Shown here: positions 1 to 64,000 of the stretch, piece by piece | How positions within the stretch are numbered: the first letter of the stretch is position 1 | How the letters are laid out: the number at the start of each line of letters is the position of its first letter | From: Fibrobacteria bacterium | GTDB taxonomy: Bacteria > Fibrobacterota > Fibrobacteria > UBA11236 | Length of the DNA stretch: 64,000 nucleotides | Direction of reading: 5' to 3' | Assembly (NCBI GenBank): GCA_050486505.1 | Contig: JBJHDK010000004.1 | Location: forward strand, 2,548 to 66,547 | The notes under the pieces: generated by a model | Told to the model about the DNA's origin: nothing | Databases searched by the model: none | Seen by the model: only the letters and a program-made list of their open reading frames with translations | Translations under genes and position numbers: made by a program

Positions 1-712
1 GCGCGAGACCATCGGCCGCGTCGCCGCCGGGGCCATCGCGCGCAAGCTGCTGCGCGAAGCCTGCGGCACCGAAATTCTCGCCTACGTCTCGCAGGTCGGC
101 GAAGTCGACGCGACCACCGATCCCCACTCCGCAACACTTGATGCCGTGGAAGCCTCGCTCGTGCGCTGCCCCGATGCGGAGGCATCCGCCCGCATGGAGG
201 CGGCCATCGACGCCGCCCGCAAGGCGCAAGACAGCCTGGGCGGCGTGGTGCAACTCGTGATCAAGACGCCTCCGCGCGGCGTTGGCGAGCCCGTGTTCCA
301 CCGCGTCGAAGCCGAACTCGCCCGTGCCTTCCTCTCGCTCCCGGCCACCAAGGGCTTCGAAATCGGCAGCGGCTTCGCGGGCACGCGCCTGCGCGGCAGC
401 GAGCACAACGACGCGTACGTCCGCAAGAACGACGGCATCGGCACCGAGACGAACCGCTCGGGCGGCGTGCAGGGCGGCATCACCACCGGCGAACCCATCC
501 TCTGTCGGGTCGCCTTCAAGCCCACCGCCACCGTCTCGCAGGAACAGCGCACCGTCAATCGCCGGGGCGAAGCGGCCGTGCTCAAGGCCAAGGGTCGCCA
601 CGATCCCTGCGTACTCCCCCGCGCCGTCGTCCTGGTCGAAACCATGGCCGCACTCGTGCTGGCCGATCTCTTTCTGGAGCAGAGGGCCCGGGCGGGATTG
701 TTCAAGGTTTAG
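1..712 (+). CDS. aroC: Chorismate synthase, 3' portion (5' end lies outside the window)
   Basis: The in-frame ORF 146..712 translates to characteristic chorismate synthase C-terminal motifs (GGVVQLVIKTPPRGVGEPVFHRVEAELARA..., RLRGSEHNDAY, GGVQGGITTGEPI, KPTATV). The reading frame is open back to the window edge. Confidence 0.88.
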   Translation, partial: RETIGRVAAGAIARKLLREACGTEILAYVSQVGEVDATTDPHSATLDAVEASLVRCPDAEASARMEAAIDAARKAQDSLGGVVQLVIKTPPRGVGEPVFHRVEAELARAFLSLPATKGFEIGSGFAGTRLRGSEHNDAYVRKNDGIGTETNRSGGVQGGITTGEPILCRVAFKPTATVSQEQRTVNRRGEAAVLKAKGRHDPCVLPRAVVLVETMAALVLADLFLEQRARAGLFKV

Positions 713-726
713 GGGCCTCTCCGGCA

Positions 727-1263
727 ATGTTCCGCCGACTTGTCTACGCCGCCTTCGCCGTTCTGGTCGTGGTGGTCGCCGTGGTGCTTTTCTCCCTGCC
801 CGAGAAGGATCCGCCTGACGATCCCGAGCTCACCTTCGGCGACGGCATCACCCGCATCGAAGGGTTGCCAGGTCACCCCGGCATCGGGGCCGCGATCGGA
901 GAAGAGCGCCGCCTCGACCCCGGAACCCGCGATCGACTGGTCGAGGCCTTGTCACGGTCTCCCGGCCACGCGGTCAATCTTGGGATGGTCGCGGGAGATG
1001 CCGCGTCGCTGCGGCTCGTCGGTGACTTCAAGCTCGCGCTCGATGCCGCGGAATGGACCACGCTTCTTCTCATCGACATCGGGTTCTCGATCCCGGTGCG
1101 CGGCTACGCCTTGATGCTTTCGGAGAATCCCGATGCGGAAGAGTCGGCCGCGGCGAAAGCCCTCGAGGCGGCCTTCGCCGTCGCCGGACTCAGGATCGAG
1201 CGGCATACCGACCCCAACAAGCCGGTTCCTGGCGTGATCCTGTTGATCGGCGACACGCCGTAA
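727..1263 (+). CDS. Hypothetical protein with N-terminal transmembrane anchor
   Basis: 178-aa ORF with a hydrophobic N-terminus (AAFAVLVVVVAVVLFSL) and GC3-rich codon usage. It sits 15 nt downstream of aroC. No family was recognised. Confidence 0.45.
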   Translation: MFRRLVYAAFAVLVVVVAVVLFSLPEKDPPDDPELTFGDGITRIEGLPGHPGIGAAIGEERRLDPGTRDRLVEALSRSPGHAVNLGMVAGDAASLRLVGDFKLALDAAEWTTLLLIDIGFSIPVRGYALMLSENPDAEESAAAKALEAAFAVAGLRIERHTDPNKPVPGVILLIGDTP

Positions 1264-1314
1264 CGGGACAACACTTCGATACGATCGCCGGGCTCAACGC
1301 GCTTGACGCAACCC

Positions 1315-1349
1315 CGGCCGTAACGGCCGTACAAAAAGCGACCGTCGCT
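1315..1349 (-). terminator. Putative intrinsic terminator downstream of nuoN (end of the nuoJKLMN unit)
   Basis: Read on the minus strand: hairpin AGCGACGGTCGCT (1337-1349, overlapping the nuoN TAG stop) followed by a T-run (plus-strand A-run 1333-1337). A second hairpin CGGCCGT-A-ACGGCCG lies at 1315-1329. Confidence 0.4.
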
Positions 1350-2796
1350 ACGGCAACACGGGAAGACGCAGCATCACGCCCAGCGCCAAGGTCGCGACGG
1401 CGCAGAACGCCAGGACCGACACGGCTTCGGGATGCAGGGCGCGGGGCTCCGCCGAGGGGTGCGGGGCATCGGCAGGAGGGTTCACGAACCACATGGCCCG
1501 GACCATTCCGAAGTAGAAGAAGAACGAGATCAGGCTGAGCACCACCGAGACGAACAACACCGGAAGAAACCACGGCATCGGCTCGAAGCCGGGGGTGAAC
1601 GCCCCGGTGATCACCGCGAACTTGGCCGCGAACCCTGCCGTCAGGGGAACCCCCGCGAGCCCGAAAATCATCCAGGTCAGGAGCGCTGCCACCCACGGGT
1701 TGCGCCGTCCGAGGCCATCGAAGTCGCTGACGGAAGACAGGTCCGCGCCCTTCGTTCCCAGCGCCATGAACCCGGCAATCACGCCGAGCGTGGTCAGGGA
1801 GTACGCGACGAGGTAGAAGAGGAAGGCGCTCGCGGAATCGAGGAACAGCGCCAGCAGCACGAAGCCCCCGTTGCCGACGGAGGAGTAGGCGAGGATGCGC
1901 TTGGCATCCGTCTGCACGATGGTCTGGATGTTTCCGAAAAGTGCGGACGCCAGTGCGACGACCAGAACGACGGGCATCCAGACCTCGCTCAGGTACATGA
2001 ACGGGCCCCAGAGCAAGACGGCCACGGCGGCGAAGAGGGCCACCTTGGCCGGAACGGAGATGAAGGAGAGGGACGCGAGGTTGGTTCCCTGGTAAATATC
2101 CGAGATCCAGAAGTGGAACGGGGCCGCGGCGATCTTGAACATCAGCGCCGCCAGCACGAGCGCCAGCGCCATCTTGGCAAGGATCAACTCCGCGACCGCC
2201 CCCTCAAGCACGAAGCCGCCGATGGCATCGCGCATTCCGGCAAGGTGCAGTTCCCCGGTAACGCCGTACAGGAAGGCGATGCCCAGAAGCAGGAACACGC
2301 TGGCGAACGCGCCGAGGATCAAGTACTTCATCCCGGCTTCGTTGCCGCGCGTGTCACGGAAGTTGAAGCCTGCAAGAACATAGGAGGGAATCGAGACGAG
2401 CTCGAAGGCGATGAACAGGGTCGCGACATCGCCCGCCAAGGGAAGGTGGACGAGGCCGAATGCTTGCGCCAGGGCGACCATGCGGAAATCGATGGAACGC
2501 ACGCGAATTTTCTCGAGATACCCGTTCGCGAGGACAAGGGCGCCCAAGGCAAGGACGAGCGCGGAAACGGCCAGAACCTTGCCGACCACGGTCACCCGGA
2601 TGGCGCCGCCGAAGAACTCGTCACCCGGGTGCAGGTGCATGCCGGTGATCAGGGCCGTCAAGCCAACCGCCGCCAGTGAGATCCAGAGCGAAAGGCGGCG
2701 CGTGGCCGGGCTTCCCTCGGGACGCACGGACGCCAAGATCAGCAGCAGGCAGAATCCGGCGGCGAGTGGGAGTTGCGAATAGAGGTATGCGTTCAT
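1348..2796 (-). CDS. nuoN: NADH-quinone oxidoreductase subunit N
   Basis: 482-aa polytopic membrane protein. The sequence is typical of NuoN/ND2 antiporter-like subunits (…FHFWISDIYQGT…). It is the last gene of the nuoJKLMN block. Confidence 0.93.
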   Translation of the reverse strand: MNAYLYSQLPLAAGFCLLLILASVRPEGSPATRRLSLWISLAAVGLTALITGMHLHPGDEFFGGAIRVTVVGKVLAVSALVLALGALVLANGYLEKIRVRSIDFRMVALAQAFGLVHLPLAGDVATLFIAFELVSIPSYVLAGFNFRDTRGNEAGMKYLILGAFASVFLLLGIAFLYGVTGELHLAGMRDAIGGFVLEGAVAELILAKMALALVLAALMFKIAAAPFHFWISDIYQGTNLASLSFISVPAKVALFAAVAVLLWGPFMYLSEVWMPVVLVVALASALFGNIQTIVQTDAKRILAYSSVGNGGFVLLALFLDSASAFLFYLVAYSLTTLGVIAGFMALGTKGADLSSVSDFDGLGRRNPWVAALLTWMIFGLAGVPLTAGFAAKFAVITGAFTPGFEPMPWFLPVLFVSVVLSLISFFFYFGMVRAMWFVNPPADAPHPSAEPRALHPEAVSVLAFCAVATLALGVMLRLPVLP

Positions 2797-2820
2797 GGCG
2801 ATGCGTTCTTCCCGTGGCGG

Positions 2821-4347
2821 CTATCCGGGCCACCCCACGGAATGAATGAAGGACACGGCTTTCTCCACCGGCCCCAAAAGCAGCATGGGATAGATCCCGA
2901 GCACCACCCACAGGGCGGCCATACCGAGCGCGACCCCCGTCTCGGAACGATCGAGGTCGGGAGCGGCCTCCACCCCGGGCTGCCGGGTCCGTGCCTCTCC
3001 CAGAAACACCTGATGAAAGGCGCGCACCATGGCCGCGGCAGCGAGCACTGCGCCCAGTCCGGCGAAGAATGCAAACCACGGGGAGGCATTGAAGGCGGCG
3101 AAGAAAATCAGCACCTCGCCGGGGAAGTTGTTCAACCCGGGAAGGCTGGCCGAGGCGAAGGCCGCCAGCAACAGGAATGCGAACAGACGGCCTTGCGATG
3201 CGCGCAAGCCGGCCAGCAACCCGCGGTCGGGACTGGCGCCGTCGCGCAAGATGCGCGCGTCGAGCGCGAAGAGGAGCACCATGATCAGGGCGTGATTGAA
3301 TGCGAGCAGAATGGCGCCGGAGAGACCCGAGGTCGCGGCGTCACCCGCCGACACCGACACGAACACACCGAGCGCGATCAGCGAAAGATGGGACAGCGAT
3401 CCGTAGGCAAGCAGGTCGATGAAACGGTTCTGCGACAGCATCAGCACGCCCCCATAAACCGCGCCCGCCACGGCGAGGATTTGCAGGGGGGTCGCGAACC
3501 GCGTCAGCTCTTCCGTGAAGGCGGGGGCGAGGATGAGGATGAGGCCGAAGGCGCCCATTTTCGACATCGCCGCGGAGAGCAGGGCTCGGCATGCCGCTGG
3601 AGCGACGTTGTAGGTGTCGCGCAACCAGCCGTGGAAGCCGAAGAGCGGCAGCTTGACCGCGAAGCCGAGAAAGAAGCCGAGAAACACCCAGGCGCGTGTC
3701 GTGTCGCCAAGGCGCGAGACGGTGGCGGCAAGCCCCTGCAGTCCGGGATCGCGGAAACTCTCGACGCACACCGCGCCGATGGCGAAGAGCATGGGAAGGC
3801 TTCCCGCGAGCGTGAACAGGACGAAGCGCAACAACACGGGGTAGACGGCGTTGCCGCGCACGTCGGGGCGGCCGTGCAGGCCGATCCAGAAGTAAACGGC
3901 CAGCAGGGAGGTTTCCCAGAAGACGAAGAACAGGAGCAGGGAGTCGACGAGGAAGACCCCCGCGAGGCTGAACGCCAGCGTCCACGCGGCGGCGTAGTAG
4001 GACTTCCCGTAACGGCTCTCACGGTCGCGCAGGAAAGTGAACACGACGGGCAGGCAGAGCCCGAGCAGCAGCAGGAACGGGGCCGTGCGCCCGTCAAGGA
4101 ACAGGCGGGGCTGGAATTCGAATCCCGACGTGCCGAGCTGGAACGCCGCGCCGCCTGATACCAGCGGGGCCGAAGCCGACAACGCCGCGCTCCCGGCCAG
4201 CACGGCGAGACCGGCGTAGACCCACGCGAACGCCAGCGACATGCGGGCGAACTTTTCCGGGCGCGCGCCCGCTGGCTGGAAGGCGAAGAGCAACGCAGCC
4301 AGCAGCGGCGTGAACAGGGCGGTCGACAACAGCATCGCGGATGTCAT
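2821..4347 (-). CDS. nuoM: NADH-quinone oxidoreductase subunit M
   Basis: 508-aa antiporter-like subunit (…GFHGWLRDTY…, NuoM/ND4 family), immediately upstream of nuoN. Confidence 0.93.
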   Translation of the reverse strand: MTSAMLLSTALFTPLLAALLFAFQPAGARPEKFARMSLAFAWVYAGLAVLAGSAALSASAPLVSGGAAFQLGTSGFEFQPRLFLDGRTAPFLLLLGLCLPVVFTFLRDRESRYGKSYYAAAWTLAFSLAGVFLVDSLLLFFVFWETSLLAVYFWIGLHGRPDVRGNAVYPVLLRFVLFTLAGSLPMLFAIGAVCVESFRDPGLQGLAATVSRLGDTTRAWVFLGFFLGFAVKLPLFGFHGWLRDTYNVAPAACRALLSAAMSKMGAFGLILILAPAFTEELTRFATPLQILAVAGAVYGGVLMLSQNRFIDLLAYGSLSHLSLIALGVFVSVSAGDAATSGLSGAILLAFNHALIMVLLFALDARILRDGASPDRGLLAGLRASQGRLFAFLLLAAFASASLPGLNNFPGEVLIFFAAFNASPWFAFFAGLGAVLAAAAMVRAFHQVFLGEARTRQPGVEAAPDLDRSETGVALGMAALWVVLGIYPMLLLGPVEKAVSFIHSVGWPG

Positions 4348-6251
4348 TCCATCCCCCAGAGGATGACCCAGGCCGTGAAGGCGAGGAAGAGGAGGCCGAG
4401 CGCGGCGTAGTGGTGCGCGCGACCGCTTTGCAGGCGGCGCACCCAGACGGACAGCAACGTGCCGAAGCGGCCCGTGACCGTCAAGATGCCGGTGAATACG
4501 CTCTCGAACCCGATCCGGAAAAGAAGGGACAGGCGCTGCAGCGGACGCGTCAGCGCGTATTCATACAGCTCGTCGAAGTAGAAGGTGTGGGTGAGCGGCC
4601 CCTTGTTTCCCAGGCGAAGGTGAGACAAGGCCGACAGCACGCGCTCACGTCGCGCAGGCACCGAGAAGACCATGAAGCAGGCGACGGCCAGCGAAATGTT
4701 CACCGCCAGCACCGGCAGCACGTGACCCCAATGCATCGCTTCATGAACAGCCGCGCCCGCCGAAACCCAGGCGGTCAGCAGGGCCGTCGAGCTGAAGAGC
4801 GCGAAGCCCACCGCCGCAACGGAGAGCACGAGCAACACGAAGCGAATGGCCGGGCTGCTCTCGTGGGGAACCTCATGCCCGGCATGCTGGGCATCGGCAG
4901 GCGCGGACAGATATCCGAGCAGGCGGAAGAAGTACAGCGCGGCGAGCGACTCGACAGCGAGCACGATCCAGTACACCACCGCTCCCGAGATCTCCCAGCC
5001 GAAACCCGCGAGCGTCGCGCCGCGGATCGATTCGAGCACGGCTTCCTTGGTGAAGAAGGCGGCGGAGAAATACGGAATGAAGCCGGCACCGCCGATGCAA
5101 CCGATCCACAGGGCCGCGCGCGTCACGGGCATGGTCTTGAGCACGCCGCCCAGCTTGCGGGCATCCTGCTCATGATGCGCGGAGAAGATGACGCTGCCGG
5201 CCCCGAGGAAGAGCAGTGCCTTGAAGAAGGCGTGGCCGAAGAGGTGCAGCAGCGCGGCGTGGGTCGAACCGGCGGCCAGCGCCAGGAACATCATGCCCAG
5301 GTTCGCGACGGTCGAATAGGCGAGGATTTTCTTGATGTCGTACTGGCTCACCGCCATGAACGCACCCACCACCAAGGTCACCAGCGCGCACAGGCCGATG
5401 ATCATGCGAACCTCGGGGAAGGCGGCATACAGCCAATCGAGCTGCATGATCAGGTACACACCCGCCGTGACCATGGTGGCGGCGTGGATGAGCGCGCTCA
5501 CCGGCGTGGGACCGGCCATCGCGTCGGCGAGCCACACGTGGAACGGAGCCTGCGCCGACTTGGCGAAGGCGCCGCCCAGCACGAGCAAGGCTCCCAGCCC
5601 GGCCAGACCTTCGCGTCCCTCGAGCAGCGCGGGACCGTTCTCCGAAAGCGAGGAGAGGGACACCGTGCCGAACGCCGCATAGAGCGTGAACACGCCCAGA
5701 AGGAAGAACAGATCGCCGACGCGATTCACAAAGAAGGCGCGGTAGGCTGCCAGCGGCACGTTCTTCTCGCGCCAGTAATGGCCGACCAGCAGGTACGAGC
5801 ACAGGCCCACGCCTTCCCAGCCGAGGAAGATGAGCACGAGGTTGTCGGCCAGCACGAGCACCAGCATCGCCGACACGAAGAGGTTCAGGCTCGCGAAGAA
5901 ACGGGACTGTTCGACGTCGGGCCGCATGTACCCCACCGAGTACCCCGTGATCAAGGTGCCGAAGAAGGTCACCATCAGGGTCATCGTCAGGCCGGGCGAA
6001 TCGAGGCGCAAGTCCATGCCGGCACGGAAGCCTTCGGTCGCCAGCCATGCGCCCAGATCGAGCGCCACCGCATCGGGGGATCCGAGCACGCCCGACGACA
6101 AGAATCCGAGGGCGACCAGGAACGAAAGGCCAACCGAAGCCGTGGCGAGCACCCCGACCGCGTTGTAGGAAAGACGGCCGCCCCATAGGGCGATCACCAG
6201 CGACGACAGGGCCGGCAATCCGGGAAGCGCAAGCAGCAGCACCGGGTTCAT
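4344..6251 (-). CDS. nuoL: NADH-quinone oxidoreductase subunit L
   Basis: 635-aa protein with NuoL/ND5 motifs (HAATMVTAGVYL, ILAYSTV…). It overlaps nuoM by 4 nt. Confidence 0.93.
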   Translation of the reverse strand: MNPVLLLALPGLPALSSLVIALWGGRLSYNAVGVLATASVGLSFLVALGFLSSGVLGSPDAVALDLGAWLATEGFRAGMDLRLDSPGLTMTLMVTFFGTLITGYSVGYMRPDVEQSRFFASLNLFVSAMLVLVLADNLVLIFLGWEGVGLCSYLLVGHYWREKNVPLAAYRAFFVNRVGDLFFLLGVFTLYAAFGTVSLSSLSENGPALLEGREGLAGLGALLVLGGAFAKSAQAPFHVWLADAMAGPTPVSALIHAATMVTAGVYLIMQLDWLYAAFPEVRMIIGLCALVTLVVGAFMAVSQYDIKKILAYSTVANLGMMFLALAAGSTHAALLHLFGHAFFKALLFLGAGSVIFSAHHEQDARKLGGVLKTMPVTRAALWIGCIGGAGFIPYFSAAFFTKEAVLESIRGATLAGFGWEISGAVVYWIVLAVESLAALYFFRLLGYLSAPADAQHAGHEVPHESSPAIRFVLLVLSVAAVGFALFSSTALLTAWVSAGAAVHEAMHWGHVLPVLAVNISLAVACFMVFSVPARRERVLSALSHLRLGNKGPLTHTFYFDELYEYALTRPLQRLSLLFRIGFESVFTGILTVTGRFGTLLSVWVRRLQSGRAHHYAALGLLFLAFTAWVILWGME

Positions 6252-6580
6252 GCCGATTCTCCGTACGCTTCGCCCAGGCGCGCGATGCGCTCACGGGTGA
6301 TGTCGCGATAATTGCGGAACAGCACGATGATCATCGCCAGGCCGACCGCGGCCTCGACGGCGGCCACGCCGATGGACAGCATGTAGAGATAGTGTCCCGT
6401 CTCCGTGCCGCCCCACAGGAAATAGTTGAAGGAAATGAACACCAGGTTCACCCCGTTCAGCATGATCTCGACGGAGAGCAGCACGAGGATGAGGCTGCGA
6501 CGGCGCAGCACCCCGAAGGCACCGATCAGAACCAGCAGCAGCGCCACCGTCAGGCAATTCTCGAGCGTGAACAGGGTCAT
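6248..6580 (-). CDS. nuoK: NADH-quinone oxidoreductase subunit K
   Basis: 110-aa hydrophobic protein of three helices, NuoK/ND4L-like. It overlaps nuoL by 4 nt. Confidence 0.93.
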   Translation of the reverse strand: MTLFTLENCLTVALLLVLIGAFGVLRRRSLILVLLSVEIMLNGVNLVFISFNYFLWGGTETGHYLYMLSIGVAAVEAAVGLAMIIVLFRNYRDITRERIARLGEAYGESA

Positions 6581-7179
6581 GCTCCCTCCTCACGGTCACG
6601 GTCGCCGGACACCGCACCCTTCGCGGGAACATGCGCGCGACGGCGCGCGAAATTCACGGACGCGACCACCCCCACGAGGATGAGGATGCTGATCAACTCG
6701 AAGGAAATGGTCAGGGGGTTGTTCAACGGATCCACGAACAGATACTGGGCGATCGAGTGGATGCCTCCGAAGCCTTCCTTGGTCACCGGCTGCGTCTCAA
6801 GGCGCGAGGCGGCGTAGTACACCGGCGGAATCAACACCAGCCCGACCCCGGCGAGCAGGAGCAACCAGGTCACCGTCCCCTTGCGGGAGGGGCCCTCGAA
6901 GCCGGCCCCCTCGGGCACCTCGCCCTCGTGCGGGGCGGGGTTGATCATCATGATCACGAAGGTGAACAGCATGAGGATCGCGCCGGCGTAGACCAGGATT
7001 TGCAGGATGCCCGCGAACGAGGCCTGCAACATGATGTAGATGAGGCTGACGGGCAAAAAGGACAGAATGAGGAGCAAGGTCGCCCGCACCGGGTTTTTCG
7101 CGAAAACAACGCTGAGGGAGAAGCCGAGCACCGCCACCACGGCAACGGCGAACAGGGTATCGATCAGGATTGGCGGCAC
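6577..7179 (-). CDS. nuoJ: NADH-quinone oxidoreductase subunit J
   Basis: 200-aa membrane protein, NuoJ/ND6-like. It overlaps nuoK by 4 nt and is the first gene of the downstream nuo block. Confidence 0.88.
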   Translation of the reverse strand: MPPILIDTLFAVAVVAVLGFSLSVVFAKNPVRATLLLILSFLPVSLIYIMLQASFAGILQILVYAGAILMLFTFVIMMINPAPHEGEVPEGAGFEGPSRKGTVTWLLLLAGVGLVLIPPVYYAASRLETQPVTKEGFGGIHSIAQYLFVDPLNNPLTISFELISILILVGVVASVNFARRRAHVPAKGAVSGDRDREEGA

Positions 7180-7264
7180 TGATTTCCCGGCGTTGAAACG
7201 GGCCCTCGAAAGCGGGTTCCGACGGCGATTTTTGCCCGAATTGACGGGCGGTATGTAGCAAAAA

Positions 7265-7304
7265 GGGGGGGGGAAATAAAGGAAGGATTCGGGGGGATCC
7301 CCCG
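7265..7304. promoter_or_regulatory. Unusual leader upstream of nuoJ: G9 homopolymer, AT-rich patch and GGGGGATCCCCC palindrome
   Basis: Between trmL (minus strand, ends 7325) and the nuoJ start (7179), read on the plus strand as aaaaGGGGGGGGGaaataaaggaaggattcGGGGGGATCCCCCgg. Confidence 0.35.
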
Positions 7305-7324
7305 GAAGCCGCTCTTTGTCGGGG

Positions 7325-7786
7325 TCAGGAGCGCGGTCGCATCGCCTCGTACGCGGCCACGGCGACCGCGTTCGACAGGTTCAGGGACCGCCCTTCGGGA
7401 TTCCGCTTCGGAATCGTCACAAGCCGGTCGGCGTAACGGCGGTGCATTTCCCGCGGAAGCCCCGCGGTCTCGCGCCCGAAGACGAGGTACACCGGATCCG
7501 GGTACTCCGCCTCCCAAAAGGATCGCTCCGTATGCGCGGTGAAGAACCACCCCGAGGCCGCAATGCCAGGATGCTTCGCCGCGAAGCCATCCCAATCAGG
7601 GTGGATCTCGACCTGGGCCGCGAAACGGTCCCAATAGTCGATCCCTGCCCTGCGCAGGGAGGCGTCATCCAGCGAGAACCCCAACGGTTCGATCAAGTGA
7701 AGCCGCAGGTTGTTGAGAAAGCACAGCCGGATGATGTTGCCGGTGTTCGCCGGAATCTCGGGCTGGTAGAGGACGATGTGAATCAC
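7325..7786 (-). CDS. trmL: tRNA (cytidine/uridine-2'-O)-methyltransferase, SpoU/TrmL family
   Basis: 153-aa protein with MIHIVLYQPEIPANTGNIIRLC…LHLIEP…SLNLS, diagnostic of SpoU-TrmL. Confidence 0.85.
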   Translation of the reverse strand: MIHIVLYQPEIPANTGNIIRLCFLNNLRLHLIEPLGFSLDDASLRRAGIDYWDRFAAQVEIHPDWDGFAAKHPGIAASGWFFTAHTERSFWEAEYPDPVYLVFGRETAGLPREMHRRYADRLVTIPKRNPEGRSLNLSNAVAVAAYEAMRPRS

Positions 7787-8202
7787 CCCCGCAACATCCG
7801 CCCCAACGACAGGTTGCCGCCGCCGCCGATCAAAAGGGCCGTGAAGCCGATGGCGAAAAGTGCGCCCATTTCGCTGCGCCCGAAGAAGTCCGCGCCCGTG
7901 GCGACGAAGACCACCACGGCCATCGTGAAGAGGATGGGAATCGATGCCAGGCGCGTGAAGATGCCGAGCACGACAAGCGCCGCGCAGAAGACTTCGGCAA
8001 ATACGACGAGCGCGAGGCTGAGGGGAGAGCCGAGGCCGAAGGGGTCATGGAACGTGGCGGCCCGCTCGGAGAAGCTCATCAGTTTAGGGACCCCGTGCCC
8101 GAAGAGCATGAAGAAGCCCATGCCGATGCGGAGAACGAAGAGGCCCCAGCCTGCGGAGCCGGACGCGGAGGAGTCGGAGGCGAGGGTGCGGAGGAGTTTC
8201 AT
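7783..8202 (-). CDS. DoxX family membrane protein
   Basis: 139-aa protein with four predicted TM helices and a DoxX-like pattern (GLFVLRIGMGFFMLFGHGVPKL…). It overlaps trmL by 4 nt. Confidence 0.7.
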   Translation of the reverse strand: MKLLRTLASDSSASGSAGWGLFVLRIGMGFFMLFGHGVPKLMSFSERAATFHDPFGLGSPLSLALVVFAEVFCAALVVLGIFTRLASIPILFTMAVVVFVATGADFFGRSEMGALFAIGFTALLIGGGGNLSLGRMLRG

Positions 8203-8214
8203 AATGCGGTGAAT

Positions 8215-8646
8215 CTACACACTCGAAACCACCCGAAACCCTTCGCGCATCGCTGCGACGGAAAGACGTTTGTCCAGGCAGATGAAATCGAATGCCGCCG
8301 GGTACCCTTCGCAAGCAACAAGCGCGGCGGCAAGTTGAAACGCGTCTCCCGCACGAAGCTCATGCACCCTTAGCAGGCGTTGTGCCTTGATGCGCACTTC
8401 CTCGGTCGCGCCGACTTCTGCCCAATGATTGGCGATACCGTCGAGAATTTCCAGGGCCACGACACTCTGATCGATCCGCAGTTTCTGCTCCAGCCTCTCG
8501 AGCCTCGAAATCGCGGAGACGCATTCAACCTTCGTGCCCCACCAAACCGTCATCAGCGGGTCGGATTTAACGACCTCCTCAACTGCAGTGGACGCAGGTT
8601 GGTCCACAAGCAGCGGAACGATGGCGGAGCTGTCCCAGAATTTCAT
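8215..8646 (-). CDS. vapC: Type II toxin, PIN-domain ribonuclease (VapC family)
   Basis: 143-aa protein. The N-terminus MKFWDSSAIVPLLVDQ is a typical PIN start with the first acidic residue. It is translationally coupled (4-nt overlap) to the upstream antitoxin ORF. Confidence 0.72.
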   Translation of the reverse strand: MKFWDSSAIVPLLVDQPASTAVEEVVKSDPLMTVWWGTKVECVSAISRLERLEQKLRIDQSVVALEILDGIANHWAEVGATEEVRIKAQRLLRVHELRAGDAFQLAAALVACEGYPAAFDFICLDKRLSVAAMREGFRVVSSV

Positions 8647-8954
8647 CGGGATTCCTCACGCTCATCGAGAAGCGCCCTCAGGATATCGCCACCGGGAAGT
8701 GGTTTGGCCCGCGGCATCTTCATCCAGCCCAAGTCCAGCGGCTTGTCCGCCACCCGGATCACACCCGCCTTCTCGAGACGATAAAGCCGTCCCTCATCGT
8801 CGGGGCTCATTCCGGGCCGGGCGGGACGCGCGGCGGATTCAAGGCGGGCGACGGGCACGCCGCGATCGGTAATGATGACGGTTTCCCCGTTTTTCGCCAA
8901 TTCGATGTAATGGCTCAGCCGGTTCTTTGTGTCGGAGATTGTAGCCTGAATCAT
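8643..8954 (-). CDS. Type II antitoxin, Phd/YefM family
   Basis: Internal ATG at 8954 gives a 103-aa protein MIQATISDTKNRLSHYIELAKNGETVIITDRGVPVARLE…, matching the Phd/YefM fold signature. The longer 147-aa ORF N-terminus looks non-coding. It sits immediately upstream of, and overlaps, vapC. Confidence 0.68.
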   Translation of the reverse strand: MIQATISDTKNRLSHYIELAKNGETVIITDRGVPVARLESAARPARPGMSPDDEGRLYRLEKAGVIRVADKPLDLGWMKMPRAKPLPGGDILRALLDEREESR

Positions 8955-9106
8955 CTGGCCAAAATAGCCTTTTCGATACCCTGACGCAAGCGGTTTCCGG
9001 ACGAACATCACGATCCCGGCCCGGGCGCAGCCTCGACTCCCTGCACCCCAAAAGAAAAGGGCGACCTCACGGCCACCCCCCATCATTCCCCTGGCTTCGT
9101 CAACAA

Positions 9107-9679
9107 CTAGTTGTTGAGAAGTTTCTCCCGATCATAGATGAACTCCTGCCGGGTCTGGTACACTTTCGGCACCTTGTTGGTCATCTCGATGGCTTCCTTG
9201 GGGCAGGCCTCCACGCAGTAGCCGCAGTAGATGCACTTCAGCATGTCGATCTCGAACACGCGCGGAATCTTGTCGCGACCTTCCCACTCGGGCGGCGCAG
9301 CCTCGGCCTCGATGGTGATGCAATGCGCGGGGCAGGCGGTGGCGCACATGTAACAGGCCACGCACTTCATGTGTCCTTCGTCGTCCTTCGTCAGGCGATG
9401 CTCCCCGCGGAAGCGCTCGCTCACGCGCGGCTTCTCCTCGGGGTAGTTGAAGGTCACCGGCTTGCGGAAGAACTCGCGGAGCGAAATGAGCATGCCCTTC
9501 GCGATCATCGGCAGGTAGATGCGCGTGATCCACGACATCTTTTCGGTCACCTTGCGCGCGGCCGAAGGAGCGGGAACCTGTTCCGCAGGCTCGCCGCCGT
9601 TCAGGATGACGGGGGGTTCCTTGACATCCATTCCCTGCCAGGGGTTCCGGGGCGTCTGAGAAGAAGCACTACCGGACAT
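9107..9679 (-). CDS. nuoI: NADH-quinone oxidoreductase subunit I (2x[4Fe-4S] ferredoxin-type)
   Basis: Two CxxCxxCxxxCP motifs (CIYCGYCVEACP, CVACYMCATACP). 190 aa. Confidence 0.93.
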   Translation of the reverse strand: MSGSASSQTPRNPWQGMDVKEPPVILNGGEPAEQVPAPSAARKVTEKMSWITRIYLPMIAKGMLISLREFFRKPVTFNYPEEKPRVSERFRGEHRLTKDDEGHMKCVACYMCATACPAHCITIEAEAAPPEWEGRDKIPRVFEIDMLKCIYCGYCVEACPKEAIEMTNKVPKVYQTRQEFIYDREKLLNN

Positions 9680-10742
9680 ACCAGCCTCCGAACTCCATTG
9701 CCAGCGCGACGAAGAGAATGTTGACCAAGGCGATGGGGATGAGCTTCGTCCAGCCGAGCTTCATCAACTGATCCCAACGGAAGCGCGGAAGCGTCCAGCG
9801 CACCCACATGAAGAAGAAGACCATGGCCACGACCTTCGCGAGGAAGATGCCGAAGCTCGCGATGCCCGCGACATACCAAGGGAAGGCCTCGAGCCAGCCG
9901 AGCCACGCTTCGGGAAGCGTCCACCCGCCGAGGAAGAGCGTGACCATCACCGCGCACATGGCCCACAACGCGGCATACTCGCCCAGCATGAACCACGCGT
10001 AGCGCATGCCGGTGTATTCGGTGAAGTAGCCGCCCACGATCTCCTGCTCGGCTTCAGGCAGATCGAAGGGCGCGCGGTTGGTTTCGGCGAAGGCCGCGAT
10101 GAGAAAGAGGATGAAGGTCAGGGGGTTCAGGAACAGGTTCCACGCGGGGAGGACGCTGCCCTGTTGTTGCTGCACGATCTCCGCGAGATTGAGCGTGCCT
10201 GTGGTCATGATCAGCGCGATCACCGAAAGCAACATCACGATCTCGTAGCTGATCAGCTGCGCCGAGGAACGGATGCCGCCGAGAAGACTGTACTGGTTGT
10301 TCGATGCCCAGCCTCCGAACGCAAGGCCGTAGGAAGCGACGGAGGAAATCGCCATCACCACGAGCAAGCCCATCTGCACGTAACTCACCGCCAGCACGCC
10401 GTCGGGTCCGAGGAAGCCCGCGCCCGGGGCCTGCCCCACGGGAATGAGCGCGAAGGCGATCACGCCGGGCAGAAAGGTCATCAGCGGCGCGGCGAGGAAG
10501 AGCACGCGGTCGGTGTTGCGCGGGAAGAAGTCTTCCTTCCACATCAGCTTGAGCGCGTCGGCGGCGGCCTGCAGCAGGCCGAAGGGGCCCACGCGATTCG
10601 GGCCGAGGCGACGCTGGATCCGCGCCGAGATCTTGCGCTCCATCCACACCAGCATGGGCACGGCGCTCAGGACGATGCCGATGGCGACCAGCATCTTGAT
10701 CACCGCGATGGCGAGGGGGTGTTGCAGGGTGGCGGCGATCAT
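9669..10742 (-). CDS. nuoH: NADH-quinone oxidoreductase subunit H
   Basis: 357-aa polytopic NuoH/ND1 protein (…GWASNNQYSLLGGIRSSAQLISYEI…). Confidence 0.93.
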   Translation of the reverse strand: MIAATLQHPLAIAVIKMLVAIGIVLSAVPMLVWMERKISARIQRRLGPNRVGPFGLLQAAADALKLMWKEDFFPRNTDRVLFLAAPLMTFLPGVIAFALIPVGQAPGAGFLGPDGVLAVSYVQMGLLVVMAISSVASYGLAFGGWASNNQYSLLGGIRSSAQLISYEIVMLLSVIALIMTTGTLNLAEIVQQQQGSVLPAWNLFLNPLTFILFLIAAFAETNRAPFDLPEAEQEIVGGYFTEYTGMRYAWFMLGEYAALWAMCAVMVTLFLGGWTLPEAWLGWLEAFPWYVAGIASFGIFLAKVVAMVFFFMWVRWTLPRFRWDQLMKLGWTKLIPIALVNILFVALAMEFGGWYVR

Positions 10743-12214
10743 GCCGGAGTTCCCTGTTGGGGCGAATAATTATTCGCCCTTACATCACCCCGCAACGCCG
10801 CCACGATCTCCGTTTCGGGCATCCCGAAGGTCACCGGTTCCATGACGGGTTCGAAGGTCTGGGCGACGCCGGTGCGGTTGACGAAGGTTCCGGCCTTCTC
10901 GAACGTGGTCAACGTGGGCAGAGCCACGGCCACATTCCCGTAGCGCAGCAGCTCGCCCGATGCGAAGTCGAGAAGCACCACGTTTTCGCTGCGGTCGAGC
11001 ACGGACTTGAGTTCCGGCGTGAGCACGAAGCCGGGGATGTTGTGCACCAGCAACAAGGTGCCGATGCGTCCGGTCTCGGCGGCCAGCGCTCGCAGGGACG
11101 CGGCGGGATCGTCGATGCCCAAGATTTGTTTCAGGCCCGCGGTGTTGGGGTTCTTGTCGCCGCTGATGGTGAAACCGGGGAAGACCTGGTCGGCGACGAC
11201 GGGGTTGCCGTACCCGAAGAGACGGGCATGGGGGGCTGCTTCGGAAAGCACTTCCTTCAGGGACGTCATGGCCTCGTTGGTGTTCCACGCGGAGATCAAC
11301 GCCACCGTGTCGGGGGCCGCGAGCAGGTCGAGCGCGGCACGGCGCGCTTCGCGCCAGGTCGCGTCGCGGCCCTGCACCTTGGGTTTGCCCAGCCGGTCGA
11401 CATGCGCGTAGCCGAAGGAGAGACGGCCGCTGTCGCACATCCATTCCTTGTTGACCGCGTCGTTGCGGCGGGGAACGATGCGCTTGATACGGTCCTTCGC
11501 ATCCATGTCGACGCGCGTGTTGCAACCGACCGAGCAGTCGGCGCACACGGAAGGGTTCGAGTGCAGGTTCCACACGCGCGACTGGAACAGAAAGTCCGAG
11601 GAGACGAGCGCGCCCACGGGACAGATGTCCACGGTGTTCATCGACAGGGGATTGTCGAGGACCCGGCCCGGGAAGGTCGCGATCTCGCTGCGGTCGCCGC
11701 GATAGATGACGCCCAGTTCTCCGGTCCCCGAAACCTCGTCGGTGAAGCGCACGCAGCGGGTGCACACGATGCAGCGGGAACCCCAATACTTGACATGCGG
11801 GCCCATGGTGGCTTTCGACTTGCGCACCTTCTCTTCGCGGAAGCGCCCGTGGTCGCGGCCGTGCTCCACGCTGTAATCCTGCAGCTTGCACTCGCCCGAC
11901 TGATCGCATTCGGGGCAGTCGAGCGGATGGTTGATGAGAAGGAACTCCATCACGCCCTTGCGCGCCTCCACGGCATCGGGAGCCATGGTGGAAACCTCCA
12001 TGCCCTCGGCGACGGGGGTGGCGCAACCCACCACCGGGCGCGGCATGCCCTTCACGTTGACCATGCAGATGCGGCAGTTGCCGGCGATGCTCAAATCGGG
12101 GTGGTAGCAGTAGTGGGGAATGTCGACGTCGTTGGCGTGCGCCGCGCGGATCACGGTCCAGTCCGCGGGAACGGTGACGTCCTTGCCGTCGATTTTGAGG
12201 GAGACTTGTTTCAT
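10739..12214 (-). CDS. nuoG: NADH-quinone oxidoreductase subunit G (short form, about 490 aa)
   Basis: N-terminal 2Fe-2S ferredoxin motifs and 4Fe-4S motifs (CYHPDLSIAGNCRICMV…, HPLDCPECDQSGEC). The ORF extends to 12259, but the start is probably ATG 12214 (MKQVSLKIDG…), which leaves the inverted-repeat element intergenic. Confidence 0.85.
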   Translation of the reverse strand: MKQVSLKIDGKDVTVPADWTVIRAAHANDVDIPHYCYHPDLSIAGNCRICMVNVKGMPRPVVGCATPVAEGMEVSTMAPDAVEARKGVMEFLLINHPLDCPECDQSGECKLQDYSVEHGRDHGRFREEKVRKSKATMGPHVKYWGSRCIVCTRCVRFTDEVSGTGELGVIYRGDRSEIATFPGRVLDNPLSMNTVDICPVGALVSSDFLFQSRVWNLHSNPSVCADCSVGCNTRVDMDAKDRIKRIVPRRNDAVNKEWMCDSGRLSFGYAHVDRLGKPKVQGRDATWREARRAALDLLAAPDTVALISAWNTNEAMTSLKEVLSEAAPHARLFGYGNPVVADQVFPGFTISGDKNPNTAGLKQILGIDDPAASLRALAAETGRIGTLLLVHNIPGFVLTPELKSVLDRSENVVLLDFASGELLRYGNVAVALPTLTTFEKAGTFVNRTGVAQTFEPVMEPVTFGMPETEIVAALRGDVRANNYSPQQGTPA

Positions 12215-12235
12215 CTCGGTGTAGACCCATTCGGA

Positions 12236-12340
12236 CATTGGACAGTGGACAATGGACAATGGACAATGGAAGTCCGTATCGCGAACCCGCCGTAGCCCGC
12301 AACGGGTTGCCCTCTATTCCCCATTGTCCACTGCCCACTG
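12236..12340. repeat. Long inverted repeat with (TGGACAA)x3 tandem heptads between nuoF and nuoG
   Basis: Left arm tggacagtggacaatggacaatggacaatgg. Right arm ccattgtccactgcccactgtcca, which is the near-perfect reverse complement. The arms are separated by about 45 nt that carry their own small palindrome. Confidence 0.6.
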
Positions 12341-12347
12341 TCCATTC

Positions 12348-13736
12348 TCATTTCCTCTCCCCCATTCCCACGCCCATCACGCTGGGGGCGCCGTTGCGGG
12401 CGGCGTCGCGCTTGGCGGCGGGGGTGATCTCGTCACGGGCGGTGCGTTCCCGCATCTTGCTCGCGCCGAGCGAAGTCGAGGCGTCGAACTCGCCGCGGAA
12501 ATGCTGCAGGTAGCTTTGCATGGGCATGGCGGCGGCATCGGCAAGCACGCAGATGGTGCGGCCGCGCATGTTCTTGGCCACCTCGCCGAGCAGGTCGGCG
12601 TCACCGGCGCGCGCATGGTTCTCGTGGAAGCGGTGCGCCAGTTTCTCGAGCCAGCCGGTGCCCTCGCGGCACGGGGTGCATTGGCCGCACGACTCGTGGT
12701 GGTAGAAGCGCATGGTGTTGTACGCCGCCGACATCAGGTCGACGCCGTCGTGCAGCACCGTGATCCCCCCGGATCCCAGCATGGAACCCAAAGACGCGAG
12801 GCTTTCGTAGTCGAGCGTGCATTGCTCCACCATGTCGGGCGTGAGCAGCGGCGCGGAGAGCCCCCCGGGGATGACGGCCTTCAGGGAGCGCCCCTCGACA
12901 AGGCCTCCGCCGTACTGGTCGATGAAGTCGCGCATGCGAATGCCGAGCGGAACCTCGTACACCCCCGGCTTGCGCACCGCGCCCGAGAGGCAGAAGATCT
13001 TGAAGCCCGGGCTCTTTTCCGTGCCCCACTGGCGGTGCCAGGCGGCGCCGTGCTCGAGGATATGCTTCACCGTGGCGATGGTCTCGACGTTGTTGACGAT
13101 GGTCGGGCAACCGAAAAGCCCCGAAACGGCGGGGAAGGGCGGCTTGATCTTGGGATACCCGCGCCCGCCCTCGATCGAGGAGAGCATGCCGGTCTCTTCG
13201 CCGCAGATGTAGGCGCCCGCGCCGCGCACCACGGTGACGGTGAGGTCGAAGTTCGTGCCGAAGATGCCCTTGCCGAGAATTCCCTTCGCCTTCGCCTCGC
13301 GCACCGCGGCTTCGAGCCGTTGGTATCCGAGGACGAACTCGCCGCGCAGGTAGACGAAGGCCTGGTGGCTCTGGATGGCCCAGCAGGTGAGCAGGATGCC
13401 CTCGAGCAACTGGTGCGGATCCTTCTCGATGATGTGGCGGTCCTTGAAGGTCCCCGGCTCGCTCTCGTCGCCGTTGACGGCGAGGTAGGCGGGCTTGCCC
13501 GTACCCTTGGCGAGGAAGCCCCACTTCATTCCCGTGGGAAAGCCCGCGCCGCCGCGGCCGCGCAGGCCCGACTCCTTGACGATGGCGACAAGCGATTCCG
13601 GATCTGCTTGGCCCACCAGTTTGCGGGCGGTCTCGTAGCCGCCGCGCGCCGTGTAATGCTCTAGGGTGTGGGAACCTTCCTCGTGGACATGCTTGAGGAG
13701 GATCGGGGAAAACGGAGTCGCGGAAGTGGCGGTCAT
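12348..13736 (-). CDS. nuoF: NADH-quinone oxidoreductase subunit F (FMN/NADH-binding, 4Fe-4S)
   Basis: Start at ATG 13736 (MTATSATPF…), which overlaps the nuoE stop as ATGA. Classic NuoF motifs are present (GRGGAGFPTG, ESEPGTFKDR, CGQCTPCREG). The 649-aa ORF in the track is an upstream read-through artefact. Confidence 0.93.
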   Translation of the reverse strand: MTATSATPFSPILLKHVHEEGSHTLEHYTARGGYETARKLVGQADPESLVAIVKESGLRGRGGAGFPTGMKWGFLAKGTGKPAYLAVNGDESEPGTFKDRHIIEKDPHQLLEGILLTCWAIQSHQAFVYLRGEFVLGYQRLEAAVREAKAKGILGKGIFGTNFDLTVTVVRGAGAYICGEETGMLSSIEGGRGYPKIKPPFPAVSGLFGCPTIVNNVETIATVKHILEHGAAWHRQWGTEKSPGFKIFCLSGAVRKPGVYEVPLGIRMRDFIDQYGGGLVEGRSLKAVIPGGLSAPLLTPDMVEQCTLDYESLASLGSMLGSGGITVLHDGVDLMSAAYNTMRFYHHESCGQCTPCREGTGWLEKLAHRFHENHARAGDADLLGEVAKNMRGRTICVLADAAAMPMQSYLQHFRGEFDASTSLGASKMRERTARDEITPAAKRDAARNGAPSVMGVGMGERK

Positions 13737-14464
13737 GCGTTCCCCCGTTCGACGGGATCGGAGACCGGCGCAGTCAGGGGCGTCTTCAACGGCGGTGGAA
13801 CGACCGTCGTGCGCGGCGCGGTTCCCGGAGCCAGATAGGGATCTTTGTCGTCGAAGCGGCGTGCGCCGGTTTGCGTTTCGCCCTCGAAGTTGTAGTGGTT
13901 CGGCAGCACCGACACGCGCAGGTCCATGGCGAGGCCCGGCTTGCCCTGATAGTCGGCGACAGATTTGCCCTCGGCCTTGAGAAGCGAGTCGATGTAGTTG
14001 TCGAGCACGACACCCTTCATGGAGCAGAAGTGCTCGGAGTCCTTTTGCACCACGGGCGGCTTGTCGCAGTCGGCAAGGCACTCGACCTTCTCGCAGGAGA
14101 ACAGGCCGTCCGCGGTGCGCTCGCCGGGGCCGATGCCGATCCGCGCGCGGATCTGCCGCAGGGCCTGCGCGGTGTTGCCGTCGAGCGCGCACATCAGCGT
14201 GGCGCACACCATGAAACGGTGCTTGCCGTGCGCGGGGCGCTTGAAGTGGGTGTAGAAGGTGACCATGCCCTGCACGTGGGCGACGCTGACACCGCACAGT
14301 TCCGCGGCGATGAGCATGCCGTCGTCGTCGATGCAGCCGAACTCCTCCTCGACGAGGCGGAGCACCATCATGAGCATGGAGCGCTTGTTGGGGTACTCGT
14401 CGACCCAGTCGTGGAATTGCTTCATCCCCTCGGGGGAGAGGGTTTTCTTCGTGTCGGCACTCAT
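13733..14464 (-). CDS. nuoE: NADH-quinone oxidoreductase subunit E (24 kDa, 2Fe-2S) with Pro-rich C-terminal extension
   Basis: NuoE/thioredoxin-like core (…CATLMCALDG…EKVECLADC…) followed by a Pro/Thr-rich tail of about 70 aa. 243 aa. Confidence 0.88.
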   Translation of the reverse strand: MSADTKKTLSPEGMKQFHDWVDEYPNKRSMLMMVLRLVEEEFGCIDDDGMLIAAELCGVSVAHVQGMVTFYTHFKRPAHGKHRFMVCATLMCALDGNTAQALRQIRARIGIGPGERTADGLFSCEKVECLADCDKPPVVQKDSEHFCSMKGVVLDNYIDSLLKAEGKSVADYQGKPGLAMDLRVSVLPNHYNFEGETQTGARRFDDKDPYLAPGTAPRTTVVPPPLKTPLTAPVSDPVERGNA

Positions 14465-15675
14465 CAGCGATCCAGCTCCCCGGCGATGATGTTGAGCGAA
14501 CCCAGGATCGCCACCACGTCGGCCAGCATCGCCCCCTCCATCAACTTCCCGAAGATCGGGTAGTTGATGAACGAAGGCGGACGCACGCGCACGCGCCAGG
14601 GGTTCGAGCTCCCGTCGGAGACAAGGTGGAAGCCCAGCTCCCCGTTGGGGGACTCCGTGGCGGAATACAGGTCGGTGACCGGAGGATTCAGCCCGTGCTC
14701 CTCGCCCGGCATGATCATCTTGAAATGGTGGATCATCGATTCCATGTCGGTGTAGGTCGACAGCTTGTCGGGCAGGGCGTGCTTCTGGTCGAGCGCAGAG
14801 ATGGGGCCCGGCTCCAGCATCTTCAGCGCCTGGCGCACGATGCGGATGCTCTGGTCCATCTCGTCGAGACGAACCTTGTAGCGCGCCAGGCAGTCGCCCT
14901 CGGTGTACACCGGCACGTCGAAGTCGAGCTCGTTGTAGATCAGGTAGGGGCGATACTTGCGCAGGTCGTATTCCACGCCCGCCGCGCGCGCCAAGGGGCC
15001 GGTGATGCCATAGCTGTCGGCCTCTTCCGCCGTGATGATCCCGATGCCCGCCGTGCGGTCGATGAAGATACGGTTCTTGTAGAAGCTCTCACGCAGCATC
15101 CCGACAGTCTTCTCCATGCTGTCGAGGATCGTCAGCACGCGCTTCTCGAAGTCGGCGGGCAGGTCGAAGGCCACTCCTCCCACGCGGGTGTAACTCGTGG
15201 TGAGGCGCGTGCCCGTCACCGCCTCGAACACGTCGTAGAGCTTCTCGCGCTCGACGAAGGTCCACAACAGCGAGGAAAAGGCGCCGAGGTCCATGGCGAG
15301 CGCGCCCACGCACAGGGAGTGGTCGGCCATGCGCGACAGCTCACACAGGATGGTGCGGATGACCTGGCAGCGCCGCGGCGTCTCGAGCCCGATCAACTCC
15401 TCGACGGCAAGGGCAAAGCCGATATTGTTGTTGAGCGGCGAGAAATAATTGAGCCGGTCGCTCAGCGTGATGAACTGGTTGTAGGTGCGGTATTCGCCCA
15501 GCTTTTCGAAGCCGGTGTGCAGGAACCCGATTTCCTGCTCGGCACGCAGCACGCGCTCGCCGCGCACCTCCATCATCACGCGCAAGGTGCCGTGCATCGC
15601 GGGATGCGAAGGCCCCACGTTCATGCGGACGACGTTGTCGTCGCGCTCGGTGACTTCTTGCTCGTAGGAATACAT
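14464..15675 (-). CDS. nuoD: NADH-quinone oxidoreductase subunit D (49 kDa)
   Basis: Start at ATG 15675 (MYSYEQEVTERDDNVVRMNVGPSHPAMHGTLRV…). Canonical NuoD sequence. The longer ORF N-terminus is not used. Confidence 0.93.
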   Translation of the reverse strand: MYSYEQEVTERDDNVVRMNVGPSHPAMHGTLRVMMEVRGERVLRAEQEIGFLHTGFEKLGEYRTYNQFITLSDRLNYFSPLNNNIGFALAVEELIGLETPRRCQVIRTILCELSRMADHSLCVGALAMDLGAFSSLLWTFVEREKLYDVFEAVTGTRLTTSYTRVGGVAFDLPADFEKRVLTILDSMEKTVGMLRESFYKNRIFIDRTAGIGIITAEEADSYGITGPLARAAGVEYDLRKYRPYLIYNELDFDVPVYTEGDCLARYKVRLDEMDQSIRIVRQALKMLEPGPISALDQKHALPDKLSTYTDMESMIHHFKMIMPGEEHGLNPPVTDLYSATESPNGELGFHLVSDGSSNPWRVRVRPPSFINYPIFGKLMEGAMLADVVAILGSLNIIAGELDR

Positions 15676-15676
15676 G

Positions 15677-16234
15677 TCAGTCGCGCGCCTCCGCGGGTGC
15701 CCTGTGCGCCGGAATCGCATGGTACACCGGGAAGGCACCGCGCTCGCCCCGGCCGCGCAGGGGATAGTCCTTGCGCAGGGGATAACCTTCGTAGTCATCG
15801 GGCATGAGAATGCGCTTCAGGTCGGGATGCCCGGTGAACTCGATTCCGTAGAGGTCGAAGATCTCGCGCTCAGTCCAGTCGCAGCCGGCGAACAGGTCGA
15901 CATTCGAGTCGATGCGGGGCGCGTCCGCGGGCACGAAGGCGCGCACCTGGGCCTTTACTCCGAGTTTGGGGGACAGGAGGGTCGTCACGACCGCAAAGCG
16001 TTCGGGCATGGCCTTGGGGTATTTCAGGTAATCGGCGCCGCAGCAATCGACGAAGCGGGTGAACGCCAACTCGGGGTCTTCCTTGAGAAGGCGCACCAGA
16101 TCGCGGGCATCGGCACCACGCACGGAGAACTGCACGTACTGGGTCTTCTCTTCCTTGCCGAGAAGGCGGTCCCCGAAGGCGGCTTCCACCTTGCCCGCGA
16201 GAACGGAAAGATTCCCCTTGCGGTAGGTCAGCAT
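15677..16234 (-). CDS. nuoC: NADH-quinone oxidoreductase subunit C (30 kDa)
   Basis: 185-aa NuoC-like protein, separate from nuoD (not a fused CD subunit). Confidence 0.88.
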   Translation of the reverse strand: MLTYRKGNLSVLAGKVEAAFGDRLLGKEEKTQYVQFSVRGADARDLVRLLKEDPELAFTRFVDCCGADYLKYPKAMPERFAVVTTLLSPKLGVKAQVRAFVPADAPRIDSNVDLFAGCDWTEREIFDLYGIEFTGHPDLKRILMPDDYEGYPLRKDYPLRGRGERGAFPVYHAIPAHRAPAEARD

Positions 16235-16237
16235 GGA

Positions 16238-16825
16238 TCAGTGCCCCCCGTTTCCCTCTGTCCCGACGCGGGACGACGAGGACGCAAAGGCATCGGGCGA
16301 ACGATAGTTGGGCGACAGCGAGGGGTCGCGCGCGAGGTCGTCGCTGATGAACTCCGTGGACTTGGCCTTGCCCTGTTTCGCCTTTTCCTGCACGGCCATC
16401 AGGGCCTCGATGAAGGCCTCGGGGCGCGGGGGGCAGCCGGGCATGTAGGCGTCCACGGGGATGAACTGGTCGACGCCCTGGATCAGGGTGTAGGTGTCGA
16501 ACACCCCGCCGCTGCTGGCGCAGGCGCCCATCGAAATGCACCACTTGGGTTCGGGCATCTGTTCCCAGATGCGCTGCAGCACCGGCATCATCTTCAGGGA
16601 AATGCGTCCCGAAACGATCAGCAGGTCGGACTGGCGGGGCGTGAACTTGAGCACTTCGGATCCGAAGCGCGCGGCATCGTACTTCGAGCTGAACGTCGCC
16701 ATCATCTCGATGCCGCAGCACGCGGTGCCGAAGGGCATGGGCCACATCGAGTTGCCGCGCGCCCAGTTGATGGCGAAGCCCAGCCGCGTCGTGATGACGT
16801 CGTTGATGCGCTCGTTCAATCCCAT
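16238..16825 (-). CDS. nuoB: NADH-quinone oxidoreductase subunit B (20 kDa, 4Fe-4S N2)
   Basis: Start at ATG 16825 (MGLNERINDV…), overlapping the nuoA stop. Conserved NuoB motifs (GTACCGIEMM, CPPRPE). Confidence 0.93.
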   Translation of the reverse strand: MGLNERINDVITTRLGFAINWARGNSMWPMPFGTACCGIEMMATFSSKYDAARFGSEVLKFTPRQSDLLIVSGRISLKMMPVLQRIWEQMPEPKWCISMGACASSGGVFDTYTLIQGVDQFIPVDAYMPGCPPRPEAFIEALMAVQEKAKQGKAKSTEFISDDLARDPSLSPNYRSPDAFASSSSRVGTEGNGGH

Positions 16826-17178
16826 TCGAGGGCTCCCGTGCGAATGATGTAGAGCAGGCCGAGACCCAGCACGCCCATGAAGACCAGGACGGCGATCAAG
16901 GCGCCGCTGCCGAGCAGGTTCTGGTAATCCGCGGCGAAAGGCAGGAGGAAAATGGTCTCGATGTCGAAGAGGATGAAGAGCAGCGCGAAGACGTAGAACT
17001 TGATGGCGAAGGGGCGGTGCGGGTTCTGCATCTGGTCGACGCCGCACTCGTAGGGCTCGTATTTGACCTTGCTCCAGGTGCGGCGGGGCCCCAACAGGGA
17101 GGACAGGCCGAGACCCGCCACTCCGACAAGGAGGGCAAGCCCGATGAATGCCAGCAGCGGCAAATACTCGCTTAGCAC
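16816..17178 (-). CDS. nuoA: NADH-quinone oxidoreductase subunit A
   Basis: 120-aa NuoA/ND3 protein of three helices (…YECGVD…). It is the first gene of the nuoABCDEFGHI block, with a 350-nt non-coding region upstream. Confidence 0.9.
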   Translation of the reverse strand: MLSEYLPLLAFIGLALLVGVAGLGLSSLLGPRRTWSKVKYEPYECGVDQMQNPHRPFAIKFYVFALLFILFDIETIFLLPFAADYQNLLGSGALIAVLVFMGVLGLGLLYIIRTGALEWD

Positions 17179-17532
17179 CGAAAACGTCCTTTTTTTAGCG
17201 CTTTGGCAGGTTTCGGACTGTCTCCGAACCCCCTGCAGGCGCCCTTCCGGTCTCGAAAATCCGGCGGGCCGCCGGGTTTTAAAAGTGCCGAAATCGCGCG
17301 CGCGGCGCGAAATTTAGGAAACCCCGCGTCGAATCGGAACCGTGAAAATCGATTCCTGCGGCGAATCCCCTGATTTTCCTGCTTCCCCGCCACCCGCGAT
17401 TTCCGCTCTTGCGGACCTGTAACTCACTGTTTGCCGCTCACCGTGCACTGTCCGCCATTCGCTCTTCGTTGCCTGTTCTTTGTTAAATATCGTCGTCCCC
17501 CCCAACAGGGCCAAACGCGAAAGGACTCCGCC

Positions 17533-18348
17533 ATGGGCATCATCGATGGAAAAATCAAGCCGGCACTTCCCACTTGGGCCATGGGCGTCTGCCACGAAGA
17601 AAAGTGGTCGCTCGACAAGCTCTGCCAGGTCGCCAAGCAACTGGGCGTCGAGGCCATCGAGGTCGTGAACCCCGAGGACCTCCCCACTCTCAAGAAATAC
17701 GGTCTCGTCTCCTCGCTGACCGTGTCCCACTGGTTCACCAAGGGCTACGTCCACAAGAACTTCTGGAAAGAATGCGACGAGGCCTACAAGAAGGCCATCG
17801 ATGCCAACGCCGAGCACGGCTTCACCAATGTGGTGGCCTTCTGGGGCTACGGCGACAGCACCGCCGAGGGGGGCGGGGTCGTCTCTCTCGAGGATGCCAA
17901 GAAAAACCTCATCGAGGGGTACAAGAACATCGTCGGATACGCCGAAAAAAAGGGCGTGACCCTCTGCCTCGAACCCTTGAACAGCCGCGATGGCGCCGAC
18001 TGGAAGGGGCACCCCGAGTACCAGGGCTCCAACATGGACGACTGCATGGAAGTCATCAAGGCCGTGGGCTCTCCGGCGTTGAAGCTTCTCTTCGACATGT
18101 ACCACGTCCAGATCATGAACGGCGACCTCATCCGCCGGATCCGCGACAACGCCGAGTACATCGGCTACGTGCAGGCTGCCGGCGTTCCTGGGCGCCATGA
18201 GCTCGACGCCTCGCAGGAAATCAACTTCCCCGCCGTGCTCAAGGCCCTGGTCGACAACGGCTACCGCGGCTACCTCGGCATGGAGTACATCCCCACCAAA
18301 GATCCCATGGACTCGCTCTCCGAGGCCGTGGCGTTTTTCCGGCAATAA
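17533..18348 (+). CDS. Sugar phosphate isomerase/epimerase (xylose isomerase-like TIM barrel), hydroxypyruvate isomerase-like
   Basis: Start at ATG 17533 with an AAGGA ribosome-binding site. The sequence MGIIDGKIKPALPTWAMG…LCLEPLNSRD…LLFDMYHVQIMNGDL is typical of Hyi/OtnI-like TIM-barrel enzymes. The 396-aa antisense ORF 17314..18504 is rejected. Confidence 0.78.
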   Translation: MGIIDGKIKPALPTWAMGVCHEEKWSLDKLCQVAKQLGVEAIEVVNPEDLPTLKKYGLVSSLTVSHWFTKGYVHKNFWKECDEAYKKAIDANAEHGFTNVVAFWGYGDSTAEGGGVVSLEDAKKNLIEGYKNIVGYAEKKGVTLCLEPLNSRDGADWKGHPEYQGSNMDDCMEVIKAVGSPALKLLFDMYHVQIMNGDLIRRIRDNAEYIGYVQAAGVPGRHELDASQEINFPAVLKALVDNGYRGYLGMEYIPTKDPMDSLSEAVAFFRQ

Positions 18349-18372
18349 GCCGGACAGTGGGGGCTCCCCCCG

Positions 18373-19236
18373 ATGCCCCTTCCGAAGCCCCGCATTCGCG
18401 GGGCTTCTTGTTTTGGGGTTTCTTCGCCACCGCCGGGCAAAATACCCCTGACGGCAGGGTCTGCCGGGAAGATTCCCCCAATCTCGGCTGGCGCAAGCCG
18501 CCACCGCGCTGTACTTTGGGAGCTGGAGGTGCCCTTGAGCCCGGACATATTAAGACAGGAAGTGCGCGCCCTGCGCGAAAAATGGCGTGACCAACCGCCC
18601 GCTCCGCTCTACGACGAGCTCTCGGACCTGTTGTTCAAGGCGGGCAAGATCACTGCGGCCATGAACCTGATGGAATCATCGCTTCGGGCGGCCCCCTCCC
18701 CCGATGACGTGGCGACCGATTTGAGCGATGATGGTGCTTGGTGGTTCCGGCGCGGGATGGAATATGCCGATGCCTGCCTTTACGAAGAGGCCTGCGCCTG
18801 CCTGAACCGGGCCCTTGCGGCGGGCGGAGAAAACTTCGAGACGCATTATTGCCTGGCCGGCCTCTACAAGAGCCTGGAGCGGCCCGACAAGGCCGAACAC
18901 CACTGTCGCGTTTCACTGCGCCACAATCCGGGATTCGCGCCGTCTTTCATCCTTCTCGCGTCGATCACGCGCATGACCGGTCGCGTGGAAGAAAGCGCCG
19001 ATGCGGCGCGCATGGCCGTATTGCTTGATCCCGACTGCGCGCCCGCGCACTATGATCTCGCCTGCTATTACGCCCTTTCAGGTGAATGCGACAAGGCCCT
19101 CAAGGCCTTGCGCAGCGCCATGGACAAGGGGTTCTGCGATTTCGAATGGGCCGATCGCGATCCCGATCTCGCCCCGTTGCGCGAGCATGCGGAGTTCCGC
19201 AGGCTGCTCGAAACGTTCGGCGCCGGGGACCGGTAA
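18373..19236 (+). CDS. TPR repeat-containing protein (start uncertain, possibly TTG near 18529)
   Basis: The C-terminal 200 aa carry TPR-like repeats (…ACLNRALAAGGENFETHYCLAGLYKSLERPDKAEHHCRVSLRHNPGFAP…AHYDLACYYALSGECDKALKAL…). The N-terminal part of the ORF is low-complexity. Confidence 0.55.
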   Translation: MPLPKPRIRGASCFGVSSPPPGKIPLTAGSAGKIPPISAGASRHRAVLWELEVPLSPDILRQEVRALREKWRDQPPAPLYDELSDLLFKAGKITAAMNLMESSLRAAPSPDDVATDLSDDGAWWFRRGMEYADACLYEEACACLNRALAAGGENFETHYCLAGLYKSLERPDKAEHHCRVSLRHNPGFAPSFILLASITRMTGRVEESADAARMAVLLDPDCAPAHYDLACYYALSGECDKALKALRSAMDKGFCDFEWADRDPDLAPLREHAEFRRLLETFGAGDR

Positions 19237-19403
19237 CCCAACCGGGAATCGGACGGATCCGCCCGTCGGGGTCGTTCACCACCGACCCCTGTTATTATAT
19301 TGAACCGACTTTTCCCGAAACGGCCTAAGTCGTTGCGCGTCATTCGTTTGGCCCGCGGCCTGGGACGGCGCGGATTTTCCTCGAAAGAATTGAGAAGGGG
19401 CAC

Positions 19404-22037
19404 ATGAAAAGGGATACAGGCCTGCGTAGCGTGATCTTGTTGGCGGTTTTGGTGCTGAGCGCCATCAGCCTTTGGCCGACGATCGCGGTTTTTTCAAAGA
19501 GCAACGACACGAACCTCCCCCTTGAGGAGCGCGAGCGCGAAATCTTCAAGCGCGAAAATCCCAAGATCGCCTCCAAGTCGCTCAACCTCGGGCTCGACCT
19601 CGCGGGCGGCACGCACATCATCGTCGAGATCGACAGGTCCCAGCTCGATGAGGCCGCGAGCCGCGACGTGCTCGATCGCAGCCTTGAAATCATCCGAAAC
19701 CGCGTCGACCAGTACGGCCTCAGCGAGCCCGTCATCACCCGCTCGGGCGACAATCGCATCATCGCGTCTCTGGCCGGCATGGGCGCCGAAGACGCCCGCC
19801 GCCTCATTGGCGCAACTGCCTTGCTCGAGTTCAAGCTTGTCGCCGAGCTCGACGAATTCCGCCCGGTCCTGAACCGCCTCGACAATTTCCTCGCCCGCCA
19901 GCGCGGGCAAGGCTCCGCGACATCCGCTCCCCGCGGGACTTCCGAGGTCGAAAGCGTTTTCGGCCGCGTCGTCCGCGACGACACGGCGGCCACCCTTGCC
20001 GACCCGGATGCGGAAAACGGCGAGCTTGCCGACGCATTCCTCGACGACACCACCGCCATCGACGAGTTCTTCGATCCCGAAGCAAGGCCGTTCAGCGCCA
20101 TGCTCGTGCAAGTCGGCCGCGACATGGGTGTCGCCGCGGAGAACTACGAACGGATGCGCCGCCTCCTTCAGGACCGTGAAATCCAGCAGCTGATCCCGGC
20201 GCGCTACCAGTTCCTCTGGGGCCGCGAAACCGAGCGCCTTGAAGACGGTCGCGAAGTCCGCCGCCTCTACCTGCTGCGCCGCCGCGCCGAAATGACCGGT
20301 TCCACCATCGCAGACGCCACGTTCCAGCACGTGCAGGGCGGTTTGCAGGCGGGTGAGATCGAAGTCGGCCTGACCTTCCGCGGCATCGGCCCCAACGAAT
20401 TCGCCCGTGTGACCGGGGCGAACATCGGCAGGCAGCTCGCCATTGTCCTCGACTCCGTCGTGTACTCGGCCCCGGTGATCCAGGGGCGCATTCCGCACGG
20501 GCGCGCCTCCATCACCGGCATCCGCAGCATCACCGAGGCCAAGCAGCTCGCCGTCGTGCTACGTGCCGGCGCGCTCCCCGCGCCGATGAACATCGTCGAA
20601 CTCCGCTCCGTGGGTCCGACGCTCGGCGAGGAAAATATCCGCAAGGGGATGTATGCGGCCCTGGTGGCCCTTGTCCTTGTCGCGCTCTTCATGGCCGTGT
20701 ATTACCGCGGCGCGGGGCTGATCGCCAACGCCGCGTTGGTCATCAACATGATCGTGATCTTCTCGGTGCTGTCGGCCTTCGGTGCAACGCTGACCCTGCC
20801 AGGCCTGGCGGGCATCGCGCTGACGATCGGCATGGCGGTCGACGCCAATGTGCTGATCTTCGAACGCATCCGAGAAGAGTTGAAGGCCGGAAAGTCGGCG
20901 CGCATCGCGGTCGACACCGGCTACCGCAAGGCCCTGAGCGCCATTCTTGACGCGAACATCACGACCTTCGGCACCGCCGCCATTCTCTACTACATCGGCG
21001 TCGGCCCCATCAAGGGTTTCGGTCTCACCCTCATGATCGGCCTCGCCGCCTCCATGTACACCGCCCTCGTGGTGACGCGCCTGCTGTTCGACTACCGCCT
21101 GCGCAAACCCGAGGTGCGCGACATCAGCATCGGCAACGGCCTCGCCTGGCTCGACAATGCCGATATCAAGCTCATCCCCGGGATGCGCTACTATGTCGGT
21201 TTCGCCCTGCTGATCGCGGCCGTGACAGCCGGCTCCCTGGCCACTCGCGGCGTAAACCTGGGCATCGACTTCACCGGCGGCCATGTCTATCAGGTGCAGT
21301 TCCAGGAGTCGCCCGATGTCGAGGCGCTGCGCTCCAGCGTTGCCGCGGCCGGGTTCAGCCAGCCTCGCGTGCAAAGCTTCGGCCCGCAGTCCGAGAACCG
21401 CGTGCTCGTCTACCTGCAGGACGTGGGCGGCGACACGGCATCCCTTGCGGCCGTGCGCGAAGCGGTGGCTCCGGGCTTCATCGAAAGCGAAGACGCGGTG
21501 GGTGCGTCCGTCGGTCGCGACCTTCGCTGGGCGGCGATCTGGTCCCTCCTCGCGGCGACCCTGCTCATCATCTTCTACATCTGGATCCGCTTCGGACGAA
21601 ACGGCCTCGGCTTCGGCATCGCCGCGGCCCTGGAGTCGCTGGCGGCAAGCATCGCGACAATCGGCTTCTTCTCGCTGTCTGGCATGGAGGTCAACCTCCC
21701 GTTCATCGCCGCCGTGCTGACCGTGATCGGTTACTCGCTCAATGACGCCGTCGTCATTTTCGACCGCATTCGCGAGCAGACAAACCTCACCGGTACGCGG
21801 GACAGCTTCGCGACCCGGGTCGGCAGTGCCGTGAACCAGTGCATGAGCCGCAGTGTGATCACCCATGTCACCACGATCTTCACGTTGCTGACCCTCGTGG
21901 TTCTGGGAGGGAGCTCGATCCGCGACTTCGCGGGTGCCATGCTCGTGGGCATCACCATCGGCGGAATCTTTACATACGCCGTTGCCTGTCCCTTCGTCGT
22001 CTGGTGGGACAGCCGCCGCGTGCGTGTCAAAGCCTGA
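19404..22037 (+). CDS. secDF: Protein translocase subunit SecDF (fused)
   Basis: 877-aa protein whose N-terminal half is SecD-like and C-terminal half SecF-like, with the conserved SecD/SecF membrane signatures. It begins with a single TM helix and a large periplasmic domain. Confidence 0.93.
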   Translation: MKRDTGLRSVILLAVLVLSAISLWPTIAVFSKSNDTNLPLEEREREIFKRENPKIASKSLNLGLDLAGGTHIIVEIDRSQLDEAASRDVLDRSLEIIRNRVDQYGLSEPVITRSGDNRIIASLAGMGAEDARRLIGATALLEFKLVAELDEFRPVLNRLDNFLARQRGQGSATSAPRGTSEVESVFGRVVRDDTAATLADPDAENGELADAFLDDTTAIDEFFDPEARPFSAMLVQVGRDMGVAAENYERMRRLLQDREIQQLIPARYQFLWGRETERLEDGREVRRLYLLRRRAEMTGSTIADATFQHVQGGLQAGEIEVGLTFRGIGPNEFARVTGANIGRQLAIVLDSVVYSAPVIQGRIPHGRASITGIRSITEAKQLAVVLRAGALPAPMNIVELRSVGPTLGEENIRKGMYAALVALVLVALFMAVYYRGAGLIANAALVINMIVIFSVLSAFGATLTLPGLAGIALTIGMAVDANVLIFERIREELKAGKSARIAVDTGYRKALSAILDANITTFGTAAILYYIGVGPIKGFGLTLMIGLAASMYTALVVTRLLFDYRLRKPEVRDISIGNGLAWLDNADIKLIPGMRYYVGFALLIAAVTAGSLATRGVNLGIDFTGGHVYQVQFQESPDVEALRSSVAAAGFSQPRVQSFGPQSENRVLVYLQDVGGDTASLAAVREAVAPGFIESEDAVGASVGRDLRWAAIWSLLAATLLIIFYIWIRFGRNGLGFGIAAALESLAASIATIGFFSLSGMEVNLPFIAAVLTVIGYSLNDAVVIFDRIREQTNLTGTRDSFATRVGSAVNQCMSRSVITHVTTIFTLLTLVVLGGSSIRDFAGAMLVGITIGGIFTYAVACPFVVWWDSRRVRVKA

Positions 22038-22061
22038 CGGCTCCGGAAGATCTCTCCAACG

Positions 22062-22090
22062 AAAAAGCGCCCCTTGCAGGGCGCTTTTTC
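22062..22090. terminator. Bidirectional intrinsic terminator between secDF and the AraC-PAS genes
   Basis: aaaaAGCGCCCcttgcaGGGCGCTtttt: a 7-bp GC stem flanked by an A-run and a T-run, so it reads as a terminator on either strand. Confidence 0.55.
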
Positions 22091-22128
22091 GTTCTCTGCG
22101 GTCGGGAACCCGAAGCCCGGGACCGCCG

Positions 22129-22947
22129 CTACTCGTCGTCGAAAACCGCCGGATCGTAGTGCCCGAGCGAAAAGAATTTTTTCTGGTCGGGCATCTCGCG
22201 AAAGCTGGCGCGGAACTCCTTCGGGGTCATCTTCTTGTACTTCGCGAACTGCTTGGTAAAGAAGCTGTGATCATAGAAGCCGGCCTCCACGGCAATATCC
22301 GCAATGGGCTTGCTCGTGCCAACCAACAGGCGACACGCCACATTCAACCGAACCATGGCCAGGTAGCGCCCGGGCGTCACCTGGAACTCGCGCTTGAAAC
22401 GTCGTGTGAAACGTGAAAGGCTGAGCCCCGCCAACTCCGCGAGTTCTTCGGTGCGCAGCGGTTTGGCATAATGCGCCATGATATGCCTGACAACGGGCTC
22501 CAAGGTGCGGTAGGGGTGCAAGTCCGAATCCGCTGAACGCAAATCCTGCGTGATTCCGATCAGGCCGGCGGCATTGCCGTGCCTCCCCCTGAGGGGGATT
22601 TTTGTGGTCTGATACCAGTCCACCATGCCGTCCGCGGTGGGAATGATCTCGGGTTTGTTGATTTGCGGCACACCCGTGCGCATGACCTCGGCATCATCGT
22701 GACGGTATGCCTCCGCCTGCAACTTCCAGAAGAAATCGTAATCCGTCTTGCCGACGATTTCTTCCGGGCCGTTGAGCCCCATTTTTTCCCAATGGTTGCG
22801 GTTCGACATGATGAACCGGCTCTGCGAGTCCTTGATGAAGATGTGGATGTTGCTGGGGAAATAGTTGAGCAACTTTTCGATCAACTCATCCTCGGGGAGT
22901 TCCCCCAGAAATGCGCGACGGAACTCCTGATGGTCTGCACGTGTCAT
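22129..22947 (-). CDS. PAS domain-containing AraC-family transcriptional regulator (paralog 1)
   Basis: N-terminal PAS-like region (…FIKDSQSRFIMSNRNHWEKMGLNGPEEIVGKTDYDFFW…) and C-terminal AraC helix-turn-helix (…AGFYDHSFFTKQFAKYKKMTPKEFR…). 272 aa. Confidence 0.8.
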   Translation of the reverse strand: MTRADHQEFRRAFLGELPEDELIEKLLNYFPSNIHIFIKDSQSRFIMSNRNHWEKMGLNGPEEIVGKTDYDFFWKLQAEAYRHDDAEVMRTGVPQINKPEIIPTADGMVDWYQTTKIPLRGRHGNAAGLIGITQDLRSADSDLHPYRTLEPVVRHIMAHYAKPLRTEELAELAGLSLSRFTRRFKREFQVTPGRYLAMVRLNVACRLLVGTSKPIADIAVEAGFYDHSFFTKQFAKYKKMTPKEFRASFREMPDQKKFFSLGHYDPAVFDDE

Positions 22948-23819
22948 GGGGTTGCCTTTCTCCGCGACGGAGTCCCGCGGACACCGGCCGATAGTTCGGC
23001 GCTTTCCCTGGCCGAACTCCGCGGCGTCAGATCTCCGAGCGGGAAAAATTTCTTGCGGTCGGGAAGGTCGCGAAACCGGATGCGAAACTCCTTGGGCGTG
23101 AGGCCCTTGTACTTCAGGAACTGTTTGGTGAAAAAACTGTGGTCGTAAAAGCCCGCCTTCAGTGCGACTTCAGAAATCGGCGAAGTGGTGTCAAGCAGCA
23201 GCCTGCATGCTGCATTCAGTCTGACCATGGAAAGGTAGCGGCCCGGTGTCACCCCGAACTCCTGCTTGAAGCGACGGATCAGGTAGCCAGGGCTCAACCC
23301 GGCAACATCGGCCATTTCTTCGAGCCGGAGCGGCTTCGCGTAGTTCGTCATGATGTGGCGAACCACGGGTTCAAGGGTGCGGTAGGCCGACAACGCCGAA
23401 TCCGCGGAGCGCAGGTCGCGGATGATGCCCACAAGACCCTCGATCCCTCCATCCTTGCCGCGCAGGGGGATTTTGGTCGTCTGGTACCAATCCACCATGC
23501 CGTCCGCGGTGGGAATGATCTCGGGCTTGTTGATTTGCGGAGTCCCGGTCCGAAGAACCTCGCCATCGTCATGGCGGTAGGCTTCTGCCTGCAATGACCA
23601 AAAAAAATCATAGTCGGTCTTGCCGATAATCTGCTCCCCGCCCTCCAGGCCCATCTTTGTCCAGAAGCTGCGATTCGCCATCATGAAGCGGCCTTGCGCA
23701 TCCTTGACGAATACATCGACATTATCAGGAAAATGCTCCATGATTCTCTCGGTGATCTCGTTCTCGCGAAGCCTGTCGAGAAACGCGTGCCGAAGATCCT
23801 CCTCGCGACCAAGCGCCAT
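22944..23819 (-). CDS. PAS domain-containing AraC-family transcriptional regulator (paralog 2)
   Basis: Start at ATG 23819 (MALGREEDLRHAF…). It shows high identity to paralog 1 across the PAS and helix-turn-helix regions and carries an extra C-terminal tail. Its stop overlaps the paralog-1 start as ATGA. Confidence 0.8.
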   Translation of the reverse strand: MALGREEDLRHAFLDRLRENEITERIMEHFPDNVDVFVKDAQGRFMMANRSFWTKMGLEGGEQIIGKTDYDFFWSLQAEAYRHDDGEVLRTGTPQINKPEIIPTADGMVDWYQTTKIPLRGKDGGIEGLVGIIRDLRSADSALSAYRTLEPVVRHIMTNYAKPLRLEEMADVAGLSPGYLIRRFKQEFGVTPGRYLSMVRLNAACRLLLDTTSPISEVALKAGFYDHSFFTKQFLKYKGLTPKEFRIRFRDLPDRKKFFPLGDLTPRSSARESAELSAGVRGTPSRRKATP

Positions 23820-23821
23820 GC

Positions 23822-23950
23822 ATCCCCTCCGAAGTACGACTGTCGAAATGATACCAATGTTATGGCGAGCGAGACCCGTAAGTGAGCGAGAATTTCCACG
23901 TGGGCGGCGCGACACCGGTTAAATTCCCTCGTCCCGCAACCGGACGCGAC
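23822..23950 (+). promoter_or_regulatory. Possible degenerate FMN riboswitch (RFN element) in the ribD leader (needs a covariance-model check)
   Basis: The leader contains GCGAGCG, CCGGTTAAATTCC and AACCGGACG, which resemble the conserved RFN blocks (AGCCCGCGAGCG; CCGGUGNAAUUCCGG; AGUCCGGAUG), and its position in front of ribD is the classic one. Overall the match is partial. Confidence 0.25.
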
Positions 23951-23952
23951 TC

Positions 23953-25065
23953 ATGGATACTCGAACACACCACTCGCGACAGGCACTACGCCACATGGAT
24001 GCGGCCTTCGCCGAAGCGTTGGCCGCCAAGGGGCGGACCCTGCCCAACCCGGCGGTGGGCGCAGTGCTGGTCAGGAACGGCCGCGTCGTGGGGCGCGGCG
24101 GGACGCGGCCGGCAGGACAGGCGCACGCCGAAATCGTCGCGTTGGAGCAGGCTCGCGGCGAAGCGCGAGGAGCCACCCTGTACGTGACGCTCGAGCCCTG
24201 CCGGCACTTCGGCAGAACACCGCCCTGCACCCGCGCCATCATCGACGCCGGTGTGACGAGGGTCGTGGCCGCCTGCACCGACCCCAACCCCAAGGTCGCC
24301 GGAAATGGGCTTGCGGATTTGCGGCGCGCCGGCATCGAGGTCGAATGCGGACTGATGCGCGAGCGCGCCGAAACCTTCTACGCGGGCTTCTTCTTCTGGA
24401 TCCGGAACGGGCGCCCACGCATCGTCGTCAAGGTCGCGCAAAGCCTCGACGGGCGCATCAATGCGCGACCGGGCACGGAAACCCCGCTCACCGGCCTTGA
24501 GGCGCACCACTTCGCACATGCCCTCCGCGCGAGCGCCGATGCGATCCTCATCGGGGGTACAACCCTGCGCAGCGACAACCCGGACCTGACCCCGCGGCTT
24601 GTTCCCGGTGCGCCGGCGCCGGATGTGTTGGTCCTCACGCGCGACCGGATCCCAAGTCCCCGTCACAAGGTCTTCGCCCGCAACCGTCCGTCCCGAACCG
24701 TCGTGATTTCACCGGATCCCCCCCTTAACCTGCCTGCCCACGTGGATCTGGTCCGCATCCCCGGCAAAAGACCGCTTGTGCGGGAACTCCTGAACGTCTT
24801 CGCCGATCGCGGGTACCACGAGATTCTTGTGGAGGGGGGGCGTGCGGTGTGGTCTCCTTTCCTGAACGGGGGACTCTGCGACGCGCTGCATCTCGTCACG
24901 GCGCCGGCGCTCCATCCGGGAGGGGAACGCTGGGATGAAGGTCTTCGGGCAGGATGGGTGAAACCCCTTGAATTTCATAGATTTACGCCGCTTGGCCCTG
25001 ATGTTTGGGCCGAATTTCGACGGCGACCGGCCACCGCAACCGCGCGGAGGAGAACCGCGCCTTGA
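23953..25065 (+). CDS. ribD: Bifunctional riboflavin biosynthesis protein RibD (deaminase/reductase)
   Basis: CMP/dCMP deaminase zinc motif (HAEIVAL…TLEPCRHFGRTPPC) followed by a RibD_C reductase domain. The start is possibly the ATG at 23995. Confidence 0.9.
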   Translation: MDTRTHHSRQALRHMDAAFAEALAAKGRTLPNPAVGAVLVRNGRVVGRGGTRPAGQAHAEIVALEQARGEARGATLYVTLEPCRHFGRTPPCTRAIIDAGVTRVVAACTDPNPKVAGNGLADLRRAGIEVECGLMRERAETFYAGFFFWIRNGRPRIVVKVAQSLDGRINARPGTETPLTGLEAHHFAHALRASADAILIGGTTLRSDNPDLTPRLVPGAPAPDVLVLTRDRIPSPRHKVFARNRPSRTVVISPDPPLNLPAHVDLVRIPGKRPLVRELLNVFADRGYHEILVEGGRAVWSPFLNGGLCDALHLVTAPALHPGGERWDEGLRAGWVKPLEFHRFTPLGPDVWAEFRRRPATATARRRTAP

Positions 25066-25095
25066 CGCATTGAGTGAAAGGGCCCGGTACACATC

Positions 25096-25755
25096 ATGTT
25101 TACAGGGATCGTGCAGGAAACCGGTCGTGTCCGCGGGCTCTCTCCCCTTGGCGGAGCCGTGCGCTTTACGATTTCCGCTCCCGGGCTTTCCTCGCGGCTT
25201 GCCGTCGGTGACAGCGTTGCCTGCGACGGTGTCTGCCTGACGGTGGAGCGACTGGAGCGCGACGGATTCACCGTCTGCGCCGTGCCGGAAACGCTCGCGC
25301 GAACGACGTTGGGCCACCTGGCCATGGGCTCGGCGTTGAACCTGGAGTCCGCGTTGACTCCCACGACGCCGATGGGCGGGCATTTCGTCCATGGTCACGT
25401 CGACGGCACATGCGAAGTGATCGAAATCCGCCCCTTGGGCGACGGGGAGGGGCGTGAAGTCACCGTGCGCCTGCCCGGGCCGTTCGCGCGTTACTGCGTG
25501 TACAAAGGCTCGATCTGTTTATCGGGCGTAAGCCTCACGATCGCCGCCGTGGAGGGGAGCTCCGTGCGAGTGGCCCTGATCCCGCACACGCTCTCCGCCA
25601 CCACCTTGGGCAATGCAACGGTGGGGGACCTCCTGAACTTCGAAGTCGACATCCTGGCGAAATACGTGGAGCGTCTCGCGGGACGGGGCACGGGCTCGCA
25701 GCAGGCGTCGCTTGATGAGGCGGCGCTCAGGAAGTGGGGTTATGAAGTTTCATAG
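25096..25755 (+). CDS. ribE: Riboflavin synthase (alpha subunit)
   Basis: MFTGIVQETGRV… with duplicated lumazine-binding halves (…DGVCLTV…, …SICLSGVSLT…). 219 aa. Confidence 0.9.
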   Translation: MFTGIVQETGRVRGLSPLGGAVRFTISAPGLSSRLAVGDSVACDGVCLTVERLERDGFTVCAVPETLARTTLGHLAMGSALNLESALTPTTPMGGHFVHGHVDGTCEVIEIRPLGDGEGREVTVRLPGPFARYCVYKGSICLSGVSLTIAAVEGSSVRVALIPHTLSATTLGNATVGDLLNFEVDILAKYVERLAGRGTGSQQASLDEAALRKWGYEVS

Positions 25756-26920
25756 CATCGCCGAGGCGATTTCGGACCTGAGGCGCGGACGATCCATCGT
25801 GGTGGTGGACGACAAAAACCGCGAGAACGAAGGCGACGTCGTCTTCGCTGCGTCCAAATCGACGCCCGCAAAAATCAATTTTCTCGCGAAGCACGCGCGC
25901 GGCCTGGTGTGCGTGGCGCTTTCGGCGGATCGCGTCGAGGCCCTCGGCCTGCCTCCGATGACCGACCAGAACCGGTCTCGCTACGACACGGCATTTACCG
26001 TGTCCGTCGAAGCGCGCGAGGGCACGACCACGGGAATTTCGGCTTCCGATCGCAGCCTCACCGCACGCTTGCTGGCCGACGAGTCCTCGGGTCCGCGCGA
26101 CTTCATCAGCCCCGGCCATGTGTTTCCAATCAAGGCGCGGCGCGGTGGCGTGCTCGTGCGTGCGGGCCATACCGAGGCCGCCGTGGATCTGGTGCAAATG
26201 GCCGGGCTCGGAAACGCCGGGGTGATCTGCGAGATCATGAAAGAGGACGGGTCCATGGCCCGGCTTCCGGATTGCGCCCGATTTGCGCGCAAGCACGGAC
26301 TGAAAATCATTTCAGTGGAAGACTTGATCCACTACCGCCACATGCGCGAAAAACAGGTGCGCGCCGCCGGTTCCTTCCGTTTGCCCACTCCGCATGGGGA
26401 GTTCGAGGCGCACGCCTTCGAAGATCTTGTTCACGGTCGCATGCATTTGGCCCTCGTGCGCGGAGAGTTGTCCCAGACGCGCGCCGTCCCCGTGCGCGTG
26501 CATTCGGAATGCGCGCTCGGCGACGTGTTCGGGTCCCGGCGGTGCGACTGCGCCGACCTGCTGCAGCAGGGGCTCCGTGCCATTGCCCGGGAAGGCGGCG
26601 TCTTCCTATATATGCGCCAAACCCATTCCGAGGAGGCCTTCGGCCGCACCCTGCAAAAGTACGCCGCCGAGGACGCCCAACCGCGCTCCCGGGAAGCGAA
26701 GGGACGTTCCCAACACGGGGCCCCCATGGACGCCAGAACCTACGGCATCGGCGCGCAAATCCTCTTCGAGTTGGGGATCCGCCGCCTCAGCCTGCTGACC
26801 AACCATCCCAAGCGCATCCAGGGTCTTGAGGGTTACGGCCTCACCATCGTGAGGCAGGCGCCCCTGAGGGACGTAAAACCGGTCCGAACCCCGCGAGTCC
26901 GAAGCAAGGAGACAACATGA
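25742..26920 (+). CDS. ribBA: Bifunctional 3,4-dihydroxy-2-butanone-4-phosphate synthase / GTP cyclohydrolase II
   Basis: Start at ATG 25742 ([10 protein letters not shown]…). DHBP synthase motif ([12 protein letters not shown]) is followed by GTP cyclohydrolase II (…[20 protein letters not shown]…). Confidence 0.9.
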
Positions 26921-27378
26921 ACATCCTCGAAGGCAATCTCAACGCGAACGGAAAATCCTTCGGGATCGTCGTGTCCCGATTCAACACCCTTGTCACGCAA
27001 GAACTGCTCAAGGGTGCGGTCGACTGCCTCGTCCGCCACGGGGCCCGGGAGAAGGATATCACGGTGGCCTGGGTTCCCGGAGCCGGCGAGATCCCGCAAG
27101 TGCTCAGGCGTTTCGCCGCATCGGGCAAGTTCGACGCGGTCATCGCGTTGGGTTGTGTGATTCGCGGCGCCACGCCTCACTTCGACCAGGTCGTGCAGAC
27201 CGCCGTGAAGGGGTTCGGTGGCGTCGCGGACGTCGGCGTCCCCGCCACCTTCGGGGTTCTCACCACCGAGAACCTGGAACAGGCGCTGGAACGGGCAGGC
27301 TCCAAGGCCGGGAACAAGGGCTGGGATGCCGCACTGGCGGCCATCGAACTGACCTCGCTTTGGAGCAAGCTGCCGTGA
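26917..27378 (+). CDS. ribH: 6,7-dimethyl-8-ribityllumazine synthase
   Basis: [23 protein letters not shown]…, the canonical lumazine synthase start. It overlaps ribBA by 4 nt. Confidence 0.9.
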
Positions 27379-27809
27379 TCTCGCGCCGCAAGGGCAGAGA
27401 ATTCGCCATGCAGGCGCTGTATGCGTCCGAAGTCGGGGCAGAGACCCTCGACAAGGCTGCGGAAACCCTCATGCAGGACGATCCCGTTTCTCCCGACATG
27501 CGCGACTACGGCATGCGATTGTGCCGCGTCGTGCGCACCCGCGCCGACGAGATCGACGCTCTCATCGCAGCCTGCGCCGAACGTTGGGATGTCGCGCGCA
27601 TCGCCGTGGTGGACCGCATCATTCTACGCATCTCCGTGGCAGAACTCATGACCGAGCCCGATGTTCCCGCGAAGGTCTGCATCAACGAGGCGGTGGAAAT
27701 CGCCAGAAAGTTCTCAACCGAAAACAGCAGCCGCTTCGTGAACGGCGTCCTTGACGCCGTTTCCCGCAAGCTGGCTGATCTTCACAACGAACCCGCTCCG
27801 AAAAAGTAA
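27375..27809 (+). CDS. nusB: Transcription antitermination factor NusB
   Basis: GTG start at 27375, overlapping the ribH stop (GTGA). The N-terminus [19 protein letters not shown] is the conserved NusB start. The conserved ribH-nusB linkage is preserved. Confidence 0.83.
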
Positions 27810-27818
27810 GGAAGACGC

Positions 27819-30623
27819 ATGCTCAACGAAAAAAAGTTGGACGTCATTCTGGCGCTGACTGTATTCTTCGCCGCATTCTTCGTGTACCTGTCCACGATGG
27901 CACCCACAGTCTCCTGGTGGGACACCGGGGAATGGATCGCCTCGTCGTATGTCCTGGGAAACCCCCACCCCCCGGGGAATCCCCTTTTCACCTTGTTGGG
28001 ACGCGCCTTCGTCGTCGCCATGCCCATCTGGGAGAAAGCGGCGCGGATCAACTTCATCTCCGTGCTTACGATGGCCTTGAGCGCGATGGTCGCCTTCCTG
28101 TTCATCCTGAAGGCGATGCGCCTCATTTTCAACAAGGGAGGACTCAACCGCTTCGCCCTGTATTCGGGCGCCGTCATCGGTGGTTTCCTGGTCGCATTCT
28201 CCGACACGGTCTGGTTCAGCGCGGTGGAAACCGCCGCGTACAGCCCGGCGATGCTGATCGTGATGCTCACTGGCCTCCTGAGCCTGCATTGGTACGCGCG
28301 GCGCGGCACCCCGGCCGCTGACCGGCTTCTCCTTCTCATCGCCTATATCGGCTTTCTGGGCGTCGGCGTGCACATCTTCGCGTTCATCACCATCCCCGTG
28401 ATCGCGCTGTTCGTGCTCCTCGACAAGGAGTCCCGGTCCAACATCCCGCTCATCCTTGCGGGCGTGCTGCTGCTGTCCGTCATTTACGACATCGGCAACT
28501 TCGTCTTCTACGCCGCCGCCTCCCTCGCATTCTGCGTCACGGGGTATCTGGTTGCCCGTGCTCCCGAATGGCGTCGGCGCTGGTCGCTCGCGGGCTGGCT
28601 GAGCCTTGCCGCCATTCTCGGGTTCTCCACCTACATCTATGCCCCGGTCCGTTCCCACACCAATGTGTTGATCGACGAGGGCGCCCCCCGCACATGGCCC
28701 CTGCTGAAGGAGTACCTGGAACGCAAGCAGTACGGTTCCGAATCGATGCTGCGGCGAGCCTTCCATCGCCGCGCCCAGATCGGCCACCAGATCCTGATCC
28801 ACCCCCACATGGGCTACGGGGGCTATATGCTCTCGCAATACTTCCCCTGGAAGGTTGGCGATCGCAGCGAGGAAACCGTGGTCACCACCCGGAACCTCCT
28901 CGGCAAGGAGCTTGTCTTCCCGGAGCTGTACCGCTCGCTGCAGGGGCGAACCGGAACCCAAATCGGGCTTTTCCTGCTTCTGCAGATCCCCTTCATCTGG
29001 GGAGTCCTGCTCGCTTACCGCCGCAACCGAAAAATCGGCGCGTTCATCGGCGCGCTGTACGTCGCGACCAGTTACGGCCTCATCTTCTACCTCAACTTCG
29101 CGGATGGCACGCGCATGGAACTGCGCGACTACCAGTGGTGGAAGAGCACGGGATTCGACCCGAACCAGCAACCTCCCCCGGTTCACATGGAGGTGCGCGA
29201 ACGCGATTACTTCTTCACGCCCGGGTTCATGTACATGGGCATCCTGTTCGGCGTTTCGGCTGTCTTCCTGCTGAACTGGATCGCCTCCCGGCGCAGGTTG
29301 CTGCTGCGCCCGGCCGGCTTTGCCCTGATCGGCCTGGCCTTCGCTCTTCCCGTGTGGTCGAACTACCGTGAGCACGACCGCTCCCGCGACTTCGTGCCTT
29401 ACGACTACGCCTACAACCTGCTGAACTCCTGCCGTCCGAACTCGATCCTGTTCACCAACGGAGACAACGACACGTTCCCGCTCTGGTTCATGCAGCAGGT
29501 CGAGGGGATCCGTACCGACGTGCGCGTCGTGAACCTCTCGCTGGTGAACACCACCTGGTACATGCACCAGCTTTACGAGCACGAGCCGAAACTGAAAATC
29601 GGATTCACGCCCGAGGAGATCGAGAACCTCCGTCCGCAGCCGTGGCGCTTCCGCGGTCCGGTCGAGATCACGATTCCCGGAACGCAGATCCGCTACCAAC
29701 TGGACCCCCTCCCTTACCTTCGCGTTCAGGACATCATGGTGCTGCACATCGTGCAAAACAACTTCCCCGAGCGCCCTGTTCACTTCGCCGTCACCATCGG
29801 CGGCAACAACGCGATGGGCCTTGAGAGATTCACGGTCATGGAAGGCATGGTGTATACCCTCGTCGAAGAGCCGCGCGATCGAGAAATCGACGTCGTCGCC
29901 ACCGCCCGCCTCGTGGACTCTGTCTACCAGTTCCGCGGTCTCGGCGATCCCCGCGTGCACATCGACAAGACCACCGAGGGCTTGCTGACCAACTACTCCG
30001 CGACCAACTTCAGGCTGGCGGGGTGGGCACAGGACAGCCTCGAGAAAGTGATGCGGGAGCTGGAGCGCCTGCGCGGCCGCGATGGTCTGGGACGTGCCGA
30101 AACGGAGCGTCTTGCCGTCCTCGAAGAATCCCGCGAAGAAATGCTGGCCTTCGCCGAGCGCTACCTCGGGCTGAATGCGCGCATCCTCCCGGGTGAATGG
30201 CGCGTCCACTACTACCTGGGCCAGCTTTACCATCTCGCGGGCGAGCCCGGGAAGGCGGAATCGGCCTTCCGCGACGGCATGCGGACCCGCGGACCCGCGG
30301 CGAAGATTTTCGCCCTCAACCTGATGCAGCTCTTCATGGATGCCGGGCGAAGCGACGAGGCCAAGGCCGTGCTTTCCGAAATGACGGTGCGTTTTCCCGA
30401 GGATCTTGAAGTCGCATACCGTCTCGCGGAGATGTACCAGCAGGAAGGCGACTTCACCCGCGCGCGCGACATTCTTTCGAGATGGCTGCGGGCGAATCCC
30501 AATCACGAGTACGCGCGGCCCATCGAACAGCAGCTCCGCCAGCTGGAGTCGATGCCGCAGCGGGAGCTCCCGCCTCCGTCGCACGAGATCGAGGCTGAGA
30601 TTCCCGGCCTCCTTCCGGAGTAA
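27819..30623 (+). CDS. DUF2723 (TMEM260/TMTC-like, GT-C fold) polytopic membrane protein with C-terminal TPR repeats; putative lipid-linked-sugar-dependent (protein) glycosyltransferase
   Basis: 934-aa protein. The N-terminal 500-550 aa carry at least 10 TM helices and the DUF2723 hallmark VSWWDTGEW near the first loop. The C-terminal 300 aa form a TPR array (…YYLGQLYHLAGEPGKAESAFRDGM…AYRLAEMYQQEGDFTRARDIL…). It starts 9 nt after nusB. Confidence 0.75.
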   Translation: MLNEKKLDVILALTVFFAAFFVYLSTMAPTVSWWDTGEWIASSYVLGNPHPPGNPLFTLLGRAFVVAMPIWEKAARINFISVLTMALSAMVAFLFILKAMRLIFNKGGLNRFALYSGAVIGGFLVAFSDTVWFSAVETAAYSPAMLIVMLTGLLSLHWYARRGTPAADRLLLLIAYIGFLGVGVHIFAFITIPVIALFVLLDKESRSNIPLILAGVLLLSVIYDIGNFVFYAAASLAFCVTGYLVARAPEWRRRWSLAGWLSLAAILGFSTYIYAPVRSHTNVLIDEGAPRTWPLLKEYLERKQYGSESMLRRAFHRRAQIGHQILIHPHMGYGGYMLSQYFPWKVGDRSEETVVTTRNLLGKELVFPELYRSLQGRTGTQIGLFLLLQIPFIWGVLLAYRRNRKIGAFIGALYVATSYGLIFYLNFADGTRMELRDYQWWKSTGFDPNQQPPPVHMEVRERDYFFTPGFMYMGILFGVSAVFLLNWIASRRRLLLRPAGFALIGLAFALPVWSNYREHDRSRDFVPYDYAYNLLNSCRPNSILFTNGDNDTFPLWFMQQVEGIRTDVRVVNLSLVNTTWYMHQLYEHEPKLKIGFTPEEIENLRPQPWRFRGPVEITIPGTQIRYQLDPLPYLRVQDIMVLHIVQNNFPERPVHFAVTIGGNNAMGLERFTVMEGMVYTLVEEPRDREIDVVATARLVDSVYQFRGLGDPRVHIDKTTEGLLTNYSATNFRLAGWAQDSLEKVMRELERLRGRDGLGRAETERLAVLEESREEMLAFAERYLGLNARILPGEWRVHYYLGQLYHLAGEPGKAESAFRDGMRTRGPAAKIFALNLMQLFMDAGRSDEAKAVLSEMTVRFPEDLEVAYRLAEMYQQEGDFTRARDILSRWLRANPNHEYARPIEQQLRQLESMPQRELPPPSHEIEAEIPGLLPE

Positions 30624-31762
30624 TGCCCGTGCCGGAGGGGGCAACGCGTCCGCGCGTGCTGATCGTCAACTGGAGGGATATCCGCAACCCCGCGGCGGGC
30701 GGGGCGGAGGTTCACCTCCACGAGACGGCGCGCAGGCTCGTGCACAACGGCTTTGACGTCGTGCAATATGCGCACGCCTTCCCCGGCGGATCCGCCGAAG
30801 ACAATGTCGACGGCGTGGAAATCCACCGGAAGGGGAACGCGTTCCTCTTCAATTACACCGCCCTGCTCAATCTGCGCCGATGGGTGCGCCGCCACCGCAT
30901 CGATGTCGTGATCGACGACTCGAACAAGGTTTGTTTCCTGCTCCCGTTGGTTTCGCCGGTTCCGGTCGTGGCGCGCTTCCATCATCTTTTCGGACGTTCC
31001 ATTTTCCGGGAAGCCGGGTTTTTCCCCGCCCTGTACGTCTATCTCTTCGAGTGCATGATCGGCCCCGTGTATCGACGCACCCGCATCCTGACGGTATCGC
31101 CCAGTACACGCGCCGAATTGGAAGCCAAGGGCCTGCGGCGCATCACGATCGCGCTCAACGGCGTCGACCGCTCCGTGTACCGCGTGATTCCCGGAGCGGA
31201 GAAGATCCCTTTTCGCATCGTCCACATTGGGCGCATCAAGCGCTACAAGAAGCTCGACACCCTTCTTCACGCGCTGGTGCATGTGCGGCACGAGTTCCCG
31301 CAGGCGCATCTGGTGGTCGGAGGCGGGGGGAACGACCTCCCCGCGCTGCGCAGGCTTGCGCTCTCGCTCGGAATCGGGGATGCGGTCGATTTCCGGGGGT
31401 TCGTTTCCGAGGAAGAAAAGGTGCGGCTTTACAACGAGGCCCAGGTGTTCGTGAACGCCTCCCTGAAGGAGGGCTGGGGCCTGACGTCCGTCGAAGCCAA
31501 CGCCTGCGGGACACCCGTGGTCGCCACCGACGCGCCCGGTTTGCGCGACAGCGTGCGCCACGACGTGACCGGCCTGCTCGTGCCTCCCGATTCCCCGGAC
31601 AAGTTCGCTGCCGCAATCGTCAGCCTCCTCCGCGACCCGGAGCGGCTCTCGCGCATGCGGGAAGCGGCCATGGAGTGGGCTGCCGCGCACGATTGGGACC
31701 GCGCCGCCGGGGTTACGCGCGACGTCCTGCTTGAGGCGGTTTCCGGGAGATCCGCGCCATGA
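30623..31762 (+). CDS. Glycosyltransferase family 4 (GT-B, retaining)
   Basis: 379-aa protein with the GT4/EX7E-type C-terminal motif (…KEGWGLTSVEANACGTPVVATD…). Its start codon overlaps the upstream stop. Confidence 0.83.
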   Translation: MPVPEGATRPRVLIVNWRDIRNPAAGGAEVHLHETARRLVHNGFDVVQYAHAFPGGSAEDNVDGVEIHRKGNAFLFNYTALLNLRRWVRRHRIDVVIDDSNKVCFLLPLVSPVPVVARFHHLFGRSIFREAGFFPALYVYLFECMIGPVYRRTRILTVSPSTRAELEAKGLRRITIALNGVDRSVYRVIPGAEKIPFRIVHIGRIKRYKKLDTLLHALVHVRHEFPQAHLVVGGGGNDLPALRRLALSLGIGDAVDFRGFVSEEEKVRLYNEAQVFVNASLKEGWGLTSVEANACGTPVVATDAPGLRDSVRHDVTGLLVPPDSPDKFAAAIVSLLRDPERLSRMREAAMEWAAAHDWDRAAGVTRDVLLEAVSGRSAP

Positions 31763-32802
31763 CCACCGAAACCCCGAAGGAAGGCATGAAGCCGGAAGGG
31801 CGCCCCCCCGTCCCGGGCCGCTTCTGGTTCTGGACACGCGTCCTTGCCGTCATCGGCATCCTGTGGTGGGTGGTCGAGCGCAACGGCGGCGCACGCATCG
31901 CCCACGCGCTTCTCTCTGCTGATCCGCGTTGGGTCGCGGCGGCGGCGGCGGTCTTCTTTCTGTCGATCGTCCTCGCTGCCTGGCAATGGAGCCTGCTTCT
32001 GCGCATCCAGGGCATCCGTTTCGGATTCAAGGCATGTTTCAGGTCTTATTACTCGGGAATGTTCCTCAACAATTTTCTTCCCGGCACCGTCGGGGGAGAC
32101 GCCCTGCGCGTTTGGGACGTACATCGCCACGAAACTTCGCTGGGACGCGCCGCCGCTTCGACCCTGCTTGACCGCCTGATGGGTTTCAGTGCGCTGTCGT
32201 TCTTCTCCCTGATCGCGCTCGCCATCGAATTTCATCGGCAAGATCTCCCGCAGGGGTTGCTGGTGCACTTGTTGCAGGCGGTTGGGGCCGTTGCCGTCGC
32301 CTTTCTGTTTCTTCTTTTGCTGCTGCTCAGCAGGAGATTTTCGGGGGGACTCCACGCGATCATCCGTGCCCTCGGGTTGCAGCGACTCGGCAACATCCAC
32401 GCCAAGGTGCAAGATGCACTGATGGCCTACAAGGCTCGCTGGGGAAGCATCGGCATCGTCTTCCTGGTCGCCTGCACCGTCCAGCTGCTGCGAATCTCCG
32501 TGCACGCCTTTTGCGCCATGGCGCTCGGGCTTTCGCTCGCACCGGTGTTTTTCTTTTCGTTCATCCCCTTGATCGCGCTGACTGCCGTGCTCCCCTTGAA
32601 CGTGGGCGGTTGGGGCGTCCCGCAGGGGCTCGGCGCCTACCTTTACTCCCTGCCCGGAATCCTGGCCGTGTCGACGCTCGACCCGCGCGCCGCTGCGGCG
32701 GCGCTCGCCTTCCTTCCCACCGCCATCGGCATGGTGGTGATGCTCGGCGGGGGTATTTACCTTGTCTTCCGTCCCTCACAACCATCCCGGAAGGCCATGT
32801 GA
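31759..32802 (+). CDS. Flippase-like membrane protein, lysylphosphatidylglycerol-synthase TM-region family (UPF0104)
   Basis: 347-aa polytopic protein with the family's signature segment (…SYYSGMFLNNFLPGTVGGDALRVWD…). It overlaps the upstream GT4 gene by 4 nt. Confidence 0.72.
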   Translation: MTTETPKEGMKPEGRPPVPGRFWFWTRVLAVIGILWWVVERNGGARIAHALLSADPRWVAAAAAVFFLSIVLAAWQWSLLLRIQGIRFGFKACFRSYYSGMFLNNFLPGTVGGDALRVWDVHRHETSLGRAAASTLLDRLMGFSALSFFSLIALAIEFHRQDLPQGLLVHLLQAVGAVAVAFLFLLLLLLSRRFSGGLHAIIRALGLQRLGNIHAKVQDALMAYKARWGSIGIVFLVACTVQLLRISVHAFCAMALGLSLAPVFFFSFIPLIALTAVLPLNVGGWGVPQGLGAYLYSLPGILAVSTLDPRAAAAALAFLPTAIGMVVMLGGGIYLVFRPSQPSRKAM

Positions 32803-33752
32803 CGCGACTCAGTCTTGTTCTTCCCGCCTTCAACGAAGCGGAGAGCCTCCCCATCCTCCTGGAGGAGATCCGCTCGGTGTGCGAATCGGAGGGCATCGCC
32901 TACGAAGCCATCATCGTCGACGACGGCAGCACGGACGGCACCTTCGAGCGCGCCACCGAGGCCGCCTCCCGCGACTCGCGCGTCCATGCCGTGCGCTTCC
33001 GGCGCAACAGCGGCAAGGCGGCGGCGCTTGCCGAAGGGTTCCGGCGCGCGCAGGGCGAGTACGTCATCACCATGGACGCCGACCTGCAGGACAACCCGTC
33101 GGAAATTCCGGAACTGATCCGAATGCTGGAAGCCGGCTCCGACATGGTTTCAGGCTGGAAGAAAGTACGCCACGATCCCTGGCACAAGACTTTGCCCTCG
33201 AAGCTGTTCAACGCGGTCACGGCCATGGCTTCGGGCCTGCCCCTGCACGACTTCAATTGCGGGCTCAAGGCCTATCGCCGCGAGGTGGTGGAAAGCATCG
33301 AGCTCTACGGCGAGTTTCACCGGTACATCCCCGTGCTTGCACACTGGGACGGGTTCCGTGTCGAGGAGAAAGTCGTCGAGCATCGGGCACGGCGTTACGG
33401 AAACTCCAAATACGGTTGGGCGCGCCTGAGCAACGGATTGTTCGACCTGATCACCCTGCTCTTTCTTCACCGCTACACGCGCCGCCCGCTGCACCTGTTC
33501 GGCTTCGTCGGCATGTTGTTCACCGCGCTGGGGGTGGCGATTCTCGCCGGTTTCGGCATCAGCTGGCTCGCAACCGGAGCGCTGCACGTGCGGCCCCTGA
33601 TGCTCGGCGGCGTCGCCTTCATGCTGGTGGGCGTTCAATTCGTTTCGCTCGGACTGCTGGGGGAGCTGGTGAACCAGCGCTTCGCCGCGTCATCCCCCCC
33701 GCCCCCCGTCGCCCGCGAGACCCCTGGAGCGCCGCCGGCCCGGTCCCGATGA
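32799..33752 (+). CDS. GT2 polyprenol-phosphate glycosyltransferase (ArnC/GtrB/DPM1-like) with C-terminal TM anchor
   Basis: GTG start at 32799, overlapping the upstream stop (ATGTGA). The N-terminus VTRLSLVLPAFNEAESL…IIVDDGSTDGT…MDADLQDNP is followed by two C-terminal TM helices, as is typical of ArnC/GtrB. Confidence 0.83.
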   Translation: MTRLSLVLPAFNEAESLPILLEEIRSVCESEGIAYEAIIVDDGSTDGTFERATEAASRDSRVHAVRFRRNSGKAAALAEGFRRAQGEYVITMDADLQDNPSEIPELIRMLEAGSDMVSGWKKVRHDPWHKTLPSKLFNAVTAMASGLPLHDFNCGLKAYRREVVESIELYGEFHRYIPVLAHWDGFRVEEKVVEHRARRYGNSKYGWARLSNGLFDLITLLFLHRYTRRPLHLFGFVGMLFTALGVAILAGFGISWLATGALHVRPLMLGGVAFMLVGVQFVSLGLLGELVNQRFAASSPPPPVARETPGAPPARSR

Positions 33753-34591
33753 AAATCTTGGTCGCGGGCTGCAACGGCCTGCTCGGCCAGAACCTGCTCC
33801 GTTGCGCTCCGGCCGGGACGGAACTTCACGGACTGGCCCGGCATCCCGCGGCCCGGCTTCCGGGTCACCTGGCCTCCTTCCATTCCCGCGACATCACCGC
33901 CCCGGAAACATGGGACTTCGTTCGAGCGACGATCCGTCCCGAGCGGATCCTCAATGTCGCCGCGATCACCGATGTCGATGGCTGCGAACGTGCCCCTGTT
34001 GCATGTTCGCGCGTCAACCATGACGCCGTGAGCCTGATGACCGGAACGGGAATCCCGGTCGTGCAGCTTTCAACCGATTACGTGTTCGACGGAAGCTCCG
34101 GCCCCTACCGGGAGGAGGATGCAACGAATCCCCCCAATGCCTACGGCCGCATCAAGCTCGCCTCGGAGGCTCTTGCACTCGAGGGTTCTCCCGCCGGACT
34201 GGTGGTGCGCACCATGTGGGTTTGGGGCGAAGGAACGGGGACGAAGAAAAGCTTTCCGGCCTTTGTGGAGGAGACCTTGCGGGGTGGCGGCGTCGTGCGC
34301 GCCGTGACGGACCAGACCGGAAACCCGACGTGCGCGGAGGGCCTGGCGCGGGCGATCTGGGCCTTGGTGACGGGGGGGTGCTCCGGCGTCTATCACGTTG
34401 CGGGGAGCACTCTGCTGAGCCGCTTCGACTGGGCCCGGCACATCGCGGAATCGCGAGGGCTCGATGCATCCCGGATCGTTGCCGTAACCACGGCGGAGCT
34501 CGGACTCGCCGCACCACGGCCCTTGCGGTCGGGACTGGTCAGCGACAAGCTGTTCCGCGACACGGGGACCAGGTTGCAGGGCATCGAATAG
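33749..34591 (+). CDS. NAD(P)-dependent reductase, RmlD (dTDP-4-dehydrorhamnose reductase)-like
   Basis: MKILVAGCNGLLGQNL… Rossmann start and a STDYVFDG…Y…K catalytic-region pattern. ATG 33749 overlaps the upstream stop (ATGA). The track's 609-aa ORF is a frame fusion with the antisense strand and is rejected. Confidence 0.72.
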   Translation: MKILVAGCNGLLGQNLLRCAPAGTELHGLARHPAARLPGHLASFHSRDITAPETWDFVRATIRPERILNVAAITDVDGCERAPVACSRVNHDAVSLMTGTGIPVVQLSTDYVFDGSSGPYREEDATNPPNAYGRIKLASEALALEGSPAGLVVRTMWVWGEGTGTKKSFPAFVEETLRGGGVVRAVTDQTGNPTCAEGLARAIWALVTGGCSGVYHVAGSTLLSRFDWARHIAESRGLDASRIVAVTTAELGLAAPRPLRSGLVSDKLFRDTGTRLQGIE

Positions 34592-34690
34592 TCCCGTCGC
34601 CCCCAGTGCCCCCTGGCCGTCGCGGAATCGCGGACGATCCCCATCTTTCGCCTGCTATATTAGGCCCTCACGTCATCAGACCGGACTTCC

Positions 34691-35398
34691 ATGCCCAGAA
34701 CCCTCATCATCATCCCGACCTACAACGAGATCGAGAATCTCCCGCTGATGATTCCCGCTCTGGAGGCGCTTGACCTCGGACTCGAGGTTCTCGTCGTCGA
34801 CGATGGTTCGCCCGACGGCACCGGGGCCTGGGTCAGGGAGCAACAGGCCTCGAAGCCGCACCTGCACCTGATCGAGCGCTCCGGCAAACAGGGGCTCGGA
34901 TCCGCGTACGTCGCGGGGTTCAAATATGCGCTGGAGCGCGATTATGAACTCATCTTTGAAATGGACGCGGATTTCTCGCACGACCCGGCCTACATCAAGG
35001 ATTTTCTCGCTGCGATCCACGACGCGGACCTCGTCATCGGCAGCCGCTACATCAACGGCGTCAATGTCGTGAACTGGCCCATGAGCCGCCTGCTTCTGAG
35101 CTACTTCGCCAACATGTACGCACGGCTGGTGACCGGGCTTCCGGTCCGCGACGCCACGGGCGGATTCAAGTGCTTCCGCGCCGACGCCCTGCGCAAGCTC
35201 GACCTCGACCGCATCAGCTCGGGCGGCTACTCTTTCCAGATCGAAGTGAACTACAAGCTGTGGAAGAAGGGTTGCCGCATCCGCGAAATCCCCATCATCT
35301 TCAAGGACCGCACGTTGGGTGCCTCCAAAATGTCGGGGAAAATCATCAAGGAAGCCCTGTTCCTGCTGGTGAAGCTGCGCCTTGGCGGAGGAAAGTGA
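34691..35398 (+). CDS. Polyprenol monophospho-sugar synthase (dolichol-phosphate mannosyltransferase Dpm1-like, GT2), soluble form
   Basis: MPRTLIIIPTYNEIENL…VVDDGSPDGT…EMDADFSHDP…GGFKCFR. It aligns closely with Dpm1/Ppm1 catalytic domains. 235 aa with no TM segment. Confidence 0.85.
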   Translation: MPRTLIIIPTYNEIENLPLMIPALEALDLGLEVLVVDDGSPDGTGAWVREQQASKPHLHLIERSGKQGLGSAYVAGFKYALERDYELIFEMDADFSHDPAYIKDFLAAIHDADLVIGSRYINGVNVVNWPMSRLLLSYFANMYARLVTGLPVRDATGGFKCFRADALRKLDLDRISSGGYSFQIEVNYKLWKKGCRIREIPIIFKDRTLGASKMSGKIIKEALFLLVKLRLGGGK

Positions 35399-37137
35399 GG
35401 ACGGGGGACCAACCCTTCGACTCCACTTCGGTAAACTCAGTGCGATACCCCCAGGACAAGAGCCAGGATGCGGGAGACGAGGAGGGACAAGGAGCACCCC
35501 CAACCTCTTCCCCCCTGCCTACTGCCTACCCAAGGGGCGTCTCTGTCATCATCGTCTCCTACAACGTCCGCGAATTTCTTGATGCCTGCCTGCAGAGCAT
35601 CCGCCACGCTGCGGCGGGTTTCGACGGAAAAATCGAGGTCATCGTGTTCGACAACGACTCGCACGATGGCACTGTATCGCTGCTGCGGCCACGTTGGCCC
35701 GATGTCACCTGGATCGCTTCGGATCGCAACCTCGGCTTCGGATCAGGGTGCAACCGCGGTGCCGCAGTGGCCACGCAAGACCTGCTGCTGTTTCTCAACC
35801 CCGACACCTTGGTTCGCGAAGACACCTTCCGGGTCATGCGCGACTTTTTCTCGGGACGCGGCGACGTGGGGGCGGCCGGCTGCAAGATCGTGAACCGCGA
35901 CGGCAGCCTGCAGGCCGCAGCGAAGCGCAGTTTCCCCTCCCCGCGCGTAGCGGCCTACAAATTCATGGGCCTCGGCAGTCTTTTCCCGAAAAGCCGTGTT
36001 TTCGGCCGCTACAACCTGACCTATCTCGACGAGAACGAGACTCATGAGGTCGACGCGATCTCGGGTTCCTTCATGTGCATGCGCGCCGAAGTGTTCCGCA
36101 AGGCGGGAGGCTTTGACGAGGACTTTTTCATGTACGGGGAAGATCTGGACCTCTGCTTCCGGATCAAATTGTTGGGGCTGCGCAACTACTACCACCCGGC
36201 CACTCAGGTGGTCCACTTCAAGGGCGAGAGCGCGAAAAGCCGTCCCTTCCGGTCCTTCCTGTATTTCCACGAGGCCATGATCCTCTTCGCCCGCAAGCAT
36301 CTTGAACTGCACGCGCTGCCGGGATTCCTGCTGAATGCCGGCATCATCGTCCTGGCCGCGGCCAATTTCATCTCTTCGCGCTTCCGCAAGTGGAGCCGCT
36401 GGCTCGCCGATCTCGTCGTGGTCAACGGAGTGCTCGCTGCGACAGCCTACGCCTACCACAACATCCTCGACATCCGCCACGTCGCGACAGAGTACCCCGG
36501 CATGTATCTGCTGTCGCATTTACTCGTTTCCCTCGCGGTATTGCTTCCCTTCGCCTACATCGGCGAGTACGGCCGTCGCGTCGCACCTCCGCGCGCGGTT
36601 CTGTTCGCAGCCGCAGGCGGATTTCTTGCCTTCTTTTCCTTGAGCTACTTCCTCCACGAGCACGCCTATTCAAGGGTCGTCTTCGGAGTCACGGGTCTCC
36701 TGAGCGTCGCCCTGCTTTCGGGATGGCGCTGGGTTCGGTCGCACGGAGGCAAGCTTTTCCGAAAGCTCATGGACGGTTCCCGGCGCGTCGCCATTCTCGG
36801 AACCGGGGCGCGGGCCCTCGCGCTCGCGGAACTCATCCACTCGGATCGCGTGGAGGGTTATGAATGCGTCGGCTTCATCCATTTTCCAAAGGGCCCGGCG
36901 CCTCCCGAGGTGCGGGCAAGCGTGATCGGCGAAGTCGATTCCCTGCCGGGGTTGTCGAGAAAACTCGACCTCGCCGGAGTCATTGTTGCATTGGAGGGCG
37001 ACGCATACCCCGCGGCACTCGAAATCCTCGCGCAACAGGGCGCGCGAGCACTTGAGGTCAAGGTGCTGCTGGGGCCTCCGGAACCGGGGAAATTCAGCCT
37101 GATCGACCTTAATTTCGCGGATTCCCCGAAACAGTGA
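35395..37137 (+). CDS. Multidomain protein: N-terminal GT2 glycosyltransferase, central polytopic membrane domain, C-terminal CoA-binding-like domain
   Basis: Probable GTG start at 35395 with a GGAGG site 7 nt upstream, overlapping the Dpm1-like stop. GT2 core (VSVIIVSYNV…FDNDSHDGT…GFGSGCNRG…MYGEDLDLCFR) is followed by 5-6 TM helices, then a VAILGTGARALALAELI…ECVGFI…GV domain resembling the N-terminal CoA-binding/Rossmann domain of polysaccharide-biosynthesis sugar transferases. Confidence 0.65.
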   Translation: MRTGDQPFDSTSVNSVRYPQDKSQDAGDEEGQGAPPTSSPLPTAYPRGVSVIIVSYNVREFLDACLQSIRHAAAGFDGKIEVIVFDNDSHDGTVSLLRPRWPDVTWIASDRNLGFGSGCNRGAAVATQDLLLFLNPDTLVREDTFRVMRDFFSGRGDVGAAGCKIVNRDGSLQAAAKRSFPSPRVAAYKFMGLGSLFPKSRVFGRYNLTYLDENETHEVDAISGSFMCMRAEVFRKAGGFDEDFFMYGEDLDLCFRIKLLGLRNYYHPATQVVHFKGESAKSRPFRSFLYFHEAMILFARKHLELHALPGFLLNAGIIVLAAANFISSRFRKWSRWLADLVVVNGVLAATAYAYHNILDIRHVATEYPGMYLLSHLLVSLAVLLPFAYIGEYGRRVAPPRAVLFAAAGGFLAFFSLSYFLHEHAYSRVVFGVTGLLSVALLSGWRWVRSHGGKLFRKLMDGSRRVAILGTGARALALAELIHSDRVEGYECVGFIHFPKGPAPPEVRASVIGEVDSLPGLSRKLDLAGVIVALEGDAYPAALEILAQQGARALEVKVLLGPPEPGKFSLIDLNFADSPKQ

Positions 37138-37231
37138 ACGGACGCTCCTTGCTGGAGCCCCCTTCGACGACTAGGTTTTGGCCTCGCCGCGCGCGTAAAA
37201 AAGCCGCTCACGGCACAGGAAAGGACAGGAC

Positions 37232-38188
37232 ATGCCCGTACCCAAGGGGCCCCATCTCGAGTTCGAACAGCCGGTGGTCGAGCTGGCGATGAAAATCGAG
37301 GATCTCCTCAAGTCAGGTGAAGTGACAGGGTCCGATGTCAAGGCTCTCCAGGTCAAAAAGGAAGCCCTCCAGAAGAAAATCGCGGCGAAACTCTCGCCCT
37401 GGAACCGGATCGAACTGGCCCGGAGAGCGGGCCGCCCATTCACCCTGGATTACGTTCACAGCATCTTCGCCGACTTCGTCGAACTGCATGGCGATCGCCG
37501 CTTCGGGGATGACCCGGCCATGGTTTGCGGTCTCGCGCGCCTCGGTGAGCAAAGTGTCATGATCATCGGCCAGCAAAAGGGCCGCGACACCAAGGAAAGC
37601 ATCCGTCGCAACTTCGGCATGGCTCACCCCGAGGGATATCGCAAGGCCCTGCGCTGCATGAAGCTCGCGGAGAAATTCCGCATCCCGGTGATATCATTCA
37701 TCGACACTCCCGGGGCCTATCCCGGCCTCGGGGCGGAAGAACGAGGGCAGGGTGAGGCCATCGCCCTCAATCTCATGGAAATGGCCGTGCTTCGCGTCCC
37801 CATCATCGCCGTGGTCATCGGGGAAGGAGCCAGCGGGGGTGCACTCGGGATCGGCGTCGGTGACCGCCTGCTCATGCTTGAGAACGCATGGTACGGCGTC
37901 ATCTCTCCGGAATCGTGCAGCGCCATCCTTTGGGGCGACAGCAGCAAGAAACAGGAACTGAGCGGCACCATGAAAATCACTGCTGGGGACCTCAAGAACC
38001 TCAACGTGATCGATCGCATCATCCCCGAGCCCTTGGGCGGAGCCCACTGGGATCCCGATGCGATGTGCGGCACCTTGAAGCAAGTGCTCACGGAAGAGCT
38101 CTCTCTCCTGCGTGATGCCGACATCGAAGCTCTTGTTGAAAAGCGCGGAGCGAAATATGCCGCCATCGCCCAGTTCGCGGAGAAATAG
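37232..38188 (+). CDS. accA: Acetyl-CoA carboxylase carboxyltransferase subunit alpha
   Basis: Canonical AccA sequence (…LDFEQPVVELAMKIEDL…, …FIDTPGAYPGLGAEERGQGEAIA…). Confidence 0.93.
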   Translation: MPVPKGPHLEFEQPVVELAMKIEDLLKSGEVTGSDVKALQVKKEALQKKIAAKLSPWNRIELARRAGRPFTLDYVHSIFADFVELHGDRRFGDDPAMVCGLARLGEQSVMIIGQQKGRDTKESIRRNFGMAHPEGYRKALRCMKLAEKFRIPVISFIDTPGAYPGLGAEERGQGEAIALNLMEMAVLRVPIIAVVIGEGASGGALGIGVGDRLLMLENAWYGVISPESCSAILWGDSSKKQELSGTMKITAGDLKNLNVIDRIIPEPLGGAHWDPDAMCGTLKQVLTEELSLLRDADIEALVEKRGAKYAAIAQFAEK

Positions 38189-38196
38189 GAGGCGTC

Positions 38197-38445
38197 ATGC
38201 TCGACGGGAAACTTCTTGAAATCCTGTGTTGCCCCGAAACACGGCAAGACCTTGCGGTCGCCGGCGACGAGGTCATTTCAGCGCTCAACGCTCGCGTGGA
38301 CGCCGGAACGCTGACAAACCGCGTGGGCGAGCCTGTCCGCGAAAAACTCGATGGCGGCTTGGTACGCGCCGACGGCAAATTTCTCTACCCCGTCCGCGAA
38401 GACATTCCCGTGATGCTCATCGACGAAGCCATCCCGCTCTCCTGA
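38197..38445 (+). CDS. Trm112 family protein (UPF0434)
   Basis: 82-aa protein with LLEILCCPETRQDL…YPVREDIPVMLIDEA, the Trm112/YcaR zinc-finger-like signature. Confidence 0.72.
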   Translation: MLDGKLLEILCCPETRQDLAVAGDEVISALNARVDAGTLTNRVGEPVREKLDGGLVRADGKFLYPVREDIPVMLIDEAIPLS

Positions 38446-38473
38446 AGCCGGCCACGGCAACGCATCCACAGGC

Positions 38474-39148
38474 ATGACACGTCCAGCATCGACTCCGGAT
38501 CAGCACGAGCCTCCAGGAATGGTGGCAGGGTTCGCCCGCACCGCGGAAGCCCTGCACCTGGACGGCGATACCGATGCCGCGCTGCAGTTGCTTGCGGAGG
38601 GAATCCGCCTGCGGCCCCGCGATGTGACGGGGCGTCTCGTGCTCGCGCGCGTCTGCCTCGACAGCGGACGGCGGGGCGAAGCCGTCGAGTGGCTTGAGAG
38701 TGTGTTGCGTGCTGATCCGGACTGCCCGGCGGCTCTCGTACAATTGGCCGAATTGCGCGCCGATGCGGAAACTGCGAGGTACAGAAAACGGGCCCTTGCG
38801 CGCGAGCCTTGGGACGAATCCGAAAGTCTTTCCACGAACACGCCGAATGTCGACCAGACACCCGCGAGCCCCGAACTCGAGTCGGCTCCCGCACCGATAC
38901 CCCATGTTCTACCCGTGCAAGAGGACGAGGAGCTTCCCGAAGACGAAGATCCCGCAAATCTTCCGCACATTGCCACGGCCACTCTGGCCGAGATATATTT
39001 CCAGCAGGGCCTGAAAGAGCAGGCAGCGCAAATTTACCGCCTGATTTTGGAGCGGCATCCAGGGGACGCTTCCGCGAGGGAACGCCTTGAGGTGATTGAA
39101 ACTTCCATTGAGGGGCCCGCTCCGCGGGCAACGGACGAAAACGGTTAG
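38474..39148 (+). CDS. TPR repeat-containing protein
   Basis: 224-aa protein with TPR-like N-terminal helices and an acidic middle section. It sits between the Trm112-like gene and accB. Confidence 0.55.
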   Translation: MTRPASTPDQHEPPGMVAGFARTAEALHLDGDTDAALQLLAEGIRLRPRDVTGRLVLARVCLDSGRRGEAVEWLESVLRADPDCPAALVQLAELRADAETARYRKRALAREPWDESESLSTNTPNVDQTPASPELESAPAPIPHVLPVQEDEELPEDEDPANLPHIATATLAEIYFQQGLKEQAAQIYRLILERHPGDASARERLEVIETSIEGPAPRATDENG

Positions 39149-39174
39149 CTCCGGTTTCTGAAGGGGATTCCAGC

Positions 39175-39654
39175 ATGCAACTTTCCGATGTATCGAACCT
39201 GGTCAAATTGCTCGACAAGAGCGGACTCGCCGAGCTGAGGTTCAGCGACGGAACGTTCAACCTGGTCCTCAAGAAAGAATCCCGCCACGCCCCCGTTGCC
39301 CAGATCGTTCACGCAGCCGCCCCGGCGGCACCTGCGGCCGCACCGGCCGCCCCCACTGCGACTCCCGTGTCTTCGGCTCCGCCCCCCGCGCCCGAAAAAG
39401 CCTCCGGGCCCGCACTCAAGGAAATCACTTCACCGATGGTCGGCACCTTTTATGCCAGCTCGTCTCCGGGAAGCCCCGCCTTCGCGCAGGTCGGCACGGT
39501 GGTGAAGCCAGGCCAGGTGCTCTGCATCATCGAAGCCATGAAGATCATGAACGAAATCGAATCCGACATCTCGGGCGAAATCGTCGAGGTCTGCGTTTCG
39601 AACGAGACCCCGGTCGAGTACGGCACCGTGCTCTACCGCGTCCGCCCCGCGTAG
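39175..39654 (+). CDS. accB: Acetyl-CoA carboxylase biotin carboxyl carrier protein
   Basis: Ala/Pro-rich linker followed by a biotinyl domain carrying the EAMKIMNEIE motif. Confidence 0.9.
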   Translation: MQLSDVSNLVKLLDKSGLAELRFSDGTFNLVLKKESRHAPVAQIVHAAAPAAPAAAPAAPTATPVSSAPPPAPEKASGPALKEITSPMVGTFYASSSPGSPAFAQVGTVVKPGQVLCIIEAMKIMNEIESDISGEIVEVCVSNETPVEYGTVLYRVRPA

Positions 39655-39666
39655 GGCGATTCATTT

Positions 39667-41058
39667 TTGCCCCGCAAGGGCGCACGCGAACGGAGAATCA
39701 CGTTGTTCAAGAAAATCCTGGTCGCCAATCGCGGCGAGATCGCCCTGCGCGTCATCCGCACCTGCAAGGAGATGGGCATCGCCACGGTGGCCCTGCACTC
39801 CACCGCCGACACGCACTCGATGCACGTGTACCAGGCCGAGGAAGACATCTGCATCGGTCCCCCGAACAGCAAGCAAAGTTATCTGAACATGCGGCAGATC
39901 CTTTCCGCTGCCGAGTTGACCAACGCAGATGCCGTGCACCCGGGCTACGGGTTTCTCTCCGAGAATGCCCGCTTCGCGGAAGTCTGCCGCGACAACAAGC
40001 TGGTGTTCATCGGCCCGACTCCCGAAGTGATCCGCAGCATGGGCGACAAGGCCCAGGCCAAGGCCACCATGCGCAAGGCGAAGGTGCCCGTCATTCCCGG
40101 CTCGCAAGGCCTGGTGAAGTCGCTGGATGATGCTCTCAGCGAGGCATCTAAGGTCGGGTATCCCGTGATCGTGAAAGCTTCGGCCGGCGGCGGCGGGCGT
40201 GGCATGCGCATGGCGCGCAACGCAGAGGAACTGAAAAAGCTTTATCCCGTGGCCGCTTCCGAGGCGCAGGCATGCTTCGGCAATAACGACCTTTACTTGG
40301 AACGCTTCTTCACCGAGCCGCGCCACGTCGAAATCCAGCTCATCGGCGACCAGCACGGCAACATGGTTCACTTGGGTGAGCGCGACTGCTCGGTGCAGCG
40401 CCGCCACCAGAAGCTGATCGAGGAGAGCCCCAGCCCCGCCGTCACGCCCGAGATCCGCAAGCGGATGGGCGAGATCGCCGCCAAGGGCGCGCTCGAAGCG
40501 GGCTACCACAACGCCGGCACCATCGAGTTCCTCTACGATACCGACAACTCGTTCTACTTCATGGAAATGAACACGCGCATCCAGGTCGAGCATCCGGTAA
40601 CCGAGTGCGTCACGGGCATCGACCTCATCCGCGCGCAGGTCATGGTCGCGGCGGGCGAGAAGCTTCCCTTCACGCAGGACGACGTGCGCTTCGACGGGCA
40701 CGCGATCGAGTGCCGCATCAATGCCGAGGATCCGTTCAACGACTTCCGGCCCTCGCCCGGGACCCTGCAAACCTTCCATCTTCCCGGCGGGCCCGGCGTG
40801 CGCGTGGACACCCACTGCTACAGCGGCTATACCGTGCCCCCCCATTACGACAGCATGATCGCCAAGCTGATCGTGCACGCTCCGACCCGCAAGGAGGCGA
40901 TCGCGCGGATGCTGCGCGCGCTCGACGAGTTCGTGATCGAGGGTGTGAAGACCACGATCCCGCTGCACAAGCGCATCCTGAAGCATCCGCAGTTCGCCAA
41001 GGGCGAGTACACGACCAAATTCCTCGAGCTGTTCCCGGAGCTGCTGGTCGGGGAGTGA
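39667..41058 (+). CDS. accC: Acetyl-CoA carboxylase biotin carboxylase subunit
   Basis: ATP-grasp biotin carboxylase (…[23 protein letters not shown]…, …[17 protein letters not shown]…). The true start is probably TTG 39703 ([12 protein letters not shown]). Confidence 0.93.
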
Positions 41059-41114
41059 CCCTACACGGGGAGGCGACGGCGACGAAAACCCCCCGTTTTC
41101 TAGCTTTGCCCTCC

Positions 41115-42089
41115 ATGTCCAACCGCAGCATCTCCACAGCCGCCGAACTCCGCGGCGTGTGGCCCGCCCTCTTCACCCCCCTCAAGAACGACGACCCCAA
41201 GCGGCTGCGCAACTCGATTGATTTCGACAAGGCGAAGTCGATGATCGATGATTTGATCGCAGCCGGAGTCAGCGGTCTCGTTCCGGTTGGCACCACGGGT
41301 CAGAGTCCCACGGTCAGCCCCGAGCAACACCTTGAGATGATCCGGTTCACCGTGGATTATGTGGGGGGCCGCGTTCCGGTCATCGCCGGGGCGGGGTCCA
41401 ATTCGACCCGCGAGTCGGTCGACATGATCCAGCAAATCCAAAAATCCCTGGGTGACATGGCCGTGCTCTGCGTCACCGGCTACTACAACAACCCGCCGCA
41501 AGAGGGGCTCATCGCGCACTTCGAAACGCTCTCGCGCGAGAGCGGGGCGAAAATCGTGGTGTACAACGTGCCCTCGCGCACGGCGAGCTACCTGGAGGCG
41601 GATACCTTGATCCGACTCGCCGCCGACCCGAACATCATCGGCCTCAAGCAGGCGGTCGACTTCCGCAGCGCGGGCAAGTACCGTGAAGACACCATCCGCG
41701 TCATCGCGGAAACAAAGGGGCTCGATTTCACCACGGTGAGCGGCGAAGACGACGGCGTGGCAGCCATCCTCGAGCTTGGCGGCAGCGGTGTCATCACCGC
41801 TTCGGGAAACATCCCCGAGCTGTCCGGACTGTTCCTCAAGATCGTGGCGGCCCACGAAGCTGGCAAGCCCGACGAAGCGAAGCGCCTGCAGGAGGCCTCC
41901 ATGGAGTTCGTGCGGAGGGTGTTCTCCCGCAAGAACCCGATTGTTTTGGGGACGTTGTTCAACTCACCGCTGTTCCTGCCGCTGGTCTCGGTGCGCGAAA
42001 CGGTGGATGGGGAGGCGCTGGAAAAGGAACTGCTGCAGTTCATCCGCGACAAGGCGCCGTCGCTCAAGAAGTACCACACCGGAATGTAG
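41115..42089 (+). CDS. Dihydrodipicolinate synthase family protein (DapA/NanA-like class I aldolase)
   Basis: Start at ATG 41115 (MSNRSISTAAELRGVWPALFTPL…GLVPVGTTGQSPTVS…VIAGAGSNSTRESV…). The track's 494-aa ORF is an upstream frame artefact. Confidence 0.8.
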   Translation: MSNRSISTAAELRGVWPALFTPLKNDDPKRLRNSIDFDKAKSMIDDLIAAGVSGLVPVGTTGQSPTVSPEQHLEMIRFTVDYVGGRVPVIAGAGSNSTRESVDMIQQIQKSLGDMAVLCVTGYYNNPPQEGLIAHFETLSRESGAKIVVYNVPSRTASYLEADTLIRLAADPNIIGLKQAVDFRSAGKYREDTIRVIAETKGLDFTTVSGEDDGVAAILELGGSGVITASGNIPELSGLFLKIVAAHEAGKPDEAKRLQEASMEFVRRVFSRKNPIVLGTLFNSPLFLPLVSVRETVDGEALEKELLQFIRDKAPSLKKYHTGM

Positions 42090-42148
42090 GGCGAGCCTCC
42101 CGGTCTTCGCCGGGATGACGAGCTCGCCCGGACGGCGCCCGTCCCCTT

Positions 42149-42340
42149 CTAATCATCCTCCCGCGACACATCGACGCGGGGATTCCCCCGCTCATCCACC
42201 CTCACGGCGAACTCGATCGGACGACAGCACACCTGGCAGTCTTCGACATACTCCTGCCTCTCCACCGAGAGATCGATTTCGATGCGGATGGTTTCCCCGC
42301 AATAGGGGCAACCGACGGGAACCATTTTCAATCCGTCCAT
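42149..42340 (-). CDS. CPXCG motif-containing cysteine-rich small protein (zinc ribbon)
   Basis: MDGLKMVPVGCPYCGETIRIEIDL…EDCQVCCRPIEF: two CxxC pairs in a 63-aa protein. It is convergent with the DapA-like gene. Confidence 0.55.
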   Translation of the reverse strand: MDGLKMVPVGCPYCGETIRIEIDLSVERQEYVEDCQVCCRPIEFAVRVDERGNPRVDVSREDD

Positions 42341-42390
42341 ACGGATCAACGTAAAAAGCCGCGGCGCGATAGCGCCAAGACGCCAAGCCG

Positions 42391-43179
42391 CTACACCCCC
42401 ACGATCGTCCCGGCATTCAACGCGCCGGTGATCTGGTCCTCCAGCGCCTGCGCGTCGGAGAATCCGCAGATGTGAACCTCGCCCACACCTGCTTCCACGG
42501 CAGCAAGACACGACCGCACCTTCGGAATCATCCCCCCGGCAATCACGCCATCACGGATCAACGCTTCGGCGGACTCGCGGTTCAGGTGCGGCACGATTTG
42601 TTTGGATCCATCGAGCACGCCGGGCACATCGGAAACGAACACAAGCTTTGCCGCTTTCATTCCCGTCGCGATGGCTGCCGCCGCATCATCGGCATTGACG
42701 TTGTAATGCAACCCGGCCACGTCCGCCGAGACCGGGGACAACACGGGCAAAAAGCGCGCGGCGATCAGCGCCTCGACAAGCGCGGGCCGTGCCTGCGCGA
42801 TCGTGCCGACGCGGCCGAGCTCGGGATCGAGCGGCCGACACACCAAGGTGGAACCGTCGACACCGCTGAGCCCGCACGCCCGTGCGCCCGAGGATTGCAG
42901 CAGCGACACCAGCCGCTTGTTCACCAAGCCGCTCAACGTCATCTCCACCACATCAATCGCGGCCTCGGAAGTGACGCGCAACCCGTTCTTGAAGTGCGGC
43001 TCCTCACCGAGCCACTGCAAGTGACGATTGATGTCCTTGCCGCCGCCGTGAGCAAGTACCAGCGGCATGCCCGCGGTCCAAAGCTCCGCGAGCGCCTTGG
43101 CCAAGCCGCCCAGGGCCTCCGGGCTCTCCATCATGGAACCGCCGATTTTGATGACGACGGGGAGATTCGAAGAAGTCAT
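42391..43179 (-). CDS. argB: Acetylglutamate kinase
   Basis: Start at ATG 43179 (MTSSNLPVVIKIGGSMM…LVLAHGGG…). Amino-acid-kinase family, 262 aa. Confidence 0.9.
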   Translation of the reverse strand: MTSSNLPVVIKIGGSMMESPEALGGLAKALAELWTAGMPLVLAHGGGKDINRHLQWLGEEPHFKNGLRVTSEAAIDVVEMTLSGLVNKRLVSLLQSSGARACGLSGVDGSTLVCRPLDPELGRVGTIAQARPALVEALIAARFLPVLSPVSADVAGLHYNVNADDAAAAIATGMKAAKLVFVSDVPGVLDGSKQIVPHLNRESAEALIRDGVIAGGMIPKVRSCLAAVEAGVGEVHICGFSDAQALEDQITGALNAGTIVGV

Positions 43180-43398
43180 GGGGCGAAAAGGTAGGTAGGG
43201 AACATCAAGAGGAAACAGAGGCCGAGCAAACAGGGGCGCCGGAGCTCCGGGCGAGCGAGAGCAGGAGGACCGAGGGAGCCGTACCGGATGTACGGCGACC
43301 GATGGCCGACGCACGATCGCGACGCCCGCAGCCCGGCGAAACGGCAGCGTGCTCGCCCTTCCGTATTTTTGTCGCCGAACTTTTCCGCACGCTTTGCG

Positions 43399-44430
43399 TT
43401 AAATCAGTCCTGCAGTCTCTTCCATCCCGAACATGATGTTCAGGTTCTGCACCGCCTGCCCCGACGCCCCCTTCACCATGTTGTCGATCACCGACACGAT
43501 GATGATGCGGTTCGTGTTCGCGGGCTGGTACACCTTGAAGCGGCACTCGTTCGACCGCGTCACGTCTCCGGTGCGGGGATAATCCTTCGCCGGCCGCACG
43601 AAGGGCATGTTGCCGTAGGTCTTGTTCCACACGTTCTCGACATCGGCGGCGGACTTGCCTTCGGCAAGCTCGGCGTAAATCGTCGACAGGATCCCCCGCT
43701 CCATGGGCACGAGATGGGGCGTGAACAGGGGCGACACGGAGCCCCCCGCCGCGAGGGACAATTGCTCCGCGATCTCGGGGAGATGCCGGTGTTGGTCCCC
43801 CACCTTGTACGCGGAAAAATTTTCGTTCACGAAAAAGAAATGCGTGCCTTCCGTGGCCTTGCGCCCCGCGCCGGACACACCCGACTTGGAGTCCGCGATG
43901 ATGCCTTCCCGCCGGATCACGCCGTCGTGCAGCAAAGGCACGAGCGGCAGCAGGATCGATGTCGGGTAGCAGCCGGGGTTCGCCACCAGCCTGGCACCAG
44001 TGATGTGCCGCCGATTGATCTCGGAGAGGCCGTACACCGCCTCCTTGAGCCGCGCGGGATGGGGGTGGGCATGGGCGTAGGTCTTGCCGTAGACCTCGGC
44101 ATCTGAAAGCCGGTAATCGGCGGACAGGTCGACGACCCGGGTTTTGCCGTTGGCGAGAAACGGTTCGATGGCTTCCGCGGAGGCAGCGTGCGGGAGGCAG
44201 GAAAAGACTGCATCGGGCGACGTCTTCCAGGCGTCCTGCATCGAAATCAGCCGCTCGGCCGTTTCCGGAAGCCTGCCGGCGAATTGGGGGTATACGCCTG
44301 CATACTCCGCGCCTGCCTGGGACTCGGACGACATCCACGCGATCTTGACCCCCGGGTGCCGCAACAGCAACCGGACCAGCTCGGCCCCGGTCAACCCGGT
44401 GGCACCCAGAATTCCCACGGTAAGTTTCAT
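43399..44430 (-). CDS. argC: N-acetyl-gamma-glutamyl-phosphate reductase
   Basis: MKLTVGILGATGLTGAELVRLL… and the catalytic Cys region (…ANPGCYPTS…). 343 aa. Confidence 0.93.
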   Translation of the reverse strand: MKLTVGILGATGLTGAELVRLLLRHPGVKIAWMSSESQAGAEYAGVYPQFAGRLPETAERLISMQDAWKTSPDAVFSCLPHAASAEAIEPFLANGKTRVVDLSADYRLSDAEVYGKTYAHAHPHPARLKEAVYGLSEINRRHITGARLVANPGCYPTSILLPLVPLLHDGVIRREGIIADSKSGVSGAGRKATEGTHFFFVNENFSAYKVGDQHRHLPEIAEQLSLAAGGSVSPLFTPHLVPMERGILSTIYAELAEGKSAADVENVWNKTYGNMPFVRPAKDYPRTGDVTRSNECRFKVYQPANTNRIIIVSVIDNMVKGASGQAVQNLNIMFGMEETAGLI

Positions 44431-44651
44431 GGGGGCAAATTTAGCACCCGCGGCATCGGATCCGGCCTTTTACAAGATTTTACGCGGATTGCAGCGCACT
44501 CCAAGTTGCATCGGCGTTCCGTTTCAAGTAATTTTACCCCTTAGAAACGGGACGAAAAATACGGGGTTTTGCGCCTTTACGGCAGTCGGTAAACGTTTCC
44601 CGCAATCAGACAACGCACAAGCAAGCGCGCAAAATCCAAGGAGAAGAGAGA

Positions 44652-44882
44652 ATGGCAACCGTTACCAAGGTCTGGCTGGATGAGTCCGAGAACGAGTGCA
44701 CCATGTGTGGTGCCTGCGAGGCGACTTGCCCCGAAGTCTTCGAAGTTCCCGAGAAGATGATTGTCGTCGACGGAGCCGACCTGTCGCTCACCGATCAAAT
44801 CGTCGAGTCGGCCGAAGGCTGCCCCGTCGGTACCATCGCGATCGAGTACGACAACAGCGGCAAGCGCGACAATCCGATGTAA
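44652..44882 (+). CDS. Ferredoxin-like small iron-sulfur protein
   Basis: 76-aa protein with CTMCGACEATCP…EGCPVG. A strong AAGGAG ribosome-binding site lies 6 nt upstream. Confidence 0.68.
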   Translation: MATVTKVWLDESENECTMCGACEATCPEVFEVPEKMIVVDGADLSLTDQIVESAEGCPVGTIAIEYDNSGKRDNPM

Positions 44883-44885
44883 GAC

Positions 44886-44956
44886 ACCGCGCACGACGCG
44901 CGGTTCCGATCAGACAGACAAAGCCGGTTCCGACAAGGGGCCGGTTTTTTGTTTGC
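44886..44956. terminator. Putative bidirectional terminator region (two hairpins plus a T-tract)
   Basis: accgcgc-acgac-gcgcggt hairpin (44886-44904), then a weaker gccgg…ccgg hairpin followed by ttttttgtttg (44941-44951). It lies between convergent genes. Confidence 0.35.
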
Positions 44957-44968
44957 GTGAAGACGGAT

Positions 44969-45817
44969 CTATTTCGTTCCCACTCCAAGCCACGCCTGGC
45001 CGCTCGACTCGATCGCGCCCGGCCCGTAGGTCGAGATCAGGTAGGCATGCACGCCTTCGGCAACGGCTTCCCAGCGCTCTTCGCCGAGCTTGTTCCGCAA
45101 CAACACCAACGGGGCCACCGTGCGTTGCGCCGCTTCCCAGAACTCCACAAGCGTGTCGAAGCGGTGCGTGTGACGCGCTTCATGGATCTTCACATCCTGG
45201 AACCCCGCGGCGCGCATCTCCTCCGCGAACTCTTCCACCTCACCGAGCGGGGCCTTGCCCTTGCCGAACGGAAGATCCGGCATTTGTGCCTTGATCCCCT
45301 CGATCGCGGTGCCGAACGGACCCGGCAAGGGCGCCCAGCTTGAGATCACCGCGCGACCACCGGGCTTCAGCACGCGCAAGAGTTCGCGAAACCCCGCGCC
45401 GCGATCGGGAAAGAACATGAGACCGAACATCGAGAAGGCCCCGTCGTAGGTCGCATCGGGCCATGGCAACTTTTGCCCGTCGCCCTCGTGGATCGTGATG
45501 CCCTCAATGACGGAGGCCTGGAGCCGTTTCCGGAACTGCGCCAGCATGTCGGGCGAGAAGTCGAGCGCATCGACCCGGGCGCCGATCGCGGGGTCACCCG
45601 CCGCCAACAGGGACAGCGTTCCCGGCCCGCATGCCACGTCGGCGATGCGCGCGCCCGGAGGAAGCTTCGCGAGCTTCAGCGCCTCGCGGGAGTAGTGCTC
45701 GAAGAACGGAAGCAACTCCGCGGTGTAGTCGCCGGAGACGAGGTTCCAGGGTTGTGGCGTCGCAAGGGGAGACGGCGGCGGGGTGGTGGTCATGGGGTCA
45801 ATATTAGCCGGTCGCAA
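44969..45817 (-). CDS. Class I SAM-dependent methyltransferase (Methyltransf_11-like)
   Basis: Motif I (ARIADVACGPGTLS) and post-I/II motifs (…LKPGGRAVISSW…). 282 aa. Confidence 0.83.
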   Translation of the reverse strand: MRPANIDPMTTTPPPSPLATPQPWNLVSGDYTAELLPFFEHYSREALKLAKLPPGARIADVACGPGTLSLLAAGDPAIGARVDALDFSPDMLAQFRKRLQASVIEGITIHEGDGQKLPWPDATYDGAFSMFGLMFFPDRGAGFRELLRVLKPGGRAVISSWAPLPGPFGTAIEGIKAQMPDLPFGKGKAPLGEVEEFAEEMRAAGFQDVKIHEARHTHRFDTLVEFWEAAQRTVAPLVLLRNKLGEERWEAVAEGVHAYLISTYGPGAIESSGQAWLGVGTK

Positions 45818-45848
45818 TGTAGGGGCAAATGATTATTTGCCCCTACAT
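45815..45848. repeat. Perfect 15-bp inverted repeat AATGTAGGGGCAAAT-gatt-ATTTGCCCCTACATT in the divergent methyltransferase/recF control region
   Basis: Read directly from the sequence. It is a member of a GTAGGGGC-type palindromic repeat family that recurs at 47350-47430 and 52945-52994. Confidence 0.7.
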
Positions 45849-45939
45849 TCCCTTACAGGGACCCACCACCACCCCGCCGTCCCGCGCCCCATCCACCGGA
45901 TCGCCCGCGCAGCGTACCCCCCAACTACCTTTCACCTCC

Positions 45940-47037
45940 GTGCACATCGACCGACTGACGCTTCACCATTTCCGCAATCTTCACGGCCTCGACGTGCGAC
46001 CCGCCCCGGGCCTTAACCTCATCGCCGGGCCCAACGGCCACGGCAAATCGAACCTCCTCGAAAGCGTCCATTACCTCGCGCTGGCCCACTCGGGCCGCAC
46101 CCGCAAGGACAAGGACCTGATCGCTTGGGACGCGCCCGCCGACGCGGGTTTCGTGGTCAGGGCGGAAGCCACGATCGGTGCGCGTGACCATGTGCAGTCG
46201 GTGGAATACACGGAACACGGAACGCGGGTAAAGGTGGAGGGGCTGGAGAGCAAGCGCCTCGGCGACCTGCTGGGGCATTTGCTGCTGGTGGCGTTTTCGC
46301 CCGAAGACCTGGATTTGCTCCGGGGGGGGCCGCAGGAGCGGCGCCGGTTCCTGGACGTGCTTCTGTGCCAACTCGACCCCGGCGCGCTGGACGTGCTGCG
46401 GCGCTACAGGCAGGCCCTGCGCCAGCGCAACGCAGTGCTCCGCTGGAACCCCGGCAAGGAGGAGGAGGCCCTCCTGGAGGCCTACGAGGCGACCCTCGCG
46501 GAGGCCGGCGCCGACATCGCCCGAAGGCGTCTCGACTGGGTCGAAAAACTGGCTCCGATGGCAGCCGGATTTTACCGGGAAATCAGCGGCAACGGAGAGC
46601 CCCTGACCCTGCGCGTGACCTCCGCCGCCGGAGCCTCCGAAGACCCGTCTTTATTGGCCGAAACGCTGCTCGCGAAGCTTCGTGAAAAGCGAGCCCAGGA
46701 CCGCGAAACAGGGCTCACTTCGGTCGGCCCGCACAGGGACGATTTGCTAGCTTTTCTGGCCGGAAAAACGGTGCGGGACTTCGCCTCCCAAGGGCAAAAA
46801 AGGTCCGTGGCGCTGGCCCTCAAGCTGGCCGCCGCGGGACTGCTCGAAGAGACGGCGGGCCTCCCTCCCATCCTGATTCTGGACGACGTGTTCGCCGAAC
46901 TCGACCCCGGACGCCGCGAGCGTTTCGGCGCCCTGATTGCCGGGCGCGGTCAGGCGTTCATCGCCACTCCCCGGCGCGAGGACCTCCCCTTCGCCGTGGA
47001 GTCCGTCGTGCAACTGGAGAAGGGAAAGGCGGCCTGA
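45940..47037 (+). CDS. recF: DNA replication and repair protein RecF
   Basis: Probable GTG start at 45940 (VHIDRLTLHHFRNLHGLDVRPAPGLNLIAGPNGHGKSNLLES…, containing the Walker A motif), with the signature region …GQKRSVALALKLA… and Walker B ILILDDVFAELD. Confidence 0.9.
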   Translation: MHIDRLTLHHFRNLHGLDVRPAPGLNLIAGPNGHGKSNLLESVHYLALAHSGRTRKDKDLIAWDAPADAGFVVRAEATIGARDHVQSVEYTEHGTRVKVEGLESKRLGDLLGHLLLVAFSPEDLDLLRGGPQERRRFLDVLLCQLDPGALDVLRRYRQALRQRNAVLRWNPGKEEEALLEAYEATLAEAGADIARRRLDWVEKLAPMAAGFYREISGNGEPLTLRVTSAAGASEDPSLLAETLLAKLREKRAQDRETGLTSVGPHRDDLLAFLAGKTVRDFASQGQKRSVALALKLAAAGLLEETAGLPPILILDDVFAELDPGRRERFGALIAGRGQAFIATPRREDLPFAVESVVQLEKGKAA

Positions 47038-47038
47038 C

Positions 47039-50251
<3,213 letters not shown>

Positions 50252-50388
50252 GTCACAAAGTTACAGAATCCATCCCGGTCCGCCCCGGAACCATCGCCGA
50301 CCGCAAAGGAAACCCCACGACTTCCGAACATTTCTCTACGACCCCGCGCTCTTGTACATTGCGCAAACTCTTCCGCAAAGGAGCTCTC

Positions 50389-51099
50389 ATGTCGCGTTCT
50401 TCGTTCCTCCCGCTTGCCCTGACCTTCCTCGCCTTCGCCGGAGCGCCCGGAATCCACGCCTCCGGCTCCGCGCCGGAGCCCCGCGTCTCCGTCCACGGCA
50501 CGGGCGAGATCCGCGTCGCGCCCGACATGGCCGTGCTGACGGTGGAGGCAACCTACAGCCACAAAACCCCGTCCGAGGCCTCGGCCGAAGTCGGCAAGGC
50601 CATGGCGGAGATCCTCCGTGCCGCGCGCAAGACCGTGCGCGACACCGCCGACCTGCGCACCGCGCGCATCCAGCTCAATCCGGAATACGATTGGGTGGAC
50701 GGGAAACGCAGATTCAGGGGGTACTCCGCCAGTCAAACCCTTGAGGTCACGGTGCGGGAGTTGGCCCGCCTGGAGGGGTTGCTGGAAGACCTGTTCAAAA
50801 CTCCGCTCACGGGCTTGAACGGGCCCGACTTTCGGCATTCGAAGGCCGACAGCCTGACGCGGGCGGCACACGCTCTGGCCGTGCGGGATGCCGCGCTCAA
50901 CGCGAAGACCCTGTGCGAGGCGGCGGAACGCACGTGCGACCAACTCGTCAGCCTGCGGATGTCCGGCGGCGGAGGCGGCCCGGTGTACCCGATGGCGGAG
51001 TCGCGGATGATGATGGCGGACGCCAAGGCCGGCATGCCGGTGCAGCCGGGGCTGCTGACCTTCACCGCGACAGTGACGGCGGAGTATCGGTTGGAGTAG
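50389..51099 (+). CDS. SIMPL domain-containing protein (DUF541), secreted
   Basis: Start at ATG 50389 with an AAGGAG site. Signal peptide (MSRSSFLPLALTFLAFAGA) followed by a SIMPL-like sequence (…VSVHGTGEIRVAPDMAVLTVEA…). Confidence 0.72.
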   Translation: MSRSSFLPLALTFLAFAGAPGIHASGSAPEPRVSVHGTGEIRVAPDMAVLTVEATYSHKTPSEASAEVGKAMAEILRAARKTVRDTADLRTARIQLNPEYDWVDGKRRFRGYSASQTLEVTVRELARLEGLLEDLFKTPLTGLNGPDFRHSKADSLTRAAHALAVRDAALNAKTLCEAAERTCDQLVSLRMSGGGGGPVYPMAESRMMMADAKAGMPVQPGLLTFTATVTAEYRLE

Positions 51100-51181
51100 G
51101 ACGGAAAACGGGAACGCTCGTCCGCCCGAAACCCCTCCACCGCATCGCTTCCGGAGAAAACCCCACCGCTCAAACGAAAAA

Positions 51182-51200
51182 GGGACGCTTACGCGTCCCG
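51182..51200. terminator. Bidirectional intrinsic terminator between the SIMPL gene and atpC
   Basis: aaaaaGGGACGCttacGCGTCCCgaattcattt. On the minus strand the hairpin is followed by tttttcgttt, so it terminates the atp operon. Confidence 0.5.
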
Positions 51201-51242
51201 AATTCATTTCCTTCGCTCTCCCCCCTTTGGGGGACTGGGGGG

Positions 51243-51491
51243 TTACGCTTTCTCCGCCGAATCGACCAGCACCACGCCATTGTCGTGGCTGAACTCGAAA
51301 AAGCCCGCGCTGACCTTGAACAGCAATTCCTTCTTGTCCGCGATCACGCGCACCTCGCCCGGAACCAGGCCCGAGAGAATCGGCACGTGACCCTTCAACA
51401 CTTCGAAGGAACCCTCGGCACCGGGAACACGCACGCTCTCGGCCTCGGCGTCGAAGACGGTCTTCTCGGGAGTGAGGATCTGAACCTTCAT
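51243..51491 (-). CDS. atpC: ATP synthase epsilon chain, short form (N-terminal beta-sandwich only)
   Basis: 82-aa protein MKVQILTPEKTVFDAEAESVRVPGAEGSFEVLKGHVPILSGL… that stops after the beta-sandwich. The C-terminal helical hairpin present in the 135-140-aa epsilons is absent. Confidence 0.85.
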   Translation of the reverse strand: MKVQILTPEKTVFDAEAESVRVPGAEGSFEVLKGHVPILSGLVPGEVRVIADKKELLFKVSAGFFEFSHDNGVVLVDSAEKA

Positions 51492-51493
51492 TT

Positions 51494-52927
<1,434 letters not shown>

Positions 52928-52944
52928 TTAATTCATTGCCGAGG

Positions 52945-52994
52945 CGTAGGGGCAAATGATGGGGCGCAAGCGCCTGGCACAATTTGCCCCTACG
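52945..52994. repeat. Inverted repeat CGTAGGGGCAAAT…ATTTGCCCCTACG with a nested GGCGC-aa-GCGCC hairpin, in the atpG-atpD intergenic region
   Basis: 13-bp arms separated by 24 nt. It belongs to the same GTAGGGGCAAAT palindrome family as the element at 45815-45848. Confidence 0.6.
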
Positions 52995-52997
52995 TCG

Positions 52998-53897
52998 TTA
53001 TCCCTTCAGCGCTTCCGCGCCCGAGACGATCTCGATCAGCTCGCGGGTGATCGCGGCCTGGCGCGCGCGGTTCATGGTCAGGGTCATCGACCCGATCAAA
53101 TCCTTCGTGTTCTTGGTCGCGTTGTCCATCGCGGTCATGCGTGCGCTATGCTCGCCCACCGCATTCTCCAGCAGCGCGCGGAACACCTGCAGCGTGACGA
53201 GGCGCGGCACCAGCTCGGCGAACAGGCTTTCCTGGTCAGGCTCGAACGCGTACACATCCTTCATCCCGCCATTCTTTTCGGAGGAGAGGGGGGGTTCCGT
53301 TCCGGTTTTCACTTCGGAAGGGGACGGCTCGGCGGGCGTCATCGGCAGGATCGGCACGAACACGGGAACCTGCGAAAGCACGCTGCGGAACTGGTTGTAT
53401 ACCAGCACCACGCGGTCGCACTTGCCGGCGAGATAGTCACGCGTCAATGCTTCGGCGATGGCAGAGGCATTCGCGTAGGTCGGCGCGTTGGTGTGCTCCG
53501 TCGCGAGCGTCTCGACTTTTTCCGAGCGCGCGATGAAGTCGCGGGCGCGGCGACCGAGGCCCATCGCCTCCGCAGGAACGGTGTCGGCAGGGCGGCGCGA
53601 GAACGTGCGGAAGAGGTTGTTGTTGAACGCGCCGGCCAGCCCGCGATCCGAGGACACGATCACGTAACGGATTCGGCCCGCGCTCCGCGTCTGCAGCAGG
53701 GGATGCTCCGGGGATTCCATGGCGGAGAGTACCCGACCGAACATTTCCTCCATGCGATCTGCATAAGGCTTGGAGCGCGCGTGCGCGTCTTGCGCCCGCT
53801 TCAGCTTGGCCGCAGAGACCATTTTCATGGCCGCCGTGATCTTGCTGGTGTTCTTCAGCGCCTTGATGCGGAGGCGCAGTTCCTTGATTCCCGCCAT
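52998..53897 (-). CDS. atpG: ATP synthase subunit gamma
   Basis: MAGIKELRLRIKALKNTSKITAAMKMVSAAKL… canonical N-terminus and C-terminal helix. Confidence 0.95.
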   Translation of the reverse strand: MAGIKELRLRIKALKNTSKITAAMKMVSAAKLKRAQDAHARSKPYADRMEEMFGRVLSAMESPEHPLLQTRSAGRIRYVIVSSDRGLAGAFNNNLFRTFSRRPADTVPAEAMGLGRRARDFIARSEKVETLATEHTNAPTYANASAIAEALTRDYLAGKCDRVVLVYNQFRSVLSQVPVFVPILPMTPAEPSPSEVKTGTEPPLSSEKNGGMKDVYAFEPDQESLFAELVPRLVTLQVFRALLENAVGEHSARMTAMDNATKNTKDLIGSMTLTMNRARQAAITRELIEIVSGAEALKG

Positions 53898-53910
53898 CGG
53901 TTCTTCCCGC

Positions 53911-55440
<1,530 letters not shown>

Positions 55441-55457
55441 GATGTTTTCCTGTTTTC

Positions 55458-56003
55458 CTACGCGGCCGCAAGCCGCTGCCTGAGTCCGTCAAGTTTGTGT
55501 CGCAGGCTTGCGTCGGTGACGTAGCCCTCCTCTTCGACGCGGAAGCCCGCGATCAAGGAGTCGTCCACTTCGTTGTGGAGGGTGAATTCGGCGCCGGCCC
55601 GAAGCTTCGAGAGGACGCCGGACAGGGTATCGAGTTGCCCCGCGGTCATGGGCTTCGCGCTCACGATCCGCGCGCGCCGGATGTTCCGTGCGTCTTCGTC
55701 GAGGCGGAGAAAGGTCGCGATGATGTCGGGAAACAAGGCGAGCCGGCCTTTCGCCTCAAGCAGTGCCAGCAAGCGACGCACGGTTTCCGTCGCCTTCTCC
55801 GAGATCGGCCGCACGATGATCGCGCGCTTCTCCTCGGAGAGGCCGACAAGGGTCAACGCACGAACCAGCGAGGGGTTCGCGGAGAACGTCCGCTCCAGGG
55901 CGATGAAATCATCGCGCACCCCCTCCACGCTCCCTTGGGAGGCCGCGTATTCGAGGAGGGTCCTGGCGTACACCGCCGCCGCTTTGTGAAAATGCCGCGC
56001 CAT
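55458..56003 (-). CDS. atpH: ATP synthase subunit delta (OSCP)
   Basis: Start at ATG 56003 ([20 protein letters not shown]…). OSCP-like protein of 181 aa. The longer ORF N-terminus would overlap atpF. Confidence 0.83.
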
Positions 56004-56004
56004 G

Positions 56005-56583
56005 TTATGCCTTCGGGGAAACCTCGTTGATGAGCTCGTCAACCAGCTTGCGCGTCTTTGCCTCGTCGAGGTTCGTGCGAATCAACTTTTCCGCGATGCT
56101 CACGGAAAGCTCCGCCGTCACCTTGCGCAGTTCGGCGACCGCGGCGGTTTTCTCGGCTTCGATCTCGCGACGCGCGGCCTCGAGAATGCGCTGCTTCTCC
56201 TGGTGCGCCGTCTCTTCAACCTTCTTCTTCAGCGCCTCGCCCGACTCGCGCGCGGTCTGCAACACGGAAGCGGCCTGGGCACGCGACTCCGCGAGGATAC
56301 GCGCCTGCTCTTCCGCAAGCCTGGCGCTCTCCGATTGGATCCGCGACGCCTGCTCAAGACTTTCGCGGACCGTTTTTTCACGGGCATCAAGCGCGTCGAT
56401 AATGGGGTTCCACGCGAATTTGCGCAGCAGCAGCATCAGGAGAATGAAGACGACGAGCGCCCACACCCCGACGCCGGGATCGAAGCGAAGTAACGGTGAT
56501 CCTTCGCCCTGCGCCGCAAGTGCGGGGGTCGCGCCCGCAAGCAGCATCACGGCAGGGATCAATCCGTGGAGGGATCGGTTCAT
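56005..56583 (-). CDS. atpF: ATP synthase subunit b
   Basis: Start at ATG 56583 with an AAGGAAG ribosome-binding site. N-terminal hydrophobic anchor followed by a long charged coiled-coil region (…ARLAEEQARILAESRAQAASVLQ…). Confidence 0.83.
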   Translation of the reverse strand: MNRSLHGLIPAVMLLAGATPALAAQGEGSPLLRFDPGVGVWALVVFILLMLLLRKFAWNPIIDALDAREKTVRESLEQASRIQSESARLAEEQARILAESRAQAASVLQTARESGEALKKKVEETAHQEKQRILEAARREIEAEKTAAVAELRKVTAELSVSIAEKLIRTNLDEAKTRKLVDELINEVSPKA

Positions 56584-56615
56584 GCGAACTTCCTTTTCAC
56601 CGCTTGCGCGGGATG

Positions 56616-57719
<1,104 letters not shown>

Positions 57720-57723
<4 letters not shown>

Positions 57724-58091
57724 TTTGCCATCAATCCGGGATTGCGAAGAATATGGCGTATCTCGACGACTTGATAGATGAGGTAACCCGCCATTCCGGT
57801 GAACACGAAGGAATACAACGAGGGGCCATGTCCCAAGCCCCGGATCACCAGAAGCATGATCGCCGCGAGGAACAGCAGTCGCGCCATCATCGAGATGAAA
57901 ATCAGCCGGATTGGATCCATTTGGGAACGAAGACCGAGGATCCAGATGGCTGCGAATGCGTTGACGGCCATGAGAGCGAGGCCTGCCCAAGCGTAAAAGA
58001 GGTGCATTTCGGGCCAAAATCCGGACAGAATCGCAGCGGCGCCGAAAAGCGCCAGTGTGGTCATGCCCAAGGATTTCAGAAAGGCGTTCAA
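57720..58091 (-). CDS. atpI: ATP synthase protein I-like small hydrophobic protein
   Basis: 123-aa protein of four helices, encoded directly upstream of atpB and overlapping it by 4 nt, the classic atpI position. Confidence 0.6.
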
Positions 58092-58218
58092 AGGGTTTCC
58101 CGAGAAAGCGCGGACTCACGAGCCGCATGCAGAACGGGCCGCAATGTTAGAAAGAAGCCGCTTCGATTTAAAGGCGAAATGTGCCGCAAGTGGCTGTTCG
58201 GCACTGATTTCCAGCCGC

Positions 58219-58452
58219 TCAGGGTGGCCCTCCGTGACGGTTCGCCCGATCAAGACCCTTGACCACGCGATAGACCGTATAGCCGGCCCCCAAAAGCCCC
58301 GCCGAGGTTCCTCCAAAGGCCCCCCATGGATGCCACCCCCAGGTGTTGTCGATCCACTTCCCCAGCAGCATTCCGCCGGCAATCCAGACTGCGAGCGTCC
58401 AACCCAGGGTCAGCAACAGGGCCAAATCTGGAGAAATCTTGGGGCCCGGCAT
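58219..58452 (-). CDS. AtpZ/AtpR-like putative F0F1-ATPase-associated small membrane protein
   Basis: Start at ATG 58452, giving a 77-aa protein MPGPKISPDLALLLTLGWTLAVWIAGGMLLGKWIDNTWGWHPWGAFGGT… with two TM helices that resembles the 'ATP synthase gene 1' family. The longer 127-aa ORF overlaps bactofilin and is rejected. Confidence 0.55.
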   Translation of the reverse strand: MPGPKISPDLALLLTLGWTLAVWIAGGMLLGKWIDNTWGWHPWGAFGGTSAGLLGAGYTVYRVVKGLDRANRHGGPP

Positions 58453-58474
58453 GGGAGTTCCCGTGCGTTGCGGG

Positions 58475-58816
58475 TCAGTCGCGGGCGGCGTCCATCGAGC
58501 AATTGCCCTGAAAAATCGCGCCCTCTTGCACCACAAGCTCACGCGCGTGCAGATCGCCCACCAGCACGGACTTGTCTTCGAGCACGAGCTTCTCCTGTAC
58601 ATGGATGTTTCCCGTCAAGCGTCCGGCCAGCGTCGCGGATCGGCTGGTGACGTCGCCTTCGACGGTTCCTGTCAGGCTGAGAACCAGATTTCCGCCCACG
58701 GAAATCGACCCCTTGACCGCGCCCTCGACGCGCAAGTCGTGTTCCACCGCCATGTCGCCGGTGATGCGGGTGCCTTCGCCGATGAAGGTCATGCTGGTTG
58801 CGGCGTTTTTCGACAT
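58475..58816 (-). CDS. Bactofilin family cytoskeletal protein (CcmA-like)
   Basis: 113-aa beta-helix repeat pattern (…ITGDMAVEHDLRVEGAVKGSISVGGNLVLSLTGTVEGDVTSRSATLAGRLTGNIHVQEKLVLEDKSVLVGDLHARELVVQEGA…), which is the DUF583/bactofilin signature. Confidence 0.8.
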   Translation of the reverse strand: MSKNAATSMTFIGEGTRITGDMAVEHDLRVEGAVKGSISVGGNLVLSLTGTVEGDVTSRSATLAGRLTGNIHVQEKLVLEDKSVLVGDLHARELVVQEGAIFQGNCSMDAARD

Positions 58817-58828
58817 GCTCGTTCCTCG

Positions 58829-59647
58829 TTATTCCAGATAGGTAAGTGGGTCGACCGGCTGCCCCCGGAAGATAATTTCGAAATGCAAATGGGGCCCAAG
58901 GCTGCGACCGGTACTCCCCACGATTCCGAGCGGGCTGCCTTTGCCGAGCTGGTCTCCGGGCTTCACGAATACCCGGGCAAGGTGTCCGTACAGCGTTTCC
59001 ACGCCGAAGTCGTGGTTGACGCGCACATACAGCCCCAGATCATTGTCCCAGCCCTGCTCCGTCACCATGCCGCGCGCCGCGCTCACCACGACGGCATTTT
59101 CCTCGGTCAGGATATCGATGCCGTCGTGCCGCGGCTCGGTGGAGCTTCCCGGCGAAAAGCGCTGGCTGATGATGCCCTTCACCGGCCAGATGTTCGGGTT
59201 TCTCTCACGGGCAAGTGAGGCATCGCGCTCCTCGAGTTGCCGGTCGATGGCGCGCAAATTCTCAAACAAGCCGGTCATGTCGCGACCTGTCCACGATGGA
59301 ACCGCGGCAACGCGCGCAGGATCGGGCGCGTCCGACAAGAACGCCTGCAAGATGTTCCTGATCGATCGCTCCCGCTCGGCCATCATGGCCAGCTCACGCT
59401 CGATCTGGAACATCTTGCGCTGTTGGGCCTGCAATTCCTGGTTGCGTTCGGCCATGTGGCTGGCCAACAGAACCTTCCCCTGGATCTGCGTCAGTTTCAC
59501 TGCGGCGAAACCAGCAGCGAACAGCGCCAGAACAAAGGCGTAAAAAAGGAACTCAAAGAACGGCCGTCGCAGCCGGAACGTCCAGGCCTCACCCGAGCCT
59601 TCGGGGAGAATCTGGATGGTCACGAAGCTTTTTTTGCGCGGGGGCAT
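58829..59647 (-). CDS. M23 family metallopeptidase (LytM/Csd1-like) with N-terminal TM anchor and coiled coil
   Basis: TM helix, a coiled-coil region, and a C-terminal M23 domain with the HxxxD…HLHFE motif (…LYGHLARVFVKPGDQLGKGSPLGIVGSTGRSLGPHLHFEIIFRGQPVDP…). Confidence 0.85.
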   Translation of the reverse strand: MPPRKKSFVTIQILPEGSGEAWTFRLRRPFFEFLFYAFVLALFAAGFAAVKLTQIQGKVLLASHMAERNQELQAQQRKMFQIERELAMMAERERSIRNILQAFLSDAPDPARVAAVPSWTGRDMTGLFENLRAIDRQLEERDASLARERNPNIWPVKGIISQRFSPGSSTEPRHDGIDILTEENAVVVSAARGMVTEQGWDNDLGLYVRVNHDFGVETLYGHLARVFVKPGDQLGKGSPLGIVGSTGRSLGPHLHFEIIFRGQPVDPLTYLE

Positions 59648-59748
59648 CGGGTCAAATTAGGAAGTCTTGGGATACGGAAAAAATCAGGGGGGACTCCCCG
59701 AGGACAACCCTCCGCCTCGGTCCTGACGAAGGCCGCACAGGAAAACCC

Positions 59749-60603
59749 TCAGGCCGTGCGTCCGCGCCGCAGGACGTCGACCATATTGTTTAATTCGTCA
59801 CTGTTCTTGTAATGAATTTCGAGCACTCCCTTGCGGGCGCCGCCACGCAGCGAAACCTTCATGCCCACAAGCGACTTCACCTCGTCGAGGAACGCGCGTG
59901 TATTCGCATCCAGAACCGCGCCCTTCCCGGCCTTCCGCGAAGGGCCAGCCTTTTCGGCATCGCGAACATTCAGGGAAGCTTCCAGGATCGCGCGTGCACG
60001 CTGGATCTGTTTCGCCCCCTGGTATTGTAGCAGCGCCCGGCCGTGTCCGGCCGTCAGCTTGCCCTCTCGCAACCAGGCCTGAACCTGCGGTTCCAGCCTC
60101 AGCAAGCGCAGGGTATTGGTCACCGCGGCGCGACTGCGCCCTACGCGCACGGCGATTTCCTCGTGGGTCATTCCGCAGGCTCCGGCCAGTTGCTCGTAGG
60201 CCTGCGCTTCTTCGACCGCATTGAGCTGCACCCGCTGGATGTTCTCAACAAGCGCGAGCTCGCGCATGTCGCGGTCGGACACCTGCTCGCGAACCAACGC
60301 GGGAATGTGCGTCCGGTTCAGGCTCTGGAATGCCCGAAAACGTCTCTCGCCGGAAACAATCTGATAGCCATCTCCGTGCTTGCGCAGGAAGATCGGCTGG
60401 ATCAGGCCGCTTTGTGCGATCGAGTCTGCAAGTTCCTGCAACTCCTCTTTCGAAAAATCCTGCCGGGGCTGGAAAGGGTTCGGTAAAATCAGCGAGAGTT
60501 CGATCTCATGCACCGCTGACCCCGTTTGAGGATCCTTGACCTCCGTCCCGAGGTTCGCGAAGATCGCGTCGAGCCCCTTGCCAAGCGCGCGCCGGGAGCT
60601 CAT
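59749..60603 (-). CDS. parB: Chromosome partitioning protein ParB (Spo0J)
   Basis: ParB box GLIQPIFLRKHGDGYQIVSGERRFRA and helix-turn-helix. 284 aa. Confidence 0.95.
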   Translation of the reverse strand: MSSRRALGKGLDAIFANLGTEVKDPQTGSAVHEIELSLILPNPFQPRQDFSKEELQELADSIAQSGLIQPIFLRKHGDGYQIVSGERRFRAFQSLNRTHIPALVREQVSDRDMRELALVENIQRVQLNAVEEAQAYEQLAGACGMTHEEIAVRVGRSRAAVTNTLRLLRLEPQVQAWLREGKLTAGHGRALLQYQGAKQIQRARAILEASLNVRDAEKAGPSRKAGKGAVLDANTRAFLDEVKSLVGMKVSLRGGARKGVLEIHYKNSDELNNMVDVLRRGRTA

Positions 60604-61373
60604 TTCTCCAGAATCTCCCTGGCGAGCTCCATGTAGCGCACCGCTCCCACCGAAACCACGTCGTAAAGAATCACGGGCTTGCCGAACGATGGCGCCTCCG
60701 AGAGCTTCACGCTGCGGGGAATAATGGTTTTGAAGACCTTCTCCGAGAACGTGTTCTGCACATCCTCCGCCACCTGCTTCGAGAGATTGAGGCGACTATC
60801 GTACATCGTCAGCAACGCGCCCTCGATCGCCAGCTTGGGATTCGTGCTCTGTTGCACCAGACGAATCGTGTTCAGCAGTTCTGCCAGTCCCTGCAATGCA
60901 TAGTACTCGCACTGGATGGGAATCAACACCGAATCCGCCGCAGTCAGAACATTCAGGGTGAGAATGTTGAGGCTCGGCGGCGAGTCGATCAAAATGAAAT
61001 CGTAGTCCGCACGCACCGCCTCCAGCACACGCGCCAGCCGTCGTTCGCGCTTGGACTCCTGCAGCAGCTTGACCTCGAGACCTGCAAGGGAGCGCGAGCA
61101 TGGAAAGACGTCGAGATACGCCATGCCCGTCTTTTTAATGAAACCTTTGACGCGATCCTTCGTGACCTGTTCTTCGGGCAGCAGGAGGGCGTCGTAAACA
61201 TCCTCCTCGAAATCTTCGTCGAAGCCCAGTCCCTGCGTCGAGTTCGCCTGCGGATCCATATCCACCAGCAAGACGCGCTTCTCCATGGCCGCCAAAGCAG
61301 CTGAAAGATTCACGCAGGTGGTGGTCTTTCCCACCCCGCCCTTCTGGTTGCATGCGGCGATGATCCTGCTCAC
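60600..61373 (-). CDS. parA: Chromosome partitioning ATPase ParA (Soj)
   Basis: Probable GTG start at or near 61373 (VSRIIAACNQKGGVGKTTT…, the deviant Walker A), overlapping the rsmG stop. My hand indexing was off by one in this stretch, so the coordinate is good to ±1 nt. The 374-aa ORF N-terminus is an artefact. Confidence 0.88.
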   Translation of the reverse strand: MSRIIAACNQKGGVGKTTTCVNLSAALAAMEKRVLLVDMDPQANSTQGLGFDEDFEEDVYDALLLPEEQVTKDRVKGFIKKTGMAYLDVFPCSRSLAGLEVKLLQESKRERRLARVLEAVRADYDFILIDSPPSLNILTLNVLTAADSVLIPIQCEYYALQGLAELLNTIRLVQQSTNPKLAIEGALLTMYDSRLNLSKQVAEDVQNTFSEKVFKTIIPRSVKLSEAPSFGKPVILYDVVSVGAVRYMELAREILEK

Positions 61374-61969
61374 GTTTCTCCCGCCTTCGAAGTCACGACG
61401 ACATAATACGTTCTGGCAATGCCCGGGAGCACATAGGGATGGTTTTCCACATCCTCGTAACCCGGCGGCACATCGTGGCACATCTCCGCCTTGAATGTCA
61501 TGAACTGGCCTTGCGGCTTCAGCATCTTGTAGGCCAGCTTTGCGTCGCGCGTGAACTCTCCGAAAGCACGGCAGCAGACCACGTCCATGTGGGAGAGGTA
61601 CACGCGTTCCACGCGCTCGGCAAGAATATGGAAGTTCGGGATGCGAACCTCGCGAATGATCTCCTGCATCAGGGCGCACTTTTTCTGATTGGGCTCGATG
61701 GCGAAGAAATCGATGTCGGGGCATGCGATCGCCAATGGCAACGAAGGAAGACCCGGGCCCGCACCCATGTCTGCAAGCTTGTTCACCTCGTTGAAGAACG
61801 GGATCAACTGCAGCGAGTCAACGATGTGGCGCTCCCAGATCAGCGCCTCATCCTGCTGGCTGACAAGGTTCAGGTTCCTGTTCCAGCGTTTGTAAATCCC
61901 TTCAAGCGTCCGGAGTTTCTTCTGGATTTTGGCATCAAGCGTGGAGGGATCAAACAGGAGACCATTCAT
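61370..61969 (-). CDS. rsmG: 16S rRNA (guanine527-N7)-methyltransferase RsmG (GidB)
   Basis: 199-aa GidB family protein (…LADMGAGPGLPSLPLAIA…) in the classic rsmG-parA-parB arrangement. Confidence 0.9.
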   Translation of the reverse strand: MNGLLFDPSTLDAKIQKKLRTLEGIYKRWNRNLNLVSQQDEALIWERHIVDSLQLIPFFNEVNKLADMGAGPGLPSLPLAIACPDIDFFAIEPNQKKCALMQEIIREVRIPNFHILAERVERVYLSHMDVVCCRAFGEFTRDAKLAYKMLKPQGQFMTFKAEMCHDVPPGYEDVENHPYVLPGIARTYYVVVTSKAGET

Positions 61970-62067
61970 AGTCCGCTAAATTTACCACAAGGTTTTGCGC
62001 TTTCAAGGAAAATGTAAGCGCGGGCCGCCACCCCCGACTCCTGATGGTCGCGCAGGATTCCCGGACA

Positions 62068-62083
62068 TGTTTCACGTGAAACA
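62068..62083. other. parS: parS centromere site 1 (TGTTTCACGTGAAACA)
   Basis: Exact match to the 16-bp parS consensus palindrome, embedded in ACATGTTTCACGTGAAACATGG. It lies in the rsmG-parAB upstream region. Confidence 0.8.
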
Positions 62084-62137
62084 TGGGGTTAATCCGGACG
62101 CCTCGATGACGTACTGTTTTGCTGGTACCCCGGTCGA

Positions 62138-62153
62138 TGTTTCACGTGAAACA
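62138..62153. other. parS: parS centromere site 2 (TGTTTCACGTGAAACA within a 28-bp perfect palindrome GGTCGATGTTTCACGTGAAACATCGACC)
   Basis: Second exact consensus parS, 70 bp from the first and flanked by extended dyad symmetry. Confidence 0.8.
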
Positions 62154-62172
62154 TCGACCGGAAGCGGGCAGG

Positions 62173-63978
62173 TTATTCCTTGTCCATCGACAAAACCGCC
62201 AAAAACGCCTCTTGGGGGATTTCCACCGTTCCCACGGCCTTCATCCGCTTTTTGCCCTCTTTCTGCTTTTCGAGGAGCTTCCGTTTGCGGGTGATGTCAC
62301 CGCCATAGCACTTCGCGGTGACGTTTTTGCGCAGGGCCTTGACCATGCTTCTGGAAATGACGCGGCCGCCAATCGCGGCCTGGATCGCGACTTCGAACAT
62401 CTGCTGCGGGATCAGCTCCTTAAGCTTGGAACACAAGGCATTTCCCCAGGTATACGCCTTGTCCCGGTGGATGATGACCGAGAACGCGTCGACGGGCTCG
62501 CCGTTCAGGAGAATATCCAGTTTGACCAGATTCCCCTTGCGGTACCCCATGGGTTCATAGTCGAACGAAGCGTACCCCTTGCTCACGGACTTAAGCTTGT
62601 CGAAAAAATCGAACATGATTTCGCCCAGGGGGAACTCGTAGGAAAGCGTCACCTTGTCGGGAGTCAGATACTCCATGTGGACATAGACCCCGCGCTTTTC
62701 CTCTGCCAGCTGCATCACACCGCCCACATACTCCTTGGGGAGGATGATCTGCGATTTAACGAATGGCTCCTCGATGCTGTCATAGCGGCCGGAATCAGGG
62801 AGTTTACTGGGGTTCTCGATCGTGATCGCCTCTCCGCCGGGGAGATTGACGTGGTACTCCACGTTGGGGACCGTGGAAATCACGTTCATGTCGAACTCGC
62901 GGTCGAGGCGCTCCCGGACCACTTCCATGTGCAGCAGCCCGAGAAATCCGACACGGTACCCGAAGCCAAGGGCCTGCGAGGTTTCGGGCTGCCACGAAAG
63001 GGCCGAGTCGTTCAGGGCGAGCTTCTCCAACGCATCGCGCAAGTCTTCGAAATCGTTCGAATCCACGGGATAGATCCCCGCAAACACCATCGGTTTGATT
63101 TCCTTGTATCCCTTCCAGGGCGCTGCAGGCGGACGGGCAGGATCGAACACCGTGTCCCCGATTTTGGTGTCCTTAACATTCTTGATGTTCGCGATGAGGT
63201 AGCCGACCTCGCCGGCCGCCAATGAATCTGTCGGAACCCGCTCCATCGTCAGGTAGCCGATGTCGGTGGCGTCGTATTCCTTGCCGGTGGCCCACATCTT
63301 GATCGCGGCCTTGTGCTTCAGGATCCCTTCGAAAACCCGGATAAAAGCGATGGCTCCCCGGTATGAGTCGAATTTCGAGTCGAAAATCAGGGCGCGCAGG
63401 GGAAGATTTCGCTCGCCTTTCGGCGGGGGGATGTCCTCGACCACGCGATCCAGCAACTCCGCGACCCCGATCCCTTCCTTGGCGGAAACCCGCGGGATCC
63501 TGTCGGGATCATATCCCAACAGCTCCCCCAGGCTTTCCGCGATATCGTCCGGATGCGCGGAGGGAAGGTCGATTTTATTCAAAATCGGCAGAACGGTCAA
63601 ATTATTGTCAATTGCTAGGTAGAGGTTGCTGAGGGTTTGCGCTTCGATCCCCTGGGTCGCATCAACAACCAGGATTGCCCCCTCACAAGCGGCAAGGCTG
63701 CGGGACACCTCGTAGGTGAAATCCACGTGCCCTGGGGTATCGATGAGGTTCAGGAAGTAGTCCTGCCCTTGGTACTGGTGCCGCATGCGGATTGCATGCG
63801 ACTTGATCGTGATGCCCCGTTCGCGCTCCAGTTCCATGTCATCGAGCACCTGTGCCTGCATTTTTTGACGGGTGATCGTCCCTGTGGCTTCGAGCATGCG
63901 GTCGGCGAGCGTGGACTTACCGTGGTCGATGTGCGCGATGATGCAGAAGTTGCGGATTTTGTCGGCGTCAGGGCGCAT
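62173..63978 (-). CDS. lepA: Elongation factor 4 (LepA)
   Basis: G-domain motifs ([23 protein letters not shown]) and the LepA-specific C-terminal domain. 601 aa. Confidence 0.95.
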
Positions 63979-64000
63979 GGGCTTCCCGGGAAAAGGCGAA

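Follow-up and report, generated by a model that had tools for sequence, protein, structure and literature searches.

A GT2 glycosyltransferase fused to the non-catalytic half of an Lg-PGT is common across the FCB superphylum

The gene at positions 35395..37137 (+ strand, TGA stop at 37135–37137 included) of the 64-kb window, by which we mean the whole stretch of Fibrobacteria DNA analysed here, encodes a 580-aa protein in which a GT2 catalytic domain is followed by a four-helix bundle and a Rossmann-like DUF. Judged from sequence, its informative feature is what is missing, namely the PGT catalytic domain, which survives only in longer relatives and there as a remnant lacking the catalytic dyad. 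With a probability of about 0.6 we read the protein as a membrane-anchored, non-processive, inverting GT2 enzyme of GT-A fold that acts on a polyprenyl-linked acceptor, and whose C-terminal two-fifths are the non-catalytic half of a large monotopic phosphoglycosyl transferase (Lg-PGT), reused. The initial annotation had described a three-part layout of GT2, membrane and C-terminal Rossmann-like domains in one ORF, and Pfam, AF2 and an identical public protein (P0001, 580 aa) all agree with it. It had also called the fusion unusual and treated the membrane and C-terminal domains as separate parts; neither description held, as thousands of proteins from six groups share the layout and four of the five helices form a single Lg-PGT-derived module with the DUF. 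All features described below lie on the + strand unless stated.

According to the ORF list of the window, the frame is uninterrupted from 35170 to the TGA at the gene's end, and the gene call of P0001 starts at 35395. Read directly from the sequence, a GGAGG ribosome-binding site (35387–35391) and a 3-nt spacer precede a GTG start at 35395–35397 (the whole element being 35387..35397), and this start overlaps the upstream gene's TGA (35396–35398) as GTGA, as had been proposed. The same 4-nt overlap with the upstream gene is found in the relative L001, and gaps of 7–18 nt in L003 and L004. The sole alternative in-frame start ahead of the GT2 domain is a GTG at 35440, and the exact start leaves the architecture unaffected since the first 45 residues (35395..35529) form a low-complexity, unconserved extension, predicted to be disordered (pLDDT 35–51), which varies in length, shows 7–30% identity to relatives where more than a few residues align and carries a weaker codon-position signal. 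Third-position GC (GC3) is 0.71–0.79 in each of the three domain segments and is kept to the gene end, and about 90 of 120 homologue clusters among the matches listed (45–73% identity) agree with the window protein in length class and domain set, so that a frameshift or a chance ORF is excluded. A frameshift splitting the gene into separate GT2 and membrane proteins had been envisaged at the outset; it was looked for and not found, and the single ORF, the homologues, their shared end position and GC3 together rule out a frameshift or truncation artefact.

The GT2 (GT-A fold) catalytic domain spans aa 46–283 (35530..36243). PF00535 matches aa 50–210 with 69.7 bits (cutoff 23.3) and PF13641 aa 46–280 with 65.7 bits (cutoff 27), the AF2 model has a pLDDT of ~90 over aa 46–283, and all top 50 Foldseek PDB matches of the whole model are GT-A enzymes, with E values down to 2.5e-13. 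The two acidic motifs picked out by the initial annotation proved to be invariant in 55 relatives, both in FDNDS (D86, N87, S89) and in GEDLDL (E249, D250, D252), and N135-P136-D137 and H274/K276 are likewise invariant. As is generally known for GT2 enzymes, such acidic motifs serve nucleotide and metal binding and supply the catalytic base. Across phyla the GT2 domain is conserved at 53–86% identity; compared between phyla, its 53–58% stands against 17–27% in the bundle and DUF, which evolve far faster, and the invariant motifs together with this higher conservation suggest that the GT2 domain is most likely active. In its GT-A fold and its D-N-x-S, N-P-D and F-x-Y-G-E-D-x-D-L motifs the domain resembles the COG1216-type non-processive GT2s (TIGR01556, WbbL/RfbF-like, MftF, GlfT1), whereas those enzymes, which are either soluble or peripherally bound, have no PGT-derived membrane module. 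The likeness to WbbL/RfbF is one that we assume from family knowledge; profile matches to MftF, rhamnosyltransferase and GlfT1 are weak and far below the equivalog cutoffs (e.g. 69 vs 280 and 35 vs 200).

Five hydrophobic helices appear in the AF2 model (aa 307–329, 333–357, 368–388, 399–422 and 427–450), in keeping with the five to six TM helices estimated beforehand, and a hydropathy scan flags four. The last four (36391..36744) are homologous to the Lg-PGT four-helix bundle, whilst the first, 'TM0', which AF2 and hydropathy place behind an amphipathic juxtamembrane helix (aa 284–302; both at 36244..36381), is without a counterpart in Lg-PGTs, as the homology to TIGR03025 begins only at aa 338. 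From there, TIGR03025 (E 1e-17) aligns aa 338–558 to model positions 2–221 of 445, and TIGR03023 (E 1.9e-14) aligns the same residues to the N-terminal half of the model only, up to position 226. The scores stay below the NCBIfam cutoffs (64.5 vs 295.55 for TIGR03025, 53.8 vs 410.75 for TIGR03023 and 23.8 vs 403 for TIGR03022). The Rossmann-like DUF (PF13727, 'CoA_binding_3'; aa 453–575, 36751..37119; AF2 pLDDT ~90) carries a G-x-G-x-x-A motif (VAILGTGARA) in which G469 is invariant, and the C-terminal similarity persists under profile searches, with PF13727 matching aa 400–545 at 35.1 bits (cutoff 25). A profile of the family matches residues 66–289 of WbaP (8t53_A) with an E value of 2e-10. 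Since Foldseek searches with the whole model were swamped by GT-A matches, the C-terminal half was modelled separately (aa 300–580, pLDDT 90.9); its top match is 8t53 (WbaP), and 3nkl is also matched (TMt 0.65–0.67), which upholds the WbaP/PglF-like character ascribed to this domain. The 3nkl entry is deposited as UDP-D-quinovosamine 4-dehydrogenase, and its 123-residue chain we take to be the N-terminal domain of a PglF/WbpM-type protein. By sequence profiles and modelled fold, then, the last four helices and PF13727 were inherited together as a single module, equivalent to the N-terminal half of an Lg-PGT such as WbaP or WcaJ.

The distribution of charge suggests how this module sits in the membrane. 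Counts of K and R per loop in 55 sequences show K/R-rich loops at 284–306, 329–336, 389–398 and 451–462, and TM0, being flanked by such residues at both ends, is probably re-entrant or interfacial. By analogy with WbaP the bundle would be N-in/C-in and both the GT2 domain and the DUF would be cytoplasmic. If all five helices crossed the membrane, GT2 domain and DUF would end up separated by it, a point addressed here through charge distribution alone.

Lg-PGTs (WbaP, WcaJ, CpsE, EpsZ; TIGR03025/03023/03022; 8t53) thus resemble the window protein, by profile and fold, in having the bundle followed by PF13727, with a matching predicted topology. In those enzymes, however, a re-entrant helix and PF02397, the PGT catalytic domain, come next, whereas the window protein stops directly past the strand SLIDLNF, before the KRxFD helix, and Pfam finds no PF02397 in it. 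On this evidence the PGT catalytic domain is completely lost from the protein and PGT activity is excluded; without the re-entrant helix and PF02397 it cannot make an Und-PP-sugar. The window protein further differs from Lg-PGTs in the 300-residue GT2 domain and the extra hydrophobic helix ahead of the bundle, and in a shortened dimerisation β-hairpin. Some 10 residues missing from the short forms map to the first strand of this hairpin in WbaP, when the residue range of PMC10942596 is combined with a tag offset that we assume for chain 8t53_A, and WbaP-like dimerisation is therefore uncertain in the short forms.

Relatives of 650–730 aa (~40% identity) retain a PGT remnant in which PF02397 covers only profile positions 94–175 of 179. 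Alignment to canonical neighbouring Lg-PGTs shows an internal deletion of ~75 residues that takes out KFRSM...DPR...LDE(I/L)PQ and with it the Asp-Glu catalytic dyad; in one such relative (P0094), residues 580–591 cover the span of WbaP residues 358–439. Of 270 family members examined, not one carries a PGT domain that is intact, and there is no intact GT2-LgPGT ancestor among them. Lengths of the C-terminal extension are bimodal across the family, the short forms terminating 2–6 residues past a conserved (L/V)(I/V)D(L/V)N(F/Y) strand. Bi-PGTs, in which a glycosyltransferase or acetyltransferase domain is fused to a monoPGT core (PMC11626204, PMC10942596), likewise combine a glycosyltransferase and PGT-family sequence in one chain, and the longer relatives still match PF02397, but Bi-PGTs by definition have a working PGT core whereas in the present family the core is internally deleted or absent. 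A search of all six-frame ORFs of the window with three PGT-remnant queries in phmmer, a weak test, revealed no cryptic PGT.

Proteins with the same layout number in the thousands and come from Fibrobacterota, Ignavibacteriota, Bacteroidota, Neomarinimicrobiota, Calditrichota and Kryptonia; the search for the same fusion in other genomes that the initial annotation had called for thus found it widely. The family spans the FCB superphylum, and the fusion is common, neither rare nor an artefact. Databases label its members merely as 'GT2 family glycosyltransferase', also when the search starts from a Bacteroidales member. Short forms with 45–73% identity to the window protein, 96 in number, constitute a monophyletic clade with the same end position, and the tree contains at least eight changes of state as well as nested short-form clades. 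The state at the root is uninformative as the midpoint root falls between an oversampled Fibrobacteria clade and the rest. In the homologue from Fibrobacter succinogenes, in one directly tested Bacteroidota homologue and in most listed relatives of the Lentimicrobium clade, PF13727 escapes detection by Pfam, and together with the fast evolution of this part of the protein this suggests that the DUF may be decaying into a mere spacer in some lineages. In the searched literature, outside which lies the network analysis of O'Toole et al. (2021), we found neither a description of the layout nor any characterised enzyme with it, as the initial annotation had supposed, and literature searches for PF13727 paired with glycosyltransferase, for DUF2723, and for TMEM260 paired with the stem Bacteroid- gave nothing relevant.

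The usual setting of the family is a tight trio consisting of a TM-less DPMS-like GT2 gene, the fusion gene and accA; it is kept in several phyla, and its ORFs overlap or nearly do so. In the window, the first of these (34691..35398) encodes a translationally coupled, 235-aa DPMS/Dpm1-like polyprenyl-phosphate glycosyltransferase (PF00535, 100.8 bits) that matches the Pyrococcus DPMS 5mlz over the catalytic domain only (E 2.4e-31) and has no hydrophobic segment, a marginal hydropathy peak at residues 17–18 lying within the catalytic domain. Such a gene is found directly upstream in most loci of Fibrobacteria, Ignavibacteria, Neomarinimicrobiota, Kryptonia and Calditrichota, and is missing from those of Bacteroidia, Flavobacteriales and Chitinophagales. 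The loci of Ignavibacteria and Kryptonia also contain an intact Lg-PGT, at a distance of one or two genes on the upstream side. Downstream, accA (acetyl-CoA carboxylase carboxyltransferase alpha; 37232..38188), identified by a phmmer match to relatives' ORFs annotated ACCA/Carboxyl_trans, begins about 94 nt past the stop; this gap holds no PGT-like frame, and a terminator scan gave no terminator-like site in it. In several phyla accA adjoins the fusion gene, sometimes overlapping it, and in Fibrobacter and most Bacteroidota loci the two genes are no longer neighbours.

Further upstream, a co-directional block (27819..34591), whose start/stop overlaps were read from the sequence, encodes by Pfam a TMEM260-like GT-C with TPR (27819–30623), a GT4 (30623–31762), an LPG_synthase_TM protein (31759–32802), a GtrB-like GT2 with 2 TM helices (32799–33752) and an RmlD-like reductase (33749–34591), and relatives L001, L002, L004 and L005 have the same gene order. 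The PF03706 membrane protein of the block is presumably a candidate flippase-type protein. With a TM-less DPMS-like GT2, a GtrB-like GT2, a PF03706 protein and a TMEM260-like GT-C with TPR, the surroundings resemble DPM1/DPM3 and PMT/TMTC/TMEM260 O-mannosylation; the likeness to the eukaryotic/archaeal DPMS–GT-C pathway is one of gene context only, and the eukaryotic pathway has no counterpart of the fusion protein. Elsewhere in the window, a strong AT skew at 2–8 kb coincides with nuoL/M/N-type genes on the minus strand.

The preferred reading has to be weighed against four others. The ex-PGT module might serve mainly for docking, recruiting the TM-less DPMS-like synthase to the membrane or pairing through its DUF with an adjacent live Lg-PGT, such that consecutive lipid-linked steps are channelled in a hetero-complex whilst the GT2 domain remains active. 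Human DPM1 is recruited to the membrane by DPM3, and the translational coupling here and in L001, the lack of a TM helix in the upstream protein and the Lg-PGT genes close by in Ignavibacteria and Kryptonia would all fit this. WbaP, moreover, dimerises via the same DUF (PMC10942596). Yet no Rosetta-stone protein joining the DPMS-like partner to the fusion protein was found (in L043 and L047 the long ORFs are artefacts of stop-to-stop reading, and P0187 and P0220, each with two GT2 domains, represent duplications of the GT2 of the present type), the Bacteroidia, Flavobacteriales and Chitinophagales homologues do not sit beside a DPMS-like gene and the hairpin strand is shortened in the short forms, so that we regard docking as the main role as rather unlikely. 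A processive synthase of the cellulose, hyaluronan or PNAG type, its GT-A domain polymerising and its TM helices forming an export channel, appears improbable. PF13632 (Glyco_trans_2_3) does match aa 132–414 and hyaluronan synthases are aligned by Foldseek over 474–503 columns, but with an rmsd of 17–19 Å, and the weak N-terminal PgaC/IcaA matches reach 40.5 bits vs a cutoff of 422.3. A regular-expression search for [QR]xxRW over the entire protein gave no match and hence no QxxRW motif, and the homology of helices 333–450 is to the PGT bundle and not to synthase channels; the GT2 is thus most likely non-processive.

The name of PF13727 and the accA gene immediately downstream in several phyla would be accounted for if the DUF were a genuine CoA or acyl-CoA binder linking glycosyl transfer to fatty-acid or malonyl-CoA metabolism, e.g. 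in acylated glycolipid synthesis. In isolation, however, the WbaP DUF gains stability from UMP, UDP and UTP, and the authors of that study regard the CoA label as purely computational (PMC10942596); accA adjacency is not general, Pfam detects no acyltransferase in the block, and this link is very doubtful. Least credible of all is a bifunctional GT-PGT truncated by sequencing or assembly error or by recent mutation: longer relatives with a C-terminal PF02397 match do exist, but the dyad is missing even in these, and the clade of 96 short forms with one end position, the gap to accA and the GC3 signal argue against it.

Returning to the membrane-anchored, non-processive GT2, the enzyme would take an NDP-sugar with a divalent cation and transfer a single sugar, at the inner membrane face, to an acceptor linked to polyprenyl phosphate or diphosphate; the RmlD-like reductase of the same operon makes a 6-deoxyhexose a possible donor. 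The enzyme would share its pathway with the DPMS-like enzyme encoded upstream and with the block's TMEM260-like GT-C. The ex-PGT module would no longer do chemistry and may be kept as an anchor, a possible oligomerisation surface and a possible uridine-nucleotide sensor, roles proposed from those shown in WbaP, where it provides the dimer interface and binds UMP/UDP (PMC10942596), and synteny suggests tethering of the TM-less DPMS-like partner as a further possible role. A more speculative extension, which we consider quite unlikely, is that the FCB-wide pair of DPMS-like enzyme and fossil-PGT GT2 is a PGT-independent initiation module. The former would make a polyprenyl-monophosphate hexose, the latter would extend it on the old PGT scaffold, e.g. 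by a 6-deoxyhexose that the RmlD-like reductase helps to supply, and after flipping the TMEM260-like GT-C with TPR would transfer the product to periplasmic proteins. If true, the block would be a candidate for the as yet unidentified machinery behind the conserved hexose-deoxyhexose core in Bacteroidota-type protein O-glycosylation.

The module is known to be portable, as in PglF/WbpM/CapD-type UDP-sugar 4,6-dehydratases it serves a non-PGT catalytic domain (PMC10942596). Those enzymes, whose DUF fold (3nkl) the window protein matches, carry it N-terminal to an SDR dehydratase, whereas here it follows a GT-A glycosyltransferase as the C-terminal part of a chain that stops at aa 580, Pfam finding neither PF02719 nor another SDR domain. 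Two catalytic partners of bundle and DUF have been described to date, namely the PGT core and the PglF-type dehydratases, and the role of bundle and DUF (dimerisation or UMP sensing) is debated; the present family adds GT2 as a third partner, on the module's other side. It forms a natural series in which the PGT core was gutted and then lost with the module staying under selection, and this series could serve as a natural experiment on the module's PGT-independent role. In FCB genomes, labels such as 'PF02397-containing' or 'CoA_binding_3-containing' can mark catalytically dead PGTs. The identity of the GT2 domain across phyla and the DPMS-like gene order indicate that Fibrobacterota, Ignavibacteriota and Bacteroidota share a conserved step of envelope glycosylation that has gone unstudied.

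The 580-aa target protein (35395..37137, +) was matched in Pfam by PF00535 and PF13641 at aa 46-280 and by PF13727 ('CoA_binding_3', hereafter the DUF) at aa 400-545, the latter scoring 35.1 bits (cutoff 25). In NCBIfam, TIGR03025 (EPS polyprenyl glycosylphosphotransferase; E 1e-17) and TIGR03023 (WcaJ; E 1.9e-14), models 445-453 positions long, aligned through their positions 2-221/226 to aa 338-558, which corresponds precisely to the N-terminal portion, one half, of a large monotopic phosphoglycosyl transferase (Lg-PGT). A 55-member family profile matched residues 66-289 of Salmonella WbaP (8t53_A; E 2e-10). The AlphaFold2 model of the target, built on the 55-member alignment (pLDDT 84), comprised a GT-A domain (aa 48-274), a juxtamembrane helix (aa 284-302), a hydrophobic helix (aa 307-329), four further helices (aa 333-357, 368-388, 399-422 and 427-450) and an alpha/beta domain (aa 463-571). 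Searched whole with Foldseek, this model returned GT-A enzymes alone; aa 300-580, modelled on their own (pLDDT 90.9), had WbaP 8t53 as best match and also matched 3nkl (TMt 0.65-0.67), deposited as a UDP-D-quinovosamine 4-dehydrogenase, a chain which we take to be a PglF/WbpM-type N-terminal domain. Residues D86, N87, S89, N135, P136, D137, E249, D250, D252, H274 and K276 are invariant in the family, and the target DUF keeps the Gly-rich loop VAILGTGARA, of which G469 is invariant. The finding is real and the earlier domain-level reading correct: every part of the three-part layout described in the initial annotation (GT2, polytopic membrane domain, CoA-binding-like domain) is present. What did not survive is the separate status of the last two parts, which by the TIGR03025/TIGR03023 and 8t53 matches are one inherited module, a four-helix bundle plus the DUF.

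The reading frame is secure. The target lies inside a single open frame running from 35170 to the TGA at 37135-37137 (ORF listing), and, as had been suggested from the sequence, its start codon, GTG at 35395, and the stop codon TGA of the Dpm1-like gene before it (34691..35398, +) overlap as GTGA. A GGAGG lies three bases before this GTG, from which an identical protein in the public databases (P0001, 580 aa) also starts; the sole alternative in-frame start ahead of the first conserved domain is GTG 35440. Because aa 1-45 are low-complexity, unconserved and predicted to be disordered, the architecture is independent of the choice of start. GC3 is 0.71-0.79 across all three domain segments. Two antisense ORFs of 258 and 275 aa, at 35743-36519 (-) and 34676-35503 (-), overlap the target and its neighbour and resemble the usual shadows of high-GC coding sequence; both the GC3 signal and every homology match lie on the + frame. 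Elsewhere in the window the + strand AT skew, strongly positive at 2-8 kb, coincides with three Proton_antipo_M (nuoL/M/N-type) genes at 1348-6251 (-) and is an ordinary compositional effect of minus-strand membrane-protein genes.

A new finding is that the C-terminal part of the target is a PGT scaffold minus its catalytic domain, with dyad-less intermediates persisting in relatives. The PF02397 (Bac_transf) domain was not found in the target by Pfam, only 94 nt separate its stop from accA, and no PGT-like ORF was found in the 64-kb window with three PGT-remnant queries (phmmer). Relatives of 650-730 aa with ~40% identity do match PF02397, but only at profile positions 94-175 of 179. In one of these, P0094, two blocks aligned to the WbaP chain, residues 349-580 to 129-358 and residues 591-670 to 439-518, with ten residues standing in for about eighty of WbaP. 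Alignment of eight long relatives with five canonical Lg-PGTs encoded by neighbouring genes mapped the deletion to GPVxY...KFRSM...DPR...LDE(I/L)PQ, the stretch in which established PglC/WbaP work places the catalytic Asp-Glu dyad; these relatives keep the re-entrant-helix motif KRxFD as well as the PGxTGxxQ...Y..N.S...D block at the C-terminus. Using an HMM of canonical catalytic domains, an intact PGT domain was found in 0 of 270 family members and a remnant in 70. Lengths past the DUF fall into two classes, 0-59 aa (116 members) and 100-220 aa (86), and the target and its clade end 2-6 residues from the strand SLIDLNF, right before the expected KRxFD position. This clade also lacks about 10 residues that, if a tag offset is assumed for chain 8t53_A, correspond to strand one of the hairpin through which WbaP dimerises (residue range from PMC10942596). 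In a neighbour-joining tree, the rooting of which is unreliable, 96 short forms including the target are monophyletic and smaller short-form groups are dispersed among the long forms, requiring at least 8 changes. Since a remnant that retains both ends of the PGT domain is derivable only from a complete one, we infer a series from an Lg-PGT fused to a GT2, through a gutted PGT, to no PGT.

The arrangement is not peculiar to this genome; the target belongs to a conserved FCB family that is large and uncharacterised. Identity is 53-58% in GTDB Fibrobacteria genomes and 31-40% in Fibrobacter succinogenes, Ignavibacteria, Melioribacter, Kryptonia, Neomarinimicrobiota, Calditrichota, Balneolaceae, Bacteroidales, Flavobacteriales and Chitinophagales. 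Matches at E <= 1e-30 numbered 3,854 cluster representatives (50% identity), a count that takes in ordinary GT2-only proteins, and the best 150 of these 3,854 all had E <= 1e-70; a search with a Bacteroidales member as query gave at least 8,000 matches. The family is very large and spans the FCB superphylum, under names that are all generic ('GT2 family glycosyltransferase' or 'O-antigen biosynthesis protein'). Between phyla the GT2 domain is 53-58% identical, as against 17-27% for the bundle and DUF. Two family representatives, P0187 (589 aa) and P0220 (651 aa), carry two tandem target-type GT2 domains in place of the membrane module.

Also new is the coupling of the target to a DPMS-like enzyme inside an O-mannosylation-like block. 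The target closes a chain of seven + strand genes (27819-37137) overlapping by 1-4 nt save for one 99-nt gap: a TMEM260-like GT-C with TPR repeats (27819-30623), a GT4 (30623-31762), a PF03706 'LPG_synthase_TM' membrane protein (31759-32802), a GtrB-like GT2 with two TM helices (32799-33752), an RmlD-like reductase (33749-34591), a 235-aa DPMS-like GT2 (34691-35398) and the target (35395-37137). The 235-aa protein matched Pyrococcus DPMS 5mlz over the catalytic domain only (E 2.4e-31) and has no TM helix; Pyrococcus DPMS has four C-terminal TM helices, which are missing here, as in human DPM1, which requires DPM3 as an anchor. Taken together, the seven genes look like a bacterial version of the DPMS plus GT-C O-mannosylation system of eukaryotes. 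Downstream, and with no terminator-like site found between it and the target in a terminator scan, accA (from 37232, +) opens a stretch to 41058 that continues on the same strand with a small Trm112-like ORF (38197-38445), a TPR protein (38474-39148), accB (39175-39654) and accC (39667-41058); in the relatives' loci L001 and L004 a T2SSE-type ATPase, absent here, lies between accB and accC.

The gene order of the block recurs in relatives L001, L002, L004 and L005, and other Fibrobacteria genomes share it; a trio made up of the DPMS-like gene, the target and accA is preserved, often with overlapping stops and starts, in Ignavibacteria, Kryptonia, Neomarinimicrobiota and Calditrichota; it was not preserved in the Bacteroidia, Flavobacteriales or Chitinophagales loci examined. 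In Ignavibacteria, Kryptonia and some Bacteroidota the DPMS-like/target pair is preceded, at a distance of one or two genes, by an intact Lg-PGT of ~465 aa that has PF13727 and a complete PF02397 (L003, 6616-8010; also L007, L009-L013, L018, L020, L021, L023, L032, L033, L044, L049 and L066). The fused scaffold may have come from this Lg-PGT or may have it as a partner. Two Balneolaceae loci (L057 and L067) are rearranged, with the target homologue first, followed by an intact Lg-PGT, the DPMS-like gene and accA.

By all sequence and fold measures the target is a GT2. Identity as an Lg-PGT or Bi-PGT was rejected, the defining catalytic core having been looked for and found absent, as was identity as a PglF-type dehydratase, there being no SDR domain. 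The PGT literature distinguishes small, large and bifunctional monoPGTs and records that PglF-like dehydratases have the module as well (PMC10942596, PMC11626204); these two papers make no mention of GT2 proteins with the module and no working PGT core, and an earlier mention in fusion catalogues is possible. Across 55 sequences, the K+R count per loop is high before helix 307-329 (3.8), at 329-336 (2.7), at 389-398 (1.8) and after 450 (2.5); the loop at 358-367 has fewer (0.4), and that at 423-427 is intermediate (1.1, counting the invariant R427). This pattern fits the N-in/C-in bundle of WbaP with a cytoplasmic DUF. Helix 307-329, beginning and finishing on the cytoplasmic side by this pattern, would then be re-entrant or interfacial.

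A processive synthase is opposed by the absence of the QxxRW motif from the target and by the PGT ancestry of its helices. Most likely the target would use an NDP-sugar as donor and add a single sugar to an acceptor linked to polyprenyl, at the inner face of the membrane; in view of the RmlD-like gene the donor sugar may be a 6-deoxyhexose. In WbaP the four-helix plus DUF module accounts for the greater part of the dimer interface and is also a binder of UMP, UDP and UTP, and allosteric regulation through it has been proposed (PMC10942596). Together with the retained VAILGTGARA loop and G469, these roles make it plausible by analogy that the target module senses nucleotide or oligomerises; an attractive alternative is that it docks the TM-less DPMS-like partner.

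The target would share a pathway with the DPMS-like enzyme and the GT-C. Protein O-glycosylation of the Bacteroidota type has a conserved hexose-deoxyhexose core whose machinery has been reported as unidentified (PMC12871550), and it is conceivable, though at long odds, that the block in the window represents a PGT-independent system for the initiation and extension of this core.

Follow-up and report, generated by a model that had tools for sequence, protein, structure and literature searches.

A wall-remodelling peptidase–bactofilin pair between the ParABS locus and the ATP synthase operon of Fibrobacterota: a familiar module in a probably inherited gene order

The window considered here is the whole analysed stretch of 64,000 nucleotides from a contig of a Fibrobacteria bacterium (JBJHDK010000004.1). 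The minus strand of the window carries, in this order, lepA, two parS sites, rsmG, parA, parB, an M23 peptidase gene, a bactofilin gene, atpZ, an open reading frame in the position of atpI, and atpBEFHAGDC (Table 1). The list of open reading frames and the Pfam profile matches place rsmG-parA-parB, the peptidase–bactofilin pair and the atp genes on one strand, as the first-pass annotation had described them, and the distance of 22 nt that it gave between the bactofilin stop and atpZ is exact. The gap between parB and the peptidase gene measures 101 nt, and the gap between the peptidase and the bactofilin genes measures 12 nt, with GAGGAA inside it.

Table 1. Coordinates of the features of the block (positions in the window).
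Feature	Position	Strand	Evidence and remarks
parS site 1	62138-62153		TGTTTCACGTGAAACA; in 32-bp perfect palindrome 62130..62161; lepA-rsmG spacer
parS site 2	62068-62083		TGTTTCACGTGAAACA; feature 62067..62084; 70 nt from site 1
sigma70-like promoter candidate	61979..62006	-	TTGAAA, 16 nt, TG-TAAATT; 10 nt upstream of rsmG start; consensus match only
rsmG	61370..61969	-	16S rRNA m7G methyltransferase; PF02527, 3.8e-38
parA	60600..61373	-	Walker-type partition ATPase, KGGVGKTT; PF13614/PF01656
parB	59749..60603	-	ParB_N with GERRFRA, HTH_ParB, ParB_C C-terminal dimerisation domain
parB-M23 spacer	59648..59748	-	hairpin and T-run at 59701-59684
M23 metallopeptidase	58829..59647	-	LmdC/Csd1-like, bitopic; PF01551, 1.7e-27
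bactofilin	58475..58816	-	minimal, 113 aa; PF04519, 8.6e-27, residues 10-106
atpZ	58219..58452	-	small 2-TM protein; PF09527
sigma70-like promoter candidate, atpZ-atpI spacer	58144..58172	-	TTTAAA 58172-58167, 17 nt, TAACAT 58149-58144, then CGGCCCGTTC
ORF in atpI position	57720..58091	-	small membrane ORF; no family match; stop overlaps atpB start
F1Fo structural genes	51243..57723	-
atpB	57723-56872	-
atpE	56849-56616	-
atpF	56583-56005	-
atpH	56003-55458	-
atpA	55440-53911	-
atpG	53897-52998	-
atpD	52915-51494	-
atpC	51491-51243	-

Judged by sequence, rsmG-parA-parB and the two parS sites form a canonical chromosomal ParABS locus. The two perfect parS matches, against 0.02 expected from shuffled sequence, are found 100–185 nt upstream of rsmG, and perfect sites stand upstream of rsmG in the relatives L098 (two sites) and L004 as well. 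The reading frames are closely packed: parA begins with a GTG codon at 61373 in a 4-nt overlap with the rsmG stop, and the start of parB overlaps the end of parA as ATGA. The length of ParA (257 aa) falls within the 254–258 aa of its relatives, and ParB reaches 173 bits against TIGR00180, the cut-off of which is 58. The genes recF and gyrB are located 10–15 kb from the par locus; a search for dnaA or dnaN beside recF-gyrB, meant to place the origin, found neither, and the GC skew is uninformative. Two candidate signals in the spacer downstream of parB were rejected. The hairpin with its T-run, considered as a terminator, folds no better than shuffled sequences (z = 0.34), and the terminator-like sites of the region number 10 against 9.6 expected by chance. 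The motif TAATTT stands 6 nt before the peptidase ATG in the window and in two relatives (L088, L089); as a promoter for a leaderless peptidase mRNA it was set aside, since no −35 element is conserved with it and L100 has the motif at a shifted position. Given the tight spacing, co-transcription of the peptidase and the bactofilin with parAB is plausible.

The peptidase is predicted to be built of a cytoplasmic tail with a β-hairpin (residues 1–27), a transmembrane helix continued by a coiled coil (28–105), a further coiled coil (122–148) and the M23 domain (159–265). The AlphaFold model (pLDDT 81) contains strands at residues 8–13 and 22–27, helices at 28–105 and 122–148, and the M23 domain; the N-terminus is basic and residues 29–52 are hydrophobic, with the transmembrane helix oriented N-in. 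The putative zinc and catalytic residues H174, D178, H212, H253 and H255 (HxxxD, the catalytic His and HxH) are invariant in an alignment with nine divergent homologues. Invariant positions number 15 within residues 5–36 versus one within residues 100–150, and the cytoplasmic tail with the transmembrane helix is the best-conserved part of the protein outside the catalytic domain. By sequence, the best PDB match is chain A of the Helicobacter pylori Csd1–Csd2 entry 5J1L (2e-21), which, together with the transmembrane helix and coiled coil of the model, bears out the earlier description of a Csd1-like, coiled-coil, bactofilin-paired enzyme. In structure comparison the M23 fold of the model resembles ShyA, EnvC, Csd1/Csd2 and DipM; the peptidase reaches none of the NCBIfam equivalog cut-offs for EnvC, MepM, ShyA, DipM and Pgp3. 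For all M23 homologues examined, with identities reaching down to about 31%, a bactofilin gene comes next.

The partner protein matches the bactofilins of Thermus thermophilus and Caulobacter crescentus among the PDB entries (6RIA, T. thermophilus bactofilin, 1.3e-13; 2N3D, 5e-9) and is almost devoid of terminal tails. Its N-terminus reads MSKNAATS, conserved in the lineage as MSKNxxxS, and its C-terminal tail has 7 aa. The membrane-targeting consensus of bactofilins is MFSKKKK (PMC12448750), and the N-terminus of this bactofilin departs from it, with no Phe2, no poly-Lys and a single Lys, which counts against the mechanism proposed below. An MFSKKKK-like N-terminus is common among bactofilins, not universal.

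Among general explanations of how bactofilins function, the bactofilin–M23 module has the best support; studies of it are, to our knowledge, confined to Proteobacteria and spirochaetes. Pöhl et al. (2024) described BacA–LmdC in Hyphomonas neptunium as well as Rhodospirillum rubrum, where LmdC is a bitopic DD-endopeptidase whose N-terminal tail binds BacA (PMC10945521). The pair in the window shares with that system the adjacency of the two genes, and the peptidase shares with LmdC the short cytoplasmic tail, the transmembrane helix, the periplasmic coiled coil, the C-terminal M23 domain and all zinc ligands. It differs in its setting between parAB and atp, in the minimal bactofilin with a non-consensus N-terminus, and in the size of the peptidase, which has only about 270 aa. 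A bactofilin gene adjoins an M23 gene also in H. pylori, where CcmA and Csd1 (with Csd2) form the helical-shape complex; in contrast to H. pylori, one M23 gene is present here, without the catalytically dead Csd2 paralogue, and the neighbourhood shows no Csd5, Csd7 or MurF partner. As far as sequence can tell, the pair is a standard module of the LmdC/BacA (Csd1/CcmA) type. The kind of module is already known, its adjacency having been catalogued in 226 species including Fibrobacter succinogenes S85 (PMC10945521); the block around it is deeply conserved. A search of the open-access literature returned nothing relevant on Fibrobacter bactofilins and no prior description of the parAB-M23-bactofilin-atp block.

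By analogy with these systems, the bactofilin would polymerise at the inner membrane, on its cytoplasmic side, and bind the short N-terminal tail of the bitopic peptidase, the strong conservation of which is indirect support for such binding. Such binding would place the predicted periplasmic DD-endopeptidase at defined zones of the envelope, where local cleavage of peptidoglycan cross-links may steer wall growth and cell shape.

The block is unchanged in all Fibrobacterota relatives examined (L001–L004, L088–L100), at 46–86% peptidase identity, and recurs in Calditrichota (L022, L010, L114, L116) and, among Marinimicrobia, in L062 and in L031, a close relative of L062. In Latescibacterota, M23-bactofilin-atpI-atpB is kept without parAB, and no atpZ lies between bactofilin and atpI. 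A useful cross-phylum sample came from a genome-collection scan with the peptidase alignment, which was dominated by the generic motif GPHLH[FY]EI and returned no Fibrobacterota. Because this order appears in all related contigs of sufficient length and in other phyla, the adjacency is far beyond chance, and the linkage of parB, peptidase, bactofilin and atp that had been proposed is real and conserved. Its description as a non-standard arrangement holds against model organisms only; among Fibrobacterota, Calditrichota and Marinimicrobia this order is the norm. As read from these sequences, the gene order is inherited across several related phyla of the FCB group and is not a one-off. An accident or a recent event in a single genome, such as insertion of the pair, by a mobile element, between two operons of housekeeping genes, could appeal only to the 101-nt spacer after parB; the conservation refutes it, the GC content of the pair is like that of its flanks, the ORF list of the window holds no repeats or mobile-element genes, and the chance left to this explanation is negligible.

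A more specific possibility is that the bactofilin, together with the peptidase, is integrated with ParABS and anchors or positions ParB–parS or ParA, so that segregation and wall remodelling would be one module. In Myxococcus xanthus, the bactofilins BacNOP and the adaptor PadC organise ParABS (Lin et al. 2017, PMC5703909), which proves a functional link between bactofilins and ParABS within one organism, and the bactofilin gene bacM is co-transcribed with parA and parB (PMC3899335; PMC5703909). The operon parA-parB-bacM-MXAN_7474 (Koch 2011; Iniesta 2014, PMC3899335) resembles the window in having a bactofilin directly downstream of parAB; neither an M23 gene between parB and the bactofilin nor atp downstream, both present here, was reported there. 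Furthermore, in three phyla parB directly precedes the pair, with junctions that frequently overlap or measure <30 nt, and in the Firmicutes contig L059 the pair follows about 1.5 kb after parAB. However, the one bactofilin whose co-transcription with parAB is known, BacM, influences cell shape and is dispensable for segregation (PMC3899335), and therefore the combined segregation and cell-shape module suggested by the first-pass annotation, with adjacency alone as its basis, is not favoured. The BacNOP–PadC system is encoded away from parAB and needs the ParB-domain adaptor PadC and the long-tailed BacP, all of which are absent here: no PadC-like or other ParB-domain adaptor stands beside the bactofilin, the neighbours of which are the peptidase gene and atpZ, and the bactofilin itself lacks an extended tail for client binding. 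In Latescibacterota the pair stands beside atp with parAB absent, and in many lineages it stands alone. Such an integration with ParABS is thus regarded as improbable.

On its other side the pair borders a complete F1Fo operon, in which B, E, F, H, A, G, D and C run in one direction behind small accessory genes. The reading frame in the atpI position is conserved in relatives; it matches neither PF03899 nor any NCBIfam model and has no similarity to a Latescibacterota AtpI. The gap between atpZ and this frame measures 140–238 nt in all Fibrobacterota loci examined. The promoter candidate within it has a TTnCTAnnnTT core, invariant in nine relatives, and a −35-like CTTTAAAT/TTGAAT at a fixed distance. 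A conserved promoter-like pair in so long a spacer suggests that the structural atp genes of Fibrobacterota probably have their own promoter; consensus and spacing likewise indicate that peptidase, bactofilin and atpZ probably belong to the upstream transcription unit. The claim that the pair is co-expressed with F1Fo is thereby weakened. Transcription from rsmG-parA-parB would continue into M23-bactofilin-atpZ, and the additional promoter in the spacer would serve the structural atp genes. Rfam gave no match at gathering thresholds, and a sub-threshold hammerhead II match (E = 0.17) was taken as chance.

The ATP synthase could nevertheless be the relevant neighbour, with the pair or atpZ coupled to it in regulation or physically, for example through shared growth-rate control or with AtpZ as a membrane partner of the bactofilin. 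In four phyla an operon for ATP synthase begins directly after the pair; in Fibrobacterota the promoter-bearing spacer lies downstream of atpZ, which remains grouped with the bactofilin; and the departure of the bactofilin N-terminus from the membrane-targeting consensus would suit such a partner. In one Calditrichota-like contig (L115), a V/A-type ATPase operon occupies the slot after M23-bactofilin, which looks like displacement in situ, though this is a single case. Against a coupling, inheritance alone can preserve order in long housekeeping operons, atpZ is absent between bactofilin and atpI in Latescibacterota, no atp genes adjoin the pairs of Bacteroidota, Firmicutes, Caldisericota and Proteobacteria, and the open-access literature yielded no link between bactofilins and ATP synthase. 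We hold this coupling to be quite unlikely.

The reading preferred here, with a probability of roughly 0.7, is that an ordinary wall module of the LmdC/BacA (Csd1/CcmA) kind lies between ParABS and F1Fo, and that its position reflects inherited order rather than a functional fusion specific to this genome. The bactofilin–M23 module would then be a housekeeping trait of ancient origin in several FCB-group phyla, fixed between parAB and the atp operon. The recurrence of the order across phyla, together with the V/A-type operon of L115, means that the adjacency could be selected and not merely inherited. The block might in that case be a selected unit of Fibrobacterota, Calditrichota, Marinimicrobia and partly Latescibacterota, apparently kept despite the V/A-type replacement, in which bactofilin-guided wall hydrolysis is coupled in regulation or physically to origin segregation, to ATP synthase or to both, possibly via AtpZ as membrane partner; the likelihood of this is low. 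Selection for the order would suggest that wall remodelling is coordinated with the cell cycle or the energy supply in a way not yet known; inheritance alone would leave the order as a helpful marker of synteny and as a warning not to deduce function from adjacency. The genes on the 5′ side of rsmG vary among the relatives (lepA, trpF, FKBP, acyltransferase), and the block stays intact.

The M23 peptidase and bactofilin genes of the window lie between parB and atpZ, within a block of genes that runs from rsmG into the atp operon. The ORF list, the Pfam scan and the sequence confirm every element of this order as reported in the first-pass annotation, all on the minus strand, and the 22-nt spacing between bactofilin and atpZ is likewise confirmed in the sequence. 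The GC content of the window is about 63%.

Gene order and spacers from lepA to atpC, in window positions
Feature	Position or length	Strand	Basis or remark
lepA	63978-62173	minus	ORF list, Pfam scan, sequence
lepA-rsmG spacer	203 nt		holds two parS sites
rsmG	61969-61370	minus	ORF list, Pfam scan, sequence
parA	GTG 61373 to 60600	minus	start overlaps rsmG stop
parB	60603-59749	minus	ATGA overlap with parA
parB-M23 spacer	101 nt		
M23 peptidase	59647-58829	minus	ORF list, Pfam scan, sequence
M23-bactofilin gap	12 nt		GAGGAA within
bactofilin	58816-58475	minus	ORF list, Pfam scan, sequence
bactofilin-atpZ gap	22 nt		
atpZ	58452-58219	minus	PF09527
atpZ-atpI spacer	58092-58218		127 nt to TTG start 58091, or 154 nt to ATG 58064
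candidate promoter, atpZ-atpI spacer	TTTAAA 58172-58167, TAACAT 58149-58144	minus	consensus and conservation
small membrane ORF, atpI position	58091-57720	minus	
atpB, E, F, H, A, G, D, C	end at 51243	minus	

The linkage had been described as not the standard arrangement, but parAB-M23-bactofilin-atp is the standard order in Fibrobacterota, Calditrichota and Marinimicrobia. The Fibrobacterota contigs compared (L001-L004, L088-L100 and L110; nine loci reach from parB to atpB) encode peptidases that are 46-86% identical, and in all of them the order rsmG-parA-parB-M23-bactofilin-atpZ-atpI position-atpB is intact over the length of the contig. Upstream of rsmG the genes vary (lepA, trpF, an FKBP gene, or an acyltransferase next to rnpA-yidC); it is therefore the block, and not its surroundings, that has stayed together. 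The sample outside Fibrobacterota is small, and consists of M23 genes caught incidentally by a genome scan and then analyzed by tblastn, ORF and Pfam searches. The taxa given for these contigs, as for the others, follow the titles and source names of their records. In a Calditrichaeota MAG (L022), the order is parA-parB-M23-bactofilin-atpZ-atpI position-atpB-E-F..A. The same order is present in Ca. Marinimicrobia UBA6931 (L062) and its close relative L031, as well as in the Calditrichota contigs L114 and L116, where the junctions overlap or are shorter than 70 nt. A Caldithrix contig beginning at the peptidase (L010) continues with bactofilin and atpZ. In Caldisericota, Firmicutes, Bacteroidota and Burkholderiales, there are M23-bactofilin pairs without parAB or atp genes beside them. 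In a rough neighbour-joining tree, which has no support values and is given low weight, the atp-linked peptidases cluster by phylum and near one another. On gene order, the distribution fits vertical inheritance of a putatively old block within the FCB group. This cross-phylum block is a modest comparative observation, apparently undescribed as far as the open-access literature shows, and it is worth a systematic survey.

The recurrent ATP synthase neighbour is a more unusual fact than the adjacency to ParABS. In three Latescibacterota contigs, the order is FtsK-LolA-like-S8-HIT-M23-bactofilin-AtpI-AtpB, without parAB. A seawater metagenome contig (ERZ922729 k127_113587; L115:4373-12885) carries parA-parB-M23 and, after 378 nt, bactofilin, all four closest to Calditrichota, followed 3′ by a V/A-type ATPase operon with DUF2764, an A subunit containing the ATP-synt_ab_Xtn domain, and B and D subunits. 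In this one contig, the V/A-type operon in the F-type slot looks like a displacement in situ. On synteny, such recurrence, with the single V-type replacement, may hint at a functional link of the pair with the ATP synthase. Nothing on a bactofilin-ATP synthase link was found in the open-access literature, and the link is judged very unlikely. The adjacency may have been kept by selection for expression in a common context.

The window locus is a canonical chromosomal ParABS, since two perfect parS sites lie between lepA and rsmG (62068-62083 and 62138-62153; 0.02 expected from shuffles), ParB carries GERRFRA and ParA carries KGGVGKTT. Separated by 70 nt, the sites lie just upstream of rsmG, and a perfect palindrome of 32 bp (62130-62161) is centred on the one at 62138-62153. 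Together with their flanks (62058-62163), the two sites also constitute a 27-nt imperfect inverted repeat. The recF and gyrB genes (45829-49388) lie about 10-15 kb from parAB. In the window neither dnaA nor dnaN adjoins them, the upstream ORFs there encoding amino-acid biosynthesis enzymes and a methyltransferase. The first-pass annotation combined the pair with ParABS into a segregation and cell-shape module. In Myxococcus xanthus, the one studied case, parA-parB-bacM-MXAN_7474 are indeed co-transcribed, but segregation requires neither BacM nor MXAN_7474 (PMC3899335; PMC5703909). The M. xanthus bactofilins which do organise ParABS, BacNOP, require PadC and the long-tailed BacP (PMC5703909), and neither is found at the window locus. 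Because the Latescibacterota pair stands next to atp without parAB, a direct functional link of the pair with ParABS is regarded as unlikely.

The M23-bactofilin pair belongs to a known, already catalogued kind. Bactofilin-M23 adjacency is catalogued in 226 species, F. succinogenes S85 among them (PMC10945521). In architecture and gene pairing the window pair equals LmdC-BacA, in which the bactofilin is bound by the tail of LmdC, a DD-endopeptidase (PMC10945521). The window bactofilin, at 113 aa, has little beyond the PF04519 core; among solved structures, those of the T. thermophilus and C. crescentus bactofilins are closest to it. Its N-terminus, MSKNAATS (58792-58816), is conserved in the lineage (L001-L004, L088-L099), but in comparison to the membrane-targeting consensus MFSKKKK it lacks Phe2 and the poly-Lys (PMC12448750).

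The peptidase (272 aa) consists of a basic N-terminus, a hydrophobic segment (29-52), a long helix and a C-terminal M23 domain. Its named relatives are Fibrobacteres/Fibrobacteria MAGs, and the window is therefore most likely derived from an uncultured Fibrobacterota bacterium. In the AlphaFold model of the peptidase (9 homologues as input, pLDDT 81), a small beta-hairpin (residues 8-13 and 22-27) is followed by an unbroken helix (28-105) that comprises the TM and coiled coil, by another helix at 122-148, and by the M23 sandwich (159-265). The M23 domain superposes on ShyA, the EnvC LytM domain, Csd1/Csd2 and DipM. The best solved relative by sequence is the H. pylori Csd1-Csd2 entry 5J1L chain A (2e-21), and the description of the protein as a Csd1-like coiled-coil M23 peptidase holds. 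Since H174 and D178 (HxxxD), H212, and H253 and H255 (HxH) are invariant in homologues down to about 30% identity, the peptidase should, by prediction, be active, unlike EnvC, NlpD and Csd2. Outside the catalytic domain, the cytoplasmic tail and TM are the most conserved part.

As for the proposed co-expression with F1Fo, it is likely only in part. The genes rsmG, parA and parB overlap, and the junctions up to atpZ are short in many relatives (parB-M23 24-68 nt, M23-bactofilin 2-23 nt, bactofilin-atpZ -14 to 29 nt); in other relatives these three gaps are variable. Against co-expression stands the atpZ-atpI spacer, 140-238 nt in every Fibrobacterota locus, with a conserved sigma70-like two-box element: CTTTAAAT or TTGAAT, 16-17 nt, then TAnnnT, which sits in an invariant TTnCTAnnnTT followed by CGGCCCGTTC. 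The element is also found in L001, L003, L088, L091, L094 and L096-L098; the built-in promoter scan missed it in the window because of 8/12 matches against a threshold of 9. From such calls, made solely on consensus and conservation, we infer a separate promoter for the structural atp genes and count M23, bactofilin and atpZ with the upstream unit. Such a promoter would supply part of what the annotation had named as evidence against its proposal, namely separate promoters between the units. The upstream unit would be driven from a promoter-like site 10 nt before rsmG, with a second possible start near the M23 ATG. Calditrichota and Marinimicrobia lack the long spacer, and their genes probably form a single long operon.

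Only 6 nt separate the end of a C(G/C)TAATTT motif (59654-59670) from the start codon of the M23 gene, in the window as in its two closest relatives (L088, L089), and no Shine-Dalgarno sequence is visible before this start. The motif may be a candidate -10 box of a nearly leaderless transcript; it has no conserved -35 element and is displaced in L100, another Fibrobacterota contig. A terminator after parB was rejected, as the window hairpin and T-run are no better than chance. In Fibrobacterota, the long spacer separates atpZ from the other atp genes and leaves it with bactofilin. An Rfam hammerhead type II match on the opposite, plus strand (58172-58220; 23.5 bits against a gathering threshold of 37, E = 0.17) is most likely due to chance.

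The conserved membrane protein at the atpI position matched no Pfam or NCBIfam model and has no similarity to a Latescibacterota AtpI (PF03899). The window atpC (51243-51491) encodes an epsilon subunit of 82 aa that is limited to the beta-sandwich domain, with PF02823 over its full length, and lacks the helical inhibitory domain at the C-terminus. The atp operons of Latescibacterota (L113:9738-10736; P0118 contig) encode a protein of 239 aa with hits to ATP-synt_C, ahead of a normal c subunit of 84-85 aa. At the other end of the window, three consecutive NuoL/M/N-type genes (Mrp antiporter-like, PF00361; 1348-6251, minus strand) coincide with a region at 2-8 kb where the AT skew is unusually strong and reaches 0.35.

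Follow-up and report, generated by a model that had tools for sequence, protein, structure and literature searches.

Does the intergenic gap between lepA and rsmG in an uncultured Fibrobacteria-like bacterium carry the chromosomal centromere, that is, the parS sites on which the ParB protein of a ParABS segregation system would be loaded? We addressed this question in a stretch of 64 kb of genomic DNA (64,000 nucleotides, referred to here as the window), whose features relevant to the question are compiled in Table 1. A preliminary description of this DNA, based on its letters, had reported two exact 16-mers 70 bp apart in the non-coding region between lepA and rsmG, just upstream of the partition operon, and had read them as parS sites serving the adjacent parAB genes. 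Both 16-mers were found, each an exact copy of TGTTTCACGTGAAACA, and the gene coordinates agree with the position that had been given to them.

Table 1. Features of the window that bear on the parS sites, the partition operon and the proximity of the origin, with positions counted from the first nucleotide of the window.
Feature	Positions	Strand	Remarks
recF	45829-47037	+	confirmed by profile match
DciA/DUF721 gene	46937-47326	+	confirmed by profile match
gyrB	47445-49388	+	confirmed by profile match
Terminator-like hairpin and T-run 3' of parB	about 59674-59701	-	
parB	59749-60603	-	ParB_N, HTH_ParB and ParB_C domains
parA	60600-61373	-	Walker-type partition ATPase, KGGVGKTT
rsmG (16S rRNA m7G527 methyltransferase)	61370-61969	-	TIGR00138, 127 bits vs cutoff 99.5; first gene of the operon
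Promoter-like site	61979-62006	-	TTGAAA, 16 nt, TGg-TAAATT
parS site 1	62068-62083	.	exact TGTTTCACGTGAAACA; rsmG-side copy
parS site 2	62138-62153	.	exact TGTTTCACGTGAAACA; lepA-side copy
lepA (EF4)	62173-63978	-	TIGR01393, 956 bits; its 3' end bounds the gap that bears the parS sites

Both sites lie inside the 203-bp gap that separates lepA from rsmG, with 70 bp from the start of one to the start of the other, so that the two copies are contained within 86 bp. Since lepA, rsmG, parA and parB are all encoded on the minus strand, both sites are upstream of rsmG in its reading direction. Each of the two is a 16-bp inverted repeat that fits exactly the parS consensus TGTTNCACGTGAAACA, which was first defined in B. 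subtilis and is present on most bacterial chromosomes (PMC7022226). A scan for parS over the 64-kb window returned these two matches only, a count that remained at two when as many as 3 mismatches were allowed; shuffled sequence gave a mean of 0.14 matches to TGTTTCACGTGAAACA at 3 mismatches. From the base composition (63% G+C), we estimate that about 3e-6 exact copies would be expected per 64 kb, so the finding of two is far beyond chance.

The two sites differ in the extent of their symmetry. Site 1 is part of a perfect palindrome of 20 bp (62066-62085), and site 2 occupies the centre of a perfect palindrome of 32 bp (62130-62161), in which the parS sequence is preceded by CCGGTCGA and followed by TCGACCGG; the 28 bp initially described for this second palindrome fell 4 bp short of its actual length. 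The outer flanks of sites 1 and 2 are also partly symmetric to each other, with 27-nt arms that are 85% complementary. A large inverted repeat spanning both sites was considered and rejected, because this symmetry is mostly that of the parS palindrome itself and the additional match between the flanks is weak. Rfam and tRNA scans of the window produced no matches, so no known RNA element overlies the parS sites.

The genes downstream of the sites form a compact unit with the layout of two parS sites, promoter, rsmG-parA-parB and terminator. The stop codon of rsmG and the GTG start codon of parA overlap by 4 nt (GTGA, 61370-61373), as do the stop codon of parA and the ATG of parB (ATGA, 60600-60603), and these overlaps indicate translational coupling along the three genes. 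The hairpin with a T-run located 3' of parB is the probable end of the operon. A longer version of parA, of 374 aa, which appears in the mechanical list of open reading frames, was discarded as an artefact, its in-frame upstream ATG lying inside rsmG.

The proteins encoded by this operon are those expected of a ParABS system. ParA, with 257 aa, has AAA_31 and CbiA domains and the P-loop KGGVGKTT, and belongs to the ParA/MinD family of P-loop ATPases, so ParB has a partner Walker-type ATPase in its own operon. ParB itself matches PF02195, PF17762 and PF23552, each with a score over its cutoff, as well as the generic ParB model TIGR00180 (172.9 bits, cutoff 58.45). Among solved structures, it is matched best by chromosomal ParB/Spo0J proteins, with E-values from 1e-40 to 8e-51, including those of Thermus (1vz0, 8e-51), Myxococcus (7bnk), Bacillus (6sdk, 1e-43), Caulobacter (6t1f) and Helicobacter (4umk). 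The translated sequence contains the motifs LGKGL (residues 7-11), GERRFRA (85-91) and ENIQR (120-124). Motifs of the types GERRxRA and ENLQR are involved in CTP binding and clamp formation in ParB proteins, and LG(R/K)GL is the N-terminal motif for interaction with ParA.

The specificity of the DNA-binding domain could also be examined. Four interface residues set the preference for parS or for NBS, the binding site of the related protein Noc (Jalal et al. 2020, PMC7383237); in Caulobacter numbering they are R173, T179, A184 and G201 in ParB and Q, K, K and R in Noc. Two of these positions discriminate between the proteins, with R173 and G201 in ParB versus Q and R in Noc, and position 184 is variable among ParB homologues (PMC7383237). 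The ParB of the window aligns with the Caulobacter crescentus protein (6S6H, 6T1F) with no gaps across the recognition helices. Its residues R158, T164, R169 and G186, aligned to the DNA-binding domain of 6s6h, give the combination R-T-R-G, in which the equivalents of R173, T179 and G201 are identical and the one at position 184 is R, unlike the A of Caulobacter. As judged from the alignment, the specificity residues match the ParB state at both discriminating positions and are of the parS type. The GERRxRA CTP motif is a further likeness between the two proteins.

If the 16-mers are parS, they should persist in related organisms. A scan of species-representative genomes based on ParB yielded four assemblies, Fibrobacteria among them (L001-L004), whose ParB is ~70% identical to that of the window, and a metagenome scan based on RsmG yielded five closer contigs (L022-L026) with an RsmG 83-86% identical; L025 ends 71 nt upstream of rsmG and is uninformative on parS. 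Two parS sites with 0-1 mismatch, 30-37 bp apart, are found directly upstream of rsmG in each of the assemblies L001-L004, the nearer site beginning 66-68 nt before the rsmG ATG. In the closer relatives, which have lepA upstream just like the window, the gap between lepA and rsmG measures from 203 to ~1200 bp and contains two sites in L022, three in L023, and four in both L024 and L026. Altogether, nine loci with 2-4 parS sites each account for 23 sites at no more than 1 mismatch in 144.9 kb, and all 23 lie between the upstream gene and rsmG, with none elsewhere in this DNA; in the 81 kb that belong to the relatives, there is no parS copy outside the region upstream of rsmG.

The gene on the other side of the cluster is not constant. 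A segment of 4 kb with a two-component system separates lepA from the parS sites in L001 and L002, and the gene upstream of the sites is trpF in L003. What the parS cluster is tied to in this clade is the promoter region of rsmG, and not any upstream gene. When the loci are compared by blastn, similarity is confined to the coding flanks, the promoter and the parS 16-mers; outside the 16-mers, a preferred A before and a preferred T after are the only conservation. The 16-mer is thus conserved in place while its flanks diverge beyond alignment, which is the footprint expected for a selected protein-binding site. In the same loci, the copy number (2-4) and the spacing (30-456 bp, not conserved among loci) vary rapidly around a 16-mer that remains constant. 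Since both vary freely, the two sites of the window are most likely independent loading sites and not a phased pair. A single perfect parS site also stands just upstream of rsmG-parA-parB in a Gemmatimonadetes locus (L008).

Taken together, the exact consensus, the canonical cognate ParB and ParA, the parS-type specificity residues and the positional conservation across the nine loci lead us to assign a probability of about 0.92 to the reading that the two 16-mers are chromosomal parS, the ParB loading sites of a ParABS segregation system, and the proposal that they serve the adjacent parAB operon is well supported by the same evidence. Following what is established for ParABS systems, dimers of ParB, which is encoded 1.5 kb downstream, would bind each palindrome through their helix-turn-helix domains. 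By analogy with the ParB proteins of Caulobacter, Bacillus and Myxococcus, the protein bound to parS would then bind CTP, close as a clamp and slide onto the flanking DNA, and repeated loading would build a partition complex around the lepA-rsmG-parAB region. This complex would be moved by ParA-ATP so that sister chromosomes segregate, and SMC would probably be recruited to it. The CTP-dependent clamp and sliding mechanism has been described for the ParB of Caulobacter (PMC7053999, PMC8367383).

The location of the sites raises the question of whether they act mainly as an operator, with ParB, either at parS or sliding from it, repressing or tuning the promoter of rsmG-parA-parB and segregation being secondary. 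The promoter-like site of Table 1 is the sole match of its kind in 61800-62400, and its -10-like element ends ~9 nt ahead of the rsmG ATG, so that the mRNA of the operon would be nearly leaderless. The sites are directly upstream of this element: 61 nt separate the end of site 1 from the -35 hexamer in the window, and the gap between the promoter and the nearest site is only ~13 nt in L001-L004. Clamps of ParB leaving parS would have to cross the rsmG promoter, and effects of chromosomal ParB on transcription have been reviewed (PMC7022226). Against this reading, the distance from the rsmG ATG back to the start of the nearest site ranges from 66 to 334 nt across the loci, and such widely varying distances fit poorly with a fixed operator geometry. 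Moreover, chromosomal ParA proteins of this type do not have the N-terminal DNA-binding domain of the plasmid type Ia autorepressors, a trait that agrees with the mere 257 aa of the ParA studied here. We therefore consider it unlikely that the sites are mainly an operator; autoregulation would be an added role of parS and not a true alternative to it.

Apart from its relation to the parS sites, the promoter region has a motif of its own, CTTGAA-N16/17-GTA(A/C)ATTTA-N5-8-CTATGAAT, which precedes rsmG and is conserved in the window (61969-62006, minus strand), in L001-L004 and in L022-L026. We take this motif to resemble the Bacteroidetes-type promoter with -33 TTG and -7 TAnnTTT elements.

A second alternative concerns the lepA-side site, whose 32-bp palindrome could primarily be a hairpin at the 3' end of lepA, either a terminator or an RNA-stabilising stem, the match to parS being incidental or secondary. 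The palindrome begins 11 nt past the lepA stop codon and would form a long perfect stem as RNA (z = -4.0 for the entire gap), and GC-rich hairpins occupy the corresponding place, directly 3' of lepA, in L001 and L002. Furthermore, chance is unlikely to have added eight symmetric base pairs to each side (4^-8). However, neither strand has a T-run after the stem, and a terminator scan of 61800-62400 was empty, whereas hairpins with T-runs are used by the same genome after atpC and parB. In their sequence, the central 16 bp do not differ from site 1 or from the sites of the relatives, which have palindromes of 18-24 bp and do not carry the 8+8 bp extension; this extension is present in the window only, which argues that the conserved unit is parS and not the hairpin. 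For these reasons (the missing T-run and the absence of the extension from relatives), an intrinsic terminator was rejected as the primary function of the palindrome, and we regard a primary hairpin role as a quite improbable reading. A terminator or RNA-stabilising role would be, at most, an add-on to parS. As for the origin of the 8+8 bp extension, template-switch repair and selection for a lepA 3' hairpin are both possibilities; a search of metagenomes for the 32-bp palindrome gave 0 matches.

The two added roles could also be combined with parS function. The lepA-side site could be dual-purpose, serving both for ParB loading and as a 3' hairpin of lepA, and the cluster could let ParB clamps gate the rsmG-parAB promoter. 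We consider this combination doubtful and put it forward as a speculation; if true, it would couple the state of the segregation complex to the expression of the par operon in this lineage.

The protein that binds the sites might instead be a ParB paralogue with a function other than chromosome segregation, for instance a nucleoid occlusion factor like Noc or a ParB of plasmid or prophage origin. The top NCBIfam match of the ParB protein is indeed the Noc model TIGR04285, at 215 bits. This score is well under the Noc cutoff of 315, whereas the generic ParB model passes its own; the specificity residues are the R-T-R-G of ParB and not the QKKR of Noc, and the site sequence is that of parS and not of NBS, from which it is distinct at two half-site positions (PMC7383237). 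In addition, the surrounding genes are chromosomal housekeeping genes (lepA, rsmG, the atp operon and gyrB). A Noc/NBS system was rejected on the score, the residues and the site, and the paralogue reading as a whole is hardly credible. Equally implausible is the view that the two copies play no part in a centromere, having been duplicated by chance or belonging to a family of dispersed repeats (REP or MITE-like). The partial symmetry of the outer flanks is a weak observation in its favour; against it stand the two copies in 64 kb with none elsewhere in the DNA of the relatives, the conserved position amid diverged flanks and the negligible chance expectation; within the ~145 kb of clade DNA examined, the 16-mer is not a generic repeat.

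The arrangement can be compared with systems that are already known. The parS sites of B. subtilis are distributed across the origin domain, with one of them inside spo0J. Its Spo0J (ParB) has 10 parS sites, 8 of them in the ori domain (PMC7022226 Table 1). The window shares with B. subtilis the identical 16-bp palindrome, the same ParB domain layout and the position of sites beside a parAB-type operon; it differs in having two sites, both intergenic and within 86 bp of each other, and in that no Noc paralogue is evident within the window. Closer in number are Hyphomonas neptunium and chromosome 1 of Burkholderia cenocepacia, each of which has its 2 parS sites in the ori domain; those of H. 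neptunium are exactly TGTTTCACGTGAAACA (PMC7022226 Table 1). The window resembles both in having two consensus sites, with the 16-mer identical to that of H. neptunium, its count being that of 64 kb only; unlike these two Proteobacteria, it comes from a Fibrobacteria-like lineage.

The gene order offers a further comparison. In Pseudomonas and its relatives, the order gidA-gidB(rsmG)-parA-parB-atp adjoins oriC, and the organisation of genes in origin regions was reportedly reviewed by Ogasawara and Yoshikawa in 1992 (cited in PMC7022226). The window has the same succession of rsmG-parA-parB followed by the atp operon, all in the same direction. It departs from the Pseudomonas order in that neither gidA/mnmG nor oriC is seen, lepA being found upstream instead, and in that genes for an M23 peptidase and a bactofilin are interposed between parB and atp.

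These interposed genes (58475-59647, minus strand) are directly 3' of parB and before the atp operon, and the metal-binding motifs HxxxD and HLH of the peptidase are intact. The order parB-M23-bactofilin is kept in Fibrobacteria relatives (L002-L004 and L022) and in the Gemmatimonadetes locus L008, a hint that the segregation operon and a cell-wall module of bactofilin and peptidase are linked in a conserved way. Two small ORFs for membrane proteins, at 58219-58455 and 57720-58091 on the minus strand, separate the bactofilin gene from atpB; by tblastn, relatives have them too, and they are probably AtpZ/AtpI-type accessory genes of the atp operon.

The presence of recF, DUF721 and gyrB had been used in the preliminary description to place the window near the origin of replication. 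The three genes hold up as neighbours, at ~13-16 kb from the parS sites (Table 1). Clusters of parS, the rsmG-parAB-atp genes and recF-gyrB are typically near oriC, so an origin-proximal position of the window is a reasonable and plausible reading of its gene content. Annotation of the large ORFs with Pfam revealed neither dnaA nor dnaN in the 64-kb window, and a scan of the window for DnaA boxes revealed no cluster, with one 9-mer at 1 mismatch versus 4.3 expected; the origin would thus be outside the window. The order rsmG-parAB-atp, which reads leftward, resembles the oriC-side arrangement of some Proteobacteria and would put the origin to the right of the window. The GC skew, profiled in 2-kb steps over the 64 kb, has several sign changes and no clear single switch, so it was rejected as evidence for or against the proximity of the origin.

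Other features of the window were recorded during its annotation. The recF-dciA-gyrB cluster does not adjoin dnaA or dnaN, and its upstream neighbour is a divergent gene for a class I SAM methyltransferase (44969-45817, minus strand). The recF ORF carries ~39 additional codons at its N-terminal end and shares ~100 nt with the dciA ORF, which suggests that the true starts are probably further in. An ORF of 288 aa (49385-50251, minus strand), located between gyrB and the SIMPL/DUF541 gene at 50359-51099 (plus strand), has no Pfam match; it failed the filter for codon-position G+C and is perhaps not a genuine gene. In its left part, the window is an ordinary housekeeping context, with the complex I (nuo) operon (1348-17178, minus strand) and a riboflavin cluster of ribD, ribE, ribBA and ribH (23953-27378, plus strand). 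Two adjoining genes for PAS-AraC regulators are found at 22129-23915.

The element described here is an ordinary case within a class that has been characterised in depth, and as such is already known, and nothing in our findings challenges the current understanding of ParABS; among the papers available to us, a search gave none devoted to ParB-parS in Fibrobacter. For this uncultured Fibrobacteria-like bacterium, the two parS sites are a reliable annotation landmark of the chromosomal centromere and, as far as the sequence indicates, point to a functional ParABS system. Given the whole replicon, they could also help to orient the assembly relative to the origin.
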